Assembly: GCA_037481835.1 (NCBI GenBank)
Contig: JBBFKW010000010.1
Coordinates: 32,001 to 96,000, forward strand
Direction of reading: 5' to 3'
DNA length: 64,000 bases
Source of the DNA: Desulfosoma sp.
Lineage (GTDB): Bacteria > Desulfobacterota > Syntrophobacteria > Syntrophobacterales > DSM-9756
Of this stretch, positions 1 to 64,000 are shown piece after piece. The position numbers and the translations under genes are program-made. Under the pieces are notes generated by a model. The model did not search any database. It had not been told where the DNA came from and saw nothing but the letters and a program-made list of their open reading frames with translations. Every line of letters starts with the position of its first letter. Position 1 is the stretch's first letter.

Positions 1-77
1 GCTCACCCCAACCTACGAGTTTATTCAAGGATGTAGGCCGGCGAATGTCGGTTCGGATGAGCGCAGCGAACCCCGAC
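1..77. repeat. GTAG-family REP doublet (first copy cut by window edge, second degenerate), 30-bp spacer
   Basis: 1-16 gctcaccccaacctac is the reverse-strand end of GTAGGTTGGGGTGAGC..; 47-77 gtcggttcggatgagcgcagcgaaccccgac; spacer 17-46 resembles the reverse complement of 58931-58960. Confidence 0.8.
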
Positions 78-313
78 ACCAAAGCTTCCCCCGTTCCCCC
101 ATGGGCCTTCATGGATGAGCCATGAGCCCATTGATCGCATCTCCTTTTCCCCGTGCCCGCCGGGCGTTCATGGGTTATGGGCAGTGGATCTGACCCGCGG
201 CTCATTGGGGGGACGTCCATTGGACGTTCGGGGCTTTTTCGCAACGGTCGGCGCCGGAGGCGGTGTGTTGGTCGAGGAGGTTGTCCGAGAACACCCCTAA
301 GCGTCACTCCCGC

Positions 314-493
314 ATTCCCGAACACCTTCAGATCCGCTTCGTCATCGCCCTTGGAAAGCCCGCGGAAACGGTGGTCCTGGAAGAGCTTCCTCCCAACGGC
401 GACATCCGCTACTGGCGCGATGGCCTAGGCCGCCACCACGTGCCCAAGCGCTCCCTGACGGAGCTCATCGTGGATATGGCACAACATATTTGA
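314..493 (+). pseudogene. C-terminal fragment of a nitroreductase-family protein
   Basis: IPEHLQIRFVIALGKPAETVVLEE..DIRYWRD..HHVPKRSL matches the typical nitroreductase C-terminus (IALGxP..HVPKR); N-terminal part absent. Confidence 0.7.
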
Positions 494-559
494 GAGGGAT
501 ATTATGCTACGCTCGGTACGAAGTCCATCCACCGGTCAGGCCTTGGAAGGGGGAAGCGC

Positions 560-970
560 GTGGATGTGGTGGATCGCATTGCCGAGGCCGTGAGACCCCT
601 GGCGGAAAGGACGCCGGAGGTGACGGCGGTTTACGTCTTCGGGTCCACGGCCACCGGCCGGGCCACGGATAAGAGCGATGTGGATCTGGCCGTTTTGCTC
701 CATCCCGACCCGGGACCGGACTTCGACCTGCTGGGCTTCGGGGTGGAGGCGGAGAAGGTCCTGGGGAAATCCGTGGACGTGGTGGTGCTCAACCGCGCCG
801 GAGAGCACCTGAAATACCTGGTTCGCCGGGACGGGATCCTCATCTACGATCGGGATCCCCAGGCGCGCGGGCGGTTCGATAGGTGGAGCCGAAAGGCCTA
901 CCAGGACTTTCTCCACTACCACCGGCGCTACGTCAAAAAGATGAAGGAGCAACTCCGCCGTGGTCGATGA
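560..970 (+). CDS. mntA: Minimal nucleotidyltransferase (MNT) antitoxin, type VII TA
   Basis: GS-x10-DxD motif (FGSTATGRATDKSDVD), 136 aa, overlaps downstream HEPN gene. Confidence 0.9.
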   Translation: MDVVDRIAEAVRPLAERTPEVTAVYVFGSTATGRATDKSDVDLAVLLHPDPGPDFDLLGFGVEAEKVLGKSVDVVVLNRAGEHLKYLVRRDGILIYDRDPQARGRFDRWSRKAYQDFLHYHRRYVKKMKEQLRRGR

Positions 971-1400
971 AGTCCTGATCCAGCGCATGTGTTCGGACAT
1001 CCGAACCAACGTGCAACTGCTCAAGGATGCGGTCGATATCACCTGGGACGTCTATTGCCGGGATCCCCGCTCCCGCAGGTTTGTGGAAAGAACGCTGCAC
1101 ATTCTTGTGGAGGCGTGCATCGATATCGCCCACCACATCATATCGGACGAGGGCTTCGAGGAACCGGGGTCGTGCAGCGAGGCGTTTCAAATTCTGGCCG
1201 ACCACGGCGTTCTGCCGAGGGATGAGGTGGCCGTTTATGAGCGAATGGCCCGATTTCGGAACCTCATTGTCCATTACTACGAAGAGGTCGACGATGCGGT
1301 GGTCTATGGGGTTTTCCGGAACCACCTGGAAGACTTCGAGCGCTACGTCAAGCACGTCTTGAACTTCGTGGAAACTGCACGATCAAGCCGGCATCGGTGA
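960..1400 (+). CDS. hepT: HEPN/DUF86 ribonuclease toxin
   Basis: R-x4-H-x-Y motif (RNLIVHYY); coupled to MNT. Confidence 0.9.
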   Translation: MVDEVLIQRMCSDIRTNVQLLKDAVDITWDVYCRDPRSRRFVERTLHILVEACIDIAHHIISDEGFEEPGSCSEAFQILADHGVLPRDEVAVYERMARFRNLIVHYYEEVDDAVVYGVFRNHLEDFERYVKHVLNFVETARSSRHR

Positions 1401-1406
1401 AAACGG

Positions 1407-1917
1407 ATAGGGGTAGGGACGGTGCATGGGTTTGCGCCGCTCCTCCGTCCGAACCGTGCGAGCGGATCTCCCGCACACGGCTCTCCGGTCGGGGGTTTTA
1501 CCTCATGAGGACTGGAGGAGAGCCCGATGAGCCTCTTCAAGGCCGTAGAGCCCATGGTCCCGAAAGAAACGATTGGGCGGGCGATTGCGGTCCCAGCCCC
1601 GACTGATCCCCCGGCGCTTGCTCCGCTTGCGAAGGATGGATCGCAAGCGGCGGCGAACCCGCCGTCAATGGCTGGAAAGGTCCAGTGGAGCACCATGGAA
1701 ATCCCGCCCTCATGGTAATGTCGATCGAGTGAAAGTAGACATTGGACGGCAAGGGGCTGATCACCGCCCCTCGAGGAGCCCCCGTTTCAGGACTCCCATG
1801 GGCCAGACCCTCCACGATGTCTTCCTTGAGGAAGGCCTCGACCAGGGCCAGAACCCCGCCATCTCCAATGGATGTGCGCACTTCGTCCATGAGCCGAGCA
1901 TGAGGGATGCTGTCGAA
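1407..1917 (-). mobile_element. Group II intron remnant: partial RT/maturase plus intact domains V and VI
   Basis: Minus strand FDSIPHARLM..GAPRGAVISPLPSNVY (RT3-4), RRRLRSILRKR..GLYGLEEAHRALLQSS* (maturase end, stop 1503-1505), DV gagccgtgtgcgggagatccgctcgcacggttc (1483-1451), DVI ending cctacccctat at 1407. Confidence 0.9.
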
Positions 1918-2070
1918 TCGGAAAGAATCGAGTTCTCAGACAGCCTCCTAGGGCGGGCGAGACGCCTCCGCTCCCGGGATTAAGTCGTTCTCGGACAAGC
2001 TTTTGGTATGGGTTGCAGGGGTCTGAAGGCGGCAGAGCTCCAAGGCGGGTTCGGTGGGGGGAGGAGGTGT

Positions 2071-2101
2071 GTTGGGGTTCGCTTCGCTCACCCCAACCTA
2101 C
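2071..2101 (-). repeat. GTAG-family REP, single copy
   Basis: gttggggttcgcttcgctcaccccaacctac, identical to the reverse complement of the 52185 unit. Confidence 0.85.
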
Positions 2102-2156
2102 ATTTGTGGCAAAAGGTGGGAGGACATGTGTGGCGCTGTTGTTTTCTGAGGGAGCT

Positions 2157-2522
2157 TCAGGTCTTCTTCTTGGGTTTGCGGTCCAGAAGGGAAACCACCT
2201 TGGCGGGGGCCCCGCCGGAACCCTTGGGGGAGGGTGCCGCTTGGCCCTCGTTGGATTCCTCCTCTTCGCCGGGAGCCGCAACCTCCTCGGCCGGCGCTTC
2301 CACCTTGACCAGGCGCATGGGATGCCCGCCCATGGTGAATTCTTCGCCGTTGATGTAGGCTTCCCGCAAGATCCAGGTAACCGTAATCAGTGGAACCTGC
2401 AGGACGAGCATCTTGACCTGCAACCACTGCGGCTTGGGGTCCGGGGATATTTTTTCGATGCGAGCGAAAAATGCCGGCTTGCCTTCGATGTGCACCAAGA
2501 CGAGATCGCCTTCTTTCGTCAT
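2157..2522 (-). CDS. Hypothetical protein
   Basis: Compact ORF MTKEGDLVLVHIEGKPAFFARIE.. with aggag RBS upstream; track start 2558 also possible. Confidence 0.7.
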   Translation of the reverse strand: MTKEGDLVLVHIEGKPAFFARIEKISPDPKPQWLQVKMLVLQVPLITVTWILREAYINGEEFTMGGHPMRLVKVEAPAEEVAAPGEEEESNEGQAAPSPKGSGGAPAKVVSLLDRKPKKKT

Positions 2523-2554
2523 CTGTCTTGTTCGCTCCTTTTGAGCCCCCATTG

Positions 2555-3493
2555 TCATCCCGACAGGTTCTTGTCCGCGTGCGCCTGATCGATTCGGTCC
2601 GCCAGGCAGCGGATCTTTTCACCTGCACGGAGCCCCTCCACCCATTCCAGGGGGAGGGCCTCAAAGCCGTGGTGCGCCCCCAGCACCATGCCGACGAGGA
2701 GGCCTCGGCCCGCCGAGTCCCCCCCGGCCATGACGTTTTGGATAAGGCCTTCGCGCAGGTCTTCGGCGTATCTGGCAATGAGATGCGCGACGGACGGAAA
2801 GGCCCCGTCCACCGCACAGCTTTGCCCGAAGTCCAAAATCGCGGCCTCCGTTTCCATGGATGCGCTCTCCAGGCCGTGGCGCACCCAGGACACCAGGGAA
2901 TCCGGGAGGGGCATCTCGTGGAGCACCGATTGCAGGGCGTCCGCCGGATGCTTTCCCGAGAGAACTTCCAGGGTCACGCGGGAGAAATAAACCGCCGCTT
3001 CTATAACCATGGGGTCGTTGTGGGTCATGGCGGTCTGAGCCCGCGCGGCCGTGAGGCAGCCTTCGGGTTCGCCTCTGTAAGCGTAGAGGACGGGGGCTGC
3101 CCGTCCTGCGCCCGCGAGATCCGTGGAGGAAGAGCCCGAGGTCTCGGGGCCGTGGCCTTCGGCGAACCGCTGGAGCGTCGCCTTGGTGGCCTTGTCCACA
3201 TAACCCCGGTAATCCGTGAAAAGCCGGCGCCATCGCGAGGCGAAATCCGAAAGGTGGAAGCGCCCGCCGTTTTCGGCCAAGGATTCCAGGAGGACGAGCA
3301 TCTGATCGCCGTAATGGGTGAAATCTCCAGCCGCCTTGCCGGGATGGTAGGAATCCGGCGCCGGCGCAAGGTAATGGTCCACGCGTCCGAATCGTTTTCG
3401 GATCATCGCAGGATCATAAATCCAATGGGCCCCCAGGGCCAAAGCATCGGCGGCGAAAGCCGCCCAGAGCATTCCACGAGCCTTATCGTCCAT
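2555..3493 (-). CDS. ADP-ribosylglycohydrolase family protein
   Basis: ADALALGAHW, GDFTHYGDQ, MTH and NVMAGGDSAGR motifs. Confidence 0.85.
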   Translation of the reverse strand: MDDKARGMLWAAFAADALALGAHWIYDPAMIRKRFGRVDHYLAPAPDSYHPGKAAGDFTHYGDQMLVLLESLAENGGRFHLSDFASRWRRLFTDYRGYVDKATKATLQRFAEGHGPETSGSSSTDLAGAGRAAPVLYAYRGEPEGCLTAARAQTAMTHNDPMVIEAAVYFSRVTLEVLSGKHPADALQSVLHEMPLPDSLVSWVRHGLESASMETEAAILDFGQSCAVDGAFPSVAHLIARYAEDLREGLIQNVMAGGDSAGRGLLVGMVLGAHHGFEALPLEWVEGLRAGEKIRCLADRIDQAHADKNLSG

Positions 3494-3663
3494 GCCTCAT
3501 CCTCTCCGGGAACTTTTTTCCCGATCCGTTCCGGCCTTTCATCCTCGAACCGATGCCTTTCCCCCCCGATTCAGGGGATCCATAAAACCATCAAAGCATT
3601 TCGAGAGGCTCCAGGTCAATGGCGAAGCCGTGACGGTGAAACCCTTCGGGGCGGACCAATTTC

Positions 3664-5364
3664 TCAGGCGCCGTGCATGCTCAGGATTTGGCGGCAGCAC
3701 CGGTTGTGGTAGGTGACGTCCAAGCCGTAGCGGGACTGAAGGCCGTCGTCCATGAGAAAACGCGGTGTGGGCAGGTCTTGCACCACGCAGCCTTGGTGGA
3801 GCACCACGGTGCGGTCGGTGAGGGCCGAGACGAAGCAGATATCGTGGCTGATGAGAATGAGCGTCGTCGGTAAATCATCCAGGAGGCCCAGGAGGCGCTC
3901 TTCGTTTTCGGGATCCAGATTGGCCGTGGGTTCGTCCAGGATGAGCACCCGGGGTTCCATGGCGAGCACCGCCGCCAGGGACAGCCTCTTGCGTTCCCCG
4001 GCGCTCAGGTGATGAGGGACGCGTTCCGCCATGCCGTCCAAACCCACCCGTGACAAGGCTTCGTGGACTCGGCGGCTCAATTGCGGCTCCCTGAACCCCA
4101 GGTGTTTCAAGCCGAAGGCCACCTCGTCGAAGCAGCTGGCACAAACCATCTGGTCCATGGAATCCTGGAAAACAATCCCCACGGAACGCCAAAGCTCCTT
4201 GCGCATCCGCCCACGGACGGCTTCCCCCCCGAATCGATAAACACCGCGCCCTGTTCGAATGCCCACCAGCACCGAGGCCAAGGTGGATTTGCCCGCGCCG
4301 TTTTCCCCGAGCAGTGCGATGCGTTCCCCGTCTTCCATGTGCAAAGAAACCCTTCGAAGGCCCCATGTCCCGTCGGGATAGCGATAGGAATAGTCTTCCA
4401 AGGCGATGAGAGGAGACCGGGTTCGTTGCCGGATCCGATGGGACACCGGGTTTGCCTCCGGGCGCGCAGGGGGTTGGGCCCCATGGTCCGATGGGATCGA
4501 CTCCGTCCTCTGGAGGCGGGATTTTTCCCGAGGGATTTTGGAAACCGCTTCGGGGTCGGAATGGCCGTGGGAGGCGGCGCCGTGGGGTCCCGAGCAGCAG
4601 TGGAAGCGAAAGGTGAAATCCAGCCCATGTTCTCTCAGGGACGGCCGATGGGCGATGAGCGCTTGGAAGTCCGTGTCGTGGTGCACGGCGCCGCGGTGCA
4701 GCACCACGGCCCTATGGCACAGGCCATAGAGGAACATGAGGTCGTGGCTGATGCACAGGAGCGTCCCGGAAAACCGGTCCAAAACGTCCAGGAGTCTTTC
4801 CGCGTTTCTGGAATCCAGGTTGGCCGTGGGCTCATCGAGAATGAGAACGGACGGGCGGCGTGCGAGGATGGCGGCCAAAGCGGCCCGTTTCCGCTGGCCG
4901 TAACTCAGATGGTGGGGGGCCTTGGCTCCATGGGCGCCAAGGCCCACGAGGTCCAGCATCTCGGAGACGATGGCCGAGGCCTCCTCCGGGGAAGCCCCGT
5001 CGTTCAGCGGCCCGAAGACCACATCGTCCACAACGCGGTTGCAAAACAGGTGATCGTCCGGATCCTGAAAAAGAATGCCTACCTGTTTTCGAAGACCGCT
5101 CAGGGCTTCCTTGCCGATTGGGCGGCCGTCGAAAATCACCCGCCCGCGGGAGGGGCTGATCAGGCCGCAGAGGACCTTGGCCAAGGTGGTCTTGCCGGAT
5201 CCGTTTTGGCCGACGAGCGCGATCTTTTCCCCGTGAGCAATGCTCAAAGAGACGCCGCGCAGGGCTTCCTTGCCGTCGGGGTACGTGTAGGACACATCAT
5301 CGAGATGAAAGAGGACGGCTTGCGAAGGACTTCTCGCGGCAATCGGCGTCGCCTGCCAATGCAT
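3664..5364 (-). CDS. cbiO: ECF-type Co/Ni transporter ATPase with two fused ABC domains
   Basis: Two Walker A (GQNGSGKT, GENGAGKS), two signatures (LSYGQ, LSAGE), two LILDEPT; follows cbiQ. Confidence 0.85.
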   Translation of the reverse strand: MHWQATPIAARSPSQAVLFHLDDVSYTYPDGKEALRGVSLSIAHGEKIALVGQNGSGKTTLAKVLCGLISPSRGRVIFDGRPIGKEALSGLRKQVGILFQDPDDHLFCNRVVDDVVFGPLNDGASPEEASAIVSEMLDLVGLGAHGAKAPHHLSYGQRKRAALAAILARRPSVLILDEPTANLDSRNAERLLDVLDRFSGTLLCISHDLMFLYGLCHRAVVLHRGAVHHDTDFQALIAHRPSLREHGLDFTFRFHCCSGPHGAASHGHSDPEAVSKIPREKSRLQRTESIPSDHGAQPPARPEANPVSHRIRQRTRSPLIALEDYSYRYPDGTWGLRRVSLHMEDGERIALLGENGAGKSTLASVLVGIRTGRGVYRFGGEAVRGRMRKELWRSVGIVFQDSMDQMVCASCFDEVAFGLKHLGFREPQLSRRVHEALSRVGLDGMAERVPHHLSAGERKRLSLAAVLAMEPRVLILDEPTANLDPENEERLLGLLDDLPTTLILISHDICFVSALTDRTVVLHQGCVVQDLPTPRFLMDDGLQSRYGLDVTYHNRCCRQILSMHGA

Positions 5365-5376
5365 GAAAGACCTCTC

Positions 5377-6327
5377 TTAAAAGATGAAAAGCCGCTCCGA
5401 AACGGCCCCCTGCCACCGATCGAGGGCGAACAGGGCAAGGGCCGTCCCCACCCACAGGGAGGCCCAGACCCAATCCCGACGTGATGCGCAAAACCGCACG
5501 GTGGAGGGAAAGACCCCCGCATAACCCCGGCACAACATGGCTTCATAGACCCTCTGGGTCCTCTCCATGCTGCGCACGAAGAGCATCCCCAGGAAACAGC
5601 CCAGGTGCCCCAGAGTATCCCAGCCGCTTCGGCTGCGAAAGCCCCGCACCGTCATCCCCACCCACATGCGGTGCATCTCATGGCGAAACACGAACACGTA
5701 CCGATACATGAGCAGGATCATCTGGCACATGACAACGGGGACCCCGAGCCTTTGCACGGCGGCCATGGTCACCGAAAAGGGGGCCGTTTTCAGCAAGGGT
5801 TCCATGAGCACGGCGACGATGACGGCTTTGGCGCAAATGCGGGCGGCCAGGACGCCCCCCCGGGCATTGAACTGCACAAACGGGACGCCTTCAAGGACGA
5901 TCCGCCGGTCCCCTTCATGGAAGGGAACGGTCAAGGGCATGATGAGAAGAAGCATCAGGAGAAAGCCGCTCATGGCCGAAAGGCGCCGCGCCGCTGCTCT
6001 CAAGGGCGTTCCGGCGACGGCGAGGGATCCTGCGGCGACGGCCAAGCCCAGGCCCAGCCCGAACCCATGGTTCAAGGACACGACGATGAAGGAAAAAAAG
6101 ACGAGGGAGAGGATTTTGAACCGTGGGTCCCAGCGATGAAAAAAGGAGGAGCCGGAGCCGACGACATCCAGTTCCGGCACGGAAGCGTCGGCATCCGATG
6201 CGCCCGGATCCTCGGCGTCTGCGTTGCCATCTTTTTCGGAGCCGCCCAAAAACCAGGCCGATGCCACCGCCGCCGCCGCGCCCAAGGCCAGGGCCGCGGC
6301 CCACCAGGGGACCACGGTCACGTTCAC
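5377..6327 (-). CDS. cbiQ: ECF transporter T component CbiQ/NikQ
   Basis: WDPRFK, YRYVFV, RGF, LFVRSMERTQRVYEAMLCRGY; GTG start overlaps cbiM stop (GTGA). Confidence 0.85.
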   Translation of the reverse strand: MNVTVVPWWAAALALGAAAAVASAWFLGGSEKDGNADAEDPGASDADASVPELDVVGSGSSFFHRWDPRFKILSLVFFSFIVVSLNHGFGLGLGLAVAAGSLAVAGTPLRAAARRLSAMSGFLLMLLLIMPLTVPFHEGDRRIVLEGVPFVQFNARGGVLAARICAKAVIVAVLMEPLLKTAPFSVTMAAVQRLGVPVVMCQMILLMYRYVFVFRHEMHRMWVGMTVRGFRSRSGWDTLGHLGCFLGMLFVRSMERTQRVYEAMLCRGYAGVFPSTVRFCASRRDWVWASLWVGTALALFALDRWQGAVSERLFIF

Positions 6328-6941
6328 GCGCTGGGCCTCCTCACCGGGTTCCGGAGCAATTCGGGCTTCACCTTCTGGAGAAAGGAGACCACGAAGGCCG
6401 AAATCACCCCTTCGAGGACGAGCACCGGCGCGTGGGCGGCCACGGCGATCTTGGCAACCCCGAAAAAGTCTTCTCCGCCCGTGGCCAAGAGCCCGGCAAG
6501 GATCAAGGCGGCGAGCGCCACGGCCGCCGCCGAGGCCGAAGCGGCCGCCACGACCGTCCCGGTGGCGCTGTGAGCGCCCATGCGGCGAAACAGCCAGGCG
6601 GCAAACCATGCCGGCAGGCCCATCATGAGGCCGTTGGCGCCAAGGGCCGTGAGGCCCCCGAACTGGAAGAGGAAGGCTTGGAGGACCAGCCCCAGAAAGA
6701 TGGAGAGAAAGGCGCTCCAGCCCGTAAGGATTCCCACGAGCCCCGGAAGAAGCAGGTGCACGCTCGTGGGCCCCAGGGGCACGTGAATGAGGGAAGCGAC
6801 AAAAAAGGCGGAGGTCATGACGGCGATCTTGGGGAGGTCTTCCCCGTCCGTTTTCTTGATGCTGAGGGCAAGACAGAGGCCCGAGGCCGCAAAGGATCCC
6901 ACGGCCACCGCCGTGGGCAACACCCCGTCGGAAAGATGCAT
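6324..6941 (-). CDS. cbiM: Co/Ni ECF substrate component CbiM/NikM
   Basis: N-terminal MHLSDG metal-binding motif; IHVPLGPTSVHL; FGGLTALGAN. Confidence 0.92.
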   Translation of the reverse strand: MHLSDGVLPTAVAVGSFAASGLCLALSIKKTDGEDLPKIAVMTSAFFVASLIHVPLGPTSVHLLLPGLVGILTGWSAFLSIFLGLVLQAFLFQFGGLTALGANGLMMGLPAWFAAWLFRRMGAHSATGTVVAAASASAAAVALAALILAGLLATGGEDFFGVAKIAVAAHAPVLVLEGVISAFVVSFLQKVKPELLRNPVRRPSA

Positions 6942-6965
6942 GATGCGAAACCCTTCCTCGTTGGG

Positions 6966-7331
6966 TTAGGAGCCCGTATGCTGCCGGTGCCGATTGCGTG
7001 CGTGCAGGTAGAAGGCTATGCCGAAAACACCCAAAATGTAGCCGATCCCCCCCACGATGTCTTTCAAGTCCGGCTCGTTCAGGGCGACCTTCAGGGCGGC
7101 AATTTCCCTTTTGACGGCGCGCAACTCCTGAGCCATTTCCCGCTGCTGGGCCTGGATCGCTTCGAGGATCCGAACCGCCTCGCCGGTCCCTTTTTCCGCG
7201 TCCGCGCCGCCGGCCGAGGCTACGGCTTCATGGGCTTTGGGCGGCGCCGTCCCAGGCTCCGCCGCCAACACCGGCCCCCCTGCAAGGCCGGCGCACATCA
7301 AGAACATGGCGAGCACAAGGCGAACCTTCAT
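6966..7331 (-). CDS. Co/Ni transporter accessory membrane protein (CbiL/NikL-like C-terminal module)
   Basis: Signal-like N-terminus, coiled coil, DIVGGIGYILGVFGIAFY TM; operon position. Confidence 0.65.
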   Translation of the reverse strand: MKVRLVLAMFLMCAGLAGGPVLAAEPGTAPPKAHEAVASAGGADAEKGTGEAVRILEAIQAQQREMAQELRAVKREIAALKVALNEPDLKDIVGGIGYILGVFGIAFYLHARNRHRQHTGS

Positions 7332-7342
7332 GGCGGAGCCCC

Positions 7343-7696
7343 TCACAGATCGCTCTTTTTCAGCGTGGCCACAGCCCGGTGTCCCATGGAAGCATTCACT
7401 TCGATGGTCAAATCCGTTTTCTCGGAAGGCGCGGGAAATTGGGCGCGCCCTTCCTTGTCGGTGGTTCCCTCGAAGATTTTGGCCCCCTTCGGGTCGGTGA
7501 CGCTCACCGTCCCCTGGACCACCGGAGAACCATCGGGAAAATAGCTTTCCACGAAAACGGTCCCCCCTTCCGCATAAGCGAAGACGTTCACCTTATGGGC
7601 CCAGGCCCCAACGGAAGGAAAACACGCCACAAAGACCCCCAAGACAACCGCCGAGACAGCCTTCCAAAAGAAAATTCCAGACTTTGTAGCCATCAT
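7343..7696 (-). CDS. Periplasmic Co/Ni transporter accessory protein (CbiL-like N-terminal module)
   Basis: Signal peptide ending AWA-H, HKVNVFAY..YFPDG..GTTDKEG..MGH. Confidence 0.7.
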   Translation of the reverse strand: MMATKSGIFFWKAVSAVVLGVFVACFPSVGAWAHKVNVFAYAEGGTVFVESYFPDGSPVVQGTVSVTDPKGAKIFEGTTDKEGRAQFPAPSEKTDLTIEVNASMGHRAVATLKKSDL

Positions 7697-7718
7697 CGCC
7701 CCTTCTCCTTCGTCCAGG

Positions 7719-7756
7719 AAACAAAAGGCCGAACGTCTCCTCTAGACGTCGGCCTT
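7719..7756 (-). terminator. Intrinsic terminator/attenuator in the 5' leader of the Co/Ni operon
   Basis: Sense AAGGCCGA-CGTCT-agagg-AGACG-t-TCGGCCTT followed by TTGTTT, just upstream of the aaggag RBS. Confidence 0.75.
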
Positions 7757-7821
7757 CGTGACCGCCCTACCCAGGGTTGGCTTTCAGCCCGAAAATGCGC
7801 GCTTCAGCGCCCATTCATGAC
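7755..7821 (-). ncRNA. Candidate cis-regulatory RNA (riboswitch-like aptamer)
   Basis: Three short hairpins (AATG-GCGCT/AGCGC-CATT; GGC-tgaaa-GCC; CCCT-gggt-AGGG) enclosed by TCATGA/TCACGA between promoter and terminator. Confidence 0.45.
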
Positions 7822-7827
7822 AACCGC

Positions 7828-7856
7828 ACCATAATCCCCTCGGCGAGCGCCGTCAA
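7828..7856 (-). promoter_or_regulatory. Sigma-70 promoter of the Co/Ni operon
   Basis: Minus strand TTGACG (7856-7851)-N17-TATGGT (7833-7828). Confidence 0.7.
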
Positions 7857-7944
7857 GCCGGTTCAAAACCATCCAGCGGCTCCAGGCGATCGGATATTTT
7901 TGATCCAGACCCCTGGATCCCCTGCCCCTCAACGTCCGCCTTTA

Positions 7945-9021
7945 ATGCCCATCGCGGCCCGTTGCGGAAAAAATCGCGGCACGCCCCTTAGCGCTCAGAC
8001 CCAGGATTCACCCCTTCCCACCGTAGCCGTGGTCAGCCCCAAACCGGCCCAACCGGCCTCCCCCCTTCTCAGCGCAGAAGTCAAGCCGGTCCAGGAAGCG
8101 CCCATCTATGCCCGGGCCAATGGGTACCTCAAGCGCCGGTATGTGGACATGGGCGATGCGGTCCATGAAGGGCAACTTCTGGCGGAAATCGATGCGCCCG
8201 AATTGCTCCAGGAACTGCAGCGGGCTCGAGCCCAGCTCGCCCAGGCTGAGGCCGCTTTGGAACTGGCCCGAGTCACCGCGCAGCGTTGGGCCGAGCTCGT
8301 AAAAACCGCCAGCGTCAGCGAGCAGGAAAACGCGGAAAAACAAGCGGACCACCGGTTGAAGAAAGCCAATGCGGCGGCGGCCCGAGCAGAAGTGCAGCGC
8401 CTGGAGCAGATGGTGTCCTACACTCGGATCACTGCCCCCTTCCCCGGGGTCATCGCGAGCCGAAATGTGGATGTGGGGGATTTGATCGTCGCCGGGGCCG
8501 CCAAGGCCCTCTTCCGGCTCGCCCAAACCCAACGCTTGACTGTTTCCGTCCAGGTGCCCCAGCACATGGCTCGGGACATCCGGGTCGGGCAGGAGGCTGA
8601 AATGACTGTTGCGGAACTCCGCGGCCGGACCTTCCATCCTCGCGTGGTGCGTACGGCGGGCGTCATCGCCGCGGATTCCCGCACGTTCTTGGTGGAACTG
8701 GAACTGGACAATCCCGGCGGTGAGGTGCTGGCCGGGAGCTACGCCCAGGTTTTGTTCAAGGAAGCGGGCGCGCCGCCCGCCTTGACCCTTCCGACCCGGG
8801 CAGTGCTTTTTCGACCTGAAGGAGCCCGAGTTGCCGTTTTCGGAGAGCTGGGCGTTGTGGAGCTTCGCGCCGTGACCCTGGGCCGGGACTTCGGCCAAAC
8901 GATGGAGATTTTGAGCGGCCTCAACGCCACGGACCGGGTCGTCGCCAATCCTCCCGATTTCCTGGAAGCCGGCGTCAAGGTGCGTGCAGCCACGGCGGAC
9001 GATAAGGAGAAAAGCCGATGA
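7945..9021 (+). CDS. RND efflux periplasmic adaptor (MFP), apparently lacking its N-terminal anchor
   Basis: IYARANGYL..VDMGDAVHEGQLLAEIDAPE, ITAPFPGVI..VDVGD; no hydrophobic N-terminus; start uncertain. Confidence 0.75.
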   Translation: MPIAARCGKNRGTPLSAQTQDSPLPTVAVVSPKPAQPASPLLSAEVKPVQEAPIYARANGYLKRRYVDMGDAVHEGQLLAEIDAPELLQELQRARAQLAQAEAALELARVTAQRWAELVKTASVSEQENAEKQADHRLKKANAAAARAEVQRLEQMVSYTRITAPFPGVIASRNVDVGDLIVAGAAKALFRLAQTQRLTVSVQVPQHMARDIRVGQEAEMTVAELRGRTFHPRVVRTAGVIAADSRTFLVELELDNPGGEVLAGSYAQVLFKEAGAPPALTLPTRAVLFRPEGARVAVFGELGVVELRAVTLGRDFGQTMEILSGLNATDRVVANPPDFLEAGVKVRAATADDKEKSR

Positions 9022-10553
9022 AGAGTCTTGTGGAGGGCGGCGAACGGTCGCGGGCGAAACGGTTTTTGGGGATTTTCTGGGCGGGGCTGAGCGCCGTGAT
9101 CCTCATGGGCGGCTGCACCGTGGGACCCAACTATCGACGACCCGAAGCCACGGCGGTCCCCCAGGCTTACAGCAGAATCCCAGAGGGGTGGAAGATGGCC
9201 GAGCCCCAAGCGCATCTGCCCAAAGGGCGGTGGTGGGAAATTTTTGGAGATTCCGAGCTGAACCGGCTGGAAAACCAAGCCCAGGCCGCCAATCAGAACC
9301 TCAAAGCCGCCTACGCCCGTTTCGCCCAAGCGCGCGCCGTCGCGGACGCGGCCCGATCCGGCCTGTTCCCCCGCCTGGGGGCTTCCTTTCAGGCCCTGGA
9401 ACAGCACGACTCGGAAAACCGCCCCGTCGGCGGAAAGCGGGGGCAAACCTACGATGTTTTCACTGTGCCCTTTGATCTGAGCTACGAAGTGGACTTATGG
9501 GGGCGGGTTCGCCGCTCCGCGGAATCCGCCTCCGCCCAGGCGGAAGCCTTCGCTGATGACGCCGAAGCCGTCAAATTGTCCATCCAGGCGGAAGCGGCCG
9601 CCGACTACTTCACGATCCGGACGCTGGACGCCGACAGGGCTCTGCTTCTTTCCACGATCGACGTGTACCAAAAGTCATTGGAACTGGTCCGCAACCGCCG
9701 CTCGGGCGGCGTAGCCTCCGACTTGGACGTCGCCCAGGCGGAAACCGTTTTGAAAACCGCAAGGGCCCAGGTTTCAGACAACGCCCTGCAAAGGGCCAAG
9801 TTCGAAACGGCCTTGGCCGTACTCCTGGGACAAAACCCGTCCCTTTTCCACCTGGTCGAGGCGCCCTTGGATCTGGGGCCTCCCGTCGCCCCCGACCCGG
9901 GACTGCCCAGTGCCCTTCTGGAACGCCGTCCCGACATCGCCGCTTCGGAACGGCGCATGGCCGCCGCCAACGCCCAGATCGGCACGGCCACGGCCGCTTT
10001 TTTCCCCACGATCAAATTGGGCCTAACCACCGGGTTCTGGAGCGGGGCTTTGGGGTCCGATAGGGACCTGAGCACCTTATTCGAAAAATCCAGTCAGTTT
10101 TGGATCGTCAATCCCGCCCTGATCCTTCCCGTCATTCAAGGAGGCCAGCTGAGCGCCAACCTCCGGCAGGCCAAGGCGGCCTATGAAGAAGCCGTGGCTC
10201 GGTATCGGCAGACGGTCCTGGCGGCTTTTGCGGAGGTGGAAAGCAGCCTGGCGGCGGTGCACCACTTGGCCCGGCAATATGACGACCTGCGGGACGCCCT
10301 GGTGTCGGCCCGCACGCAGCTGGATGTGGCCCATCATCGGTATGTGGCCGGCCTGGTGACGTATCTGCAGGTGGCGACGGCCCAAAACACGTCTTTGGGA
10401 ATCGAGCGCTCCGCCTTGCGCCTGCGAGGCCAGCAGCTGGTGGCCACGGTGGGATTGATCAAGGCGTTGGGCGCAGGGTGGGAGTCCCCTTCGTCCGTTC
10501 CCCCGAAGCAAAACGACGGACAATTTCAGCCACAGGACCCGAACGATCACTGA
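9018..10553 (+). CDS. Outer-membrane efflux lipoprotein (NodT/OprM family)
   Basis: Lipobox GGCTVGPNY, WWEIFGD, SYEVDLWGR, GLPSALLERRPDI, KALGAGW. Confidence 0.92.
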   Translation: MKSLVEGGERSRAKRFLGIFWAGLSAVILMGGCTVGPNYRRPEATAVPQAYSRIPEGWKMAEPQAHLPKGRWWEIFGDSELNRLENQAQAANQNLKAAYARFAQARAVADAARSGLFPRLGASFQALEQHDSENRPVGGKRGQTYDVFTVPFDLSYEVDLWGRVRRSAESASAQAEAFADDAEAVKLSIQAEAAADYFTIRTLDADRALLLSTIDVYQKSLELVRNRRSGGVASDLDVAQAETVLKTARAQVSDNALQRAKFETALAVLLGQNPSLFHLVEAPLDLGPPVAPDPGLPSALLERRPDIAASERRMAAANAQIGTATAAFFPTIKLGLTTGFWSGALGSDRDLSTLFEKSSQFWIVNPALILPVIQGGQLSANLRQAKAAYEEAVARYRQTVLAAFAEVESSLAAVHHLARQYDDLRDALVSARTQLDVAHHRYVAGLVTYLQVATAQNTSLGIERSALRLRGQQLVATVGLIKALGAGWESPSSVPPKQNDGQFQPQDPNDH

Positions 10554-10830
10554 GCACCCGGACGCCGCGCCTTTCCAGCAGGACCCGAGCCCGTTCCTCG
10601 ATGGCTCCGCACACGAAGACTTGCACGCCCAGGGCCAACACCTTTTCCAGCTTCTGCTGCACGGGCTGTTCCGCCACGTCGAGAGGCATGCGAAGGCGCA
10701 CACGGCCCTTGTGGAAGACGCACAGGAGGATTTCCCGCGCCGTGGCGAAATGGGGCGCGATATCGGACCCGAAGCTGGGGATGGCCACCTTGAGGAAACC
10801 CTGTTGGGAGGGTGTCGTCGTCTCGGGCAT
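10459..10830 (-). CDS. NifB/NifX-family small protein
   Basis: KVAIP..IAPHFATA, GVQVFVCGAI, LERRGVRV. Confidence 0.7.
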   Translation of the reverse strand: MPETTTPSQQGFLKVAIPSFGSDIAPHFATAREILLCVFHKGRVRLRMPLDVAEQPVQQKLEKVLALGVQVFVCGAIEERARVLLERRGVRVLSDRSGPVAEIVRRFASGERTKGTPTLRPTP

Positions 10831-10842
10831 GGAGCCCTCCGG

Positions 10843-12225
10843 TTATGAGATGCCGTAGCGCTTCATCTTGCGCCACAGCGTCGCTCGGCTGATGCCCAGT
10901 TCACGAGCCGCTTCCACGCGATTGCCGTGGACCTTGCGCAGCACCCAGCGGATGGTGCGTTCTTCGGACGAGGCCAAAAGGGAGGCCTCGGGCCGTTCCC
11001 GGCGCCGGCTTCGCACTTTGCCCACCACATCCATGGGCAAATGCTTCACTTCAATGACAGGGCCGGAACACAGGACGCACGCATGTTCGATGATGTTTTC
11101 CAGTTCGCGCACGTTCCCGGGAAAGTCATAGTTCATCAGCAGACTCAAGGCCGGTTCGGAAATCTCGCGGATGTTTTTCCCGCACACGGCATTGTATTTT
11201 TTCAGCATGTGGCGGGCCAGCAAAGGGATGTCTTCCCGGCGCTCCGCCAGCGTGGGCAGCCGGATGCCGATGACATTCAGCCGGTAGAAGAGGTCGCCTC
11301 GAAAGGCGCCTTCCTCAACCTTGCGCTCTAGGTCCACGTTGCTGGCCGCCACAATGCGCACATCGGCGGACACGGGTTCCGTCGCGCCCAATGGGACGAA
11401 AACCCGTTCTTCCAAGAATCGCAGGAGCTTCACCTGGAGCGCGCCGGACATGCACCCCACTTCGTCGAGAAAGAGCGTGCCGCCGGCTGCGGTCTGCAAC
11501 CGCCCCGGCTTGTCTTTCTTGGCATCCGTAAAGGCCCCCTTGCGATAGCCGAAAAGCTCGGATTCCAACAGAGGGTCCGGGATGGCCCCGCAGTTGAGCT
11601 TCACGAAGGGACCGTCGCGGCGGGGGCTGAGCTGGTGGATGATGCGGGCGAGCATACTCTTGCCCGTGCCGCTTTCCCCCTGGATCAAGACCGTGCTGGG
11701 GCTTTCGGCCACCACCGGAAGAAGCTCGAGAATTTCCTGCATGAGCGGGTTCTTGCTGACGACCTCGCCGAAGTGGTAGGAATCGTGGAGGACCTTGCGC
11801 AAGTCCTCCTCCACGCTGCAATCCCGCACCACTTCCACCGCCGCCACGACCCGCCCCTGCGCATCCTTAATGGGGGAGACCGAAACGCACACGGGTACTT
11901 CCCGGTGATCCCGGGTGACGATCCGCGCCGGTCGATCCCGAACCCCCTCCCCGCTCTGAAAGACGACGTCCAAAGGGCATTGGGTCTGGCACAGGTTGGA
12001 ACGCAAGATGTCATAACAGGTTCGGCCCAGGGCCTCGTCCACACGAAAACCCGTGAGGCGTTCCGCCGCATGATTAAAGAACCCTTCAATGCGCCGATCC
12101 CGACCCACCACGAAGACTCCGTCACCGATACTGTTCATGATCAAACAGCAGGTGTGCCCGTTTTCCGTCACGCCGCAGAGGGACGGGGCCCCTGCGGGCA
12201 AGCCCTCTTCATCCCGTCCGTTCAT
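10843..12225 (-). CDS. PAS-domain sigma-54 enhancer-binding protein
   Basis: PAS with C-x8-C-x3-CP, GESGTGKS, GAFTDA, FLDEV, GNVRELEN, Fis-type HTH. Confidence 0.9.
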   Translation of the reverse strand: MNGRDEEGLPAGAPSLCGVTENGHTCCLIMNSIGDGVFVVGRDRRIEGFFNHAAERLTGFRVDEALGRTCYDILRSNLCQTQCPLDVVFQSGEGVRDRPARIVTRDHREVPVCVSVSPIKDAQGRVVAAVEVVRDCSVEEDLRKVLHDSYHFGEVVSKNPLMQEILELLPVVAESPSTVLIQGESGTGKSMLARIIHQLSPRRDGPFVKLNCGAIPDPLLESELFGYRKGAFTDAKKDKPGRLQTAAGGTLFLDEVGCMSGALQVKLLRFLEERVFVPLGATEPVSADVRIVAASNVDLERKVEEGAFRGDLFYRLNVIGIRLPTLAERREDIPLLARHMLKKYNAVCGKNIREISEPALSLLMNYDFPGNVRELENIIEHACVLCSGPVIEVKHLPMDVVGKVRSRRRERPEASLLASSEERTIRWVLRKVHGNRVEAARELGISRATLWRKMKRYGIS

Positions 12226-12272
12226 GACATGCCGCCTTCTTTGCTTGGGATGTTCGAAGACGTTCCGCTCCT

Positions 12273-14300
12273 TCAGGCGCCGTCCCGGGCGAGAAGGGCG
12301 GCCCCCAAGGCACCGATGATCTGCGGCTCCGGGGCCGTGGCAATGCGCCCTCCCAAGCGGCGTTCCAAGGCCTTGACGACCCCGGCGTTCTTGGCCACCC
12401 CCCCGGTCATGGCCACCACGGGCCGACGCCCGACCTTTTTCAGCAAGGCCGCGGTCCTTTCCGCCACACTCTCGCAAATGCCCCGGCAGATGGCCTCCAC
12501 CGGGTGCCCTTCCGCAATGTGGGACACCACCTCGCTTTCCGCAAAGACGGAACAGACCGAACTGATGGGCACGGCTCGAGACGCCCCGGCGCCCAAATCA
12601 CTCAAATCCTCGATGTCCATCTCCAGGGCTCGAGCCATGAGTTCCAGGAACCGGCCGGTTCCCGCGGCGCACTTGTCGTTCATGAGGAAGTTTTCCACCT
12701 CGCCCTTGTCGTTGACCGCAATGGCCTTGGTGTCCTGTCCCCCGATATCGATGATGGTGCGCACGTCGGGAAACAGATGCCACATGCCCCGCGCATGGCA
12801 CGTGATCTCGGTTATCTGCTCGTCGGCGAAATCCACCACTTTGCGGCCGTAACCCGTCGCCACGCACCGGCGCACGGACCCGTAGCGTCGGCTCACCTCA
12901 TGGAGGAACCCCTCAAGGGATGCCGCCGCCCGGCGGGCGCTGGCGCCGGTGGCGTTCATGACATGGGCCACCATGCGCCCCTGCGAGTCCACCACAACGG
13001 CCTTGGCCGTCATGGAGCCGATGTCGATCCCGGCAAAAAGCCCGTCGGACGATAGGCTCGTTTTCCGAACCTTTCCCGAACGCCTCTTCAAGAGTTCCAC
13101 GAAACCCTCCAATCGCGTCCGCGTCGGCCCTTCCGCATAACTGCGGCTGTCGATGCAATCCCCGTCAAGATCCAGGAACGGAACGCCGAACCGTTCCAGG
13201 AGTTCCGCCACAGCCCGGACGCCGCCCTGGCCCTGACGGCATCCCCAATGGGAAAAATGGACCACCCCGTCGGGCCTGGCCGAGCGCACCATGCATTCCA
13301 CCATGCGCAGCCGCCTGTCCACGGGCCCCAGCCCGGGATTCTGGAGCATCTTGACCGCCAGGCTCTCGTAAGGACGCTGCGGGTCCAAGGGATCCCAGAA
13401 GACGTGGGTGAGCTCATCCAACACGGGCCACAGGTTGAGCGTCCGTTCCATGAAGGGGACAAAATTCCCCTTGAAGTAGGGAAAGGTCAAGAGCCACACA
13501 AGTCGGAACCCGACACGGCCGGTATTCCCCTGGAGCGACGCCCGATGGATCTCTTCAGCAAGGTATTCCAAGAGCCGCGGCAGCTGCGGCAGACCGAGCA
13601 TGAGTTGCGCCTGGATCAAGGCCGTGCTCACGTCCTTTCCGCACACGCCGGCCGGCGCCGCCGCTCGCAACTGGTTCAGCCGAACCATGACGTCCCGGGC
13701 GGCGTTGCTGAAGCCGAAAACGCGTTCCCAGTCGTCCCGGCCGAGCTTTTTTCCGCTCAACGCCGACAAAACCGCGTCCGCACCCTCGATCTGCCGTTCC
13801 AGATAGACTCGGGCCTCGGGGGTATCCTCCTGGGGAACATCCAGGACGATGAAAGGAACCCCCAGACGCGCCGCCACTTCTTCCAAGGCCTTGCACTGGG
13901 TGTCGCACAGATGGGTCGTGGCCGCCACCGCGTCCAACGAGGGCAGGTACCCTTTCAAGAAGGCGGCCATGGCGGCCCGGTGAAAAGTGCAGCTTTCCAC
14001 GGGGAAGCCTTCCCCGTCCACGACGCCGAGGGCGTTTTTTTCAAGCCCCGTGGAAGCCAAGGCCGACGCCACGAACTCACCGAACATGGGCGTCATGCCG
14101 TGGGCGTGAAGCATTTCCACGGGAAAGAAAAAGCCCGCCAGCACCGTAGGTTTCTTTTTCGAATACAACGCGGCCAGAAGACGCAGGGTTTCATAGTGCA
14201 GGGCATCGAGAGCGGAACTCCCGGTGATAGCCCTCAGTTTTTCCACGGTGAGCAAACCTCTGGCCGCCAGCGGCATCAAGAAACGCTCAGCGTCCCGCAT
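12273..14300 (-). CDS. 2-hydroxyacyl-CoA dehydratase subunit fused to ATP-dependent activase (HgdC/BadF-like)
   Basis: N-half CTFH, CDTQ, HWGCRQ, LDGDCID; C-half GIDIGS, TEITCHARG, DIGGQDTK, MNDKCAAGTG, CSVFAESE. Confidence 0.88.
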   Translation of the reverse strand: MRDAERFLMPLAARGLLTVEKLRAITGSSALDALHYETLRLLAALYSKKKPTVLAGFFFPVEMLHAHGMTPMFGEFVASALASTGLEKNALGVVDGEGFPVESCTFHRAAMAAFLKGYLPSLDAVAATTHLCDTQCKALEEVAARLGVPFIVLDVPQEDTPEARVYLERQIEGADAVLSALSGKKLGRDDWERVFGFSNAARDVMVRLNQLRAAAPAGVCGKDVSTALIQAQLMLGLPQLPRLLEYLAEEIHRASLQGNTGRVGFRLVWLLTFPYFKGNFVPFMERTLNLWPVLDELTHVFWDPLDPQRPYESLAVKMLQNPGLGPVDRRLRMVECMVRSARPDGVVHFSHWGCRQGQGGVRAVAELLERFGVPFLDLDGDCIDSRSYAEGPTRTRLEGFVELLKRRSGKVRKTSLSSDGLFAGIDIGSMTAKAVVVDSQGRMVAHVMNATGASARRAAASLEGFLHEVSRRYGSVRRCVATGYGRKVVDFADEQITEITCHARGMWHLFPDVRTIIDIGGQDTKAIAVNDKGEVENFLMNDKCAAGTGRFLELMARALEMDIEDLSDLGAGASRAVPISSVCSVFAESEVVSHIAEGHPVEAICRGICESVAERTAALLKKVGRRPVVAMTGGVAKNAGVVKALERRLGGRIATAPEPQIIGALGAALLARDGA

Positions 14301-15438
14301 GAGTTTCCTTCCCCGCCCCCGTTGCCGGATCTCCTCGCGCATGGATCATTTCCACAAAGGCCTGCACCCGGGTTTCCATCTGCCCCCATGAAGCCGCCGA
14401 TCCGTCCCGTTCCACATGCAAAAACGGGATGTTTTCCTGCTCCATCACGGCGCTCAGGCGCGGGAGGCGCCATCGCACCATGTCGCAAAACTTCAGAGTC
14501 GGAAAAACGACCCCGTCCGCCTGGGTTCTTCGGACCACGGCCCGGATGTGCTCAACAAAACCCATGGCCTCAACGCGCCGGGCACAGGGCGCGCGGTTTA
14601 GATACCGGCGTGCCACGGCCCGCAGCGGATCCCCGGTTTCCGAGGTGAGCGTATCGAAATGGCGTGTGCCGGTGCACAGCGTATCGGCCACGACCCGGGT
14701 CCCGCACGATTCCACGAGTCGAACGAGCATGGGCGCATCCGCCGCGCATCCCCCCAGGACAAGGCGGGGCGGCGTCCCGGATTCGTCCCAGGATTCGTCT
14801 TCGCGATTTTCCTCGGAGGCGCACAGCGCGGCGCTTTCGGCAAGAAAACGCTTCTTGTCATCCACGAAAGCCTTGACCAGCCAGTGCGCGTAGTCGGTCC
14901 CGGAAATCCGCGGTTTCGGCAAGGATCGCACCGCGTCCAGCGCCCGCACCCTGCGGCGCGTTTCGTTCAGGATCGCCACCCCATGGCGAAGATCGGCCTC
15001 CGTCATGGGCCGCCCTGAAAGTCCCTCCAGGTACGCCGCCAGCCTTCTCAGAACGTCCACCCAGTAGCTTTCCGCCGCCGGCCCGGTGGCGAAGGGAAAA
15101 TCGAGCCGATACACGGGCGGCGCCTTGACGTGACGCTCCCACACGTCCGCAAGGCGCCTCATGGCATCACAGGAGTTCACCACCACGACGGCCGCCATGT
15201 GCCGGAAGGCGCCCGTGAGGGCGGCTTGGAGCACCCCGTGGACATAGGCGCAAAAGGTGGTGGGCAACACCGCTTCGGATTCTTCCCCTCGCGCTTCAAA
15301 ACCATAGAGGCGCTGCGGGAGAAAGCCGGCTGCAAGGAGAAGCTCTTCCGGCGTCGCCGAGCAGAGCCACCCCACCACAGGAGCGGTTCGAGAATCATGG
15401 GATTGGAAGACGTGACCGTGCCACAAATGGTTTTTCAT
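14287..15438 (-). CDS. 2-hydroxyacyl-CoA dehydratase D-type subunit
   Basis: VGWLCS.TPEELLLAAG, FCAYV, NSCDAMRR, LCTG, KFCD, TRVQAFVEM. Confidence 0.88.
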   Translation of the reverse strand: MKNHLWHGHVFQSHDSRTAPVVGWLCSATPEELLLAAGFLPQRLYGFEARGEESEAVLPTTFCAYVHGVLQAALTGAFRHMAAVVVVNSCDAMRRLADVWERHVKAPPVYRLDFPFATGPAAESYWVDVLRRLAAYLEGLSGRPMTEADLRHGVAILNETRRRVRALDAVRSLPKPRISGTDYAHWLVKAFVDDKKRFLAESAALCASEENREDESWDESGTPPRLVLGGCAADAPMLVRLVESCGTRVVADTLCTGTRHFDTLTSETGDPLRAVARRYLNRAPCARRVEAMGFVEHIRAVVRRTQADGVVFPTLKFCDMVRWRLPRLSAVMEQENIPFLHVERDGSAASWGQMETRVQAFVEMIHARGDPATGAGKETHAGR

Positions 15439-15569
15439 TGGCTATTTACGAAGCGTCCCTCTGATCCGATCCATGCAGTTCGACCCACGCCGCCACCACT
15501 CTGCGATAGGTTTCCGAAACGTTGTCATCGTCAGTCAAAATCCCTGCCAGTCGCAGCTGAGAGGCCGCC

Positions 15570-16547
15570 TCATCGAACACCATGGGCCGTGCCCTCCTGC
15601 CAGCCCCCTTTCTCGGCGCTTAAGGTTCGCAATCCCCGCAGGTAGGCCACATACGCCTTTCGGAGGAAAGGCCCAAAGCGCTTGGAAAGGGGGCGCTTCC
15701 CGTGTCGCGTATAATCTTTCAAAGCCCGGAGGATCGCCCCATCGCTCCAGCCGAGCCGCAGCCCCCTCAGCACCCGGTCCACCAGTTCGTACGGCCCGAG
15801 GAAATGTTCGTCGCGAACCCCGCCGAAACCCGGCGACGGGCTTTGCTCGATGATGTCCCGGGGCAGCCTGAGAAAACGGGCGAGACGCCGCACTTCTCCC
15901 TTGTCCAGATCCGCCAGTGGAGCCCAGTGACCGAAACGGGCGTCGTCGACGCCGCCTTCCACGAAATAGCCCAGTTCCCGTTCCGTTCGGTTGGCGCAGT
16001 TGACAATGGCCGCCCCCCGTCTGGCCGCGATGGTTTCCAGCACCGCCTTTCGCACCCGGTGGGCCGTGAGGAGCCGCTCGTAATGCCGCCGCATCCACGA
16101 AGAGTTCGGGGACCCCTTCACCCGAAGGACCAAGGCCCAGAGCACAGGCTTGGGGGCCAGTCGAGCAAGGAGCTGCAGCCCGAACTGCGTCGTCCAATAG
16201 GGAGGGAGCCTCAGAGGCTTTTCCCGATCGGCCGCCTCGGCCGTGATATCCACGGTGATGAGTTCCGCCCCGAGTCCCTCATAAAAACGCGGATGATAGT
16301 GTTCGCCCCGCACGCGCCCATCGATCATTTGCACCGCCAGAGTCGGAACTCCACAGGCCGTGCACAGGGCCGCGCACGTTGCGCTGTCCACTCCGCCGCT
16401 TGCCCCCAAGGCCACGGCCCCAAAAGGTCCCCGGAAAACCCCCTCGCGGATCTTCCGGCACCAGCAAGCCACAAAAGCCGCTTCCCACAGCCGCCCGCCC
16501 GCCTCGACGGCCGGCCCCTCCCCCCACACCGCCTCATCCCGCCTCAT
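15570..16547 (-). CDS. Divergent NAD+ synthetase (NadE)-like PP-loop ATPase
   Basis: SGGVDS, NRTE..LGYF, PLADLDKGEV..LA..L..P..II..PS; start overlaps radical SAM stop. Confidence 0.75.
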   Translation of the reverse strand: MRRDEAVWGEGPAVEAGGRLWEAAFVACWCRKIREGVFRGPFGAVALGASGGVDSATCAALCTACGVPTLAVQMIDGRVRGEHYHPRFYEGLGAELITVDITAEAADREKPLRLPPYWTTQFGLQLLARLAPKPVLWALVLRVKGSPNSSWMRRHYERLLTAHRVRKAVLETIAARRGAAIVNCANRTERELGYFVEGGVDDARFGHWAPLADLDKGEVRRLARFLRLPRDIIEQSPSPGFGGVRDEHFLGPYELVDRVLRGLRLGWSDGAILRALKDYTRHGKRPLSKRFGPFLRKAYVAYLRGLRTLSAEKGGWQEGTAHGVR

Positions 16548-17982
16548 AAAGCCTGACCTCGCGCTCCCACACCGGGTCCAGAAGCTCCTCCAGGCGACGG
16601 TCGTAATCCATGAAACACCTCATGTAATCCGCATCCTCGGCGGCCCGGCCCGCTTCCGCGTTGATGGGCCGAGCGGCGCTCGCCTCGATGATGGCATGGG
16701 CCACAGCGTGATGATCCCGGATGGGGCACGGCAGAAACAGATTGCGCACCCGTTCGGGAGGCTGATTGTAGCCGTATTGCGCCTGCCAGCACCGAATGCC
16801 CAGGAACAGCGGAGACTTCAAGGCATCCGACAGGCTCCGGCCCTTGGCGTAGAGGTCATAGACATTGTCCGTATGGTACGGGAAGAAGACGCACGGGGCG
16901 ATGTTTCCGTGCCAATCCACATGAAGGTAGCCGCCGGCACGGCCCGCCGCGATGCACCCCAAAGAAAGCACCCCACCGTTCCAGAAGTCCACATAAAAGT
17001 AACCTCTTTTTTCAAGGATTTGAAGCTCCCGTTCCAGCATCCACAGCCTCTGCTCGGGAGTCACCAGCAGGTCGAAGGAAGCATCACGGCCGATGGGCAT
17101 GTACTGAAAGATCCAGCCGTACGCAGCCCCTTGCTCTTCAAAGTAGAAGTCGAGAAACCGGTCCGAAAGGATCCGTTCGGCATTGTGACGGGTGGCCGTC
17201 ACGGAAATCCCGAACGGAACCCCCGCTTGCCGCAGACACTTCATGGCGTGCAGGATCCTTCGATGGGTCCCCGAACCGCGCCGGGCGTCCGTGTCTTCTT
17301 CGAATCCCTCCACGGAAATGGCGGGCGTCAGATTGGCCGCCTCGGCCATGCGCTGCGCCAAGGCTTCGCCGATGAGGGTCCCGTTGGTGAACACCAGAAA
17401 ATAGTTGTCGGCGTTCTCGGCGATCATATCGAGGAGATCCCAGCCGGCGCTGCGGTAGAGAAAGGGTTCGCCTCCAGAAATGACCGTAAAATGCGATCCC
17501 CATGCGTCCGTCTTCTCCCGAAGGAGGCGTCGGAAGACGGCGGCGTCCAAAGAGGCCGCCTGGTGCGAACGGTCCCCGGCGTAACAGCCCAGGCAGCGCA
17601 GGTTGCAGTTTTCGGTGGGGCTCACCACGATGAAACTCGGCGGGTCAAACCCGTAAACGGCGGCGAAGGCCCGGATCTTTTCCGTGTCGGCCAAAACGAA
17701 TTTGTCCACGAAGGTGTCCGCCAGGCTCTTGAGCGGCCCGTCGCCGATAAAGCCGCGTTGGGCGCCGCGGGCCCCGGCGTAAAGAAGGTTTTTCATGGCC
17801 TGGAAGCGCAACCGCTGCACCTGGCGGGGCCGGCACTCGGGGTTTTCCACAACGAGGTAATCGTAAAGGGCTTTTTCCAGTTGCTTCAGGGTGGGGTTGC
17901 GCAGCAGATTGTTCTTGAGCCCGAAGGCCAAGAGGCTTCTCTTGAGCTTCTCTCGAAAACTTCCTTTGGAAGCCGTCTTCAT
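16534..17982 (-). CDS. Radical SAM protein with SPASM/twitch-like C-terminus
   Basis: CNLRCLGC, ISGGEP, FTNGT, GCIAAG..APCVF, PCPIRD. Confidence 0.9.
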   Translation of the reverse strand: MKTASKGSFREKLKRSLLAFGLKNNLLRNPTLKQLEKALYDYLVVENPECRPRQVQRLRFQAMKNLLYAGARGAQRGFIGDGPLKSLADTFVDKFVLADTEKIRAFAAVYGFDPPSFIVVSPTENCNLRCLGCYAGDRSHQAASLDAAVFRRLLREKTDAWGSHFTVISGGEPFLYRSAGWDLLDMIAENADNYFLVFTNGTLIGEALAQRMAEAANLTPAISVEGFEEDTDARRGSGTHRRILHAMKCLRQAGVPFGISVTATRHNAERILSDRFLDFYFEEQGAAYGWIFQYMPIGRDASFDLLVTPEQRLWMLERELQILEKRGYFYVDFWNGGVLSLGCIAAGRAGGYLHVDWHGNIAPCVFFPYHTDNVYDLYAKGRSLSDALKSPLFLGIRCWQAQYGYNQPPERVRNLFLPCPIRDHHAVAHAIIEASAARPINAEAGRAAEDADYMRCFMDYDRRLEELLDPVWEREVRLYEAG

Positions 17983-18054
17983 GGCAGTTCCTCCTTTCTC
18001 GTTTCAGAGGCCCTGAGGGCGTGCCCACGGCGGGACGGGAAAACCCGCGCCCAT

Positions 18055-18100
18055 GCTTCATTCTGAAACTGTTTCATCGTAAGCGTTTCACATGTGAAAC
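18055..18100. promoter_or_regulatory. Clustered TTTCA/TGAAAC palindromes, candidate regulator sites
   Basis: Perfect 16-bp palindrome GTTTCACATGTGAAAC (18085-18100) plus gcttcattctgaaac and tgaaactgtttca in the divergent promoter region. Confidence 0.5.
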
Positions 18101-18286
18101 AGATCGTGCCTCTTCCCTTTCAAACGCCGGGGCGTCGGGGACCTTGGCGGCTGGAGGCTCTCTCTTTTCCGATGGGAATCGGGACGCCCCTTAAGGGAAA
18201 AACGGTTGCATCTTCCCGGCGGGGGCTCTATAAGGAATGCAAGTGAATGGGCGCTGCCACGGCCGTTTCCGCGAGGGTCCGACTCT

Positions 18287-19819
18287 ATGACGGGAAACGA
18301 AAATCTTCCCCCGCCTTCCATGCTCTCCGCTTTTTACGCCGCCGTTCCCGACGCGGTGATGTTTGTCGACCCCCAAGGAAGCATCGTCCATGCCAACCCC
18401 GCGGCATGCCGCCTCGTGGGCTACGCCCTGGAAGACCTGCAGCGTTCCCAGGTGGATTTGCTGTTTCGCCCTCAGGATGTGTCACGGCTCCTTGGGGAAG
18501 CCCCCAAACATGACAAGGGCTCGGGCGGCTGCGGCGAATACCGCCTCAGGCGCTCCGACGGGACCGTGCTGTGGGTGGAGGTGCTCGCCTTCGCCTTTCC
18601 GCCCGAGTATCAGGGCCTGATGGGCTGGGTGGTCAAGGACATCACGGCCCGCAAAGAAGTGGAAGCGGATATCGCCACCCGGACAAAGCTGGAAGCCGTT
18701 TCCACCTTGGCCGGCGGCATCGCCCACGACTGGAACAACATCTTGTCCATCATCCTGGGAAACCTGGACCTGGCCCAAACCCGGTGCCCCCCTGAAGATC
18801 CCATGGCGGCCATGTTGCAAAGCGCCCACCGGGCGGCCATGGAAGCCCGGGAGCTGGTCTTCAAGTTTTTGTGTTTCGCCCGAAGCGCCGTACAGGAAGT
18901 GACCACCGTCCATGCCGGTTCTCTCGCGGAAGAGGCCTGCCGGGCGACCTTGTCCGGAAAACCCGTCACCGGCCAGGTGGCCTTCGAAAACGGGGTTTGG
19001 AGCCTCAAAGGAGACCCCCAACTGTTGCGGACCGTTTTGGTCAACATCCTGGAAAACGCCCGAACCGCCAGCCCCGTAGGCGGCCGCATCCAGGTGAGGC
19101 TCCAAAACGTCCAGATCGGCCCCCAGGATGCCTTGTGTCGCTATGTCAAACCCGGATCCTATGTTCGTTTCGACATCCAAGACGAAGGCCCCGGCATCCC
19201 GGCGGACATTCTGGAACGCGTCTTCGATCCCTATTTTTCCACCAAGCCGCGCGGCACCCAAAAGGGCATGGGCATGGGGCTTTCGGTGGCCTGGGGCATC
19301 GTGCAGAGCCATGGCGGCCACATCGCCATCGCTTCTCCGGAACAGGGGGGCACGACGGTCACGGTCTACCTCCCGGCGGTTTCTGAATCCCGGTCACTGA
19401 AGGCGGCTCTCGCCGAAATGGAAGGGCCGCTTCGCGCCAAGATCCTGGTCATGGACGACGAGCCCATGCTGCGCCAGCTGGCCGAAGCCGTCATGGAGCA
19501 TCTGGGATACGAGTGCGAGACGGCGCGCCACGGCAAGGAAGCCGTGGCCAAGTACAAGGAGGCCATGGACAAGGGAGAACCCTTCGACATGGTGATCCTG
19601 GACCTCACGGTCAAAGGCGGCATGGGGGGCATCCCCACCATGGCCCAGCTCCTCACCATTGATCCCCACGTCAAGGCCGTGATTTACACGGGCTATTCGG
19701 CGGATCCCATTCTCGAAAATTATCGCCTTTACGGTTTTCAGGGAGCTCTTCCCAAGCCTTACGCCATCAAGGATATGGCGGACATGATCCGGCGCGTGGT
19801 TGGAAAAAGGGAACACTAA
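18287..19819 (+). CDS. PAS hybrid sensor kinase / receiver
   Basis: PAS, GIAHDWNN H-box, NILENA, DEGPGI, FDPYFSTK, GMGLS, ILVMDDE receiver. Confidence 0.9.
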   Translation: MTGNENLPPPSMLSAFYAAVPDAVMFVDPQGSIVHANPAACRLVGYALEDLQRSQVDLLFRPQDVSRLLGEAPKHDKGSGGCGEYRLRRSDGTVLWVEVLAFAFPPEYQGLMGWVVKDITARKEVEADIATRTKLEAVSTLAGGIAHDWNNILSIILGNLDLAQTRCPPEDPMAAMLQSAHRAAMEARELVFKFLCFARSAVQEVTTVHAGSLAEEACRATLSGKPVTGQVAFENGVWSLKGDPQLLRTVLVNILENARTASPVGGRIQVRLQNVQIGPQDALCRYVKPGSYVRFDIQDEGPGIPADILERVFDPYFSTKPRGTQKGMGMGLSVAWGIVQSHGGHIAIASPEQGGTTVTVYLPAVSESRSLKAALAEMEGPLRAKILVMDDEPMLRQLAEAVMEHLGYECETARHGKEAVAKYKEAMDKGEPFDMVILDLTVKGGMGGIPTMAQLLTIDPHVKAVIYTGYSADPILENYRLYGFQGALPKPYAIKDMADMIRRVVGKREH

Positions 19820-19912
19820 AAAAAGCGGGGCCTGGGGGGCTCCGGCAGGCGGCGTGTTCCCGACGGCCCCACATGGCCCCAGCCCGTGTGGGAACGATCG
19901 CTGTAGACCGCT

Positions 19913-21238
19913 TCAGACGGTGCGGCGTCCCATTTCCTGCGCGATGTCTTGAATCGCCCCTTGGATCTTGCTCAGGGCCCCCAGCCTTTCCTTGGCCCTT
20001 TCTAGATACGGCAAGGCGTCCGGGTTTTTGTGTCGTCCCAGGGCCTGGGCCGTCCAGTTGACGACGTAAGGGTTTTCGTGCTCGCTCATGCGGGCGAGGA
20101 TCCCAAAGCTCTGCTCCGTCGGGACGGCACCGAGCACCATGATAAGACCTATTTTCAGTTCATCGAAGGCCGTATTTTCAAAAAGTGCCTTTTCAATGAC
20201 CGGCACAGCCGCCTCGCCCATCTCTTCCAGGTATTTCAGGCACATCTGGGAAAAATAGGGAAAGCGGAACATGGACAGTTCCGCGAGGAGCCGCGCCGTC
20301 TCCGGGTGCCCGGAAGCGTTGAGGAGTTCCGGGACAAAGAGGCTCGCCCACGAAAAGTTGTAGCACAGGGGCAGAAGATACGGGACCGCCGCCGGTCCTT
20401 CCCCGAGGATTTCGTGCAACACGGGCGCCAGAGCCTTTCGGCGCGCCTCGATGCCTTCCTGGTCTTTTTGAGGGAACCGCTTGCGATCGTTGGCCGCTTT
20501 GAGTTTGGCGGCACGGCGCGCCGCCGGGGACGTGGCGTCTGAGGGAAATTCCTTGGCGTAGGTTCGGGCGCGCTGAGCGATCCAAAACTTCTCCAACCAC
20601 GTGCTCGGCGAATAGAAATGGACCAGCTGGGTCCGTTCCAGCCCTTCCCGTTTGTGGTAGCCGTTTTCCTGGAAGAAATCCTTTTCTTCCACCGCCACCT
20701 GGTAACGGGTGCGGGCTCGGTAAAAAGCGGCGTCGTAGTCTCCCTGGCCCAGGCACGCGGACACCACGATATCGTGCAGCCGGTCGTCTTCCGGAAATTT
20801 TTCCAAGAGCGTTTCGGCACGCGTGCGGGCCTTGGCGTAGGCCTCTTCCATCAGGGCCTGGAATCCCTTGTTGACTTCCTCCTGCAACTTTTCCCTCTGG
20901 TGCATGCGTTCCTCGAGCTTTTGCAGCTCGTCTTTGGGCAGGGCCTTACGGGCTTCTTCGTGGTGGGCCATGCAGCACTTCTTGTATTTTTTTCCCGACC
21001 CACACGGGCAGGGATCGTTTCGGCCCACTTTGCGCACGATCAGCTCATCGGCCAAGGCCATTTGGCGGCGGGACATCTTGTAGTCCTCGATGAGCTTGTC
21101 CAGATCCTGTTCCCGTAGGCCGTAACGGGCGCAGACCGTTTCCCGGCTCACGCCTTGAAAAACGTCATAGACGGGCTGCCACGGGTTAGGCGGCGGGGTC
21201 AGGGGTTTTTGGGGCGCGGATGAGGGCGTATGGGTCAT
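19913..21238 (-). CDS. SEC-C motif protein with TPR/HEAT-like repeats
   Basis: [18 protein letters not shown]; helical repeats downstream. Confidence 0.8.
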
Positions 21239-21307
21239 ACAAAGGGTCCTTTCACGAAACGACGGTCAACGGAAAATTCCTTCGGGGCCGAAAGCACGGC
21301 ATCTCTA

Positions 21308-21865
21308 TCATCCTGAAACGGTTCTGTCAAAATCGGCCTGGGCGGTATAGAGGTTCACGAGGCGCGCGGCAAGTTCTTCGGGCGACGCGGTGTCGGCGTC
21401 CAATACAACGCGCGCCGACGCTTCATACCATGGGCTCCTTCGAGCAAGCACTTCGGCCGCTTCGGCGACGACATCCCCCCCGGTCAAGGACGGCCTCGAG
21501 GGGGCGGTTTTTTCGTCGGAGGCCAGGCGCCGGCACAGGATTTCCGGGGCGCAGCGGACCCACGCGGTGAAAAAGGATTGCTGGAGCACCCTTCGGTTTT
21601 CTTCCCGTTCCACGACGCCGCCTCCCGTGGCCACGACGATTTTGTCGTCTCGGGACAGGTCGGCCAACAGGCGGGCTTCCCTGTCACGGAAGCTTTCCCA
21701 GCCGAACCGGTCGACCCACGCCGCGATGGAAAGCCCCAAGGACGCCGAAAGGACCTCGTCCATGTCCACGAAGCGCCATCCCAAGGCACGGGCGACGAGC
21801 GGCCCGAGGGTGCTTTTCCCCGAAGCGCGAAACCCGATCACGGCGATTCGTCTTGGCACAGGCAC
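21308..21865 (-). CDS. aroK: Shikimate kinase
   Basis: GFRASGKST, FVDMD, GWESFRDRE, ATGGG, RPSL. Confidence 0.9.
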   Translation of the reverse strand: MPVPRRIAVIGFRASGKSTLGPLVARALGWRFVDMDEVLSASLGLSIAAWVDRFGWESFRDREARLLADLSRDDKIVVATGGGVVEREENRRVLQQSFFTAWVRCAPEILCRRLASDEKTAPSRPSLTGGDVVAEAAEVLARRSPWYEASARVVLDADTASPEELAARLVNLYTAQADFDRTVSG

Positions 21866-22042
21866 AATCCGCTCCTGCGAATAGAAATTCCTCTCCCCGG
21901 CCTCATACGATGTTTTTCGGGCTTAGACAAGCTTTCCCGGAGGCTTCGTCGTCCACAAAACATTAGGCGGACCGGGCGGCGCCGGGGTAATCTCGGACGG
22001 CGGAAAAAAGGCATGCGACGGATGAAGGAAAGGAGCCCGCTT

Positions 22043-22528
22043 ATGATGAAAAAAGTTTTGGTCCTCCACGGGGTCAATCTCAACATGTTCGGCCGGCGCG
22101 ACGCCCGCCACTATGGGACCTGGACGCTGGCGGACATCGACCGGGAACTGGCCGCCCTGGGTCGGGATTTGGGCGTTTACGTCGAAACCTTCCAAACCAA
22201 TAGGGAAGGCGACATGGTGGAACGCATCCACAGGGCGCTGGACGACGGCACGCAGGCCGTCGTCATCAATGCGGGAGCCTGGACCCATTACAGCTACGCC
22301 CTGAGAGACGCCCTGGAAATGCTTCCCCTGCCGGTGGTGGAAGTCCACATGTCCCATATTGACGCCCGCGACGCGTTTCGGCGCCGCTCGGTCTTGGCCC
22401 CCGTGGTCGCCGGCCGGATCTCGGGCTTCGGCATCCACAGCTACCTTCTAGGCCTTCGGGCGGCCGTCGCCCTCATGGACGCCGCCACCCCGCCCACGGC
22501 CCAAAAACCCGCCGAAGATTCACACTGA
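22043..22528 (+). CDS. aroQ: Type II 3-dehydroquinate dehydratase
   Basis: HGVNLNMFGRR..YG, FQTNREG, INAGAWTHYS, EVHMSH. Confidence 0.92.
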   Translation: MMKKVLVLHGVNLNMFGRRDARHYGTWTLADIDRELAALGRDLGVYVETFQTNREGDMVERIHRALDDGTQAVVINAGAWTHYSYALRDALEMLPLPVVEVHMSHIDARDAFRRRSVLAPVVAGRISGFGIHSYLLGLRAAVALMDAATPPTAQKPAEDSH

Positions 22529-22618
22529 CTCCTTCGGGCCGAAAGAGGGTCGCACGAACCAACAACGCCTTAAGCATTGGTATTGACATCTTCACACCCA
22601 GCACAAAGGCTAAAATCC

Positions 22619-23794
22619 GTGAGCGAAAAGGGCAATGGGGCGGCTTTCCGGTTTGTGATGGTTTTGGGGGTGGTGAGCCTCTTGGCGGACATGACCTACG
22701 AGGCGGCTCGGAGCATCACCGGGCCGTACCTTGGGATCCTCGGCGCAAGCGCTTCCGTCGTGGGGGTGGTGGCCGGCATGGGGGAACTCATCGGCTACGG
22801 CATGCGCCTCGTCTCCGGCATCGTGAGCGACCGCACGCAGCGCTACTGGGCCGTCACCATGACGGGCTACGCCGTGAATCTTCTCGCCGTTCCGGCCTTG
22901 GCCTTGGCGGGCCGGTGGGAAGTCGCCGCAGTGCTCATCATGGCCGAACGTCTCGGAAAAGCCATCCGCACACCGGCTCGAGACGCCCTGCTTTCTCATG
23001 CCGCCCACAGTGTGGGTCGGGGATGGGCATTCGGCCTTCACGAAGCCATGGATCAAATCGGCGCCATGACGGGCCCGATGATCGTCGCCGCCGTCCTCGC
23101 CTGGAAGGGTCGTTACGAATACGGGTTTGCCGTGCTCGCCGTTCCTGCGGTGTTGGCGTTGGGGGCTCTGGCTTTGGCACGCTCTTTTTACCCTGTGCCC
23201 CGAGACCTCGAGCCTTCCTTCCCCATGGGCAACGCACGCGGCCTTCAGGGAACGTTCCGGCTCTACCTTGCGGCCGTGGCCTTCGTCGCCCTGGGGTTTG
23301 CGGACTATCCCCTGGCGGCCCTCCACATGAAGACCGCGGGCGTCCTTCCCGACACGTGGATCCCTCTGATCTACGCCGGCGCCATGGGCGTGGACGCTGT
23401 GGCCGCCCTCGTTTTCGGGAGGCTTTATGACAAGAAAGGGTTTTCCGTCCTTCCGGCCATGATCGCAGTGTCTGCGTGGAGCGCTCCCCTGGTCTTCTTG
23501 GCCGGCCGGGGGGCGCTCGTTGTGGGCATGGTTTTGTGGGGCGTGGGCATGGGCGCTCAGGAATCCATCATTCGCGCGGTGGTCGCGGACATTGTGCCAC
23601 GTAACCGGCGGGCCACAGGATATGGGATATTCAATACGGGCTTCGGGATCGCCTGGTTTGCCGGCAGCGCCCTCATGGGATTCCTCTACGACCGATCTTT
23701 ACTCGCTCTGGCCGTCTTTTCCACGGCGTCCCAGTTGGGGGCCCTGCCCCTCCTCATGGCGGTTGGAAAGCGCCTTCGTTCCCCTGCGCCTTGA
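22619..23794 (+). CDS. MFS transporter
   Basis: ~12 hydrophobic segments, GIVSDRT, ERLGKAIRTPARD, GRLYDKKG; start may be 22577. Confidence 0.85.
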   Translation: MSEKGNGAAFRFVMVLGVVSLLADMTYEAARSITGPYLGILGASASVVGVVAGMGELIGYGMRLVSGIVSDRTQRYWAVTMTGYAVNLLAVPALALAGRWEVAAVLIMAERLGKAIRTPARDALLSHAAHSVGRGWAFGLHEAMDQIGAMTGPMIVAAVLAWKGRYEYGFAVLAVPAVLALGALALARSFYPVPRDLEPSFPMGNARGLQGTFRLYLAAVAFVALGFADYPLAALHMKTAGVLPDTWIPLIYAGAMGVDAVAALVFGRLYDKKGFSVLPAMIAVSAWSAPLVFLAGRGALVVGMVLWGVGMGAQESIIRAVVADIVPRNRRATGYGIFNTGFGIAWFAGSALMGFLYDRSLLALAVFSTASQLGALPLLMAVGKRLRSPAP

Positions 23795-23884
23795 CGAGGA
23801 CTCTTCTGTTCGGCTAGGAAAGGTTCCGAAGAAAACAACGGAAAAAGCCTCCTTTCCGACCCTGGCCTCGCTTAAGGACCGCGC

Positions 23885-24622
23885 GTGCGACGGGACGCCC
23901 TTTCCCCCGATAATCCCCTACTGCGGCCCCTGCCCTCCTGGGGGGCGTCTGTTCTGTGCGCTTTGCATCAAACCTGTCGTTTCCGCGTTCTCGGCCATCC
24001 CCACCTTCAGGCGGTCCTGGACGGGCCGCGCCCCGGCCTCTTGGCCATTTGGCATTTCGCCTTTCCATCGGTAATCTCTTATTTCCGGCATCTCAACGCT
24101 GTGATCATGGTCAGCCGGTCCCGGGACGGGGAGTGGGCTGCTCGGCTGGTGCACGCCTTAGGCTTTCAAACCGTTCGAGGATCGTCCCATCGAGGGGGGG
24201 CCGAGGCCTTGCGGGCCATGTTTCGCCTCGTCCGAAAAGGCTACCCGGCGGGGCTCGTCGCCGACGGATCCCAGGGGCCCGCACTGGTCGCTCAGAAAGG
24301 CATCGTGTGGCTCGCCGCGGCCGCTCAATTGCCCCTGGTCCCGCTCAGCCTGGCCGCCGACCGCGCGTGGCGCCTGCCCAGCTGGGACCGAACCCTTATT
24401 CCCAAGCCCTTTTCCCGAATCATCTTCGCCGCCGGAGAGCCGATTCATGTGCCTCGCCCGTGCGCCGAAGACGATTTGGAACTTCATCGCGGCGTTCTGG
24501 AAACCCGCCTGAACGCGTTGACGGAGCTCGCCCGGAAAAGCCTGGCACAGCCCGCATCGGCGCATGGCTGGATCCGGGGCGGAGGATGGGTGGAAACTTT
24601 TCGAGGCGCCAAAACCAGGTGA
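23885..24622 (+). CDS. DUF374 / lysophospholipid acyltransferase family protein
   Basis: WH, SRSRDGE, RGSS, ADG, SWDR..PKPF; start uncertain. Confidence 0.8.
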   Translation: MRRDALSPDNPLLRPLPSWGASVLCALHQTCRFRVLGHPHLQAVLDGPRPGLLAIWHFAFPSVISYFRHLNAVIMVSRSRDGEWAARLVHALGFQTVRGSSHRGGAEALRAMFRLVRKGYPAGLVADGSQGPALVAQKGIVWLAAAAQLPLVPLSLAADRAWRLPSWDRTLIPKPFSRIIFAAGEPIHVPRPCAEDDLELHRGVLETRLNALTELARKSLAQPASAHGWIRGGGWVETFRGAKTR

Positions 24623-24650
24623 GGCCGACCTCAGGGAGAAAGGAGACCCC

Positions 24651-25646
24651 ATGATTCGAAGCGCCGTCGTCGGCATCGGCAGTTATGTTCCCCCCAAAGT
24701 CGTCACCAACGACGATCTCTCCCGGCTGATGACCACAAGCGACGAATGGATCCAGACCCGAACGGGCATCCGAGAACGCCGCTTCGCCGAAGAAGGGGTG
24801 AAATGCTCGGACCTGGCTCTGGAAGCCTGCCGGAAAGCCCTTTCGGATGCAGGCATGACGGCCGAGGACCTGGACTTTCTCATCTTCGCCACCCTCAGCC
24901 CCGACCATCATTTTCCCGGAACCGGCTGCTACCTCCAACCCAAGCTGGGCACGGGACCCATTGGATGCCTGGACGTGCGCAACCAATGCACAGGCTTCCT
25001 CTATTCGCTCACGGTTGCCGACGCCTTGATCCGTGCCGGCGTTTACAGGAACATCCTCGTGGTCGGTGCCGAAGTGCACAGCAGCGCTCTGGATTTTTCC
25101 GACCGGGGCCGTGACGTGGCCGTCTTGTTCGGGGACGGAGCCGCCGCCGTGGTTTTGAGCCCTTCGGCCGATCCCGATCGCGGCGTGCTCTACACAGAAC
25201 TCCACGCCGACGGCCGGTTCGCCAGGGCCCTGTGTCTGGACATCTGGGATATTTCGAGAAAGCCTTACCTTACGCCGGAGACGGCGGCAACCCAGGACAT
25301 CTGGCCCCAAATGGACGGCAAGACGGTGTTCAAACACGCCGTCACCCGGTTGAGTGAGGCGATCCAGCACACGCTGGCCGTGAATGGGGTTTCGGCCGAG
25401 GACATTAAATACGTCATTCCCCATCAGGCCAACATGCGCATCAACCAGATGGTGGCTCAGAAGTTGGGGTTTCCCGAAGAAAAATTTCTCCACAACATGC
25501 AGCGCTACGGCAACACCACGGCAGCCAGCATCCCTTTGTTGCTGGACGAGGCGCACCGCACCGGCATGATCCAAAAAGGGGACCTTGTGCTCCTGGCGGC
25601 CTTCGGGTCGGGATTTACGTGGGGCACGGCCTTGATGCGATGGTAA
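24651..25646 (+). CDS. fabH: 3-oxoacyl-ACP synthase III
   Basis: WIQTRTGIRERR, NQCTGF, LFGDGA, PHQAN, YGNTTAAS, AFGSG. Confidence 0.92.
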   Translation: MIRSAVVGIGSYVPPKVVTNDDLSRLMTTSDEWIQTRTGIRERRFAEEGVKCSDLALEACRKALSDAGMTAEDLDFLIFATLSPDHHFPGTGCYLQPKLGTGPIGCLDVRNQCTGFLYSLTVADALIRAGVYRNILVVGAEVHSSALDFSDRGRDVAVLFGDGAAAVVLSPSADPDRGVLYTELHADGRFARALCLDIWDISRKPYLTPETAATQDIWPQMDGKTVFKHAVTRLSEAIQHTLAVNGVSAEDIKYVIPHQANMRINQMVAQKLGFPEEKFLHNMQRYGNTTAASIPLLLDEAHRTGMIQKGDLVLLAAFGSGFTWGTALMRW

Positions 25647-25655
25647 GGCGGGGGT

Positions 25656-25760
25656 GTCGGGGAGAGCGAAGCGAACCCCGACCAACATTTAAAAAAAGCC
25701 TGGCGCGGAAATCCGAGCGTGCCTGGGGCGTTGGGGTTCGCTGCGCTCACCCCAACCTAC
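25656..25760. repeat. Pair of inverted GTAG-family REPs between convergent genes
   Basis: 25656-25682 gtcggggagagcgaagcgaaccccgac and 25730-25760 gttggggttcgctgcgctcaccccaacctac. Confidence 0.8.
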
Positions 25761-25781
25761 GCGTGGCCGCATGGGGCTGCG

Positions 25782-28664
25782 TCAGGCGGGAGCCTCTTCG
25801 GGACATGGAGCGGGATCCCCTCCGATACCCAGGAACTCCTTGAGGCTTGAAACCACGTGGCGCAGCCGGCGGGGTTCGATCCAGACCCCCACGGCGGCAA
25901 TGACCGAGTGGCGCCGGTACGGGTCCACTTCGAACTGCCACGGCCGGACGGCCCCTTCAATCCCTTTGCTCTTGAGGAAGATTTCAAAGTCGCGAACCTT
26001 CCGGCACAGTTTTTCGTACTCATCCCGGCCGTAGACCACACCGTCGAATTCCCCGAAGGAGCACCGGCCGAAGGCGATGATGTATCCCGGTTCCGCGCCG
26101 GGGTTCCCGCCCGCCTTCTCCCGCATGATGCGCAATTCGGGATAGGGGGCGAAAACCGGGTCCACATGATAAAGGTCCACGAAGTCCCCTTCGGGCACGG
26201 CGCTTTGCAAGGTCATGGGGCAGCCGTGCTTGGTCTGATCGAGAAAAGTTCTGAGATACCGGCACACCACGTCGAAGTCTTCATCGGGCACGGCCAACCC
26301 GATGCTCACGATGCGGGCGTGCCCTTGGCCCAAAGGCGGCTCCCCCTGGATGATGCGCAGGCGCTCCGTGAGCCGTGGGTTGATCTGCTTGAGGTAAGAT
26401 AGGAAATTGCGGGCGAGGATTTCCTTTTCCGCGTATTTCATGAGCCCAGGATTGATTTGGATACTGTCCAAATCCTGATCGTATTCGAAGTTGCTGGCAA
26501 AGATAAGGTAATAATAATGGGGCACGCGCATGAGGTGAAACCCCTCGGCTTCGAACTCTTTGACCACGCTCATGGTGCGGTTCTTGATAAAAATATCCCG
26601 GATGACGTCGCTTTCGCCTTCCCCCCGTTCTTTGGCTTTTTCCACCATGATTTCGTGAACCCAGTGGGTGCGCCATGTGGTGCATAGCATGAGGGCCCTG
26701 AGGATTTTCAGCACCTCTTCGCCCAGGCGATGGCCGCGGTAGACCAAGGGCGGTCCCAGGTCGAACTGGTCCACGTTGACGTCTTTCAAAGCCAGGGTGC
26801 GTTCCCGGTCCTTTTCGGGGATGTAGATGAGGTACGTGGCGAAGGCGTGCATGAGTTCCTTTTCGGACACGGTCCGGTCCCCTTCCTTGAGGCGCGTTTC
26901 CAACCTCTGGTAATGGGCGAGTTCCAGTTCCATCTGGTAATGGACGTCCAGCAAGGTTTCGTAGTCCAGCTCATGGTAGCCGGCCCGATCGAACTGGTCC
27001 CGAAGGTATTCCCAATCCACATAGAGTTTCTTGCGGATTTTACGATCCACCAGAAAATCCTGGGATTGCGTGAACCCCACAATGCCCCGTTCCCCATCCA
27101 CGAACACTTCGCGGCCCATGAAGGCGGCCAGGGTGCATTCCGGGTTGAGTTCAATGCGGTCCTCGTCCACGAGCACCAAGGGTCGGCCGTGGACGTCCGT
27201 CACGTTGATGAGGTAGGGTTTGCTGTAGGCCACGGCCGAGACGGCCTCATGGCCCGTGACGTTGCCGTCGCAGCGGATGATCCCGCGCACGTTGGGGTGA
27301 TTGACCGCTAGATCCGTTTCTCCGTAGGGCCTCTTGCGCAGCATGATCACGGCGCGGCCCTGGCGAGCCAGCTCCAGGGCCTCTTCCGTTCCGAACACCA
27401 AGACGCCGCGGTCCGCCGTGTCCGTGATGGGCTCCCCCACGGCAAGGACCTCATAGTCGCAAAAACCCTCTCTGAGCATCTTTTCCGGCTGTTCCAGGGC
27501 CGTGTTGATGATGAGGGAGGCCATCTGGATGGTGGTTTTCCCTTCATCCACAAGATCCCACATGGCCCGGGCCGTCGCGGAAAAGGTCATTCGCAGCGGG
27601 CGGCGTTGGAGGATGTAGAGCTTTCGGTCCTCCACGGTAAATTCCACGTCGAGGGGCCTTTTGGCCCGCGCTTCCAGCCGGTCCCGAACGGTCATGAGCA
27701 GTTCGAAGATGTCGGGAAAGCGCACTTCCAGGTCCTTGGTGTGCAGGAGTTCCTTTCGCAGCTTCCCCGAGACGATCTTGTCGCATTGCACCTTGGGTGC
27801 CCATTCGATAACGGGCGCAGCCGCGCCGGTTCTCGGATTTCGCGTAAACAGGACCCCGCCCAAACACCCGTGCTCGTCCCGGTTGCCGAAAACCATGGTC
27901 TGGACAATGACCGCCGTCCCCATATCGTCCGGGACTTTGGGACTGCGGCTCAGCCGGGCCTCCACCGCCGTTTCCGCCATCCACGAATGGAACACGCTTT
28001 CAATGGCCGCCCGCAGTTGTTTGAGAGGGTCCGATTCCATGCGAGCCGGACTCCCTTCGGGCGCGGCGCGGAGGAGCACCTTTTTGTAGGCATCGATCAG
28101 GGGAAAGAGTTCATCCACGGGAACGGAGCCTTCGTCCCCCACATGAAACTTCTGCAGGACTTCGTAGAAATGCTCATAAGGAATCCCCAGCACCACTTCG
28201 CCGTACATGCGAATGGCTTCCAGGTAAGTCCCCAAAAGGAACCCCTCGTCTTCGCCCGCCTCGATCAAGGCGGTCACGATTTCGTCGTTCAAGCCCACGT
28301 TGAGGATCGTGCTGATGGCTCCGGGAAGGGACACGGGCGCGCCGCCCCTCACAGCGACAATCAGGGGCATGCGGCCGCCGGTATCGCCATAGCGGCGCCC
28401 CACGCGCCGTTCCAGATCGGCAAGAGCCACGGTGACGGCGGCGAACAAGCCCTCGGGAAGCGAGCCGCCGTTGTCGCGGAAGGCTTTCCAGGCGTCGGTG
28501 GTCAAAATGAAGCCGTCCGGGACAGAGATCCGATGTTCCATGCCGGGAAAATCGGACCTCAAATTCTGGAAATCCTCCACCAACTTGGCCCCCTTGGCTC
28601 CCAGCTTGTCGATTTGGGAAGGGTCCGCCTTTTCGAAGGAAATCACCATGGCATCGTAGGGCAT
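25782..28664 (-). CDS. PPDK-like dikinase: ATP-grasp and phospho-His domains with unknown C-terminal domain
   Basis: LGAKGA, VPDGF, TILNVGLND, VQTMVFGN, FTRNP, DVEFT..LQRR, GNVTGHEAV; no recognisable pyruvate-binding barrel. Confidence 0.8.
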   Translation of the reverse strand: MPYDAMVISFEKADPSQIDKLGAKGAKLVEDFQNLRSDFPGMEHRISVPDGFILTTDAWKAFRDNGGSLPEGLFAAVTVALADLERRVGRRYGDTGGRMPLIVAVRGGAPVSLPGAISTILNVGLNDEIVTALIEAGEDEGFLLGTYLEAIRMYGEVVLGIPYEHFYEVLQKFHVGDEGSVPVDELFPLIDAYKKVLLRAAPEGSPARMESDPLKQLRAAIESVFHSWMAETAVEARLSRSPKVPDDMGTAVIVQTMVFGNRDEHGCLGGVLFTRNPRTGAAAPVIEWAPKVQCDKIVSGKLRKELLHTKDLEVRFPDIFELLMTVRDRLEARAKRPLDVEFTVEDRKLYILQRRPLRMTFSATARAMWDLVDEGKTTIQMASLIINTALEQPEKMLREGFCDYEVLAVGEPITDTADRGVLVFGTEEALELARQGRAVIMLRKRPYGETDLAVNHPNVRGIIRCDGNVTGHEAVSAVAYSKPYLINVTDVHGRPLVLVDEDRIELNPECTLAAFMGREVFVDGERGIVGFTQSQDFLVDRKIRKKLYVDWEYLRDQFDRAGYHELDYETLLDVHYQMELELAHYQRLETRLKEGDRTVSEKELMHAFATYLIYIPEKDRERTLALKDVNVDQFDLGPPLVYRGHRLGEEVLKILRALMLCTTWRTHWVHEIMVEKAKERGEGESDVIRDIFIKNRTMSVVKEFEAEGFHLMRVPHYYYLIFASNFEYDQDLDSIQINPGLMKYAEKEILARNFLSYLKQINPRLTERLRIIQGEPPLGQGHARIVSIGLAVPDEDFDVVCRYLRTFLDQTKHGCPMTLQSAVPEGDFVDLYHVDPVFAPYPELRIMREKAGGNPGAEPGYIIAFGRCSFGEFDGVVYGRDEYEKLCRKVRDFEIFLKSKGIEGAVRPWQFEVDPYRRHSVIAAVGVWIEPRRLRHVVSSLKEFLGIGGDPAPCPEEAPA

Positions 28665-28815
28665 GGACGGCTCCTCACGGCTGCGGGTGCACGGAATCAA
28701 AGCCGGCGCCGCATATGGGAAAAGCGGGATTGGTCTTCATTTGATGCCATAGCTGTGCTACAAAAAAAAGGAATGTGAATTTTTTCGATTATGCGCGCGC
28801 TCACAAGCCGGAATC

Positions 28816-29715
28816 ATGAAACGGGAAGACGTCCATCGCATCCTCTATACCCTGCGCTTCTACCATGTGACGCTGTCCTTGGAAATCGACCGAGACCGTT
28901 GCATCCGCTGCGACTTATGCTCTCTGGCCTGCCCTCGCCAGGCCTTGCGCATCGATGCGGATGAGCGCGGCCTGGAGATCCACCTGGACCATGAGCGATG
29001 CGTCTTTTGCGAAGTCTGTGCATACGTCTGCCCTGTTGCCGCCATTGCTTTGCAATACGAAGACCATTCCAAGGAAATCTTGCGTCGATCGGGCGGCCTT
29101 CCGCCCATTCCGGAAAAACTCCGGGTGGACGTGGAGCGCTGCCCCCACCGGTGCGAACTCCTGGAATTCGAGCAAGACCACTGGTGCCGGCAGCAGCGCC
29201 GCCTCGTGGAGAACCGCGAAACCGAATGTCCCAAGTATTGTTTCCGCTGCGTGCAGAACTGCCCTCGCGGGGTCTACCGGGAAACCCCCGAGGGGACCTC
29301 GCCCGATCCCGCGCCCTGTCTTCGGTGCGAGCACTGCCAGGAAACGTGCCCTTACGGGTCCATCCGGGTGAGCCCCCTTTTTCGAGGCCGAGTGGTCCTG
29401 GATCCCGACCGATGCCCCAGCGACTGCGCTCTATGCATGGAGGTCTGTCCCGTTAAGGTGATCGAGCGGCGCGACGGCCGGGTCACCCTCATTCGGGATT
29501 CCTGCGCCTTGTGCGGCGCCTGCGCCAGCGTATGCGATCAAGACGCCGTGCGAGTCGTCCGGGAGGCGGTGCTTGTGCCCGAAGCCGACACGTGCGCCCT
29601 GTGGGATCGCATCCGGGAGGCCCTGACGGAAGGCCTGGGCCGTGACGGACCCGTTGTGACGGCGGCCCCCGAACCGTCGTCTTCCCGGGGTGTGCAGGCA
29701 GGGCATCAGCCATGA
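28816..29715 (+). CDS. Polyferredoxin (FwdF/MvhB-like)
   Basis: About six CxxCxxCxxxC(P)-type motifs. Confidence 0.85.
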   Translation: MKREDVHRILYTLRFYHVTLSLEIDRDRCIRCDLCSLACPRQALRIDADERGLEIHLDHERCVFCEVCAYVCPVAAIALQYEDHSKEILRRSGGLPPIPEKLRVDVERCPHRCELLEFEQDHWCRQQRRLVENRETECPKYCFRCVQNCPRGVYRETPEGTSPDPAPCLRCEHCQETCPYGSIRVSPLFRGRVVLDPDRCPSDCALCMEVCPVKVIERRDGRVTLIRDSCALCGACASVCDQDAVRVVREAVLVPEADTCALWDRIREALTEGLGRDGPVVTAAPEPSSSRGVQAGHQP

Positions 29716-31805
29716 GCGGCATCGGGGTCTATATTTGCCATTGCGGCCAAAACATCGCCGGGGTCATCGATGTAGAGGCCTTGCGCCGGCAGGTGGCCCG
29801 GTGCAGTGACGCGGCGGTCGTCAAAACCAACGTGTTTTGCTGTTCCGAGCCGGGCCAGAAGGAGATTCAGGCGGACATCGCGGAGCACCGCCTGGAACGG
29901 ATCCTTGTTGCGGCGTGTTCCCCCCGGCTTCACGAAGTGACCTTTCGGCGCACCATATCCCAAGCCGGCCTCAATCCCTATCTGCTGGAGATGGCCAACA
30001 TCCGGGAACAGTGTTCCTGGGTCCATCATGGGATGGAGGCTCAGGACAAGGCCCTTGATCTCATCCTCATGGGGTTGGCGCGCCTGGCCCGGCTGGTGCC
30101 GCTCCAAGACCGCGTCGTTCCCGTAACCCGCCGGGCTTTGGTCGTCGGAGGCGGCGTAGGCGGCTTGAGCGCGGCTCTGGAACTGGCCGATTGCGGGGTC
30201 CCCGTCGTCTTGGTGGAAAAGAGCGCCCGTCTCGGCGGGCAGGCTCTGCGATGGAACATTGCCGTTCCCGAAGTGGATCCCCTGTCGTGTTTCGTGCGGC
30301 CTTTGATCACACGGGCGCACCTTCACCCCCGCATTCACGTCCTGGAAGGGGCCACGCTGGAAGACGTGCAGGGTTACGTGGGCCGTTTTTCGGCATCCAT
30401 TCACACCCCGGCGGGTCCGTGCACGGAAGAGGCCGGCGCCCTGGTGGTGGCCACCGGCTTTGAACCGTACACGCCGGAGCTTTCCCGGTATCCCTTCGCC
30501 GCCCTGCCCCAGGTCATGACGTCGGTCCAATTGGAAGAGATCTTCGCAAAAGACGGCCGAAACCGGCACGGCATTCCTTCGGCCTTGGAAGGAGTCCGCA
30601 CCGTCGCCTTCCTCCAGTGCGTCGGCTCACGTCTCGACGACGAATACCCCCATTGTTCGCGCATCTGCTGCGCCGTCACATTGAAGCAGGCTCTGGCCCT
30701 TCGGGCTCTCGGCATGGAGGTTCGGGTTTTTCATCGGGATATCCGCCTTTATGACAAAAACCACGAAGAAGCACTCTACGGGCGAGCGCGCCGCGAGGGC
30801 GTTCAATTCCACAGGGGAGTGCTCAACGCCGTGGAACCCGATGCCGCAGGCGGGTTGATCCTTCATTGGCATGAGGAATTTCTCCAGGAAGACTTCCGCT
30901 TTCCGGTGGACCGGCTGATCTGCGCCGTGGGGCTCCGCCCCCGCTCTGATGCCGAATCCCTTCGACGGGTCCTGCGTCTTGCGGCAAGCCAGGACGGCTT
31001 CCTTCTGGAAGCCCACCCCAAGCTCCACCCGCTGGAATCGGCCGTGGAAGGAGTCTTCCTTGCGGGATCGTGCCAAGGGCCGAAAGACGTCCGGGAAACG
31101 GTGGCCGCATCCGTCGGGGCCGCCGCCAAGGCCTACCAATTGCTGTGCAGGGATGTCCTGCAGCTGGACGGCATGATCGCCGTCATCGACCGGGACCGTT
31201 GTGTGGGCTGCGGCACGTGTGTGGTCGAATGCCCGTATCAGGCCATCGCCCTTCAAGAAGAGGAAGACGGCGCACTCAAAGCCCACGTGGAAACAGCGGC
31301 CTGCAAAGGCTGCGGCGTGTGCGCCGGAGGATGCCCCACGGAAGCCGCCGATCATCTGGGCTATCCTCTCGATGCGCTCAAGGCCATGGTCGATGCGGCC
31401 CTTGCGGACCGTGCCCGGGAGAAGATCGTGGCTTTCTGTTGCCATTGGTGCGCCTATGCGGGAGCCGACGCGGCAGGAGTGTCCCGCATCCCTTATCCGG
31501 CCAATGTGCGCATTGTGCGGGTCCCGTGTTCCGGCCGCATCGGCCCCCGATTGGTGCTCCACGCATTCAAGAAGGGCGCCGGCCGCGTCATGGTCGCCGG
31601 GTGCCATCCGCCGGGGGACTGCCACTACATTTCGGGGAATCTGCGGTTCGAAAGTCGCGTCCCTCGCATTCGAAAGCTTCTTTCCAGGAAGGGATTCGAT
31701 CCGGACCGGTTTTCGTATCATTGGATCTCAGCGACGGAAGGCCCTCAGTTTCAGCAGATCGTGCGCCGATTGGCCGAAGCGCTGGAAGCCGAGATCCACT
31801 CATGA
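29712..31805 (+). CDS. hdrA: HdrA-like flavoprotein fused to C-terminal MvhD
   Basis: CHCGQNI, NIREQCSWVH, GGGVGG, QCVGSR..CSRICC, 2x[4Fe-4S], then FCCHWCAYAGAD..VPCSGRI..GC..GDCHY. Confidence 0.88.
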   Translation: MSGIGVYICHCGQNIAGVIDVEALRRQVARCSDAAVVKTNVFCCSEPGQKEIQADIAEHRLERILVAACSPRLHEVTFRRTISQAGLNPYLLEMANIREQCSWVHHGMEAQDKALDLILMGLARLARLVPLQDRVVPVTRRALVVGGGVGGLSAALELADCGVPVVLVEKSARLGGQALRWNIAVPEVDPLSCFVRPLITRAHLHPRIHVLEGATLEDVQGYVGRFSASIHTPAGPCTEEAGALVVATGFEPYTPELSRYPFAALPQVMTSVQLEEIFAKDGRNRHGIPSALEGVRTVAFLQCVGSRLDDEYPHCSRICCAVTLKQALALRALGMEVRVFHRDIRLYDKNHEEALYGRARREGVQFHRGVLNAVEPDAAGGLILHWHEEFLQEDFRFPVDRLICAVGLRPRSDAESLRRVLRLAASQDGFLLEAHPKLHPLESAVEGVFLAGSCQGPKDVRETVAASVGAAAKAYQLLCRDVLQLDGMIAVIDRDRCVGCGTCVVECPYQAIALQEEEDGALKAHVETAACKGCGVCAGGCPTEAADHLGYPLDALKAMVDAALADRAREKIVAFCCHWCAYAGADAAGVSRIPYPANVRIVRVPCSGRIGPRLVLHAFKKGAGRVMVAGCHPPGDCHYISGNLRFESRVPRIRKLLSRKGFDPDRFSYHWISATEGPQFQQIVRRLAEALEAEIHS

Positions 31806-31917
31806 CGGCGGGTTGATAAGAAAGAAGGCTTGGAGTGAATCCGAATCGGCGAGAATGGGTTTGGGCCGGCTGCAGGAGCCGATTTGGCCGCGATCCCCAT
31901 CGCCGGCATGTGGAGCA

Positions 31918-33663
31918 ATGACGAACCGAGAAAGCCATCCCCCGACGCGCGGCGCGCGCGTCCTCCTGTGCCGCTGTCCTGAAAGGCACTCCCGGCAGGA
32001 TCTCGACCGCACGGCCGAGTCGCTTGAGGTGTGGGGGATTTCCGTGCGCCTCGTGGATGCGCTGTGTGAACGGGAAACCTTCGCGGAGGAAATGTCGGGA
32101 GCTGCACTTGCCGATGTGGAGCGGCTCGTCATCGGCGCCTGTTCGCCCTTTTTGATCGGCGACCTTCTGGAGCAGGCTCTTTGCGATCGATCCCATCTGA
32201 GGTGGACTTTGGTGGACATCAAGGACGCCGGGGATGCCCTCGCTTTAAGCGGTATCCTTAAAAGTCGCCTTCATACCCTGGATCCGTCCTTTTCCACAGC
32301 GTGCAGATACCCTTCCGCCGGTCTGCCCCACGAGGCCATCCGTCCGCTCGGCGCCAAGGCCCCTCGGCGGGTTTTGGTCATCGGAGGGGGTGTTGGGGGC
32401 TGTCAGGCGGCGCTGGACCTTGCGGGCATGGGCATTCCCGTAACCCTCGTGGAAGCCGAAGACTCCCTCGGGGGAAACATGGCCCGGCTGGACAAAACTT
32501 TTCCCACCCTGGATTGTTCCATTTGCATCCTAGGGCCCCGGCTGGTGGACGCCGCCTCGCACCCCCATATCACGGTGCTTGCATCGAGCCGGGTGAAGAG
32601 AATCAGCGGCCGGCCGGGGCATTTTCTGGCGGAAATCGAACACCGCCCCCGCTACGTGGACATGAATCTCTGTTCCGGGTGCGGGGCGTGCAGCGACGTG
32701 TGCCCGGTGATCGTCCCCAGCGCCTGGAACGCCGGACTCCGGCCGCGCAAAGCCATAGGAATCGTGTTCGAACAGGCCGTGCCGCTGCGGGCGGCCATCC
32801 GAAAGGACTTTTGCATTGATTGTGGCCTGTGCGAAAAGGCGTGCGAAAGGAAGGCCATCCGCCTGGCCGAGGAGCCTCAGGTGAGCCGCCTGCACACGGC
32901 AGCGGTGGTCCTTGCCGAAGGGGCGCGCCTTTTCAAGGCATCGCGGCTCGGCGCCTACGGCTACGGCCGCTTTCCTGAAGTCCTCACCAACTTGGAATTC
33001 GAACGGCTCGTGTGCGCCACGGGTCCCACTCAGGGAGCCCTCATCACCCCCAGCGGGTCGAGACCTCGATCTGTGGCCTTCATTCAATGCGCCGGGTCCC
33101 GCAACCGCCGCTTCCTTCCCTACTGCTCCATCACATGCTGCACGGCGAGCATCAAGGAAGCCATCCTGGTCCTGGAGCACGAACCGGAAGCCGCCGTCAC
33201 GATTTTCTTCAACGACATTCGAACGCCTGGAAAGAGTTTTGAAGGTCTTTTTCTTCGGGCGCGCGAGAGGGGTGTGCGTTTCGTCAAGGCCCTGCCCGAC
33301 CGCGTGGAACGGGCCAAAGACGGCAAGCGACTTTCGGTGCATTATCGGGCGGCGTCCCATCCCGGAGTCCAAAGTCTGGAAGCCGATCTCGTGGTTCTCG
33401 CCGTAGGGGTGGAAGCCCCCAACGCGGACCACCGGTGGGTCTTGCGCGCACCGCCCCGGCGGGACCGTTACGGCTTCTACGAGGAAGCCTACTATTGGGG
33501 CGGCCAGATGCACAGCACCGTGCCCGGGATATTCCTCATCGGCGGGTGTCACGGCCCCCGGGATATCACCCAGACGGTGACCGAAGCCTCGGCCGCGGCG
33601 GCTCACGTGGCCAAGTGGCTTCGGCGCGTTTCGGCATCCTCGTCGGAGGGCTCGGGACCATGA
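31918..33663 (+). CDS. hdrA: Second HdrA-like protein
   Basis: GGGVGG, LDKTFPTLDCSICI, inserted ferredoxin, QCAGSR..CSITCC; lacks C-terminal ferredoxin; start uncertain. Confidence 0.82.
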   Translation: MTNRESHPPTRGARVLLCRCPERHSRQDLDRTAESLEVWGISVRLVDALCERETFAEEMSGAALADVERLVIGACSPFLIGDLLEQALCDRSHLRWTLVDIKDAGDALALSGILKSRLHTLDPSFSTACRYPSAGLPHEAIRPLGAKAPRRVLVIGGGVGGCQAALDLAGMGIPVTLVEAEDSLGGNMARLDKTFPTLDCSICILGPRLVDAASHPHITVLASSRVKRISGRPGHFLAEIEHRPRYVDMNLCSGCGACSDVCPVIVPSAWNAGLRPRKAIGIVFEQAVPLRAAIRKDFCIDCGLCEKACERKAIRLAEEPQVSRLHTAAVVLAEGARLFKASRLGAYGYGRFPEVLTNLEFERLVCATGPTQGALITPSGSRPRSVAFIQCAGSRNRRFLPYCSITCCTASIKEAILVLEHEPEAAVTIFFNDIRTPGKSFEGLFLRARERGVRFVKALPDRVERAKDGKRLSVHYRAASHPGVQSLEADLVVLAVGVEAPNADHRWVLRAPPRRDRYGFYEEAYYWGGQMHSTVPGIFLIGGCHGPRDITQTVTEASAAAAHVAKWLRRVSASSSEGSGP

Positions 33664-34934
33664 CGCAAAAGACGTTCACGTCCCTTGTGTGCTGCGGCTG
33701 CAGCTGCCTGTGCGATGACATCGACGCCGTCATGGAGGGCGACCGGGTCGTGGAAACGGCCAACGCATGCCGATGGGGAGCGGCCCGATTCCTGGGTTTG
33801 AAGAAGTTCAGCAGGGCGCTCGTTCGAGCCCGTGTCCAAAGCAGCCGGAGGCGTCCGGATGCTCGGGGACGGCTTGATGTCTCCTGTGCGGAAGCCGTCT
33901 CGGTGTGCCGAGATTACCTGTTTTCCGCACGGCGCGTGGTGGCCTACGGGCTGGGCCAAATGTCCATCGAAGCCCTACAGATTCTCATGGCGGGCCTCCG
34001 GGATCGTGAAACCATGTGGATTCCCTCGGACGGTCCCCTTCTTCAAGCCTTCGTGGAAACCTACAGCCGGCATGGCCCGGCCCTCACCAACCTGGAATGC
34101 GTCCGAAACCAGGCTGACCTGGTGGTCTTCTGGGGCGCCAATCCTGTGCGAAGCACGCCGCGCCTTTTGAGCCGCTACGCCCTTTTCCCCCGAGGGCGCT
34201 TTACCGAAAGGGGCGCCGAGGACCGCAAGGCCTGGACTGTGGATATCCAGACGACGGAAATGGAACGGGTCACTCAAATGGTGACCATCCCTCCGGATCA
34301 GGAAAAGGCCTGTATCCAGGCGCTGCGCCGAGCTTACCGCGGCCTGCCCCTGGAAGCCCCGCCCGGAGTTTCCGCTAAAACCTTGTCCATGCTGCTTGGA
34401 GACGTGGAAAAGAGTCGATACCGCGTTTTTTTCTTCGGCCGAGGCCCCCTGTATCACGCGGGCGGGGATGCCGTGCTGGACGAACTGGCGTCCTGGGTCA
34501 CGGAACTGGGCGCCTCCGCCCCAACCTTCCTCATGCCTGTGCCGGGAGACTTCAACAGCATGGGGTTTCTCCAGGTTTTCCTGAGTGGCGGCGGCCTGGC
34601 CGATCCGCTGTGGCGCGTGCAGGGGGATGTGCACGGCTGGGAGCCCCGAACCGGAGATGTTCTGCTCGCCTTGTCCGGCGATTGTTTCTGGTTTTTGACG
34701 GATGATCAAAAGCGCGCCGTCCGTAAGCACCGGATTCCCGTCGTGGCTCTATCGGCCCACGAAACCATGACGACGGCGGAAGCGGACGTGGTTGCGGCCG
34801 TGGGGCTCCAAGGACTGGACGTCACGGGCCGGGCGTCACGGCTGGACGGCGTCACCCTTTGTGCGGAAAAGTTGTGGGACGGGACAGCGGCATCCGACGC
34901 CGCCGTCGTCCGGGATTTGTTCGAACTTATGTGA
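33660..34934 (+). CDS. Formylmethanofuran dehydrogenase subunit B (FwdB/FhcB)-like protein
   Basis: CCGCSCLCDDI..NAC, RNQADLVVFWGANP..PR..SRY..FPRGRF..RG..DR; ATG overlaps upstream stop. Confidence 0.8.
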   Translation: MTQKTFTSLVCCGCSCLCDDIDAVMEGDRVVETANACRWGAARFLGLKKFSRALVRARVQSSRRRPDARGRLDVSCAEAVSVCRDYLFSARRVVAYGLGQMSIEALQILMAGLRDRETMWIPSDGPLLQAFVETYSRHGPALTNLECVRNQADLVVFWGANPVRSTPRLLSRYALFPRGRFTERGAEDRKAWTVDIQTTEMERVTQMVTIPPDQEKACIQALRRAYRGLPLEAPPGVSAKTLSMLLGDVEKSRYRVFFFGRGPLYHAGGDAVLDELASWVTELGASAPTFLMPVPGDFNSMGFLQVFLSGGGLADPLWRVQGDVHGWEPRTGDVLLALSGDCFWFLTDDQKRAVRKHRIPVVALSAHETMTTAEADVVAAVGLQGLDVTGRASRLDGVTLCAEKLWDGTAASDAAVVRDLFELM

Positions 34935-34947
34935 GCCTTAGGACCCC

Positions 34948-36342
34948 ATGCGGCCGAAAACCCTGCTCCTTCAATCCGGCACCGTTTTCGACCCCGTCAC
35001 GGGGTGCGAGGGCACGAGGCGGGATATCGCCGTGTGCGGGGAGACGATCGTCTCCATGGAACACGTTTCGGACGTGGACGAGATCGTGGACGTCTCCGGC
35101 ATGCTGGTCACCGCGGCGGCTGTGGACTGCGCCGCCCACGTGGCCTTTCCCGGGGTGTGGGGTCTTCGCGCCGCGGGGCTCTTTCCGGATGCGCAAACCA
35201 TCGCGCGCCGCTACGCCGAAAGAGGATTCGCCCACGTGCACGAAAGTTGGGCACCCCTTGTGGACTGGGGAACGGTGCAGGCCGAGTGGGACCGGATCCC
35301 CGGCCCGGACGTCTCCGTCGGGTTGTTGCTCCCCCTCTATGATCTGACGGCGGCCATGGACGCTCAGGACGTGACGGTCGCCCACAGCGTCCTGTGGCAT
35401 TTTCACGCCCTCTTGGGAATTCGCGGGTTCTACCTTCCCGAGCCGCGCGTGCGCTTTCGCGATGAAGTGTACAAACACCGGGAAAAAGCGGCAGAGGAGG
35501 TGCTGCCGTTTCTGAAAGCGGCGTGGGAAGGACTGCCGGGGCCCATGGTCCTCCCAGCCCGGTCCCTCAACGCGGAAGATCGTGCCGCTTTGCCTTCCGG
35601 AGCGCACGTGCAACGCGTTACGGACTTGAACGACAGGGAAGCCGGGGGGTCTCTTTCGGCTTTGCTCGAAACGGTGCGTCCGGATCTGAGTGCAGACTTG
35701 GGACTTTCATGGCCGGAAAAGAGCGTGGAGCTCACCTGGGCGGCGCCCGCCGGCGGCATCGGAGGTCGCCTCTGGGATGTGGGGGCTTTTCTCATGCTCA
35801 AGGCGGCACCGGTTCCCAACGAGGATTTTCGCAACGACGCGGAGACGGTCCAAGTCCTGTCGCAGGGGATCGCCGAAGGCTGGGCCTTGTCGTGCCGGCA
35901 TGCCAATCTGGCTCTTGTGGAGGACTGGGAAGGGCTGATTCGGGCATTCTTGGAGGTGTGGACCGTTCGGCAATGGCTCCTGACGACCCGCGCCCATGCC
36001 GCGAAGGCGCTGGGTTTTTCGGATCGAGGCCATCTTGGGCCGGGAGCCCGGGCCAACCTGGCCCTATACCCGGAACCGGCGGACGAGACGCCTGCAGCGT
36101 GGGCGAAAGCCTTGAGCCGATGCCTCCGCCTCTACGTGGGCGGGCGCGAAGTTTACGACGCCCGGCTAGGCGGTTTGAAGCCCTCGGCCCGCATCGGTCG
36201 CGCGCGCGAAACGGCGAAAGCGGCCGCCGATTTGGGGGTGCTCGCCCTTTTTTCGGACGGATTGAGTCTTCGGCCGGAAAGCCTCCGGCGCCTTGCGCCC
36301 AGGGTTGAAGGAGCCATAGGGCATGATTCGCAAGATTCTTGA
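34948..36342 (+). CDS. FwdA/FhcA-like amidohydrolase-fold protein with degenerate metal site
   Basis: GTVFDP..G..RDI, RYAERGF, TRAHAAKALG..DRGHLGPGA.ANLALY. Confidence 0.72.
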   Translation: MRPKTLLLQSGTVFDPVTGCEGTRRDIAVCGETIVSMEHVSDVDEIVDVSGMLVTAAAVDCAAHVAFPGVWGLRAAGLFPDAQTIARRYAERGFAHVHESWAPLVDWGTVQAEWDRIPGPDVSVGLLLPLYDLTAAMDAQDVTVAHSVLWHFHALLGIRGFYLPEPRVRFRDEVYKHREKAAEEVLPFLKAAWEGLPGPMVLPARSLNAEDRAALPSGAHVQRVTDLNDREAGGSLSALLETVRPDLSADLGLSWPEKSVELTWAAPAGGIGGRLWDVGAFLMLKAAPVPNEDFRNDAETVQVLSQGIAEGWALSCRHANLALVEDWEGLIRAFLEVWTVRQWLLTTRAHAAKALGFSDRGHLGPGARANLALYPEPADETPAAWAKALSRCLRLYVGGREVYDARLGGLKPSARIGRARETAKAAADLGVLALFSDGLSLRPESLRRLAPRVEGAIGHDSQDS

Positions 36343-36772
36343 GCACCTGCCCAAAACGGACTGCGGGATGTGCGGGATGACCTGCGCCGATTTCGCAGGT
36401 TTTCTCCTTTCCGGAGACCTCAGCCCGCAGGACTGTCCCGTGCTTCAAGAGGATGCCTATGCGGCCCAGAGGGAGGCCCTGGCGACCCTTTTGGAAAGCC
36501 TCGCGGCGCGCGCCAAATCCGGCCATCTTCTGGATCCGGACAAGTGCACCGGATGCGGCATTTGCCTCATTGTGTGCGAATACCACGTGGCCAACGACCC
36601 TGAAAGCCGCCGCGGCAAAGGGCCGAACAAAGACGCCAAGGTGGTCCTTCGCATCGTCAACGGTCGGGTGGTTTTAGCCGATGAAACCCTGTGCACCCGA
36701 TTGTTGCAGGCGGCGGACAAATGCAGCAAATGCCAAGACCATTGCCCCACCCAGGCCATCGTGCTCATCTGA
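36323..36772 (+). CDS. Fe-S domain plus ferredoxin protein
   Basis: LPKTDCGMCGMTCADFA..CP, CTGCGICLIVC, CSKCQDHCP. Confidence 0.8.
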   Translation: MIRKILEHLPKTDCGMCGMTCADFAGFLLSGDLSPQDCPVLQEDAYAAQREALATLLESLAARAKSGHLLDPDKCTGCGICLIVCEYHVANDPESRRGKGPNKDAKVVLRIVNGRVVLADETLCTRLLQAADKCSKCQDHCPTQAIVLI

Positions 36773-36787
36773 AAACTGGGAGCGAGT

Positions 36788-37273
36788 ATGGAAAACACCT
36801 CCTCCGAAATCCCTCTCCTTCAGGGCGATGCCGGTTTTGCCCAAGAAGTCGCGGCGGGTCCCGGCGGGGACACCCTGCCCTTGTGCTATCAGTGCGGGAC
36901 GTGCACGGGCTGCTGCCCTGTGGGGGCGGTGGATGAAGGGTTCAGCCCGGCCCTGATCATCCAGTGGATCCGGCTGGGACTTCGCGAGCGGGTTCTCGGC
37001 TCACCCAAGATATGGCTGTGCCTCCAATGCCATCGGTGTTCCTTCTCATGCCCGCAAGGCGTGCGATTTGCGGACATCAACGGCACGCTTCGACACATGG
37101 CCGTTCGGGAAGGGTTCGTGGATGCCGCGAAGGCGCAAGAGTTTGCGGCTCTGGAGAGGGATCTCAGCGCCTTGCGCTGCGCCGTTTTGGACCGGGCGAT
37201 GCGAGAGGCCCCCAACGCAGCGCTCTCCACGGAGGAACTCGTCCGGGAGGCCCTGAGGGACCTCCATGGCTAG
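36788..37273 (+). CDS. hdrC: Heterodisulfide reductase subunit C-like
   Basis: CYQCGTCTGCCP, IWLCLQCHRCSFSCPQGV. Confidence 0.85.
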   Translation: MENTSSEIPLLQGDAGFAQEVAAGPGGDTLPLCYQCGTCTGCCPVGAVDEGFSPALIIQWIRLGLRERVLGSPKIWLCLQCHRCSFSCPQGVRFADINGTLRHMAVREGFVDAAKAQEFAALERDLSALRCAVLDRAMREAPNAALSTEELVREALRDLHG

Positions 37274-40200
37274 CGGTCTTCGCCGAAAAGAAAGTCCGTG
37301 CGGGGACCCGCTGCAGACGATCGTCGTCGTGGGCGGTGGTGTGGCGGGAATGCACGCGGCCCTGCAGGCCGCCGACCTGGGACACCCCGTGGTGGTGCTG
37401 GAAAGGGACTTGGCCCTGGGCGGACACATGGCCCAGCTGGACAAGACCTACCCCACGCTGGACTGTTCCCTGTGCATCTTGTCGCCTCGGCTTCTCGCTT
37501 TCGGCCGGCACCCGAGGATTCGCGTGCTCGTGCGGGCTCGGCTGGAAAACGTGGAAGGCTGCGCCGGCTCCTTCGTCTGCACCGTCACCCAGGAACCCGC
37601 TTCCGTCAATGCGGAAAAGTGTATCGGGTGCGGCTCCTGCGCTCGAGCCTGCCCCGTGGAACAGCCCGATCCTTTCAATCTCGATCTCGGCCCGACCAAA
37701 GCCATCCGGACCCTCTACCCCCAGGCCTTTCCTTCCACGCACGCCATAGACCGCCGATACTGCCTGCATTTTCAGGGGAAAGACTGCCGCCGCTGCGCGG
37801 AAGTCTGCCCCACGGGGGCCATCGACTTTGAAGAGCGGCCTCACGTCATGGAACTGGAAGCAGGGGCCGTGATTCTGGCCGGAGGGTTCGATCTTCTCGA
37901 CCGTCGATTCATCGCTCATCCCCATTGGTTCGATTCCCCGCACGTGGTGACCAACCTGGCCTTGGAACGGTATCTCAGCGCCACGGGTCCCACACGCGGG
38001 GTGGTACATCCCCGGGGCCTGATCGCACCACCCCGGCATATCGTCTTCGCCCAGTGCGTGGGATCCAGGGATCCGGTCCACGGCGTCCCGTATTGTTCGG
38101 GGTATTGCTGCACCGCGGCTCTGAAACATATCCAACTCACGGCCGCTCTGCCCCACGTGGAGCGCATCACCCTGTGCGCCATGGACGTGCGGGCCCACGG
38201 CCGGGACTGCGAACCCTTCTTCCGCCGGGTGCAGGCCATGGACAAGGTCCGCCTCCTCCACGGCCGGGTGGCGGACATCGTCCCCTTGGGCACGGACCGC
38301 GGGGTGGAGGTTTTGGCGTCACACGGCGGCAAACCGCTGAGGATGGAAGCGGACCTGGTCGTCTTGGCCATGGGCATGCGCCCGTCCGCGGAGGCCCTTC
38401 GGATCGCCAAGGCTCTGGGACTGCAGACGGATCCCTTCGGGTTCGTTCGGATCAAGGAACATCACACGGTGCACACGTCCCGGGACGGGGTCTATGCCTG
38501 CGGGGCCTTCATGGGGCCCAAGAGTATCCCGTCCACGGTTCAGGAAGCCTGCGCGGCGGCCATCGCCGCCAGCGCCCGATTGACGATCCGGCCCGAAGCC
38601 TCCCTCAGCGATGTTCCCGCCACGGCTCCATCTCCCGCCCCCCAAGCCTCCGTCGCCAAAACTATCCAAGAACCCGACGGGCCCGCGCCGCGTGGGGCGT
38701 CCCAAACCGCCCTTCGGATCGGGGTCTTCGTCTGCCGGTGCGGCACGAACATCGCCGGGGTCATCGATACGGCCGAGGTGGCCCGATGGGTGAAAAAGCT
38801 TCCCGATGTGGCCTACGCCGCCGAAAATCTTTTTTCCTGTTCCACGGACGCCACCACCCGCATGGCCCGCATCATCCGGGAAAAGGGCCTGAACCGCATC
38901 GTCGTGGCGGCTTGTTCGCCGCGAAGCCATCTCCCGGTCTTTCAAGAGGTCTTGGCCAAGGCGGGGCTTCCCCCCGGATACATCCGCATGGTCAACATCC
39001 GGGAACAATGTTCCTGGGTGCATCCGGATAAACCCCACGAGGCCCTGGTGAAGGCCAAGGCGCTCCTCGCCGGCACCCTGGCCCATGTTCGCGCCGCCTG
39101 GGCTGCTCCCCCCATGGCCTTCCCCGTAACGCCGTCGGCCCTCGTGCTGGGAAGCAGCGTCGCAGCCCTGACGGCCGCCCTGCGCCTCGCGGACAACGGG
39201 ATTCGGGTTCTTGTGGCGGAATCCGGAGACACCTTCGGGGGGCGGCTGTCCCAAGCCTATTTCGGACGGCCGGAAGTGAACGTCAACCGGCTCTATCGCC
39301 ATTTCCTCAGCCGCATTCGAACCCAACCGCTCCTGCGCGTGCTCATGCACACCGAACTTGCAGACTGCCGGGGAAGCCTGGGACGTTTTCATGTGGAACT
39401 TCGGCAGCGGCGTCCAGGGGCTGCATCCGCCGCCGAGCGCATTGAAGAAACCGTAGGGGCCATCCTCATCGCCGTAGGGGCCGATGTCTGGAAACCGGAC
39501 AACCTCTACGGGTATGGGCACAGCCCCTTGGTGCTGACCCAAGCCGAACTCGCAACGGCGCTGGAACGCGGGACCGTGGATCTCGCCCGGGCCCGCACCG
39601 TTTTCATGATCCAGTGCGTGGGATCCCGAAACGACGAACGCCCCTACTGCAGCCGCTCATGCTGCCAGCAGGCCGTCTCCCATGCTTTGGAACTCAAGGA
39701 CCACTTCCCGCACCTTCAAATCACCATCGTCCATCGGGATATGCGCACCTACGGGCTGGCGGAAATCACTTATCAAAAAGCGCGGCAAGCGGGGATCCGG
39801 TTCCTGCGCTACGACGAAAAACAGCCGCCCCGGGTGGAACCCACCCGATTCGGTCGACGCTCCACCCTGGATATCCGGTGGGACGATCCCGACACCGGCG
39901 ATTTTTTCCACGAACGCGCCGATCTCCTGGTTTTGAGCACCGCGACGGTGCCCAGCCCGGAAAACCGGCACCTCGCCTCAATCCTTCGGGTGCCGCTCAG
40001 CGCCGATGGCTTTTTCTTGGAACGACACGTCAAGCTCGCCCCGGTGGAAACGGCCGTAGAGGGCATTTTCATCGCCGGTCAGTGCCATTCCCCGAAGACC
40101 ATCACAGAGGCCTTGGTCCAAGGCGATGCGGCGGCGGCCAAGATGCTGGCGGTCCTCCGACAAGGGAGCGTGCGCCGGGCCGCCTTCGTGGCGGTCATCG

Positions 40201-40412
40201 ATCCCGGCCGGTGTTCGCGATGCTTGAGCTGTGCAGCGGTCTGCCCCGCACAGGCCGTAACGGTTCCGGCAGTGGGGCCGCTCCGAGTGGACCCCGGGGC
40301 GTGCCAAGGCTGCGGCCTGTGCGCGGCCGAATGCCCCGCCCGAGCCATCGATGTGGCCGGAGCCGAAGAGGCCGGCTTACTCGGAGGGATGCCGTCCGTC
40401 TTTTGCGCCTGA
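37266..40412 (+). CDS. hdrA: Large HdrA-like protein with two HdrA modules
   Basis: GGGVAG, LDKTYPTLDCS, QCVGSR..CSGYCC; second module CRCGTNI, NIREQCSWVH, QCVGSR..CSRSCC; C-terminal 2x[4Fe-4S]. Confidence 0.85.
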   Translation: MASGLRRKESPCGDPLQTIVVVGGGVAGMHAALQAADLGHPVVVLERDLALGGHMAQLDKTYPTLDCSLCILSPRLLAFGRHPRIRVLVRARLENVEGCAGSFVCTVTQEPASVNAEKCIGCGSCARACPVEQPDPFNLDLGPTKAIRTLYPQAFPSTHAIDRRYCLHFQGKDCRRCAEVCPTGAIDFEERPHVMELEAGAVILAGGFDLLDRRFIAHPHWFDSPHVVTNLALERYLSATGPTRGVVHPRGLIAPPRHIVFAQCVGSRDPVHGVPYCSGYCCTAALKHIQLTAALPHVERITLCAMDVRAHGRDCEPFFRRVQAMDKVRLLHGRVADIVPLGTDRGVEVLASHGGKPLRMEADLVVLAMGMRPSAEALRIAKALGLQTDPFGFVRIKEHHTVHTSRDGVYACGAFMGPKSIPSTVQEACAAAIAASARLTIRPEASLSDVPATAPSPAPQASVAKTIQEPDGPAPRGASQTALRIGVFVCRCGTNIAGVIDTAEVARWVKKLPDVAYAAENLFSCSTDATTRMARIIREKGLNRIVVAACSPRSHLPVFQEVLAKAGLPPGYIRMVNIREQCSWVHPDKPHEALVKAKALLAGTLAHVRAAWAAPPMAFPVTPSALVLGSSVAALTAALRLADNGIRVLVAESGDTFGGRLSQAYFGRPEVNVNRLYRHFLSRIRTQPLLRVLMHTELADCRGSLGRFHVELRQRRPGAASAAERIEETVGAILIAVGADVWKPDNLYGYGHSPLVLTQAELATALERGTVDLARARTVFMIQCVGSRNDERPYCSRSCCQQAVSHALELKDHFPHLQITIVHRDMRTYGLAEITYQKARQAGIRFLRYDEKQPPRVEPTRFGRRSTLDIRWDDPDTGDFFHERADLLVLSTATVPSPENRHLASILRVPLSADGFFLERHVKLAPVETAVEGIFIAGQCHSPKTITEALVQGDAAAAKMLAVLRQGSVRRAAFVAVIDPGRCSRCLSCAAVCPAQAVTVPAVGPLRVDPGACQGCGLCAAECPARAIDVAGAEEAGLLGGMPSVFCA

Positions 40413-40451
40413 AGATACGGTTTGCACCAAAACGCATGCAAGGAGCCGACG

Positions 40452-41441
40452 ATGCAAACGGAAGCGCCGGAAAGAAATTTGGGACTGGATCTGGTTCGCG
40501 TGACGGAGGCCGCGGCGCTGGCCGCCGCGCGGTGGCTCGGCCGTGGGGACGGAAAAGCCGGAGACAAGGCGGCTGTGGATGCCATGCGGTTGAGCTTCAA
40601 TGCGGTGGATATCGACGGCCTCGTCGTCATCGGCGAAGGGGAAAAGGACAAGGCCCCCATGCTCTACAACGGGGAAAAACTCGGCACGGGACGCGGTCCC
40701 AAAGTGGACGTGGCCGTCGACCCCGTGGAAGGGACGCGCCTCTTGGCTTACGGCAGGCCCAACGCCATCTCCGTGGTGGCCATGGCCCCCCGAGGATCCA
40801 TGTACAACCCGGGCCCCGCCTTCTACATGAACAAGCTGGCGGTTCCGCCCCAGGCACGCGATGCCATCGATCTGGACGCCTCTCCCGAAGATAACCTCAA
40901 GAAGATCGCCAAAGCCCTGGGAAAGGACGTGGACGACCTCACCGTGTTCGTCCTGGACAAACCGCGCCACAAGGACCTCATCGCCCACATCCGAAAAGCC
41001 GGCGCCCGAATCCAGCTCCACACCGACGGCGACGTGGCGGGCGCGCTCATGGCCGTGTTGCCTGACACGAGCGTGGATGTCATGATGGGCACCGGCGGAA
41101 CGCCCGAAGGGGTTCTCGCGGCGGCGGCCATCAAGGTCGTGGGCGGCGAAATGCTGGGGCGCCTCGATCCTCAATCGGCCGCCGAACGGGAGGCGCTGCT
41201 CAAGGCCGGCTACGACCTGCACAGGGTGCTCTCTACCAACGACTTGGTGCGAAGCGACGACGTCTTCTTTGCGGCCACGGGCATCAGCGGGGGCGATTTC
41301 CTCCCGGGCGTGCGCTTCACAGGTCGGGGTGCCGTGACCCACTCCCTGGTCATGCGAGGAAAAACGGGCACGGTGCGCCGCATCGAGGCGTTCCATTCCT
41401 TCGCCCAGCTCATGCAAATCAGCGCCATCAGCTATGATTGA
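40452..41441 (+). CDS. glpX: Class II fructose-1,6-bisphosphatase
   Basis: VRVTEAAA, IGEGEKDKAPML, VDPVEGT, GTGGTPEG, FAATGI. Confidence 0.95.
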   Translation: MQTEAPERNLGLDLVRVTEAAALAAARWLGRGDGKAGDKAAVDAMRLSFNAVDIDGLVVIGEGEKDKAPMLYNGEKLGTGRGPKVDVAVDPVEGTRLLAYGRPNAISVVAMAPRGSMYNPGPAFYMNKLAVPPQARDAIDLDASPEDNLKKIAKALGKDVDDLTVFVLDKPRHKDLIAHIRKAGARIQLHTDGDVAGALMAVLPDTSVDVMMGTGGTPEGVLAAAAIKVVGGEMLGRLDPQSAAEREALLKAGYDLHRVLSTNDLVRSDDVFFAATGISGGDFLPGVRFTGRGAVTHSLVMRGKTGTVRRIEAFHSFAQLMQISAISYD

Positions 41442-41510
41442 AATCCGCCGGATCCAAGGCCTTCGGCCGGAACAGAAGACGGGCGCCATGGATGCCGAAG
41501 GCCGGCCGGC

Positions 41511-43004
41511 TCAACGGAAAGGCCCGGCCGCGGACGACTCCGTTTCTTCCGCCGTCGCGGAGCGTTCCCGGCTTTTGGGCAAAGAAATGGTGAAGACCAC
41601 GTGGGGATCTTCCCGGGAGAATGTAAGCACCCCGCCCATGGTGCGAATCAGGCGGTAACACAAGGGCAGCCCGATGGTTTGACCGCCTTCGTCGAAAGGC
41701 AGAAACAGGGCTTCGGGCTGTGTCGGGATGGGTTTCCGACACGGGTTCTGAAACCGAATGAGGACGTGCTGGGCGCTGGCATAAGCCCGCACCACCAGCT
41801 CGTCCCCTTTGTGCATGGCCTGAATGGCGTTTCGGACCAAGTTGATGAACACCTGCAAGAGCCCATTGGCATCCACGGGCAACGGCCCAAGCCCGGGTTC
41901 CACTTCCAACCGACACCGCATGCCGCGCCGTTCCAGCTCCAAGCCCATGAGCTCCTTGCATCGGCCCAGAATCTCTTCCAGGCAATGCTCCCCCAGGGTG
42001 ATTTCCACAGGGGAAAGATAGTTTCGAATCCGATCCAAGATCCTTTCCAGCCTCCGGCACTCGTCCAGGATGATGGCCGCTTCGGAAGATTCCGGGTGTT
42101 GCATGTGCAGCCGCCGAGCAAACCCGCCGATGGCGACCAAAGGGTTTCGGATTTCATGAGCCACCTCGGCGGCCACGGCGCCCAAGGTTTTTAATTTTTC
42201 TTTCTGGACCAAAGCCTTTTCCAAAAGCACCCTGTCGGTGATGTCCACCGCGATGCCTTCCAAGTGGCGGGGTCTCCCGCCCCGAAACGGACTTGCCGGG
42301 ACGAAAGTTTTCACAAGACAATGAAGGACATGCCCTTCCCGATGCCTGAAACGGCACTCCAAGAAGCCGGCCTCGCAAAGCCCTTCGAAAACGTCCCGAA
42401 CGTGATCCCTCAGCCGAGCCCGATCCTCTTCCACGACTCGTTCGAGCAGCCACCCCTCCCGATCGACGACCTCGTCGGGCTCGTAGCCGAGAACGCTCCG
42501 AAAGGCTTGATTGACAAAGCCGAGGCCGAAATCTTTTCGCAACGAAAAAATCATCATCGGGGCATGCTGCACCAGGTCCGCATAGCGCTGCTCCGCCCTC
42601 CGGATGCGCTCCCGAAAGGCCTGGCGTTCCCGATGCCGGCGAATGCACATGAAGACGTCTTCGATGCTGAAGGGCTTTCGGATGAAATCGGCCACCCCCA
42701 CCTTAATGGCCTGAACGGCGTTGTCCAGGGTCCCGTAACCGGTCATGATGACCACGTCCCGATGGGGATCCTTGGCCTTGAGCCGGGCGGTCAGTTCCAG
42801 TCCCGTCATGCCCGGAAGTTCGATGTCGAGAAACGCCAGGGAAAAGGGTTCCGACTCGCAGAAGGCTAAAGCATCTCGGGGATGGGACGCCAGCAAAGGG
42901 CTGTAGCCTTCTTGCCGCAGCACTTCTCCCATGAGCTCCAAGACACCGGGGTCGTCGTCCACAACCAGGATTTGTTCCCCAGAGGAAAGGCCCTCGTCGT
43001 GCAT
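41511..43004 (-). CDS. Receiver-PAS-histidine kinase
   Basis: ILVVDDD..LDIELPG, PAS, AHEIRNPL, NLVRNA; divergent G boxes. Confidence 0.88.
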   Translation of the reverse strand: MHDEGLSSGEQILVVDDDPGVLELMGEVLRQEGYSPLLASHPRDALAFCESEPFSLAFLDIELPGMTGLELTARLKAKDPHRDVVIMTGYGTLDNAVQAIKVGVADFIRKPFSIEDVFMCIRRHRERQAFRERIRRAEQRYADLVQHAPMMIFSLRKDFGLGFVNQAFRSVLGYEPDEVVDREGWLLERVVEEDRARLRDHVRDVFEGLCEAGFLECRFRHREGHVLHCLVKTFVPASPFRGGRPRHLEGIAVDITDRVLLEKALVQKEKLKTLGAVAAEVAHEIRNPLVAIGGFARRLHMQHPESSEAAIILDECRRLERILDRIRNYLSPVEITLGEHCLEEILGRCKELMGLELERRGMRCRLEVEPGLGPLPVDANGLLQVFINLVRNAIQAMHKGDELVVRAYASAQHVLIRFQNPCRKPIPTQPEALFLPFDEGGQTIGLPLCYRLIRTMGGVLTFSREDPHVVFTISLPKSRERSATAEETESSAAGPFR

Positions 43005-43142
43005 CGGTACCTCCTCATCCCCCGGACGAAAAATCGGGGGACTCTTTCGTCAAACAGGGCGGTGCCGCCAGATGGGTCTGTTAAATTCTTGACGAAAAGC
43101 GAAACAAAAAAAAGGGGGGCCGAGGATTTTTTGTGAATGCGC

Positions 43143-44012
43143 TCAAACTCGGTTGGTGAGGCTAACCCCAATGCAGATCAAGAGAGCGCCGACGATAAAG
43201 GACGGCTCCAGGCGTTCGCCCAAAAAGACCACGCCCATGAGCACGGCACTCAAGGGCACCAGGTTGATGAAAACCCCGGCCCTGGCGGGACCGATGGCTC
43301 GAATCCCTTCGTAATACCAGCGAAATCCCAAAAAAGACCCGAAAAAACCCAGGTAGAACAGGCTCGCCCACGCGGAAGCGCTGTAGGTGAAAAGGTGTTT
43401 CCAGACCCCTTCAATGCCTGCCGGAACGGCGAGAAGCAATGTCCCGACAAGGCAGGAATAGGCGACGGCCGCTTCCGGCGAGACGCTTTTCATGACCGTT
43501 TTGCCCACCAGGGAGTAAGCCACCCAGCTGGCCACACAGCCGAGGATCAGCCCATCGCCCACACCCAGACCGCCGTTCCACGCCGCGGCCGGATGTCCCT
43601 TGGAAATCACGATAACGGCACCGAAAACCGAAAGGAGAATGCCCCCGGCCCGCACCATCCCCAGGCTTTCCTTGTAAATGAGGGACGAAAAGAGGGCGAT
43701 CATGGCGGGGTTGCAGGCGATGATCAAAGAGGCACGACTTGCGGGAATGTGCTTGAGCCCTGAGAAGAAAAAGGCGTTATAGGAAAAAATTCCGGTCGCT
43801 CCCAAGACAAGGAACCACGCCCACTGGGAAAGGGAAAACGACGGCAGGGGGCTTCGGGTGAGCAGGAAGCCGAACAAAAACACGGACGCCCACACGAACC
43901 GAAGAAAGGCGGCCGAAAAGGGAGGCACTTCCAAGGCCAGCATCCTTCCCGCAATAAAGGTGCCTCCCCAGAAAAGGGCGGTCAGTGTCAGTTTGAGATA
44001 GGTCATGCCCAT
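43143..44012 (-). CDS. DMT/EamA family transporter
   Basis: LFWGG, AFLRF, two EamA halves, FINLVP, FLGE. Confidence 0.88.
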   Translation of the reverse strand: MGMTYLKLTLTALFWGGTFIAGRMLALEVPPFSAAFLRFVWASVFLFGFLLTRSPLPSFSLSQWAWFLVLGATGIFSYNAFFFSGLKHIPASRASLIIACNPAMIALFSSLIYKESLGMVRAGGILLSVFGAVIVISKGHPAAAWNGGLGVGDGLILGCVASWVAYSLVGKTVMKSVSPEAAVAYSCLVGTLLLAVPAGIEGVWKHLFTYSASAWASLFYLGFFGSFLGFRWYYEGIRAIGPARAGVFINLVPLSAVLMGVVFLGERLEPSFIVGALLICIGVSLTNRV

Positions 44013-44018
44013 GGAGGG

Positions 44019-47000
44019 TTAGGAGTCTTCCTCCAGGAGTCGGCGCACGAATTCCCTGTCCTCTTCGGTGACACTCTCCAAGTGGATACCCACCAGGTGG
44101 GATCCTCCGTGGCCGTTGGATCCATCGACCCGACACCACACGACCCGCCCTTTGAGGCGCCTGGCGTGTTCCTCTCCGGCCTTCACACTCAGGCAGACCG
44201 GCTCATCGGCTTCCATGGGCACACCGCAGCCGATGAGCAGCCCGTCTTCACTGAGGTTCTTCGCCCGTGCAGGAAACGACCCCCGGTTCGACTCCACGAT
44301 GACTTCCTGATCCACCCTCTTTCTTTCGCGTCGACGCCGTTCGCCGTGAGGCACCACCCGCTGAAGGGTTTCAGCGAGTTTTCGAATGGTGAAAGGTTTC
44401 GTCACCACGCCCGCGAAGCCGTAGTCGCTGTAGCGATCCACGATGTCGTCCTGGATGTAGCCGCTTGAGACGATGGCTTTCACGGCTGGATCCAGAGCGC
44501 GGATCCTTTCCAAAGTCTCTTTGGCGCCCATGCCTCCGCGGACGGTAAGATCCAGAATGGCGGCCGCATAAGGCCTTCCCTGCCTGAGAGCCCTTTCGTA
44601 CTTCTGCACGGCCTCCTGGCCGTCCGTCGCCACGTCCGTTTCATAACCCAGGTGAGTCAGCATCTCCTGGACGATGTTCCTGACGGACTCCTCGTCGTCC
44701 ATGACCAGAATGCGCCCACGGCCCGTGTGCAACGGCTTCGGGTCCTCCTGGACCTTCGGCGCCATGTGATCCGCCGCCGGAAGGTAGAGGTGGAAGACGG
44801 CCCCTTTGCCTTCCTCGGATTCCACGGTGACGCATCCGCCGTGGCGTTTCATGACCGAATAGACGATGGCCAGGCCCAACCCCGTGCCCTTCTCGCTGGT
44901 GCGCGTCTTCGTCGTGAAATAGGGATCGAAGATGCGGTCCAAGTACTCGGCCTTGATCCCCACCCCTTCGTCCCGGACCGCAATGTGCACATAGGAGCCC
45001 TCGGGCAGGGGGAGTCCCGAACCTTCGCGGATGTCACAGTTTTCCGCCGAAATCCACACCATCCCCCCCTTGGGCATGGCGTGCTTGGCGTTGATGAGCA
45101 GGTTGCTGATCACCTGATTCATCTGGGCCACATCCACATCCACCGGCTGGAGATCCTCGGGCAAATCAAACTGCACTTTGACATTGGACCCTGAAAGGAC
45201 GAACTCGGCCCCTTCCCGAAGAATCTGAGCGATGTCCGTGGTCTTCTTGATAGGGGTTCCGCCTTTGGACAAGCTCAGCAATTGCTGGGTGAGTTCCTTG
45301 GCGCGAAGCACCCCTTTTTCCGCCTCGGCGATCCTCGGCTCCAGTTTTTCCGGCTGATTCAAAAACATGCGGGCCAGGTTGAGGTTGCCCAGGATGCCCA
45401 TCATGATGTTGTTAAAGTCGTGGGCGATCCCGCCGGCCAAAATGCGGATGGACTCCAGCTTCCGGGCCCGAAGCACTTCCGTTTCCATCTTCTTCTGATA
45501 AGTGAGGTCGCGCAGCGCGAAGATGACGCCGACGGTTCCGCCATGGTGATCCACAATGGGTGCACCGCACAGGGCCACGGGCTTTAGGGTGCCGTTTCGG
45601 GCCGTCACCGCCAGCTCGTTCGGGTATTCCAAGGGCCCGCCCTTGTCCAGCACCAAGGAAACCGGATCCGGCAAGACTTCTTCCGACGGGGTCCGAACCA
45701 GCCGAAGGATATGACCGGCCGGCTGGCCCACGGCTTCAGCTTCGTCCCACCCGGTGAGCTTTGAAGCCCCTTCGTTGAAAAGAACCACGCGGCCCGCCGT
45801 GTCGGTGGCGATGACGGCTTCGGCGATACTCTTGAGCGTGACGGCCAGGCGTTCCTTTTCATCGCGATAGCGCGCCTGAGCTTCCCGGAGTTCCTTCATG
45901 GTGCGGCCGGCTTGGGCCAGGGCCGCGGAGAGCTTGTCGCTGAGATCCCGGGCTTTTTCGGCGAGCCGGATCTGACGCACACACGAGGACAAAACCCGGC
46001 CCAGCTTTTCGTAGACCGAAACGGGACGGACGGCGTCGGGCTCGTCGTGGTGGAGGGCTTCCTCATGGAGGAGGATCTCCCCGACAACCGCATCGTCCAC
46101 CAGAATGGGCACGGCGATGTAGGGGGGGTGATACTGCACGCGCCGATCCATGGAGGCCCCGCCCGCGGTGAAACTGTAGCGCTTTCGAAAGGCGCCCATG
46201 AGCTGGCGCAGTTCCGGCGGCATGCGGTTCAAGACGTCCCGGCCGTTGCCGCCGTCTTTCGATAAGGCGAAAGGACAGCACGGCTCACCCTCTTTCCACC
46301 AACATCCATGCATTGCCGGGCCCGCATCGTCCCACACATAGACGACGCCGTGGTCCACCCCAAGGATGTCGGCAACGCGCCGTGCCGCCTCTTCAAGCAT
46401 TGTGGGCAGGTCCGCGTTCGGCGCCAAGAACCCTTCCAGAGCATCCAAGGCCTCGCGGTCGCGTTCGCTCCCGCGCCATCGTTCCATGTGCAGGCCTTGG
46501 GACGCCATTCGGGACAAATGCTGATTGGCGCGCTGCAGCGCGCTGAAATAAAAAGACAGTTCGTCCTGTTCAAAGTCCAGAAGAGCCGTTCGGGCGCTGT
46601 AGCGCTTGGCGATCCGGCTCTTGACGTGATCGCAGTCCGAAAGGGTCAAGTGGAAATGGTCCAAGAGCGCGGGATCGGGACTCTGGAACAGTTCCACCGC
46701 CACGGCATCGGCCATGAGCTCGTGGGCCACATGGTCGGAGAGATTGACCAGCAGGCTGAGGTCTCTGATTTCCGGGTCCGGAATGTCCATGAGTTTCAGG
46801 ACATCCGGGCTGTGGTGATGCCACCACAGAGGAAAGGTCAGAATCGGGGGCAGCTCCCACTTTTCCGCAAGCCAGCGCGCCACCGTGGCATGGTCCACGC
46901 CCAAGAGATCCTGCTCCGCAGCCGCCATGGTCATGCCGCTCTCCCGGGCCGCCTTTTCCACCTCTTGATAGGTTTCGGCGGCGCATTCCATGAAAAGGAG

Positions 47001-47486
47001 TTTGCCCACATCGTGGAGCAACCCCAAGACAAAGGCCTCCGACGACCTCTTGGGCAGCACCTTTTCGGCAAACAGCTCGCAGCACACGGCACACGCCAGG
47101 GAATGCTCCCACAAGGCCTGCTGATCCTTGCGGGCACGGCGCCGCAGTTCTTTGATGAGCGATTCGGAAACGGTCACACTGAGGAGCATGCAGCGAAGCT
47201 GTTCCATGCCGAGCAAGGTGACGGCGCGCTGCAAGGTGGCCACTTTCTTTCGAAACCCGTAATAGCTGGAATTGACCAACCGCAGCAGTTTCATGGCCAA
47301 ACCCTGGTCCGTTTCCAAGAGCTTGACCACGCGCTCCATATCCGGGCGGGCTTGCGTCAGGGTGTTGAGGATGTTGGAGGCGACGGCGGGGGCCGATGGG
47401 AGCGCTTCCAGAGTGCGGATGACCTTGCGCACCTCCTCTTTCAAAGACCCGTTGGGATGTTCCAAGGGCGGTCCTTTGTCGCTCAT
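44019..47486 (-). CDS. HDOD-PAS-histidine kinase-receiver-PilZ protein
   Basis: LLRLVNS..LWEHS..LLHDVGK (HDOD), GIAHDFNN, FTTK, VMDDE, RRRRERKR..NLSEDG (PilZ). Confidence 0.88.
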   Translation of the reverse strand: MSDKGPPLEHPNGSLKEEVRKVIRTLEALPSAPAVASNILNTLTQARPDMERVVKLLETDQGLAMKLLRLVNSSYYGFRKKVATLQRAVTLLGMEQLRCMLLSVTVSESLIKELRRRARKDQQALWEHSLACAVCCELFAEKVLPKRSSEAFVLGLLHDVGKLLFMECAAETYQEVEKAARESGMTMAAAEQDLLGVDHATVARWLAEKWELPPILTFPLWWHHHSPDVLKLMDIPDPEIRDLSLLVNLSDHVAHELMADAVAVELFQSPDPALLDHFHLTLSDCDHVKSRIAKRYSARTALLDFEQDELSFYFSALQRANQHLSRMASQGLHMERWRGSERDREALDALEGFLAPNADLPTMLEEAARRVADILGVDHGVVYVWDDAGPAMHGCWWKEGEPCCPFALSKDGGNGRDVLNRMPPELRQLMGAFRKRYSFTAGGASMDRRVQYHPPYIAVPILVDDAVVGEILLHEEALHHDEPDAVRPVSVYEKLGRVLSSCVRQIRLAEKARDLSDKLSAALAQAGRTMKELREAQARYRDEKERLAVTLKSIAEAVIATDTAGRVVLFNEGASKLTGWDEAEAVGQPAGHILRLVRTPSEEVLPDPVSLVLDKGGPLEYPNELAVTARNGTLKPVALCGAPIVDHHGGTVGVIFALRDLTYQKKMETEVLRARKLESIRILAGGIAHDFNNIMMGILGNLNLARMFLNQPEKLEPRIAEAEKGVLRAKELTQQLLSLSKGGTPIKKTTDIAQILREGAEFVLSGSNVKVQFDLPEDLQPVDVDVAQMNQVISNLLINAKHAMPKGGMVWISAENCDIREGSGLPLPEGSYVHIAVRDEGVGIKAEYLDRIFDPYFTTKTRTSEKGTGLGLAIVYSVMKRHGGCVTVESEEGKGAVFHLYLPAADHMAPKVQEDPKPLHTGRGRILVMDDEESVRNIVQEMLTHLGYETDVATDGQEAVQKYERALRQGRPYAAAILDLTVRGGMGAKETLERIRALDPAVKAIVSSGYIQDDIVDRYSDYGFAGVVTKPFTIRKLAETLQRVVPHGERRRRERKRVDQEVIVESNRGSFPARAKNLSEDGLLIGCGVPMEADEPVCLSVKAGEEHARRLKGRVVWCRVDGSNGHGGSHLVGIHLESVTEEDREFVRRLLEEDS

Positions 47487-47768
47487 CGCGTGCCTATCCT
47501 GTCAAGGGATGGTCGGCTCTCACAAGGTCCTCTTTCGGCCTCGTCCCTTTATTCGGCATCCAAACCGTATAACACAAGAAAAAAATCACGGCTCTCGGGC
47601 GACTCAGCTCCTTTTGGGCAAAAAATATCCATGGCGAACCCATTCGGCCGAAGATCTCTCAGAAAGCCGTGACCATTTGAGGGCGATACGGGTATAATTT
47701 ATCCACTCAGGTTTTGTTTCGACAAAGACCATGGCCGTCGTTCGAGGTATTGCGGGGAGCGTGCCTTT

Positions 47769-47784
47769 TGGCGCACTTCTTGAT
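47769..47784 (+). promoter_or_regulatory. Possible sigma-54 -24/-12 promoter
   Basis: TGGCGCACTTCTTGAT: GG-N10-GA, non-canonical -12. Confidence 0.3.
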
Positions 47785-47897
47785 AAGGTAAAAAAACTGC
47801 ACGTGGAATGATTCGGAGGAGCAGCCAGACCCGCGATCCAAATCGCCGTCGCGCCCGTTCCTCCAGGAAAACCCATCGAATGCCGCGAGGGAGGCTC

Positions 47898-49763
47898 ATG
47901 CCCGCAACCCAAACGAAAAAGCCCACGAAGTCCGCCATCTTGGGGGATCCGCCCTGGCTTTCCCCGTGGCTCATCATCGGTTCCGTGGGCCTTTTGGCCG
48001 TTATCCTGGCCGTGATCGCCTTCCGGCACCTGGATCGGGAAAAGCGTTTCATGGAGACGTCCCTTACTGCCCAAGCCCACATGCTCATGGAGTCTTTGGA
48101 AGCCGGCAGTCGCACAGGCATGATGGGCCGCATGGGCTGGGGACGAAACAACCTGCAAATGCTCATGGAACAAACAGCCCAAGAACCTCACGTGCTTTAC
48201 ATCCGCTTGGTGGATCAAAAGGGCCTCGTCGTCCTTTCCAGCAACCCGGAGGAGATGGGCCGGCAGATGCCACCTCGAAGTCCCGTGGAGGCCGGAGGAC
48301 ATGCCTTTTCGGACTTTCAGGGGAAAAAGGCTTTTGAAGTCAGCCGGCCCTACGAACCATGGGCCCGGTGCTCCGTCCCGGCGCGAGGCCCCTGTTCGGA
48401 AGATCGCGGGGGCCGCGGTCCTGGAATGGGACGCGGGCCGAGCGTGGAAAGAGCCAACCCCTTTCCCGAAGCCGGTCCCTTGCGCCTTGTGGTCGGCCTG
48501 GACGCCACTCCCCTGCAGGGCGCCCTCAGGCAGGATCTGGCCCATAACGTCCTGCTCTTGACCATCCTCTTCCTGCTCGGCGCCACAGGCCTGATCGCCC
48601 TCTTTTGGGCTCACGGGTACCGCCTGGCCCGACAGTCCCTGCGCAGCATGCAGGTCATGACCGAAGCCATCTTCGCTCGAATGCCCGTAGGGCTCATCGC
48701 CACGGACGGACAAGGCACGATCCGCCGGACCAATCCGGCCGCCCGATCGCTCCTCGGCCCCCGCGTCGCCCCAGGGGAAAGGCTCACGGCACTCCCTGCC
48801 CTGGAAGCCCTCCGAGTCCGACTGGAAAAGGGTGAAGACCCCATTGAAGACAACATCGTGTGCGGAACGGAAAGGGAAAAACCCCTGCCCCTTCTTGTCC
48901 ATGCCACCGCCATCAAGGACCCCGGCAGGGAAATGGCCGGATTCGCATTTCTGCTCTCCGACATGACGGCCGTCCACACCTTGGAACAGAAGTTGCGCCG
49001 CCACGAACGTTTGGCCGCCCTGGGCAAACTCGCCTCCGGGGTCGCCCACGAAATTCGCAACCCCCTGAGTTCCATCAAGGGGTTCGCGGCCATCCTGGCC
49101 CGCAAGGCGGGCGAGGATCCCCTGGCGCAGGACGTGGCTCGCACCATGACCCACGAAGTGGATCGACTGAATCGCGTCATTTCGGAACTCTTGGAATTCG
49201 CCCGGCCGGCGGAGCTGGATCCGAAACCGGTCCGCCTCCGGGACATCATCGAGCACAGCCTCAAACTGGTGGAAAAGGACGCCCATCATGCGGGGGTGCA
49301 CCTTGAAGTGGACATCGTGCCCCCCGACTTGGAAGCCGTTTTGGATGCCGATCGGTTCGCCCAGGTGCTTCTGAATCTTTACCTGAACGCCATTCAGGCC
49401 ATGGATCGCGGCGGCTCGCTCACTGTGCGCGCATCCATGGACCGGGGCATGTTGCGCGTCGCCGTGGAAGATACCGGGCCGGGGATCCCACCGGAAGCCC
49501 TGGGGCACATTTTCGACCCTTACTTCACGACGAAACCCAACGGCGTCGGGCTGGGCCTGTCCATCGTGCACAAGATCGTGGAGGCCCACGGTGGAGAGAT
49601 TTCCGTGGACAACAGGGCCGCGGACCACGGAAGCCGGTTCGTCATCCGTATCCCCCAAAAGGAGGCGGTGCCTACCGATCATCGGGAGGTGTACCCAGCG
49701 CAAGAAAAACCCTCACGGGAAGACGGGCTTGCAAGCCGCATATCGGCCGAGGAGGGATTTTAA
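47898..49763 (+). CDS. ZraS/AtoS-like membrane sensor kinase
   Basis: Two TM, EAGSRTGMMG periplasmic motif, PAS, AHEIRNPLSSIKG, NLYLNAIQAM, GLGL. Confidence 0.88.
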   Translation: MPATQTKKPTKSAILGDPPWLSPWLIIGSVGLLAVILAVIAFRHLDREKRFMETSLTAQAHMLMESLEAGSRTGMMGRMGWGRNNLQMLMEQTAQEPHVLYIRLVDQKGLVVLSSNPEEMGRQMPPRSPVEAGGHAFSDFQGKKAFEVSRPYEPWARCSVPARGPCSEDRGGRGPGMGRGPSVERANPFPEAGPLRLVVGLDATPLQGALRQDLAHNVLLLTILFLLGATGLIALFWAHGYRLARQSLRSMQVMTEAIFARMPVGLIATDGQGTIRRTNPAARSLLGPRVAPGERLTALPALEALRVRLEKGEDPIEDNIVCGTEREKPLPLLVHATAIKDPGREMAGFAFLLSDMTAVHTLEQKLRRHERLAALGKLASGVAHEIRNPLSSIKGFAAILARKAGEDPLAQDVARTMTHEVDRLNRVISELLEFARPAELDPKPVRLRDIIEHSLKLVEKDAHHAGVHLEVDIVPPDLEAVLDADRFAQVLLNLYLNAIQAMDRGGSLTVRASMDRGMLRVAVEDTGPGIPPEALGHIFDPYFTTKPNGVGLGLSIVHKIVEAHGGEISVDNRAADHGSRFVIRIPQKEAVPTDHREVYPAQEKPSREDGLASRISAEEGF

Positions 49764-49981
49764 GAAAAACTCATGCCTGGCGGGGGAGCGCCGGCCTCCA
49801 GGCGGATATTCATTGAAAGCGGGTCCCTGATGTTGGAATGGCCGCTTTAACCATAAAGGTCGCTCCTGCGCCGACTCCGCGGGGAGGACAAACCGGGGGC
49901 CGTCTGACACGGCCTTGGTTATCTTGTGTTGAGCGAAGAAAACCCCGACACGACCCCAGCGCAATGCACGTTGGAGGAAGA

Positions 49982-51379
49982 ATGAAACGGATCGCTTCCG
50001 CTCATGTTCTTGTGGTCGACGACGACCCGGCCCATCGCCTCATGCTCACCACACTCCTTTCAGACTGGGGGTATCGGGTCAAGGAAGCCGACGGGGGGGC
50101 CTCCGCCGTGAGCAAGGTTCAGGAAGAACCCTTGGATGCGGTGATCATGGACGTGCGCATGCCGGACATGGACGGCATCGAAGCCACACGGCGCATCCAC
50201 CAATACAACCCGGCCCTGCCGGTGATTATCCTCACGGCCTTTTCTTCCGTCCCGTCGGCCGTGGAAGCCCTCAAAGCCGGCGCCTACGACTACCTCACCA
50301 AACCTCTGGATTTCGATGCCCTGCGTCTGGCCTTGGACCGGGCTCTGGAGCACACCCACCTGCGCACGGAAAATCAAGAACTGCGCGAGCAACTGGCCCG
50401 GCTGCGCCTGCCGGAAATCATCGGCAAGAGCGCCGCCATGGAACGTCTCGTGGAATTGCTGGCTTTGGTGGCCCCCAGTGAAGCCACGGTGCTCATCACG
50501 GGGGAAAGCGGGACCGGCAAAGGTCTGGTGGCCCGAGCCATCCACGCCAACAGCCGGCGCAGCCGAGGGCCCCTCGTGGAAGTGAACTGCGCCGCCATTC
50601 CCGAAAACCTCATGGAAACCGAACTGTTCGGCCACGACAAAGGCGCCTTCACCGGAGCGGACAAGGCCCGCCGGGGACGCTTCGCCCAGGCCGACGGCGG
50701 CACGATTTTCCTCGACGAGGTGGGCGAGCTGTCCCTGCCCATGCAGGCTAAGCTCCTGAGGGTCCTCCAGGACGGGCAGATTCAGCGGGTGGGAAGCGAT
50801 GAGCCCATCAAGGTGGATGTGCGCATTCTGGCCGCCACCAACAAAGACCTGAAACGCATGACCGAAGAAGGCTCATTCCGCGAGGACCTTTTCTACCGGC
50901 TCAATGTGGTCGCCGTGGACGTGCCGCCCCTTCGCCAGCGCAAGGAAGACATCCCGCTGCTGGTGGATCATTTCCTGCGCACCTTCGCCGAAAAGAACAA
51001 AAGAACCGTTCGGGGGATCACCCCTCGGGCCATGGACCTGCTGCTCAAGTACGATTGGCCGGGCAACGTGCGGGAGCTGGAAAACGTCATGGAAAGGGCC
51101 GTCATCCTGCTCCGCGGCGAATACCTCACCGAGGCCGAATTGCCCCTGCACCTTCAAAGACCCGAACCGTCCGGCCCTTCGACGCCTGAAAGCGAAGCCT
51201 CACCGCATGACGCCGCCCTCCTTCCGTCGCTCACCCTGGCGGAAATGGAAAGACGCCTCATCGAAAAGGTGCTGGAAGAAACGGGCGGGAACAAGAGCGA
51301 AGCGGCCCGGCGCCTGGGCATCACCCGCCGAACACTCAAGCTCAAGCTGAAAAAGTACGCGGAAGAAGCCCCGCACTGA
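49982..51379 (+). CDS. ZraR/AtoC-like sigma-54 response regulator
   Basis: Receiver, GESGTGK, GAFTGA, WPGNVRELEN, HTH. Confidence 0.92.
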   Translation: MKRIASAHVLVVDDDPAHRLMLTTLLSDWGYRVKEADGGASAVSKVQEEPLDAVIMDVRMPDMDGIEATRRIHQYNPALPVIILTAFSSVPSAVEALKAGAYDYLTKPLDFDALRLALDRALEHTHLRTENQELREQLARLRLPEIIGKSAAMERLVELLALVAPSEATVLITGESGTGKGLVARAIHANSRRSRGPLVEVNCAAIPENLMETELFGHDKGAFTGADKARRGRFAQADGGTIFLDEVGELSLPMQAKLLRVLQDGQIQRVGSDEPIKVDVRILAATNKDLKRMTEEGSFREDLFYRLNVVAVDVPPLRQRKEDIPLLVDHFLRTFAEKNKRTVRGITPRAMDLLLKYDWPGNVRELENVMERAVILLRGEYLTEAELPLHLQRPEPSGPSTPESEASPHDAALLPSLTLAEMERRLIEKVLEETGGNKSEAARRLGITRRTLKLKLKKYAEEAPH

Positions 51380-51520
51380 GCGCCCCCCTTCACTTTCGCC
51401 CTTGATTTGCCCCCCAAAGATACGGTAAGCATTATTTGTATGAAGGGTTTCTCGAGGTATGATCCGGAAGGGCACGGCCCCCAGGCGCACACGATCCCAT
51501 GGGAAAAGGAGCCACGGCTC

Positions 51521-52011
51521 ATGATCACGCTGTCGACACGAAGCCGCTACGGAACCCGCTTCTTGATGTCTCTTGCGCGACACCGCGGCGAAAATTTGGT
51601 GCAAATCGCCGACATTGCCAGGGATCAGGGAATTTCGGCCAAGTACCTGGAGCAGATCGCCCTTGTCTTGAAAAAGGCGGGGATCGTCGAAACCGTGCGC
51701 GGCCGGGGGGCGGTCATCGCCTCGCCAAGGACCCGGAGGAGATCACGCTCGCTGAGGTGGTTTCCGTCCTTGAAGGAGGACGCGGCCTCGTCCGGTGCGT
51801 CAGCCAGCCGAGCCCCTGTACCCGGGCGCCCCGGTGCGCTCCTCGGCTGATTTGGCAGGAAATTTCCCAAACGATTTTCGACAAGCTGAGCTTGTATACC
51901 TTGGGGGACCTCCTCCGGCTGGAAGATAGGCTCATGACTGGAGTAAAGGAGCCTCAAGAAGAACAGCCTGCAACCTTCTACTGCCCTTCCTCGCCCTGGT
52001 CCGTCATGTAA
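51521..52011 (+). pseudogene. Rrf2/IscR-family regulator split by a 1-bp frameshift
   Basis: MITLSTRSRYG..ISAKYLEQI..VRG in one frame, GGGHRLA..C-x6-C-x5-C..TLGDL in another; break at G6 run 51705-51710. Confidence 0.85.
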
Positions 52012-52104
52012 TGCAGCAAAAGCCGGTTTACCTTCTCGAACGGCACGGGCGGCCCCCGGCGTCGACAGCTGCGCCGGGGACCGCCGTCCGGACGGTCGGC
52101 CTTG

Positions 52105-52516
52105 GAGCTTGTCCGTGATGGGTGTGGGGGTTCGCTGCGCTCACCCCAACCTAGATCTCGCCAGCCGGTATCATAGGAAAATGCGTAGGTTGGGGTGAGC
52201 GAAGCGAACCCCAACATGCGTCTCGCCGGCCGGTATCATAAACAAACCCGTAGGTTGGGGTGAGCGAAGCGAACCCCAACACACATCTCGCCAGCCGACA
52301 TCATGAAAAAACCCGTAGGTTGGGGTGAGCGAAGCGAACCCCAACGTGCGTCTCGCCGGCCGGTATCATAAACAAACCCGTAGGTTGGGGTGAGTGAAGC
52401 GAACCCCAACGTGCTTTCGGCCCGGCGAGACAACCAAGCATGAGAGTCCGCCCTTCTAAGACCCTGAGCTCGACTCTCATGCACACATCCCTAATGGACC
52501 CTTGTCGGCCACGGTC
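52105..52516. mobile_element. MITE-like element enclosing the REP array
   Basis: Left gagcttgtccgtgat after cttg; degenerate right end ttgtcggccacggtc before ctag; related to ends at 277, 1932, 1987, 58823. Confidence 0.4.
52124..52410. repeat. REP array: one inverted copy plus four direct 31-bp copies at 65-bp period
   Basis: GTAGGTTGGGGTGAGCGAAGCGAACCCCAAC at 52185, 52250, 52315 and (one substitution) 52380; 34-bp linkers mutually similar. Confidence 0.92.
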
Positions 52517-52816
52517 CTAGTAGGCGCTCAGGAACTCATCGAGGACATCCACGCTCTTTCTTTCCACCACGACGTCGAAGATCTTGTCCTTCACCTGCCT
52601 CGGTAACAACTCAATGCTCTTGGTGGTCGCCGAATCGAACTTGGCGGTGGGAAACACCTTGAGGATCTTGTCTCTTTGCGCAGCGTTGGCATAGACCCGG
52701 ATCACCTTCATCCCAGCCAGCATTTCCTCGCACATGTGGGCCAAACCCGCTTCTTTGAGCTTCTCGTAGCGTTCTTCGTTGACCCAAATGTTAATGGGGT
52801 ATTTTTCCTCGGCCAT
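52517..52816 (-). CDS. Small protein of unknown function downstream of sat
   Basis: 99 aa, aggaggt RBS, 14 bp after sat stop. Confidence 0.8.
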   Translation of the reverse strand: MAEEKYPINIWVNEERYEKLKEAGLAHMCEEMLAGMKVIRVYANAAQRDKILKVFPTAKFDSATTKSIELLPRQVKDKIFDVVVERKSVDVLDEFLSAY

Positions 52817-52830
52817 GACCTCACCTCCTG

Positions 52831-54090
52831 TCAGCCCGCCAAAGGCGGAATGGTGAAAACGGGCGTCCTCTTTGCCAGGTATTCGTCGGTGACGAACGGG
52901 GATCCGAAGCCGTATTTTTCGGCGCATTCCATGACCAGATCGAAAACTTCCGGCCGGAAGATGAGCCGAGGCGGCTTGACACCGTCTTCGACGATGCTGC
53001 GGATCAGGGTGCCGCTGAACTTTTGCCATTCGCTCTTGTGGTTGCACAGCCCCTCACTGGTAATTTCCCCGCAATGCGGGCAATAGAGCCAGTTCATGGA
53101 ATAGACAGGGGTGATGTTCAGTTCGTCCTGCACCGTGGCCAGCAGGTGATGGGCGTCATACGGCCCGTAATAGGTTCCGACGCCCGCATGATCTCGGCCG
53201 TACATGTGGTGAGTCAGCCCCAAGTTGGTGCGCAGGGCGGCATGGAAGACGGCTTCCTTGGGCCCGGCATAGCGCATGTCCCAAAACGTCAAGGACGTCA
53301 TGTGGTTGTGATCGCCGAAGTAGCCTGATTTGCGCAGTTCGTCTTGGGTCAAGATGATGGCTTCGTCGATGTAGTCCCCTTTGCGCTTTTCGCCGATGAT
53401 GGCGTTCACCAGCACGCCCACCAAAGGCTTTTCGATGGGCAGTTCCGCGTAGGTCTGGAACCACGCCCCTTTCATGAGCCATTCATGCCCCGTGTGGGGG
53501 ACGTTGCGGGTCTGATGGGCCACAATGCGCTGCCAGCCCTTTTCTCGGAACCGCTTGCGCATCTCCAAGGGGGGGATGAAGTACGGGTCGAACGGGGGGT
53601 TGATCTTGGGCGGCGTGACCAGGGTGATGTCTCCGCCCAGAAATTTATCCTTGTAGGCATACGTCCGCGCGCATCCCGGATGCTTGCTTTCCGCCGTCCC
53701 GAAAATGGACTGGCACATGGCTTCCTTGTCGTAGGTGTAGATTTCCCGGATTTCGAAAATGGCCATGGGGTTGTCATGGTAGGTGAGGCAAATGGTATCG
53801 CCTTCCTTAATGCCGTAGTCGGAAAGCTCCTGGTCGGACATGTCGAACAGGATGGGAATGCTCCATACGGTCCCATCCTTCAGCCGCATCTTCTTCACCA
53901 CCGAATCCAGGTCTTCCTTGCCCATGAAACCCGTCAGAGGGCAAAAGAAGCCGTAGGCGATCCCAATGACTTCGTTGGCGATCTGACTCCGGACCGGCAC
54001 TTGTTTCAGTCCCCGCACCTTGGCGGGAGCCTCCTTGGGGTCCAGAATCCGTTCCACAATCTCTTTTCCGCCGTGCCCGATTTCAGCCAT
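52831..54090 (-). CDS. sat: Sulfate adenylyltransferase
   Basis: PLTGFM, WSIPI, HPG, QTRNVPHTGHE, MRYAGPKEA, GRDHAGVG, SGT, RPEV. Confidence 0.95.
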   Translation of the reverse strand: MAEIGHGGKEIVERILDPKEAPAKVRGLKQVPVRSQIANEVIGIAYGFFCPLTGFMGKEDLDSVVKKMRLKDGTVWSIPILFDMSDQELSDYGIKEGDTICLTYHDNPMAIFEIREIYTYDKEAMCQSIFGTAESKHPGCARTYAYKDKFLGGDITLVTPPKINPPFDPYFIPPLEMRKRFREKGWQRIVAHQTRNVPHTGHEWLMKGAWFQTYAELPIEKPLVGVLVNAIIGEKRKGDYIDEAIILTQDELRKSGYFGDHNHMTSLTFWDMRYAGPKEAVFHAALRTNLGLTHHMYGRDHAGVGTYYGPYDAHHLLATVQDELNITPVYSMNWLYCPHCGEITSEGLCNHKSEWQKFSGTLIRSIVEDGVKPPRLIFRPEVFDLVMECAEKYGFGSPFVTDEYLAKRTPVFTIPPLAG

Positions 54091-54541
54091 GATGCACCTC
54101 TCCTGTCTCGCCGTCCCGTCACTTGTGCCTTGCCTGGAGCAGGCAGGTCCTCCAGCCTGAGAAATCTTCTCGCCCATCACCCCCTTTCCCGGACAATGTG
54201 CCGTCGCCGCGCGCGGCGAGCGGGTCGCTTTGGCCCAGATGCGGGCCTTTGGGCTCTATGGGCCTAGGGCATGATCCCCACGGGCCCCTGGCTGGCTTCC
54301 CGGAAGCGTGCATGAGGGCACCGCGGCCGCACAAGAGACTCGACAAAGAAATCGAACACAGGCATACATAAACGGACGTGGAATTCTCGCTCAGGAGGTG
54401 CCCTCACACCCCCTGGATTCCAGCTTGGTATCATTTTAGTTCTTTTTTTCTCAAATGGTCAACGGCCAAGAACGAGGTTTCTTTCTCAGGGACGACACCT
54501 CAGGCTGGGCGCGGCGGCAAAGGGCGGAAAGGAGGGAGATC

Positions 54542-54964
54542 ATGTTTTTGAAGAAGGTGGACATCTTCGAAGGGCTGAGCGCGGACGTTCTGGAACGGAT
54601 TGAAGCCATGGCCGTGGAAGAACAGGTTCCCGAGGGCCATATCCTTTTTCGAGCGGGGGAACCGGCCGCGTTCCTGTACGTCCTTAAAGACGGTCAGGTG
54701 GCGCTGACCACGGGCGGGGCGGCCCCCATCACATTTCCCATCGGTGAGCCCGGGGCCGTTTTCGGCTGGTCGGCTCTCGTGGAACCCCGCACCTACACGG
54801 CCACCTCGGAAAGCACCATGCCCACTACGGTCCTCAAGCTGGACGGCATGGCTCTGCTGCAGCTTTTTGAAGAACATCCCAAGGACGGCTTGCTGGCACT
54901 GCGCCGGCTGGCCCGGGTGATGGCTTCACGCCTGAAGGCCAGTTACGAGCGCTTCGCCCGATGA
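54542..54964 (+). CDS. Stand-alone cyclic nucleotide-binding domain protein
   Basis: LFRAGEPA..LYVL..G, GAVFGWSAL..YTAT; no HTH. Confidence 0.82.
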   Translation: MFLKKVDIFEGLSADVLERIEAMAVEEQVPEGHILFRAGEPAAFLYVLKDGQVALTTGGAAPITFPIGEPGAVFGWSALVEPRTYTATSESTMPTTVLKLDGMALLQLFEEHPKDGLLALRRLARVMASRLKASYERFAR

Positions 54965-54965
54965 T

Positions 54966-55844
54966 TCAATCGCAGGCGTTGACGGTGCAGCTCCCGCCCG
55001 GCTCACCGGGAAGGAGCAGGGGGTGGGCCTCGGGAGCCTCGAAGGGATCCCGCAAGACGCTCAGGAGGTAGGGGGAAACATCGGAACCCGTTACAATCCG
55101 CCCTCCATGAACGATGAACGGCACGTAAGGAAGCCCCCGTTTCATGCAGAAAGCGTTGTTGGCCCGGACCACGGTCAGCGTGGACAGCAGGCACCGAGCT
55201 CGATCTTTCAAGCCCGTGCAGGTACGACAATGGTCTCGGACCAACGCCCACACGGAAGTGAGGCTCCAGGCCTCGGGGCACAGGCGGACCCGATTGTTCG
55301 CTTCCATTTTTTCGAGCAATTCCAAAACACTGTGGCAGTGCCGGCAGGTGGGTTCGAAGAAAAGGTACAGCGTTTGGTCGTCAGCGCTTACTTGGGAAAA
55401 GGGCGACTCGCTGCAGGCGCACACCGCTCGACTGAGCGGGACGAAGGTCACGGCGGCGCACAGGGTGGCTCCGGCCATGGCCCATGCCGTTTTTTTCGCC
55501 AACGGCCCCATGAGGAACCCGGCCAGGATGACGAAGAGAAGGAATAGGGCCGTGTAGCCCAAACACGCCGGGCAGTAGAGGTTCAGGAGGACCTGGGTGA
55601 GCACCAGAGCGCTTTCCACGGCCATGCCGACAAGGATGATTGCCCCTAGGAAGGTGGGCCGAAAGCGGAAGGCACCGAGGAGCATCAGGGCGTAAGCCGC
55701 CCCGGCCCACCACAGGGCCGGTTTTTGCAGGGCACGGCATCCCAGAGACTCGCACAGAACCTGCCCCGATCCGAGGGCGTTGATGAGGCTGTAGAGGAGC
55801 ATGACGAAGCCCACGGCATAGACGGCGGTCTGTCTCTTGCGCAT
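54966..55844 (-). CDS. VKOR-like membrane domain fused to thioredoxin-like domain
   Basis: CESLGC loop, YCPAC in TM, then FFEPTCRHC and VPFI; start uncertain. Confidence 0.6.
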   Translation of the reverse strand: MRKRQTAVYAVGFVMLLYSLINALGSGQVLCESLGCRALQKPALWWAGAAYALMLLGAFRFRPTFLGAIILVGMAVESALVLTQVLLNLYCPACLGYTALFLLFVILAGFLMGPLAKKTAWAMAGATLCAAVTFVPLSRAVCACSESPFSQVSADDQTLYLFFEPTCRHCHSVLELLEKMEANNRVRLCPEAWSLTSVWALVRDHCRTCTGLKDRARCLLSTLTVVRANNAFCMKRGLPYVPFIVHGGRIVTGSDVSPYLLSVLRDPFEAPEAHPLLLPGEPGGSCTVNACD

Positions 55845-56027
55845 AACGAGGAACACTCCCGCGATAAGGTTATGGGCGTCTGAGAGGTGGCGCTCTCGCA
55901 AGGATGTTGTCATCTCAAGGCGTTTATGTCAATCATGCAGCCGCCGAAGGCGCACCGGCGTTATGGAAGTCGGATCTTGGGCCCCAGAACTTAAATCGAG
56001 CGAAAAGCTTAAGGAAGGGAGGTCCTT

Positions 56028-56711
56028 ATGAGCGTCACGGTCACCTGGTACAGCCATGCGTGCATTCTCATCGAAACGCAGGGGACACATCTCTTGGTCG
56101 ATCCGTTTTTGACGGGAAACCCTTTGGCCACCGTGAGCGCGGACGAGGTGCCCGCCGACTACATTTTCGTCTCCCACGGCCATGGCGATCATTTGGGAGA
56201 CACGGTGTCCATCGCCAAGCGCACCGGAGCCACGGTGATTTCCAACTTTGAAATCGCCAACTGGCTGTCGGCCCAGGGGCTGACAAAGCTCCATCCCCAT
56301 CACATCGGCGGCGGATCCAACCACCCGTGGGGGCGGGTGAAACTGACCATCGCCCATCACGGATCGGCCTTGCCCGATGGATCCTACGGCGGCAATCCCT
56401 GCGGGTTTCTTTTCAGCGTAGGCGGTGTCAAGATTTATCATGCGTGCGATACCGGTCTTTTCTACGATATGGCCCTCATCGGCGAAGAAGGGGTCGACCT
56501 GGCGATCCTGCCCATCGGGGACAATTTCACCATGGGGCCTGACGACGCCCTGCGTTCGGTCAAGCTCATCAAACCCGCCAAGGTGTTGCCCATTCACTAC
56601 GATACGTTCGACATCATCCGTCAAGATCCCACCGTGTGGAAGGAACGGGTGGAAAAAGAGACGTCCACGCATGTGGTACTCTTGAAACCAGGAGAAAGCG
56701 TGGTCCTTTAA
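56028..56711 (+). CDS. Metal-dependent hydrolase (UPF0173, MBL fold)
   Basis: DPFLTGNP, SHGHGDH, YHACDT, LPIGDNFTM, PIHYDTF. Confidence 0.9.
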   Translation: MSVTVTWYSHACILIETQGTHLLVDPFLTGNPLATVSADEVPADYIFVSHGHGDHLGDTVSIAKRTGATVISNFEIANWLSAQGLTKLHPHHIGGGSNHPWGRVKLTIAHHGSALPDGSYGGNPCGFLFSVGGVKIYHACDTGLFYDMALIGEEGVDLAILPIGDNFTMGPDDALRSVKLIKPAKVLPIHYDTFDIIRQDPTVWKERVEKETSTHVVLLKPGESVVL

Positions 56712-56984
56712 TCCGGCCTTTCAATGTGTTTGACACGGGCGCGAAGGTGTGTCATGGTCGGCCCACATCCTGGCATACCCCAGGTCGCCAGGGAACCGTC
56801 TTCGGCACGCCTTGAAGATCGCGCCCGCCACGCATGGTTCTCCTCGATCCGTCCGGCTCGCGCCGGGTTTTCCGGGATGCGCAGAAGCGTCACCGAGGCG
56901 TTCGGTGATGGGCCGGTCCTTCGTTCTCGTGGTTGGAAACGACCGGCCCTCCATTTCATGAAACCACGCGCAAAGGACAAAAGC

Positions 56985-57257
56985 ATGAATCTTTACGTCG
57001 GGAATCTCGCCTACAGTGTCACGGAAGATGATTTGCGGGCTGCCTTCGCCAAGTACGGCGAAGTGAGCAGCGTCAATATCATCATCGATCGACACACCGG
57101 ACAATCCAAGGGGTTCGGCTTTGTGGAAATGCCGCTGAACGCCGACGCCGACAAGGCCATCAAGGGCCTGAACGGCGCGGACCTCAAGGGGCGCACCCTC
57201 AAAGTCAACCAAGCGAAGCCGCGGCCCAGCCGCCCTTCCCGCGGACCGCGCTATTAG
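56985..57257 (+). CDS. RRM RNA-binding protein
   Basis: RNP2 LYVGNL, RNP1 KGFGFVEM. Confidence 0.92.
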   Translation: MNLYVGNLAYSVTEDDLRAAFAKYGEVSSVNIIIDRHTGQSKGFGFVEMPLNADADKAIKGLNGADLKGRTLKVNQAKPRPSRPSRGPRY

Positions 57258-57286
57258 GAGGCGAACGGTTCCCCAAGGATCCTGAG

Positions 57287-57319
57287 AACGCCTCGGTGTG
57301 GCCACACCGAGGCGTTTTT
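57287..57319 (+). terminator. Intrinsic terminator between convergent genes
   Basis: Perfect 30-bp palindrome aacgcctcggtgtggccacaccgaggcgtt followed by ttt. Confidence 0.8.
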
Positions 57320-58544
57320 ATTGGGGGCCCGTGTTGTCCAGGACCCATCGCTCGATGCGGTCCATGGCCTCATCCAGCTCTTCTTCCGTTCCCCCGAAGC
57401 TCAACCGCACATGCCCCTCCCCTCCCGGCCCGAAGGCGTTTCCCGGAATCGTGATGACCTTCGCCTCATGGAGCAGGCGCAGGGCGACGGTCATGGAATC
57501 GCCGGCCTGCGGCGGGGTCTTGACCATGACGTAATAGGCGCCCTGGGGTCGGATGTAGGAAAGGTACGGCGCCATGCGGTCCAGGCGCGAACAGACACGA
57601 TCCCGCCGGGACTGGAGGGTGTCGCGGAAATGCGCCACGCACTCCTGAGGGCCTTCCAGGGCGGCCAGGGCTGCCACCTGGGACGGGGTCGGGGCGCAAA
57701 TGGCGGCGGCATCATGCACCTTCATCACATGATCCAGAATGTCCCGGTCGGCCGTCACCGCGCCGACCCGCCATCCCGTCATGGCGTACTTTTTCGAAAA
57801 GCTGAAAATACCGATGACCTGGCGTCGCAGCTCGGGAACGGAAAGCACACTGAAGTAAGGAAGACCGTCGTAGGTGAGGAAATCGTAGGTTTCGTCGCAG
57901 ATGATGAAAAAGCCGTGTTTCAGGGCTAGTTCGGCCACCTCGCGCAGGACGTCCTCCGGGAAAACGGCTCCGGTGGGGTTGTGCGGGTGACACAGCACGA
58001 GGGCCTTTGTGCGCGGCGAAATCCTTTCGCCAAGGGCCGCCGGGTCCAATTGCCAGTCCTTCGGCTTCAAAGGGAAAAACACCGGTACGCCTTCGGCAAG
58101 GAGCACCTGTTCGATATGGGACGCGTAATTGGGCGAAGGCACGAGGACCTCGTCGCCGGGATCCACCAGCGTGAGCATGGCCGCGCACAGCCCTTCCATT
58201 GCCCCCACGGTGATGCAGACCTCGGTTTCGGGATCCACGTCAAGACCCCGTTCCCGATGCAGCGCGGCCGCAAAGGCCTGGCGCAGGGCGGGAAGTCCCG
58301 GCCCCAGCGTGTATTTTCCCGCCCAGGACTCATCCCGAAGGTGGCGGCACACCGCCTCCACGATGTGGTCGGGGGTGCGAAACGACGGAATCCCCTGCCC
58401 CAAGGAGACACACCCGGGAACGTTCTGGGCCAAAAGGGGCATTTCTTTGATGGCGGAGACGGCGATCCCGCGGACTCTTCGGCTGATGCCCTCCTCTCGG
58501 TATCGTTTCCCCGCTGCCTCAAGCGCCGATCTCTTCAAAACCAC
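57318..58544 (-). CDS. PLP-dependent aminotransferase class I/II
   Basis: SLGQG, PHNPTG, DETY, SFSKKYAMTGWRVG, VRLSF. Confidence 0.9.
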   Translation of the reverse strand: MVLKRSALEAAGKRYREEGISRRVRGIAVSAIKEMPLLAQNVPGCVSLGQGIPSFRTPDHIVEAVCRHLRDESWAGKYTLGPGLPALRQAFAAALHRERGLDVDPETEVCITVGAMEGLCAAMLTLVDPGDEVLVPSPNYASHIEQVLLAEGVPVFFPLKPKDWQLDPAALGERISPRTKALVLCHPHNPTGAVFPEDVLREVAELALKHGFFIICDETYDFLTYDGLPYFSVLSVPELRRQVIGIFSFSKKYAMTGWRVGAVTADRDILDHVMKVHDAAAICAPTPSQVAALAALEGPQECVAHFRDTLQSRRDRVCSRLDRMAPYLSYIRPQGAYYVMVKTPPQAGDSMTVALRLLHEAKVITIPGNAFGPGGEGHVRLSFGGTEEELDEAMDRIERWVLDNTGPQ

Positions 58545-58658
58545 GTATTGGACCCCTCCGTTTCTCTTTTTCCGAAGCCCTCCATTGCCCCCCTAACGGT
58601 CATGGCGAGGCTCGCCACGCCGCATCGATGAAAGATGTCGACAAGCGAGGGTTTTCCC

Positions 58659-58710
58659 TGTAGGAGCCGGCTCCCCGGCGATGCGGATCGCTGCCGAGGC
58701 CGCTCCTACA
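58659..58710. repeat. Second GTAG-family REP doublet
   Basis: tgtaggagccggctccccggcgat..atcgctgccgaggccgctcctaca, inverted pair. Confidence 0.65.
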
Positions 58711-58899
58711 AGACTCCGAGAGCGCCATTCTTTTACATTGACCCCCATGGCGGGCCGCCCGTGACAACGAAGAATGAAAGTCTTGTAGTTACGGTATGTT
58801 ACAGAGACTTTCATGTAAAAGATTCTCGGACAAGCTCCAGGGGTTCGAGTTTCATCCTTCGTTGTGAGACCGAGACGTGCGAGCGTATGCCCGGTTTTT

Positions 58900-58991
58900 G
58901 TTGGGGTTCGCTGCGCTCACCCCAACCTACAGTCGGCGGCCCAAAATGTTCAATAAACTCGTAGGTTGGGGTGAGCGGAGCGAACCCCAAC
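58900..58991. repeat. GTAG-family REP doublet with 30-bp spacer
   Basis: 58900-58930 (minus) and 58961-58991 (plus). Confidence 0.88.
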
Positions 58992-59258
58992 CCAGATCAA
59001 TATCCGGCAAGACAACGAACCATGAAAGTCCTGCCCTGCCGGATTCCAACCGCGACTTTCACATTAACCCGATCCGCTTGTCCATCAGAGCGGCTTGGCC
59101 GCGGCTTCATTGAACCCCACGGCCGGCTCCCGCTCATTCTCGTCTAACCCTTTCCATGGGGGCTCAGCGCGGGCAAAAGGGACTTTCCCACATCATCCAG
59201 TGCCGGCCGTTGCCCGATCCACCGGGGTACGACAACAAGGCCGGGAAAGCTCCACGGC

Positions 59259-60674
59259 TCAAAGCGCCATGTCCCATGGAAAGATCTTTCCCGGGTTTAG
59301 CACAAAATTGGGGTCGAAGAGGCGCTTCAAGCCCATCTGTACGCGAATGCTTTCCGGTTGCAGTTCCATGGCCAGAAAGCGCTGCTTGGCCACTCCCACT
59401 CCGTGTTCGCCGGAAATGGTCCCGCCGCGGCGCAGCACCTCGGCGAGCACGGCCCGAACCCCTTCTTCCACCCGCTGCGGCCGGCATTCTCGGCATGCCG
59501 TGATGTTCAAATGGATGTTTCCGTCTCCCGCGTGGCCGAAGCAGTAAATCTTCAAGTCGAACCGGTCTTCCACTTCCGGAATGCACTGGATGAATCCGGC
59601 AATTTCCCCCAGCGGGACGACCACGTCTTCAGGAATGTAGACCGCGGCGCTGTGTTCGATGCGAAGCGACACCTCCCTCCGAACGGCCCACATGCGTTCC
59701 CGCTTGGCCGTATCGGGCGCCATGAGCACCTCTTGGGCGCCGCGTTCCAGGCACACCATCCCCATGCGTTCGATTTCCCGGCCGATGACCTCGGGATGTC
59801 CGTCCGCTTCCACGAGAAGGAACGACCCGGCGCCCTGCGCTTCTTCAAACGGCAGAAGATCGCCGACCAGTTCCAGGCAGCGGTGATCGAGGAATTCGAC
59901 GGCGGAGGGCACCAGCCCGGCGTTCAGGATGCCCGTGACGGCGTTCATGGCCTGGGTCATGTCCGGAAAAAGGGCCACCAGGGTTGTCACGGCGGGAGGA
60001 TGGGGAATGAGTTTCAAAATGAGCTTGGTGATGACGCCCAACGTCCCTTCGGAGCCCACAATGAGGCGCGTGAGATCGTAGCCGACAACGCCTTTGCGGG
60101 TGAGCACGCCGGTGCGGATCAGGGACCCCGTGGGAAGGACCACGTGGAGGCCCAAGACGTAATCGCGGGTCACGCCGTACTTGACGCACGAAGGCCCTCC
60201 GGCGTTGGTGGCGGCGTTTCCCCCGATGCTGCACGTCTCCACGCTGGCCGGATCGGGGGGATAGTAGAGCCCTTGGGCTTTGACCGCCCGTTTCAAATCG
60301 GCGGTCACCACGCCGGGCTCCACCACGGCCACCAAGTTTACCGGATCCACGGCGAGGATGCGGTTCATGGCCGAGAGGTTGAGCACCACACCTCCGTGGA
60401 TGGGACTCGCCCCGCCGGCCAAACCCGTACCCATGCCGCGGGGCGTCACGGGAATGCGGTATCGATTGGCCAGTTCCATGAGCCGCACCACGTGGTCCTC
60501 GCAGCGCGCCGTGACCACGACTTCCGGGGCGCCTCGGGTGTGGGAGGCGTCCTCGGCGCATTCGGCCAGCTTGTCCGGATGCGTTGAGACCGCCTCCTCA
60601 CCCAGGGCGTGGCGCAGGGCTTCGAGAATTTCGGGCGTGAGCGCCGAGTAGGCATAATGATTCTTGTCTTTCAC
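59259..60674 (-). CDS. FAD-linked oxidase, GlcD/D-lactate dehydrogenase family
   Basis: PRGMGTGLAGG, YPPDPAS, IGGN, GSEGTLG, GHAGDGNIH, SGEHGVG, LNPGK. Confidence 0.9.
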   Translation of the reverse strand: MKDKNHYAYSALTPEILEALRHALGEEAVSTHPDKLAECAEDASHTRGAPEVVVTARCEDHVVRLMELANRYRIPVTPRGMGTGLAGGASPIHGGVVLNLSAMNRILAVDPVNLVAVVEPGVVTADLKRAVKAQGLYYPPDPASVETCSIGGNAATNAGGPSCVKYGVTRDYVLGLHVVLPTGSLIRTGVLTRKGVVGYDLTRLIVGSEGTLGVITKLILKLIPHPPAVTTLVALFPDMTQAMNAVTGILNAGLVPSAVEFLDHRCLELVGDLLPFEEAQGAGSFLLVEADGHPEVIGREIERMGMVCLERGAQEVLMAPDTAKRERMWAVRREVSLRIEHSAAVYIPEDVVVPLGEIAGFIQCIPEVEDRFDLKIYCFGHAGDGNIHLNITACRECRPQRVEEGVRAVLAEVLRRGGTISGEHGVGVAKQRFLAMELQPESIRVQMGLKRLFDPNFVLNPGKIFPWDMAL

Positions 60675-60823
60675 TGGGAATCTCTTCCGAACAGGGGTTT
60701 GCACCATGGGCAGGCGGTGTGGCCGGGGCACGGGACGCCGTGCCCCGAAGGTGTCGGAGAGCCCAAAGGATGGGGGCCGAAGCCCTCCGGTCTCCCGGCT
60801 CAGGGCCGGCGTCAAAGGAAGGT

Positions 60824-61579
60824 CTAGAGCTGGTACTTTTCTTTGAGCTCCTGCCACTTGGGCGACTTCATGAGTTTCTGCAGGCCCTCGTTCAGGAGAT
60901 TCAGAAGTTCTGTATCTCCCTTTCGGACCCCGTAGGCGAAGGTCTCTTCGGGCATGCCGAAAGTGCCCAAGATTTTCAAGGGTTTTTCCCGGACGACTTC
61001 GTGGGCCGGCGCATCGTCCATGGAGGCGGCGATGATCCGGCCGTTGAGCACGTCCTCGGCGGCCAAGGGGCCCGAATCATAATAGACCAGCTCAAAGTTC
61101 TTGCCCTTGTCGATGAGGTTTTCCTTCATCCATTTGGCTTCCGAGGTACCCCGCTGGACCCCCACCTTGTTGCCGTTGCCCAGGACCTGATCCACCGTGA
61201 GCTGCGCGTCCTTCTTGACGACCAGGACCTGCTTGATTTCCCAGTAAGGAATGGTGAAATCGATCTGCTTCTTCCGCTCTTCGGTGACGCTGAGCCCCGA
61301 AGCGATGACGTCGATCTTTCGCGCCGTGAGGCTCGGAATGATGGCGTCCCAATCGATGGCTTTGTGCTCGACCTTAAAGCCCATCTGCTGGGCGATCCAA
61401 TTCAGCGCTTCCACATCGAAGCCGGCGGGCTTGCCGTCTTTGTCGATGTAGGCGAAAGGCGGGAAATTGGCGTCGATGCCGTTGATGTAAACCTTGTCCG
61501 CAGCCTGGACGCCGCCACCGAACACGCCCGCCATCACCGTCAGAACCACCAGAACCGCACACCAAAGACTTCGTCGCAT
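60824..61579 (-). CDS. Amino acid ABC transporter substrate-binding protein
   Basis: Signal peptide, FPPF, GFDVE, TEERKKQIDFT.PY, GVQRGT. Confidence 0.9.
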   Translation of the reverse strand: MRRSLWCAVLVVLTVMAGVFGGGVQAADKVYINGIDANFPPFAYIDKDGKPAGFDVEALNWIAQQMGFKVEHKAIDWDAIIPSLTARKIDVIASGLSVTEERKKQIDFTIPYWEIKQVLVVKKDAQLTVDQVLGNGNKVGVQRGTSEAKWMKENLIDKGKNFELVYYDSGPLAAEDVLNGRIIAASMDDAPAHEVVREKPLKILGTFGMPEETFAYGVRKGDTELLNLLNEGLQKLMKSPKWQELKEKYQL

Positions 61580-61690
61580 GCTTTCTCCTCCTTTTTCCAG
61601 TCCTCACCCACTCCGTACCGCACGTCCTTTTTCATTCCCGTTTCGGGCCTCTCCACACCCTGCCGCCCGCAGACGATTCATGGAAGCACA

Positions 61691-61999
61691 TCATTCTTCC
61701 TCGGCCTCGGCCTCCCACCATTCATGGCACGCCTCTTCAATGGCCTCCCGGACCACAGGATCCACCTCGTGGCGCAGCCCCCACGCCATGTCCACCCATT
61801 CTTCCATGAGGCGGTGCGCTTCCGCCTCCTGGCCCCCGTCGTCCAGATCGCTCACCACGTCCATGAGGGCGGCCAAGGCCTCGCCCACGGGACGGGGCCC
61901 GTCGCTGGAGGCGAGCACGACCCCGGCTCGAGTGTATTCCCACGCCAACAGGCCTTTATCGGGCTGCCACGTCCATGTGATGCGCTTCTTCCGAGCCAT
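61691..61999 (-). CDS. Hypothetical protein
   Basis: 102-aa ORF with gagg RBS, same strand as neighbours. Confidence 0.65.
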   Translation of the reverse strand: MARKKRITWTWQPDKGLLAWEYTRAGVVLASSDGPRPVGEALAALMDVVSDLDDGGQEAEAHRLMEEWVDMAWGLRHEVDPVVREAIEEACHEWWEAEAEEE

Positions 62000-62044
62000 G
62001 CAACATCCTCTCAAACCCTGCTCGGCGCACAGCCGGCTCTCACC

Positions 62045-62866
62045 TTACCTCCCGGCTCCATTGCCGTCGTCCTCAAGACTCAAAATGCCCTTGGCCATGG
62101 CTAGAGCTTCGTCCACCGCCTCCACAACGTCGGGGTCATCGCTGTGTTTCAGCGGCTCCAAGACGTCCGGCGCCCTTTCCGGCATGACGGTCGCCACCGC
62201 CTCGATGGTGGCAAACAGGAGGTCCTCGTCGATTTCGTCGGAATCCAAAATTTCTTCCAGGACCGGAGCGGCTTCCGGAATGCCCCAGGCCCCGGCGGCG
62301 CACACGGCCTGGTAGAGGATGTCCGGATCGCGAGATTTCAAGGCCTCCAGGATCTCTCGGTCGAAGCCCTGGATCCAGCGCATGGCGAAAACCGCCGTGA
62401 GCTTCCAGTTGTCGTCTTTGGAGGCATAGGCGGAAGCGACCGCCTCACGGTGCCATTCCTGAGGGGCCCGCACCGACCCTTCCAGGACACTGCGGCGCAC
62501 TTCCGTCGGCGTGCGGGGATCGTGATAGAGTTCGTAAAACTTTTGTTGAATCTTTTGGAAAGTCGCCTCGGAAATCGGATCCTCCTCGGGATCTTCAAAT
62601 CCTTCCACATCGGCGTATTCCAGGGCCGAACCCAAAGCCACGGCGGCTGTCCCTCGAAGGGAAGGATCTTCGCTGGAATCTTCGACGATGTTCAAGAGCG
62701 CTTCGGCGACGCCGTCGTCCATGACAGACACATCGGAAAGGAGCTCGGCGGCCATATCGCGCTCTTCCGCCGCGGCCGCACGGTTTTGCAGCAGGGCCAA
62801 GAGCTTTTCCTTGGTGCCTTCGGGCCACTCCCAAGCCGGCATATCATAGAGGGCTTCCAAATCCAT
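62045..62866 (-). CDS. Acidic HEAT-repeat protein
   Basis: Repeated R..AA.ALG / D.DV.EA..EAL patterns; aggag RBS. Confidence 0.75.
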   Translation of the reverse strand: MDLEALYDMPAWEWPEGTKEKLLALLQNRAAAAEERDMAAELLSDVSVMDDGVAEALLNIVEDSSEDPSLRGTAAVALGSALEYADVEGFEDPEEDPISEATFQKIQQKFYELYHDPRTPTEVRRSVLEGSVRAPQEWHREAVASAYASKDDNWKLTAVFAMRWIQGFDREILEALKSRDPDILYQAVCAAGAWGIPEAAPVLEEILDSDEIDEDLLFATIEAVATVMPERAPDVLEPLKHSDDPDVVEAVDEALAMAKGILSLEDDGNGAGR

Positions 62867-63014
62867 AACGTCTCTCCTGAGCCTATGGGTTGAAGTGAAG
62901 AAGCTCTTCGCCACTGAAGCCGGAGCCCCTCCTCGAACGAAACGCATCCTACCTATCATAAATCCCAGAAAAACGGGTTGAAAAAGTGGCGTCCAAACGG
63001 CGCTCTTTTTTGGC

Positions 63015-63042
63015 TCAAGTTTCCCGCTTGTTTTGCCGAAAC
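63015..63042 (+). promoter_or_regulatory. Possible sigma-28 (FliA) promoter
   Basis: TCAAGTTT-N12-GCCGAAAC upstream of a putative chemoreceptor. Confidence 0.5.
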
Positions 63043-63129
63043 ACGGGATGAGCCTGCGTGCATGGGTTCGGGGGAAAGGACGAAAAGGCTCTGTTTCATG
63101 GAACCCTTGGAAACAAAGGAGTGGCGCCG

Positions 63130-64000
63130 ATGCATCTCAGCCTGAAAATGAAGCTCATGGTTTTCGCCGTCGCCTTGGTGGCCGTGCCGCTGGTCACCAA
63201 CACCGTGGCGAACACCTCCCTTTCCGTTTCTCAGTCCCGAGACATCTCCAAGTACGTAAGCAGGGTCCTGGAAGAAGACGCAGCACAATACCTGACGGCC
63301 CTCCTCGAAGCGGATCACGCCCTGGTGAGTACGGTCGTCTCAAAGGCGGAAGACGATGCGCGGCGCCTTGCCGCATCGCCCAATCTCCACAATTTTATCG
63401 CCACAAAGAAAGGAACCCGGTCGGAGGTGCGCGCCGCTGTGGAAGCCCAGGCCAAGGGCCTCCTCAGCCAAATCAAAGCCCTCTTCGATGCGGAACGCCA
63501 AGCCGTCTCACGCCAGCTCAAAAACGACATCAAGCTGGCCGAAGCCTTGGTGCAACGCTACGGGAAACCGGATTTGTCCGATACCCCGTACCGCTGGAAC
63601 GCCGTCAATCAATTCACCAAGGAAAGCCAGAGCGTGGAGCTGCCCTTGATGCGTTTGGGCTCGCAACTGCTCTATCCTGTGGACGCGTTCGAAACACGCT
63701 CCTTTGTCGTCGATGAACTCACCGAACTCACCGGAAGCACCTGCACCATTTTTCAGAAAATGAACGAGGCCGGAGACATGCTGCGCGTGGCCACCTCCGT
63801 GAAAAACCTCGAAGGAAAACGCGCCGTCGGAACCTTCATCCCCGCCGTCAACCCGGACGGCACACCCAACGCCGTTGTAACCACGGTTTCCTTGGGTACG
63901 CCGTACATGGGCCGGGCCTTCGTGGTCGACGATTGGTACCAGACCATCTACAAACCGCTCAAGAACCCCTTCGACGACATCATCGGGATGCTCTACGTGG
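63130..64000 (+). CDS. Cache_3-Cache_2 domain membrane receptor, probably MCP; runs off window
   Basis: MHLSLKMKL plus TM, later TCTIFQKMN..MLRVATSV..GKRAVGT.I..YMGRAFVVDDWY; absent from ORF track because no stop in window. Confidence 0.8.
   Translation, partial: MHLSLKMKLMVFAVALVAVPLVTNTVANTSLSVSQSRDISKYVSRVLEEDAAQYLTALLEADHALVSTVVSKAEDDARRLAASPNLHNFIATKKGTRSEVRAAVEAQAKGLLSQIKALFDAERQAVSRQLKNDIKLAEALVQRYGKPDLSDTPYRWNAVNQFTKESQSVELPLMRLGSQLLYPVDAFETRSFVVDELTELTGSTCTIFQKMNEAGDMLRVATSVKNLEGKRAVGTFIPAVNPDGTPNAVVTTVSLGTPYMGRAFVVDDWYQTIYKPLKNPFDDIIGMLYV

Follow-up and report, generated by a model that had tools for sequence, protein, structure and literature searches.

A conserved leader with two GAA-loop hairpins and an intrinsic terminator as a candidate attenuator of nickel importer operons in Desulfosoma and related Desulfobacterota

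Introduction

What controls a nickel importer operon when the signal in front of it reads like a structured RNA and not like the binding site of a repressor? Bacterial nickel import is textbook NikR territory, and sulfate reducers and syntrophs, which rely heavily on nickel enzymes, are organisms in which this question matters. The NiCo riboswitch turns on efflux genes at high metal, and to our knowledge the sole known Ni/Co riboswitch controls export.

According to PMC545781, the nik operons of delta-proteobacteria are under the control of NikR, whose operator is GTGTTAC-N13/14-GTAACAC. The available text of PMC2667541 places cobalamin riboswitches before cbiMNQO or nikKMLQO-like operons, and in that text NikR and B12 riboswitches are the only regulators mentioned for these transporters.

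The locus considered here lies in a window of 64 kb (the whole stretch of DNA that was analysed), in which the leader and the importer operon downstream of it are both on the minus strand. A preliminary description had taken this leader for a compact metal-responsive switch with the anatomy of a small aptamer. As detailed below, an undescribed, metal-linked cis leader with a terminator is indeed present, but the aptamer anatomy is not borne out; the window leader is instead very probably a functional attenuator belonging to a conserved family.

Results

The operon behind the leader

The operon downstream of the leader had been called cbiL-M-Q-O-like, and the domain models agree, identifying NikL (as two ORFs), CbiM/NikM, CbiQ and a fused double ATPase, all on the minus strand. 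NikL is regarded as split over two ORFs because these ORFs match separate halves of the NikL model NF058648. The N-terminal half (7343..7696, 117 aa) matches model positions 2-96 with 101 bits, is bMG3-like, and consists of a signal peptide and an Ig-like domain. The C-terminal half (6966..7346, 126 aa when read from the GTG at 7346) matches positions 114-180 and ends in a membrane helix; its start is more likely the ATG at 7331 than the GTG at 7346. These ORFs are followed by nikM/cbiM, the ECF substrate-specific component (6324..6941; PF01891, E 7e-51; NF004905, 201 bits), whose nearest named relative is that of Desulfosoma caldarium (82% identity), by the nikQ/cbiQ ORF (5377..6609; PF02361 and TIGR02454), whose start is uncertain and whose CbiQ domain begins only at residue 154, and by nikO/cbiO (3664..5364), a fused double ABC ATPase with two ABC_tran domains and matches to ECF ATPase models. 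Cobalt is a possible substrate, because NCBIfam calls the M component a cobalt transporter.

The gene nikK is absent from the window. A remnant of its 3' end within the leader was considered and rejected, as tblastn with six NikK proteins gave only matches of E >=1, lying in the nikL frame. A scan of 52 ORFs of the window detected no NikR, no ANTAR domain and no other shared regulator gene.

Layout of the window leader

The promoter named in the preliminary description, TTGACG-N17-TATGGT, is the single sigma-70-type site that a promoter scan finds in 7300-8300 (shuffled sequences: 0.2 +/- 0.5). Its -35 hexamer TTGACG (7851..7856, minus strand) stands 46 nt 5' of the first hairpin, P1, and its -10 hexamer TATGGT (7828..7833, minus strand) has 9/12 matches at a spacer of 17. 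Read off the -10 position, transcription would start near 7821, and the leader would measure about 125 nt, with the terminator at its end.

Folding reproduces the three small hairpins that had been proposed for the leader (7794-7815, 7779-7789 and 7765-7776, minus strand). P1 (7794..7815) has the core GCGC-UGAA-GCGC at 7799-7810, that is, an NGAA tetraloop on a C-G closing pair, and this core is lengthened by AAUG/CAUU across a G.G mismatch. The second hairpin (7779..7789), GGC-UGAAA-GCC, is also of the GAA type and aligns with a P1-type hairpin of the related locus L001; it is no general feature of the leader family. The third (7765..7776), CCCU-GGGU-AGGG, is missing in L001 and in another related locus, L011, and is not conserved. 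The imperfect stem said to close the three hairpins, UCAUGA/UCACGA, has an A.C mismatch that leaves 5 of its 6 pairs, the minimum free energy (MFE) fold does not contain it, and in 42 related leaders an equivalent stem is no commoner than with shuffled tails. A three-hairpin aptamer with a four-way junction is thus not supported, its second and third hairpins and its closing stem being unconserved.

Downstream of the hairpins, 35 nt 3' of P1, lies a conserved box, GGUCACGAAGGCC (7751..7763, minus strand), whose 3' half is part of the terminator. The box can also fold on itself into a mini-hairpin, GGUC-ACGAA-GGCC, which is a candidate antiterminator in the window leader. The strong terminator just before the ribosome-binding site (RBS), another feature of the preliminary description, is readily recognized: the hairpin (7725..7756, minus strand) comprises 13 pairs with one bulged U and a loop AGAGG, has a folding energy of -19.6 to -21.5 kcal/mol, and is kept in L001, L006 and L011. 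Directly after it comes the U tract UUUUGUUU (7719..7726), interrupted by one G. The RBS AAGGAG (7705-7710) and the ATG (7694-7696), the signals of the first operon gene, follow on the same strand, the terminator ending 22 nt ahead of the nikL start codon and the module lying 30 nt ahead of nikL. A simple terminator scan over the leader region of the window returned none, most likely because the stem is bulged. Compared with shuffled sequences, the whole window leader shows only a mild excess of folding (z -2.35; 5 of 200 shuffles fold equally well). A leader peptide was rejected, since the sole candidate is a four-codon ORF, AUG AAU GGG CGC UGA, without metal-related codons.

A leader family in related loci

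Relatives were drawn from 80 loci fetched from genome contigs with NikM as the query. In blastn against these 80 loci, the window leader is resembled by L001 alone (78% over 81 nt, E 9e-11), a Desulfosoma MAG of the same genus, and the match covers the box, the terminator and the RBS. An alignment of the window, L001 and L011 (Desulfacinum) displays an invariant CACGAAGGCCG block and a terminator kept throughout, with an upstream part that is hardly alignable. In most other loci nikK (DUF4198) precedes nikL, often together with a gene for an outer-membrane protein further 5', and reading of the upstream DNA shows that the same conserved block recurs 5' of those first genes. The first hairpin is conserved in many other nik leaders, and of the words quoted in the preliminary description the GGTCACGAAGG block is conserved as well, but GCCAACC is not.

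The box-plus-terminator module was found in 51 copies in 39 of the 80 loci, all in Desulfobacterota-type genomes; together with the window, the set comprises 52 copies. Of the 51 copies in the loci, 48 precede nikM on the strand of the nik genes, and the remaining three stand before a DUF3842 gene, before a TonB-dependent receptor gene and at a locus edge. Eleven loci carry two or three modules, in tandem or otherwise multiple. Strict scoring of the -10 promoter element was uninformative (>=9/12 in 10 of 41 leaders, against 10% of shuffles), and the distance of TTGAC was used as a test for this reason. In the 41 leaders with enough upstream DNA, TTGAC stands 39-46 nt 5' of P1 in 29 and within 70 nt in 31. 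The distance between TTGAC and P1 is fixed, and P1 therefore begins within a few nucleotides of the transcript's 5' end.

In 43 copies a P1 hairpin could be identified. The stem is free to vary in sequence, and the loop is UGAA in 18 copies, AGAA in 16 and CGAA in 4 (NGAA in 38), with a pentaloop xxGAA in the other 5; the closing pair is C-G in 33, U-A in 5 and U.G in 5. The spacer from P1 to the box ranges from 29 to 112 nt (median 61) and has no conserved sequence. The box itself is 13 nt long and occurs in 19 variants around a near-invariant core G-G/C-C/U-C-A-Y-G-A-A-G-G (GYCAYGAAGG); over the 52 copies, its positions b5-b9 read ACGAA in 37, AUGAA in 12, AAGAA in 2 and ACGAC in 1.

In 50 of the 52 folded copies the box supplies the terminator's 5' arm. 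The exceptions or weak cases are L003 and L005, and in L005 the box hairpin and the terminator do not overlap. The 3' arm of the terminator is CUUCGUGGC followed by a U run in most copies. This canonical arm is lacking in the window, L001, L006 and L011, where the terminator takes up only AAGGCCG of the box, and on these features the window copy is assigned to a putative shortened-terminator subtype. The terminators have folding energies of -14 to -37 kcal/mol, apart from a few that are weaker or badly delimited (L003, L005, L027_3341). Six tandem modules, most of them without a P1 of their own, have C-AAGAA-G or C-AGAAA-G as the apex loop of the terminator. All 52 copies use terminators, and an RBS-masking platform is present in none. 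In the window, L001, L011, L033 and L062, the distance from the U tract to the start codon is only 30-36 nt, which leaves read-through as the sole way to express these genes. Hairpin-plus-T-run elements are also seen between nikK and nikL in many loci.

Covariation and alternative folding of the box

Covariation in related leaders, to which the preliminary description had looked, is found in P1 and the terminator stem. In a set of 33 leaders, from which the window, L001, L006 and L011 were left out, pairing is intact in 92.3% of the cells of P1 and the lower terminator stem, compared with 83.4% in shuffles, and the covariation score is 0.361 against 0.195, a value reached by 0 of 500 shuffles; slid controls are 27-51% paired. 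In P1, all five pairs change on both sides. In the lower terminator stem only 2 of 10 pairs do so (b1: AU 15, GC 10, GU 8; b6: CG 24, UA 6), and the rest are nearly invariant. A nearly invariant helix sequence is unusual for a terminator, and a second constraint on the box is therefore suggested.

The self-folding of the box, a 4-bp hairpin with an AYGAA loop, offers such an alternative pairing. When P1 and the box mini-hairpin were evaluated in 36 leaders, 93.7% of the cells were paired compared with 79.7%, and 0 of 500 shuffles reached the score. The pairs in these 36 leaders include b1-b13 as GC in 20 and AU in 7 and b3-b11 as CG in 34, UA in 1 and UG in 1; over all 52 copies b3-b11 is CG in 46, UG in 3 and UA in 3. 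Covariation of the box hairpin is thin, and the same bases pair in the terminator too. In one copy, L026_37, b11 is an A that is paired in the mini-hairpin and, as read by eye from the fold, mismatched in the terminator. When the leaders are folded only as far as the box, the mini-hairpin appears in the MFE structure of 30 of the 36, the window being among the six without it. P1 and the mini-hairpin are variants of a single hairpin type, in which the loop ends in GAA and the closing pair is mostly C-G.

The mini-hairpin, the sole conserved competitor of the terminator, is worth only -1 to -6 kcal/mol. In the window, forcing the box hairpin gives -15.0 kcal/mol against -21.5 kcal/mol with the terminator, a cost of 6.5. 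The terminators are far stabler than the mini-hairpins, and therefore a stabilising partner would be needed.

Membership of the window copy

The window leader carries the family marks: TTGAC at 46 nt, a P1 of at least 4 bp with an NGAA loop, and a box that forms the terminator 5' arm. Model R3 (P1 plus box hairpin), trained without the window and L001, ranks 7748-7815 of the minus strand first in the window, with 16.2 bits and E 0.017, and its next-best match there has E 0.52. Model R2 (P1 plus canonical terminator), trained likewise without the window and L001, gives the window leader 12.8 bits, E 3.1 and rank 3, and gives L001 32.1 bits and E 0.0077; the E-values of R3 and R2 are rough. The 46.7 bits obtained by the window with model R1 are circular, because the training of R1 included the window. 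As to the background, 17 P1-like hairpins were counted in 128 kb, and the box 10-mer, expected 0.8 times in the window, is seen there 3 times. The occurrences at 7325-7334 (minus strand, in the start region of the C-terminal nikL half) and at 40183-40192 (minus strand, antisense in a large ORF and with no terminator) were judged to be chance. By our own estimate, it is very unlikely that P1 and the box would meet by chance at the right spacing and TTGAC distance in a nik leader. The joint placement of the elements and the clear homology to L001 make membership of the window copy likely; the independent models support it only modestly, the R2 score not being significant.

Relation to nickel and to NikR

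NikR-type palindromes were sought up to 4.2 kb upstream of nikM, in either orientation and with at most 2 mismatches, a cut-off of our own. Seven loci have one (L015, L020, L038, L046, L050, L065 and L076), and weaker sites were seen by eye in L049, L063 and L068. Where at least 3 kb is available upstream of nikM (56 loci), the leader is found in 35 and a NikR-type site in 7; no locus combines the two, and 14 lack both. In the window, the palindrome has 0 sites at up to 3 mismatches in either orientation. This distribution suggests that the leader may take over the role of the NikR operator upstream of the same operons. Judging from gene context alone, the leader probably responds to nickel or cobalt.

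Searches for known families and earlier descriptions

The expectation that the leader belongs to no known Rfam family is upheld. Rfam 15 gave no match in the whole window at the gathering score, and 7500-8100 had no match to any family at E<=10, NiCo and cobalamin included. The leaders of 14 related loci likewise had no match at the gathering score, and three leaders searched at E<=10 returned only noise far under the cut-offs. In CC-licensed PMC papers and bioRxiv preprints the leader is not described, although a description elsewhere is possible, and the motif name NiCo-AnGGAG had no match in this literature. The leader is rated here as a new family within a known type of control, leader attenuation.

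Discussion

Comparison with known systems

The closest parallel is offered by the ANTAR systems (NasR/nasF, AmiR/amiE, EutV/eut). As PMC3369936 describes them, their leaders carry two hairpins, P1 and P2, that are bound by a dimer and whose loop bases are conserved (A1 and G4); P2 also overlaps the terminator. Compared with this account, the nik leader likewise has two small hairpins followed by an intrinsic terminator, the 3' half of the second hairpin is part of the terminator 5' arm, loop bases are conserved while stems are free, and termination is the default, so that read-through would need a bound dimer. However, the loops of the nik leader are NGAA (38/43) and AYGAA/AAGAA (51/52, the G being third), a long spacer of 29-112 nt separates the hairpins, no ANTAR-domain gene is found among the 52 window ORFs or the 54 ORFs beside the leaders, and the genes controlled here are metal importers.

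The NiCo (czcD) riboswitch is similar in being a terminator-acting leader RNA tied to nickel and cobalt homeostasis. The nik leader differs from it in having no Rfam match and no conserved four-way junction, and in preceding import genes with the operon off by default. The cobalamin riboswitch, as far as the available text of PMC2667541 describes it, is also a leader RNA governing ECF-type Co/Ni importers, but the nik leader has no Rfam match to it, and what is conserved falls far short of the size of such an aptamer. With NikR the leader shares the orthologous operons (nikK/L/M/Q/O and FmdE-like genes) and the upstream position. NikR is nevertheless a protein on a DNA operator, whereas the signal of the nik leader is of the RNA type, with covarying stems, conserved loops and a terminator as its signature.

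Proposed mechanism

A trans-acting factor is proposed because the layout is ANTAR-like while the loops, the spacer and the neighbouring genes differ from those of ANTAR systems. The RNA begun near 7821 would first make P1 with its UGAA loop; the box would come next and fold on itself into the 4-bp hairpin with an ACGAA loop. By default, the box would be drawn into the long terminator with its U tract, polymerase would stop before nikL, and the operon would be off. When nickel is scarce, a trans-acting factor, most likely an RNA-binding protein that is dimeric and has its gene elsewhere in the genome, would bind both GAA-loop hairpins and lock the box hairpin. The locked hairpin would remove the bottom 6 pairs of the terminator and part the remainder from the U tract, with read-through as the outcome. 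The operon depends on read-through, because the terminator is too near the ATG for a second promoter. The logic is that of ANTAR antitermination, and a protein-dependent antiterminator is a better fit to the anatomy than a metal-binding RNA. What the analysis shows directly are the promoter, hairpins, box and terminator, their conservation and covariation in the family, and the genes that they accompany. That the leader responds to nickel, that its box hairpin acts as an antiterminator, and that a factor exists and what it is like, we infer; the complete model of factor-dependent antitermination for a nickel (possibly cobalt) ECF importer operon is put forward tentatively and may or may not hold as a whole.

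Among 54 ORFs upstream of or beside the leaders, Pfam searches detected no ANTAR, no NikR and no shared regulator. The DUF3842 protein was considered as a candidate for the factor: its gene follows the module in 3 loci and is absent from the window, and it has no PDB relative by sequence. Its AlphaFold model is mediocre (pLDDT 69), and Foldseek returned only generic flavodoxin/Rossmann-like matches, none at E<=0.001 and with TM below 0.5.

Alternative explanations

The main rival is a leader that works without a protein: the RNA itself would bind Ni2+ or Co2+, for instance at a site that lies between both GAA loops or within the helix of the conserved box, and would thereby shift the equilibrium of box hairpin and terminator. 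The lack of a conserved regulator gene beside the 39 loci or in the window agrees with this, as do the tandem modules, which recall tandem riboswitches, and the tight association with metal-uptake genes, never together with NikR sites; the conserved purine-rich loops might in addition offer N7 ligands. However, the conserved part consists of two small hairpins separated by an unconserved spacer of 29-112 nt, some tandem modules lack a P1 of their own, and the terminator is far stabler than any alternative fold. For an uptake gene, moreover, metal should lead to termination, whereas the hairpins expected to gain stability from bound metal are those that counteract termination. Only terminators are found in the 52 copies, with an RBS-masking platform in none, and the metal riboswitch families of Rfam do not match. 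Direct metal binding by the leader is thus considered unlikely, and it seems similarly doubtful that the two GAA-loop hairpins form a minimal protein-free Ni2+/Co2+ sensor that shuts off import.

Attenuation by a trans-acting factor also has to be weighed against explanations without such a sensor. In one of these no metal is sensed at all, and the leader is a constitutive leaky attenuator with a 5' stabilising hairpin, or a put-like RNA acting on polymerase; nickel control would then lie elsewhere. The 5'-terminal position of P1 in the transcript is also that of hairpins that stabilise mRNA and of RNAs that act on polymerase, and partial terminators, of which the hairpin-plus-T-run elements between nikK and nikL may be counted as examples, are common in these operons. 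Mere tuning, however, would not preserve GAA loops and a nearly invariant box of 10 nt in different orders of Desulfobacterota, the element replaces NikR operators one for one, and strong, sometimes tandem terminators without release would shut the operon off; an absence of sensing is therefore rated as decidedly improbable. A decayed relic or chance look-alike, with regulation lost, would agree with the E of only 3.1 that the canonical-terminator model gives the window leader, with its missing 3' arm consensus and its U tract broken by a G, and with the absence from the window of nikK, the usual next gene after the leader. Yet the same subtype occurs with intact terminators in L001, L006 and L011, the promoter spacing, P1, the box and the -20 kcal/mol terminator of the window are all intact, and R3 places the window copy first in the window, so that this reading is very improbable. 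Least probable of all is that the unit from promoter to terminator is an independent small RNA gene that merely lies upstream of nik operons. Its own good promoter and strong terminator would yield a discrete RNA of about 100-160 nt, but there is no room for a promoter between the U tract and the start codon in the window, L001, L011, L033 and L062, and the orientation matches that of the nik genes in 48 of 51 copies.

Implications and reach of the leader

A large group of sulfate reducers and syntrophs has a conserved RNA leader at the position where the NikR operator sits before the same operons. Either outcome would be new, be it a nickel regulator that acts on RNA together with the RNA it recognises, or a metal riboswitch of a new class. 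If a protein-free sensor were true, it would be the first transition-metal riboswitch class for uptake and not for efflux, and it would consist of two separated hairpins without a junction, unlike the known metal aptamers. As a compact and defined RNA of two hairpins and a terminator, the element is directly testable, and its covariance model is usable for mapping the nickel regulon in uncultured Desulfobacterota.

The leader also reaches beyond the nik genes, to porins, a TonB-dependent receptor and a FecCD permease. Directly 3' of the module stand nikK (DUF4198), OprB-type porins, another outer-membrane protein and nikL, and further the TonB-dependent receptor, the FecCD permease, FmdE and DUF3842. 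Homologues of FmdE are also present in two of the loci with a NikR-type site, L015 and L050.

Organization of the nik genes

NikL is split into two ORFs in the window (6966-7696, minus strand), with an Ig-like N-terminal half and a C-terminal half that carries the membrane helix; these ORFs overlap by 4 nt if the GTG at 7346 is the start of the second. NikL is split likewise in L001 and L011, the loci from a Desulfosoma MAG and from Desulfacinum, whereas the NCBIfam NikL model (NF058648) describes one 180-aa protein.

No nikK (DUF4198) gene was found within the 64-kb window or adjoining nikL in the L001 and L011 loci; nikK lies immediately 5' of nikL in more than 40 other loci. The nikK-nikL intergenic regions of many loci contain a GC-rich hairpin and a T run (L007, L013, L014, L023, L029, L037, L041, L048, L065, and L068). 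These elements resemble partial terminators or stabilisers internal to the operon and, on that reading, would set the ratio of the binding protein to the membrane parts.

GAA loops in the tandem modules

In the second (tandem) modules of L013, L033, L036, L042, L043, and L051, the terminator tip forms a C-AAGAA-G or C-AGAAA-G loop, which places the second GAA hairpin inside the terminator; most of these modules have no P1 (the first leader hairpin, with an NGAA loop) of their own. A perfect box-like mini-hairpin of 5 bp with an ACGAA loop also occurs in the window at 40180-40194 (minus strand). It lies antisense within a large HdrA-like ORF (37266-40409, plus strand), is not accompanied by a terminator, and was judged a chance resemblance to the family box.

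Surroundings of the leaders

A possible protein-binding site lies upstream of the window leader: at about 7898-7916 (minus strand), approximately 45 nt 5' of the -35 element, a perfect inverted repeat (8 bp, 3-nt spacer) is located in the region that separates the nik promoter from the divergent RND efflux genes. The gene order upstream of the leader differs between the window (7777-14342) and L001 (1745-4250). The leader of L001 is immediately preceded by a BcrAD/HgdD fusion gene, whereas the orthologue of this gene in the window (12276-14342, minus strand) is separated from the leader by about 4.4 kb. The intervening genes encode a sigma-54 activator, a small FeMo-cofactor-like protein, and RND membrane-fusion and outer-membrane proteins.

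In addition, a DUF3842 gene was located in L027 (8640-9062, minus strand), L037 (1216-1665), L045 (1137-1556), and L002 (1380-1799), directly 3' of the leader module in three of these loci and adjoining the nik genes in the fourth. The 140-aa protein is very conserved, with more than 8000 relatives at E<1e-10, and its predicted fold is generic Rossmann/flavodoxin-like.

Two other RNA families gave matches. A group II intron domain (RF00029, 44.8 bits, E 1.4e-5) matches the window at 1407-1485 (minus strand), near a HepT-like RNase ORF (960-1397). In L013, a SAM riboswitch (RF00162, 56.4 bits; 1226-1321, minus strand) lies a short distance upstream of the region with the nik leader and adjoins a gene for cobalamin-independent methionine synthase.

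What the first reader, a model, noticed from the sequence alone, without database searches (positions are those of the whole stretch)
28816..40412. Bacterial Hdr-MvhD-polyferredoxin cluster built around Fwd-like subunits, lacking HdrB
Seen: tightly packed operon polyferredoxin, HdrA-MvhD, HdrA, FwdB-like, FwdA-like, Fe-S protein, HdrC, double HdrA; four HdrA modules; no HdrB, FwdC/D, Ftr, hydrogenase or Flx in the cluster. Established: in methanogens HdrABC-MvhD bifurcates electrons and delivers them via the polyferredoxin FwdF to FwdAB for CO2 reduction. Inference: a sulfate reducer carries a remodelled version of that supercomplex with unknown donor and acceptor.
Basis: partly seen in the sequence, partly recalled or inferred. 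Interest (0 to 1): 0.8.

Follow-up and report, generated by a model that had tools for sequence, protein, structure and literature searches.

The report
Bacterial Hdr operon with dead Fwd-like pair
A heat-loving sulfate reducer carries a conserved eight-gene operon for a large flavin and iron-sulfur electron-splitting machine, in which the two subunits that look like a methanogen's CO2-fixing enzyme have lost their catalytic residues, so they most likely act as a scaffold, or as a new kind of active site, and not as a CO2 reductase.

Summary
Window 28816-40412 (+) is a tightly packed eight-gene operon: polyferredoxin, HdrA-MvhD fusion, HdrA, FwdB-like, FwdA-like, RnfB-like Fe-S protein, HdrC-like protein and a fused double HdrA. 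It has no HdrB, FwdC/D, Ftr, hydrogenase or Flx genes. Two other genomes keep all eight genes in the same order: an uncultured Desulfosoma MAG and Desulfacinum hydrothermale, the latter with unrelated flanks. All eight genes are under purifying selection (dN/dS 0.08-0.20).

The FwdB-like protein keeps the FwdB fold and the N-terminal [4Fe-4S] cysteines. It has lost the Cys/Sec-His metal-ligand pair and the Arg-Gly-His motif, and the operon has no D subunit. The FwdA-like protein keeps the FwdA/FhcA fold but only 2 of the 6 ligands of the binuclear metal site. CO2 reduction to formyl-methanofuran is therefore very unlikely.

The four HdrA modules form two complementary pairs. The fused one resembles BamE of class II benzoyl-CoA reductase, with one degenerate flavin site.

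My best reading is a soluble Hdr-type bifurcating or confurcating complex whose Fwd-like pair is an Fe-S-bearing scaffold or a re-purposed site. Known precedents for such dead relatives are ElpA, FhcB and NuoG. The electron donor and acceptor remain unknown. I found no description in seven literature searches. I class it as a new variant of a known kind.

The parts
28816..29715 (+). g1, polyferredoxin (about six [4Fe-4S] sites), FwdF/MvhB-like
   Evidence: Pfam Fer4 families. NCBIfam FwdF 95.4 bits, below the cut-off of 375. 28 Cys, 4 CxxCxxCxxxC and 2 CxxxCxxCxxxCP motifs. 78% and 69% identical in L001 and L002.
29712..31805 (+). g2, type-A HdrA module fused to MvhD. It has a full N-terminal Cys domain, FAD motif GGGVGG, a Lys at the HdrA Lys409 position and a C-terminal 2x[4Fe-4S] ferredoxin domain. 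It has no inserted ferredoxin domain.
   Evidence: The alignment to 5odc_A skips residues 236-318 of that chain. 5odc_D (MvhD) matches at 1.3e-39. Motifs are conserved in 3 of 3 genomes.
31918..33663 (+). g3, type-B HdrA module. It has a degenerate N-terminal domain, FAD motif GGGVGG, LDCSIC, an inserted 2x[4Fe-4S] ferredoxin domain and the Lys. It has no C-terminal ferredoxin domain.
   Evidence: Start codon and RBS. 8rvv_A matches at 6e-103. 83% and 61% identical in L001 and L002. Motifs.
33660..34934 (+). g4, FwdB-like protein. The [4Fe-4S] cysteines are kept; the W/Mo-site residues are lost.
   Evidence: TIGR03129 205.9 bits against a cut-off of 327.8. 5 of 5 PDB sequence hits are FwdB/FmdB, best 7.6e-44. 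AF2 model pLDDT 91.9. Foldseek top 7 are FwdB/FmdB, TMq 0.84-0.86. Ser-Asp replaces Cys/Sec-His and PGD replaces RGH. C11, C14, C18 and C37 are invariant in 20 of 20 sequences.
34948..36342 (+). g5, short FwdA/FhcA-like amidohydrolase-fold protein with a degenerate binuclear metal site
   Evidence: TIGR03121 64.6 bits against a cut-off of 392.75. AF2 model pLDDT 87.5. Foldseek top 8 are FhcA/FwdA/FmdA, TMq 0.66-0.71, E about 1e-21, against about 1e-13 for other amidohydrolases. Ligand columns. dN/dS 0.20.
36323..36772 (+). g6, small Fe-S protein: an RnfB-like N-terminal 'FeS' domain plus two ferredoxin-type cluster motifs
   Evidence: PF04060 and Fer4 families. 12 Cys. It is the best conserved gene of the operon, at 90% and 73% identity.
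36788..37273 (+). g7, HdrC/QmoC-N-terminal-like 2x[4Fe-4S] protein with no membrane part
   Evidence: QmoC 78.2 bits and HdrC TIGR03290 77.3 bits, both below their cut-offs. Two CxxCxxCxxxC motifs. No hydrophobic segment.
37266..40412 (+). g8, fused HdrA pair. The N-terminal type-B module has FAD motif GGGVAG, LDCSLC, the Lys and an inserted ferredoxin domain. The C-terminal type-A module has the N-terminal Cys domain and a C-terminal ferredoxin domain, but GSSVAA in place of GxGxxG and Ser in place of the Lys.
   Evidence: The degenerate features are present in 3 of 3 genomes. 82% and 63% identical in L001 and L002.

Best explanation
The operon encodes a soluble, cytoplasmic, HdrB-less complex of the heterodisulfide-reductase (HdrA) type. 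It moves electrons through flavins and about 25-30 iron-sulfur clusters (my own rough sum of the Cys motifs, not counted by any search) and probably bifurcates or confurcates them.

Shown:
- There are four HdrA modules of two complementary kinds. Type A (g2 and the C-terminal half of g8) has the N-terminal Cys domain and the C-terminal ferredoxin domain. Type B (g3 and the N-terminal half of g8) has the inserted ferredoxin domain.
- Three modules keep the FAD motif and the lysine that marks bifurcating HdrA flavins. The fourth, the C-terminal half of g8, has lost both, like the structural second half of BamE.
- g4 and g5 keep the FwdB and FwdA folds. g4 keeps its [4Fe-4S] cysteines.
- The CO2-reducing metal site (Cys/Sec-His, Arg-Gly-His, D subunit) is gone, as are 4 of the 6 ligands of the formyl-condensing binuclear site.
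- All eight genes are conserved in order across two genera and are under purifying selection.

Inferred:
- g2+g3 and the two halves of g8 each form an HdrA-like heterodimer.
- The MvhD domain of g2 is the adaptor through which electrons enter.
- One branch leaves through the inserted ferredoxin domains to the polyferredoxin g1.
- The other branch runs through HdrC-like g7 and RnfB-like g6 to the [4Fe-4S] cluster of g4.
- The g4/g5 pair is not a formyl-methanofuran dehydrogenase. It serves as an Fe-S-bearing scaffold or docking module, as the pterin-less ElpA, FhcB and NuoG do.
- The physiological donor and acceptor are not encoded in the operon and remain unknown.
For: - Domain and family assignments.
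- HdrA module anatomy: alignments to 5odc_A and 8rvv_A and the 12-module alignment from 3 genomes.
- BamE precedent: a fused HdrA dimer with one bifurcating FAD next to a Lys and a second, structural TrxR domain. Source: bioRxiv 10.64898/2026.04.10.717634, section 7, read in full.
- Complementary tandem or fused HdrA in ANME archaea: PMC9012536, passages.
- Loss of FwdB catalytic residues: only 1 of 20 aligned sequences, the canonical P0151, has Cys-His and RGH. The window protein and its Desulfosoma/Desulfacinum relatives have Ser-Asp/Glu and P(G/T)D. The same is seen against 9sfi_Q and 5t5i_B.
- Loss of FwdA ligands: 6 of 6 canonical FwdA have HxH, Lys and DHPN. The window protein has AxH, no Lys, no strand-5 His and RHAN.
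- Folds are retained. Complex I NuoG, FhcB and ElpA chains also appear among the structural neighbours of g4.
- ElpA is a pterin-less FdhA homologue inside an Hdr complex: PMC12350162, passages.
- Loss of the metallopterin in Fhc is tied to the absent D subunit: PMC11656701, section 2.2, read in full.
- Synteny: 8 of 8 genes in L001 and in L002, with unrelated flanks in L002.
- dN/dS is 0.08-0.20 for all 8 genes.
- There are no convincing hydrophobic segments. The 4 windows at or above 1.6 (3 in g1, 1 in g8) fall, by my reading of the positions, on the Cys-rich motif at residue 62 and just before the degenerate FAD-motif strand near residue 621.
Against: - No physical evidence for the complex or for the wiring.
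- An acidic residue is conserved at the His119-equivalent position: Asp or Glu in the Syntrophobacteria clade and Asp in the Desulfobaccales relatives. In the close clade a Ser sits at the Cys position. Ser- and Asp-ligated Mo/W-bisPGD enzymes exist (recalled, not from a call), so a metal site with another ligand is not excluded.
- g5's close family has invariant His and Glu residues (H64, H96/H98/E99, H177, H220) that could form a different metal site.
- A pure scaffold is an odd thing to keep as two large proteins under purifying selection.
- No substrate-binding module for a donor is visible in the operon, so 'bifurcation' rests on homology only.
- A D subunit or FwdC could be encoded elsewhere in the genome. 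This was not testable.
Confidence: 0.55

Rival explanations
1. The Fwd-like pair is a re-purposed catalytic module. Electrons from one branch of the HdrA flavins reach the [4Fe-4S] cluster of g4 and reduce (or are taken from) an unknown substrate at a rebuilt site in g4 and/or g5. The pair would then take the functional place of HdrB or of the tungsten enzyme BamB. Two coupled HdrA pairs could supply unusually low-potential electrons, as in class II benzoyl-CoA reductase.
For: - Both proteins are under purifying selection, with dN/dS 0.14 and 0.20.
- g5's close family has many invariant polar residues, including C61, H64, H98, E99, H177-R178-E179-K180, H220, D250 and H362.
- An acidic residue is conserved at the former His119 position across two clades of FwdB-like proteins.
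- HdrB, the usual catalytic end of the HdrC branch, is missing, although an HdrC-like gene sits two genes downstream of the pair.
- The pairing of short FwdA-like with FwdB-like proteins appears to extend to Desulfobaccales. Five pairs of hits share the same longest-contig length. The family has at least 273 clusters at E<=1e-10.
- BCRII shows that HdrA modules can feed a pterin enzyme.
Against: - The residues at the former W site differ between clades: IPS(D/E)GP against EP(A/G)DLAF.
- Across the wide FwdA-like family almost none of the candidate new ligands is conserved. Only H96 is nearly invariant among 35 sequences.
- There is no D subunit to hold a pterin.
- g4 and g5 are the two least conserved genes of the operon, at 76/50% and 67/45% identity.
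Confidence: 0.25
2. One reading: a working, remodelled Hdr-polyferredoxin-Fwd CO2-reducing and fixing supercomplex. The missing FwdC/D, Ftr and methanofuran pathway would be encoded elsewhere.
For: - The gene set parallels the methanogen supercomplex: HdrA, MvhD, polyferredoxin, FwdB and FwdA homologues.
- The supercomplex itself is known in methanogens. For PMC13518236 and PMC13580544 I saw only the search listings and the start of the abstracts.
Against: - The Cys/Sec-His and Arg-Gly-His residues of the CO2-reducing site are absent from g4 in the window and from 19 of 20 aligned relatives.
- 4 of the 6 binuclear-site ligands are absent from g5.
- Both proteins score far below the curated family cut-offs.
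- There is no FwdC/D or Ftr gene in the operon or the window.
- g5 lacks three insertions present in all 6 canonical FwdA sequences aligned.
Confidence: 0.04
3. The Fwd-like genes are decaying relics carried along in an Hdr operon and have no function.
For: They are the fastest-evolving genes of the operon and have lost their catalytic residues.
Against: - The reading frames are intact in 3 of 3 genomes, which diverge to as little as 45-50% identity.
- dN/dS is 0.14 and 0.20 at dS of about 1.1.
- The predicted folds are confident.
- Start and stop codons are coupled to the neighbouring genes.
- Relatives form a large family.
Confidence: 0.03

Closest known systems
Methanogen Hdr-(Mvh/Fdh/Elp)-Fwd/Fmd supercomplexes (for example PDB 7bkb, 9sfi, 9sw6)
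   Same: - HdrA, MvhD, a polyferredoxin and homologues of FwdB and FwdA are encoded together.
- The best sequence and fold matches of g2, g3, g4, g5 and g8 are chains of these complexes.
   Different: - Bacterial host.
- No HdrB, FwdC/D/G, hydrogenase or Fdh.
- Four dissimilar HdrA modules in place of a homodimer.
- The FwdB-like and FwdA-like proteins lack the catalytic residues.
Elp-Hdr complex of Methanothermobacter marburgensis (ElpA, a pterin-less FdhA homologue)
   Same: A catalytically dead member of the Mo/W-pterin enzyme family is kept as an Fe-S-bearing subunit of an Hdr complex (PMC12350162, passages). Chain 8rvu_D is among the structural neighbours of g4.
   Different: - ElpA is truncated, whereas g4 is full length.
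- Elp has the F420-binding ElpB as its donor site, and nothing like it is in this operon.
- HdrBC are present in Elp-Hdr.
Formyltransferase/hydrolase complex FhcABCD of methylotrophs (PDB 6s6y)
   Same: - It is a bacterial relative of Fwd in which the B subunit has lost the metallopterin and there is no D subunit (PMC11656701, section 2.2).
- FhcA is the top fold match of g5 (TMq 0.71).
- FhcB is a fold neighbour of g4 (TMq 0.62).
   Different: - Fhc has FhcC and the formyltransferase FhcD.
- FhcA is an active hydrolase in the complex that releases formate (recalled; no call shows its ligands), whereas g5 has lost 4 of 6 ligands.
- There is no Hdr link in Fhc.
- By sequence g4 is closer to archaeal FwdB (E 1e-38 to 1e-44) than to FhcB (no hit at E<=0.01).
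Class II benzoyl-CoA reductase Bam[(BC)2DEFGHI]2
   Same: - A bacterial, HdrA-based complex with a fused HdrA dimer (BamE), in which one half carries the bifurcating FAD next to a Lys and the other half is structural.
- It has an MvhD-like adaptor (BamF).
- Ferredoxin-type subunits lead low-potential electrons to a pterin-family enzyme.
- g8 shows the same asymmetry.
   Different: - The operon has no BamB (AOR-type tungsten enzyme), no BamGHI and no HdrBC-like BamD.
- A second, unfused HdrA pair is present.
- The end module is Fwd-like.
Tandem and fused HdrA paralogues of ANME archaea
   Same: The N-terminal domain and the Cys197-type cysteine are present in a complementary pattern between paired modules, suggesting heterodimers (PMC9012536, passages). 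g8 shows this pattern.
   Different: - The ANME clusters are archaeal and pair with FrhB/FdhB-type or other input modules.
- No Fwd-like pair was reported in the passages I read.

Membership tests
FwdB/FmdB, formylmethanofuran dehydrogenase subunit B (TIGR03129) | Score at or above the curated family cut-off | tested here: not met
   205.9 bits against a cut-off of 327.8, although the match covers the full length.
FwdB/FmdB, formylmethanofuran dehydrogenase subunit B (TIGR03129) | FwdB fold and N-terminal [4Fe-4S] cysteine motif | tested here: met
   Foldseek top 7 are FwdB/FmdB, TMq 0.84-0.86. C11, C14, C18 and C37 are invariant in 20 of 20 sequences.
FwdB/FmdB, formylmethanofuran dehydrogenase subunit B (TIGR03129) | Cys or Sec ligand of W/Mo with the adjacent His119, and the Arg-Gly-His290 motif near the metal | tested here: not met
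   Ser-Asp replaces (Sec/Cys)-His and Pro-Gly-Asp replaces Arg-Gly-His in the alignments to 9sfi_Q and 5t5i_B and to P0151. The residue roles come from PMC11656701, section 2.2. The number Arg288 is recalled.
FwdB/FmdB, formylmethanofuran dehydrogenase subunit B (TIGR03129) | Partner D subunit that holds the metallopterin together with B | tested here: not met
   No PF01568 or FwdD match among the 8 operon proteins or the other window ORFs scanned. The rest of the genome could not be searched.
FwdA/FmdA, formylmethanofuran dehydrogenase subunit A (TIGR03121) | Score at or above the curated family cut-off | tested here: not met
   64.6 bits against a cut-off of 392.75. The 8 of 8 short relatives scanned score 71-143 bits, while 11 of 12 long ones pass at 539-793 bits; P0062 scores 218.8.
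FwdA/FmdA, formylmethanofuran dehydrogenase subunit A (TIGR03121) | Binuclear metal site: four His, one Asp and one carboxylated Lys | tested here: not met
   In alignment A2 the window protein keeps the second His of HxH (H64) and one strand-6 His (H220). The first His, the Lys, the strand-5 His and the Asp of DHPN are replaced. All 6 canonical FwdA sequences keep them. The ligand set is as given in PMC11656701, section 2.3 passage.
FwdA/FmdA, formylmethanofuran dehydrogenase subunit A (TIGR03121) | FwdA/FhcA-type amidohydrolase fold | tested here: met
   The model has pLDDT 87.5. The top 8 Foldseek hits are FhcA/FwdA/FmdA at E about 1e-21, against about 1e-13 for other amidohydrolases.
HdrA, the electron-bifurcating flavoprotein of heterodisulfide reductase | TrxR-like domain with a GxGxxG FAD motif and the Lys next to the flavin (Lys409 of 5odc_A) | tested here: met
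   Met in 3 of 4 modules (g2, g3 and the N-terminal half of g8). The C-terminal half of g8 has GSSVAA and Ser. This holds in 3 of 3 genomes.
HdrA, the electron-bifurcating flavoprotein of heterodisulfide reductase | Full domain set in one chain (N-terminal Cys domain, inserted ferredoxin, C-terminal ferredoxin) and the NCBIfam equivalog cut-off | tested here: not met
   No module has all three domains. The best scores are 713, 444 and 765 bits against a cut-off of 1100 for HdrA2.
HdrABC heterodisulfide reductase | HdrB with CCG domains (non-cubane clusters), the disulfide-reducing site | tested here: not met
   No CCG/HdrB match in the operon or the scanned window ORFs. HdrC-like g7 scores 77.3 bits against a cut-off of 160.
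FhcABCD formyltransferase/hydrolase complex | FhcC and FhcD (Ftr) subunits, and an active FhcA metal site | tested here: not met
   No FwdC/FhcC or Ftr family match in the operon or window. The g5 ligands are lost.
Class II benzoyl-CoA reductase (Bam) | BamB AOR-type tungsten subunit and the BamGHI input module | tested here: not met
   No such family among the 8 operon proteins. Only the BamE-like asymmetry of g8 is shared.

The most novel reading that the evidence does not exclude
The Fwd-like pair is a new redox enzyme, not a scaffold. A [4Fe-4S]-fed site would be built from the gutted FwdB/FwdA folds. It would perhaps use the conserved acidic residue at the old His119 position or the His/Glu cluster of g5. 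It would be driven by two serially coupled HdrA bifurcation modules. That would make this a second bacterial example, after class II benzoyl-CoA reductase, of stacked bifurcation used to reach a very difficult reduction, in completely oxidising or autotrophic Desulfobacterota.
Probability: 0.2. Interest if true: 0.85.

Novelty: new variant of a known kind. Interest (0 to 1): 0.6.

Why it matters
1. It adds a conserved bacterial architecture to the family of HdrA-based electron-bifurcating machines. The architecture has four unlike HdrA modules in two complementary pairs, no HdrB, and a Fwd-derived end module. Two cultured hosts are named by the searches: Desulfacinum hydrothermale, where the whole operon was seen, and Desulfosoma caldarium, where only the g4 and g5 relatives were seen. 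This makes the question 'what do HdrB-less Hdr complexes of sulfate reducers do?' directly testable.

2. It gives another case where members of the Mo/W-pterin and amidohydrolase families appear to survive as non-catalytic or re-purposed parts. ElpA, FhcB and NuoG are earlier cases.

3. There is a practical point. The short FwdA-like and FwdB-like proteins form a large family in Desulfobacterota. The family has at least 273 clusters at E<=1e-10, with hits named Desulfobacca acetoxidans, Desulfobaccales and Syntrophobacterales. One source often labels them 'formylmethanofuran dehydrogenase subunit A/B'. Metagenome surveys that count such annotations as markers of methanogenesis or C1 metabolism would probably be misled. 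I did not test how KEGG-style assignment treats these proteins.

Tried and rejected
- Locus search with the wide 35-sequence FwdA-like alignment failed because there was no conserved stretch. The survey of neighbourhoods is therefore small. The Desulfobaccales relatives could not be placed in their gene context.
Taxon names for a distant relative came instead from a homologue search.
No test of g4-g6, g4-g5 or g4-g7 binding was made.
- The promoter and terminator scan of 28500-41700 gave 0 promoter-like sites (1.6 expected) and 22 terminator-like sites (13.6 expected, sd 3.5), all but one or two of them inside reading frames. I draw nothing from it.
- The first synteny table used g3 one base out of frame and gave false identities of 54% and 40%. 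This was corrected to 83% and 61%. The first module alignment was redone for the same reason.
- Seven literature searches found no description of a bacterial Hdr operon with FwdAB-like genes. The review by Appel et al. 2021 on prokaryotic HdrA modules is not in the library and was seen only as a reference. It may already list this neighbourhood.
- I considered and rejected three functional links. A link to the divergent PPDK-like gene or to the downstream glpX is rejected because both flank the operon in the Desulfosoma MAG but not in Desulfacinum. A Qmo-like membrane complex is rejected because there is no hydrophobic segment. A class II BCR is rejected because there is no BamB or BamGHI.

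Full report
**What is there**

The interval 28816-40412 holds eight genes on the + strand. Their products are:
- g1, a polyferredoxin;
- g2, an HdrA-MvhD fusion;
- g3, an HdrA-like protein;
- g4, a FwdB-like protein;
- g5, a FwdA-like protein;
- g6, a small Fe-S protein with an RnfB-type 'FeS' domain;
- g7, an HdrC/QmoC-N-terminal-like protein;
- g8, a 1048-residue protein with two HdrA modules.

Two gene starts needed correction against the longest ORFs. g3 starts at ATG 31918 behind a GGAG. g4 starts at 33660. The protein collection holds a 424-residue protein identical to that g4 call. The Atlas holds the 464-residue g5 letter for letter.

Successive genes overlap or are separated by at most 15 nt, apart from a 112-nt gap before g3. 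No protein has a convincing membrane segment. No HdrB/CCG, FwdC, FwdD, Ftr, hydrogenase or Flx family matched any of the eight proteins or the other window ORFs I scanned.

The window also carries sat. Its flanking genes are 92-93% identical to those of an uncultured Desulfosoma MAG. A Desulfosoma-like sulfate reducer is therefore a fair description of the host.

**Conservation**

They are L001 (an uncultured Desulfosoma sp. MAG) and L002 (Desulfacinum hydrothermale DSM 13146). Both hold all eight genes in the same order.

| Gene | Identity to L001 (%) | Identity to L002 (%) |
|---|---|---|
| g1 | 78 | 69 |
| g2 | 85 | 68 |
| g3 | 83 | 61 |
| g4 | 76 | 50 |
| g5 | 67 | 45 |
| g6 | 90 | 72 |
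| g7 | 80 | 55 |
| g8 | 82 | 63 |

My first g3 figures (54% and 40%) came from a translation one base out of frame and are void.

In L001 the flanks (a PPDK-like gene, glpX, a histidine kinase) are shared with the window. In L002 the flanks are a HAD hydrolase, an M24 peptidase, an acyltransferase and recN. The eight genes therefore travel as a unit of their own.

Nei-Gojobori dN/dS between the window and L001 is 0.08-0.20 for all eight genes, at dS 0.7-1.1. None of them is a relic.

**The Fwd-like pair**

g4 is a clear homologue of FwdB/FmdB:
- All five PDB sequence hits at E<=0.01 are FwdB/FmdB chains, from 7.6e-44 to 2.3e-24 and over the full length.
- A confident model (pLDDT 91.9) has FwdB/FmdB as its top seven structural matches, with TMq 0.84-0.86.

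It nevertheless scores 205.9 bits against a family cut-off of 327.8, and the residues that make FwdB an enzyme are gone:
- The (Sec/Cys)-His pair aligns with Ser-Asp.
- The Arg-Gly-His motif aligns with Pro-Gly-Asp.

In a 20-sequence alignment only the one canonical FwdB (P0151) has these residues. All 20 sequences keep the four N-terminal cysteines of the [4Fe-4S] cluster.

The review PMC11656701 (section 2.2, read in full) states three things. [quoted passage not shown] This operon has no D subunit.

g5 is a far more distant relative of FwdA. Sequence matches are confined to the two ends (E about 4e-9), and TIGR03121 scores 64.6 bits against a cut-off of 392.75. The fold is nonetheless FwdA/FhcA. 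With a model of pLDDT 87.5, the top eight Foldseek hits are FhcA, FmdA and FwdA chains (TMq 0.66-0.71, E about 1e-21). Other amidohydrolases follow at about 1e-13.

I aligned it with six proteins that pass the FwdA cut-off. The window protein keeps only the second His of HxH and one later His. It lacks the first His, the carboxylated Lys, the strand-5 His and the Asp of the DHPN motif. It also lacks three insertions. Those six ligands are described as perfectly conserved in the studied enzymes (PMC11656701, section 2.3 passage).

**Family size**

An exhaustive search of 1.84 billion representative proteins with g5 found only 76 hits at E<=1e-3, 27 at E<=1e-10 and 3 at E<=1e-30. The hits split into a short family of about 450 residues and canonical FwdA of 546-574 residues:
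- 8 of 8 short proteins scanned fall below the FwdA cut-off.
- 11 of 12 long proteins pass it.

The short family is nevertheless not tiny. Searching with its Desulfobacca acetoxidans member (P0018) gave 273 clusters at E<=1e-10. Names where given were Desulfobaccales, Syntrophobacterales and Thermodesulfobacteriota. One source often labels them 'formylmethanofuran dehydrogenase subunit A'.

FwdB-like proteins at 33-38% identity to g4 come from the same kinds of organisms. Six close and five distant FwdA-like/FwdB-like hit pairs share an identical longest-contig length. This suggests, but does not prove, that the two genes lie on the same contig across the wider family. Whether the Desulfobaccales pairs sit next to Hdr genes could not be checked.

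**The HdrA modules**

I aligned the modules to solved HdrA structures and built a 12-module alignment from the three genomes. Two kinds of module emerge.

| Feature | Type A (g2; g8 residues ~485-1048) | Type B (g3; g8 residues 1-~480) |
|---|---|---|
| N-terminal Cys domain | Complete | Degenerate in g3, absent in g8 |
| Inserted ferredoxin domain | Absent | Present |
| C-terminal two-cluster ferredoxin domain | Present | Absent |
| MvhD | Present in g2 only | Absent |
| DCSxC cysteines | One Cys (at the Cys197 position) in g2; none in the g8 half | Both present |

g2, g3 and the N-terminal half of g8 keep GxGxxG and the Lys that lies next to the flavin in HdrA (Lys409 of 5odc_A, by my count). 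The C-terminal half of g8 has GSSVAA and a Ser in all three genomes.

This is the asymmetry reported for BamE of class II benzoyl-CoA reductase. BamE is a fused HdrA dimer with one bifurcating FAD beside a Lys and a second, structural half (bioRxiv 10.64898/2026.04.10.717634, section 7). The complementary distribution of domains between paired modules was also noted for tandem and fused HdrA of ANME archaea (PMC9012536, passages).

**How it most likely works**

The module anatomy, the residue losses and the conservation are shown by the calls above. The following steps are inferred:
- Two HdrA-type heterodimers form: g2+g3, and g8 on its own.
- The MvhD domain is the entry adaptor.
- One exit runs through the inserted ferredoxin domains to the polyferredoxin.
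- The other exit runs through HdrC-like g7 and RnfB-like g6 to the [4Fe-4S] cluster of g4.

This wiring follows the gene order and the analogy with HdrABC, Fwd and BCRII.

Given the lost residues, I read g4/g5 as an Fe-S-bearing scaffold or docking module. There are precedents:
- ElpA, a pterin-less FdhA homologue inside an Hdr complex (PMC12350162, passages).
- FhcB.
- NuoG of complex I, which appears among g4's fold neighbours. Its lack of pterin is recalled, not from a call.

**The main rival**

The main rival is that the pair has acquired a new active site. Three findings speak for it:
- Purifying selection on two large proteins.
- A conserved acidic residue at the old His119 position in two clades.
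- A set of invariant His, Glu and Cys residues in g5's close family.

Three findings speak against it:
- The old metal site differs between clades.
- Almost none of g5's candidate ligands is conserved in the 35-sequence family.
- g4 and g5 are the least conserved genes of the operon.

**Novelty**

Hdr-type complexes with swapped modules are a known kind. I found no description of this combination in a bacterium (four unlike HdrA modules, no HdrB, a gutted FwdAB pair) in seven full-text searches. The key review of prokaryotic HdrA modules was not readable here. I class the finding as a new variant of a known kind. The electron donor, the acceptor and the role of the Fwd-like pair remain open.

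Noticed in passing
window 40422-41441 (+): A class II fructose-1,6-bisphosphatase gene (glpX, TIGR00330, 381 bits) starts 9 nt after the stop of g8 and may be read through from the operon. The same arrangement is in the Desulfosoma MAG (93% identity) but not in Desulfacinum.
   Followed up: partly
window 25782-28700 (-): A 972-residue protein, divergently transcribed 115 nt upstream of g1. Only its first half matches pyruvate,phosphate dikinase (PPDK_N; TIGR01828 279 bits against a cut-off of 843). It is 93% identical in the Desulfosoma MAG. The second half has no family match.
   Followed up: partly
window 10843-15438 (-): A double-cubane-cluster reductase-like gene (14287-15438) lies next to a fused reductase/activase gene (12273-14342, acyl-CoA dehydratase activase domain), with a sigma-54 activator (10843-12477) beside them. 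This looks like an ATP-driven low-potential reductase system of unknown substrate.
   Followed up: no
window 15570-17982 (-): A radical SAM/SPASM protein (16534-17982) lies next to a protein with a partial NAD synthase-like domain (15570-16547). This could be a peptide or cofactor maturation pair.
   Followed up: no
window 494-1400 (+): A nucleotidyltransferase (Polbeta/NTP_transf_2) gene and a HepT-like ribonuclease gene overlap. This looks like an MNT-HEPN toxin-antitoxin pair.
   Followed up: no
window 52831-54180 (-), 59259-61076 (-) and 3664-6941 (-): Sulfate adenylyltransferase (sat), an FAD-linked oxidase (GlcD/D-lactate dehydrogenase type), and a CbiM-type permease gene (6324-6941) with a duplicated ECF/CbiO-type ATPase gene (3664-5364).
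   Followed up: no
window 31918-33663 and L001 6514-8259: A translation of g3 one base out of frame still gave a tblastn match of 54% identity over 577 residues to the orthologous locus. At this G+C content and DNA similarity, an out-of-frame ORF can pass for a conserved protein.
   Followed up: yes
proteins P0020 and P0062 (representative search): P0020 is a short FwdA-like protein that still has the HxH motif and the Lys. P0062 is 550 residues long and scores 218.8 bits, below the FwdA cut-off. Both look like intermediates between canonical FwdA and the degenerate short family.
   Followed up: partly
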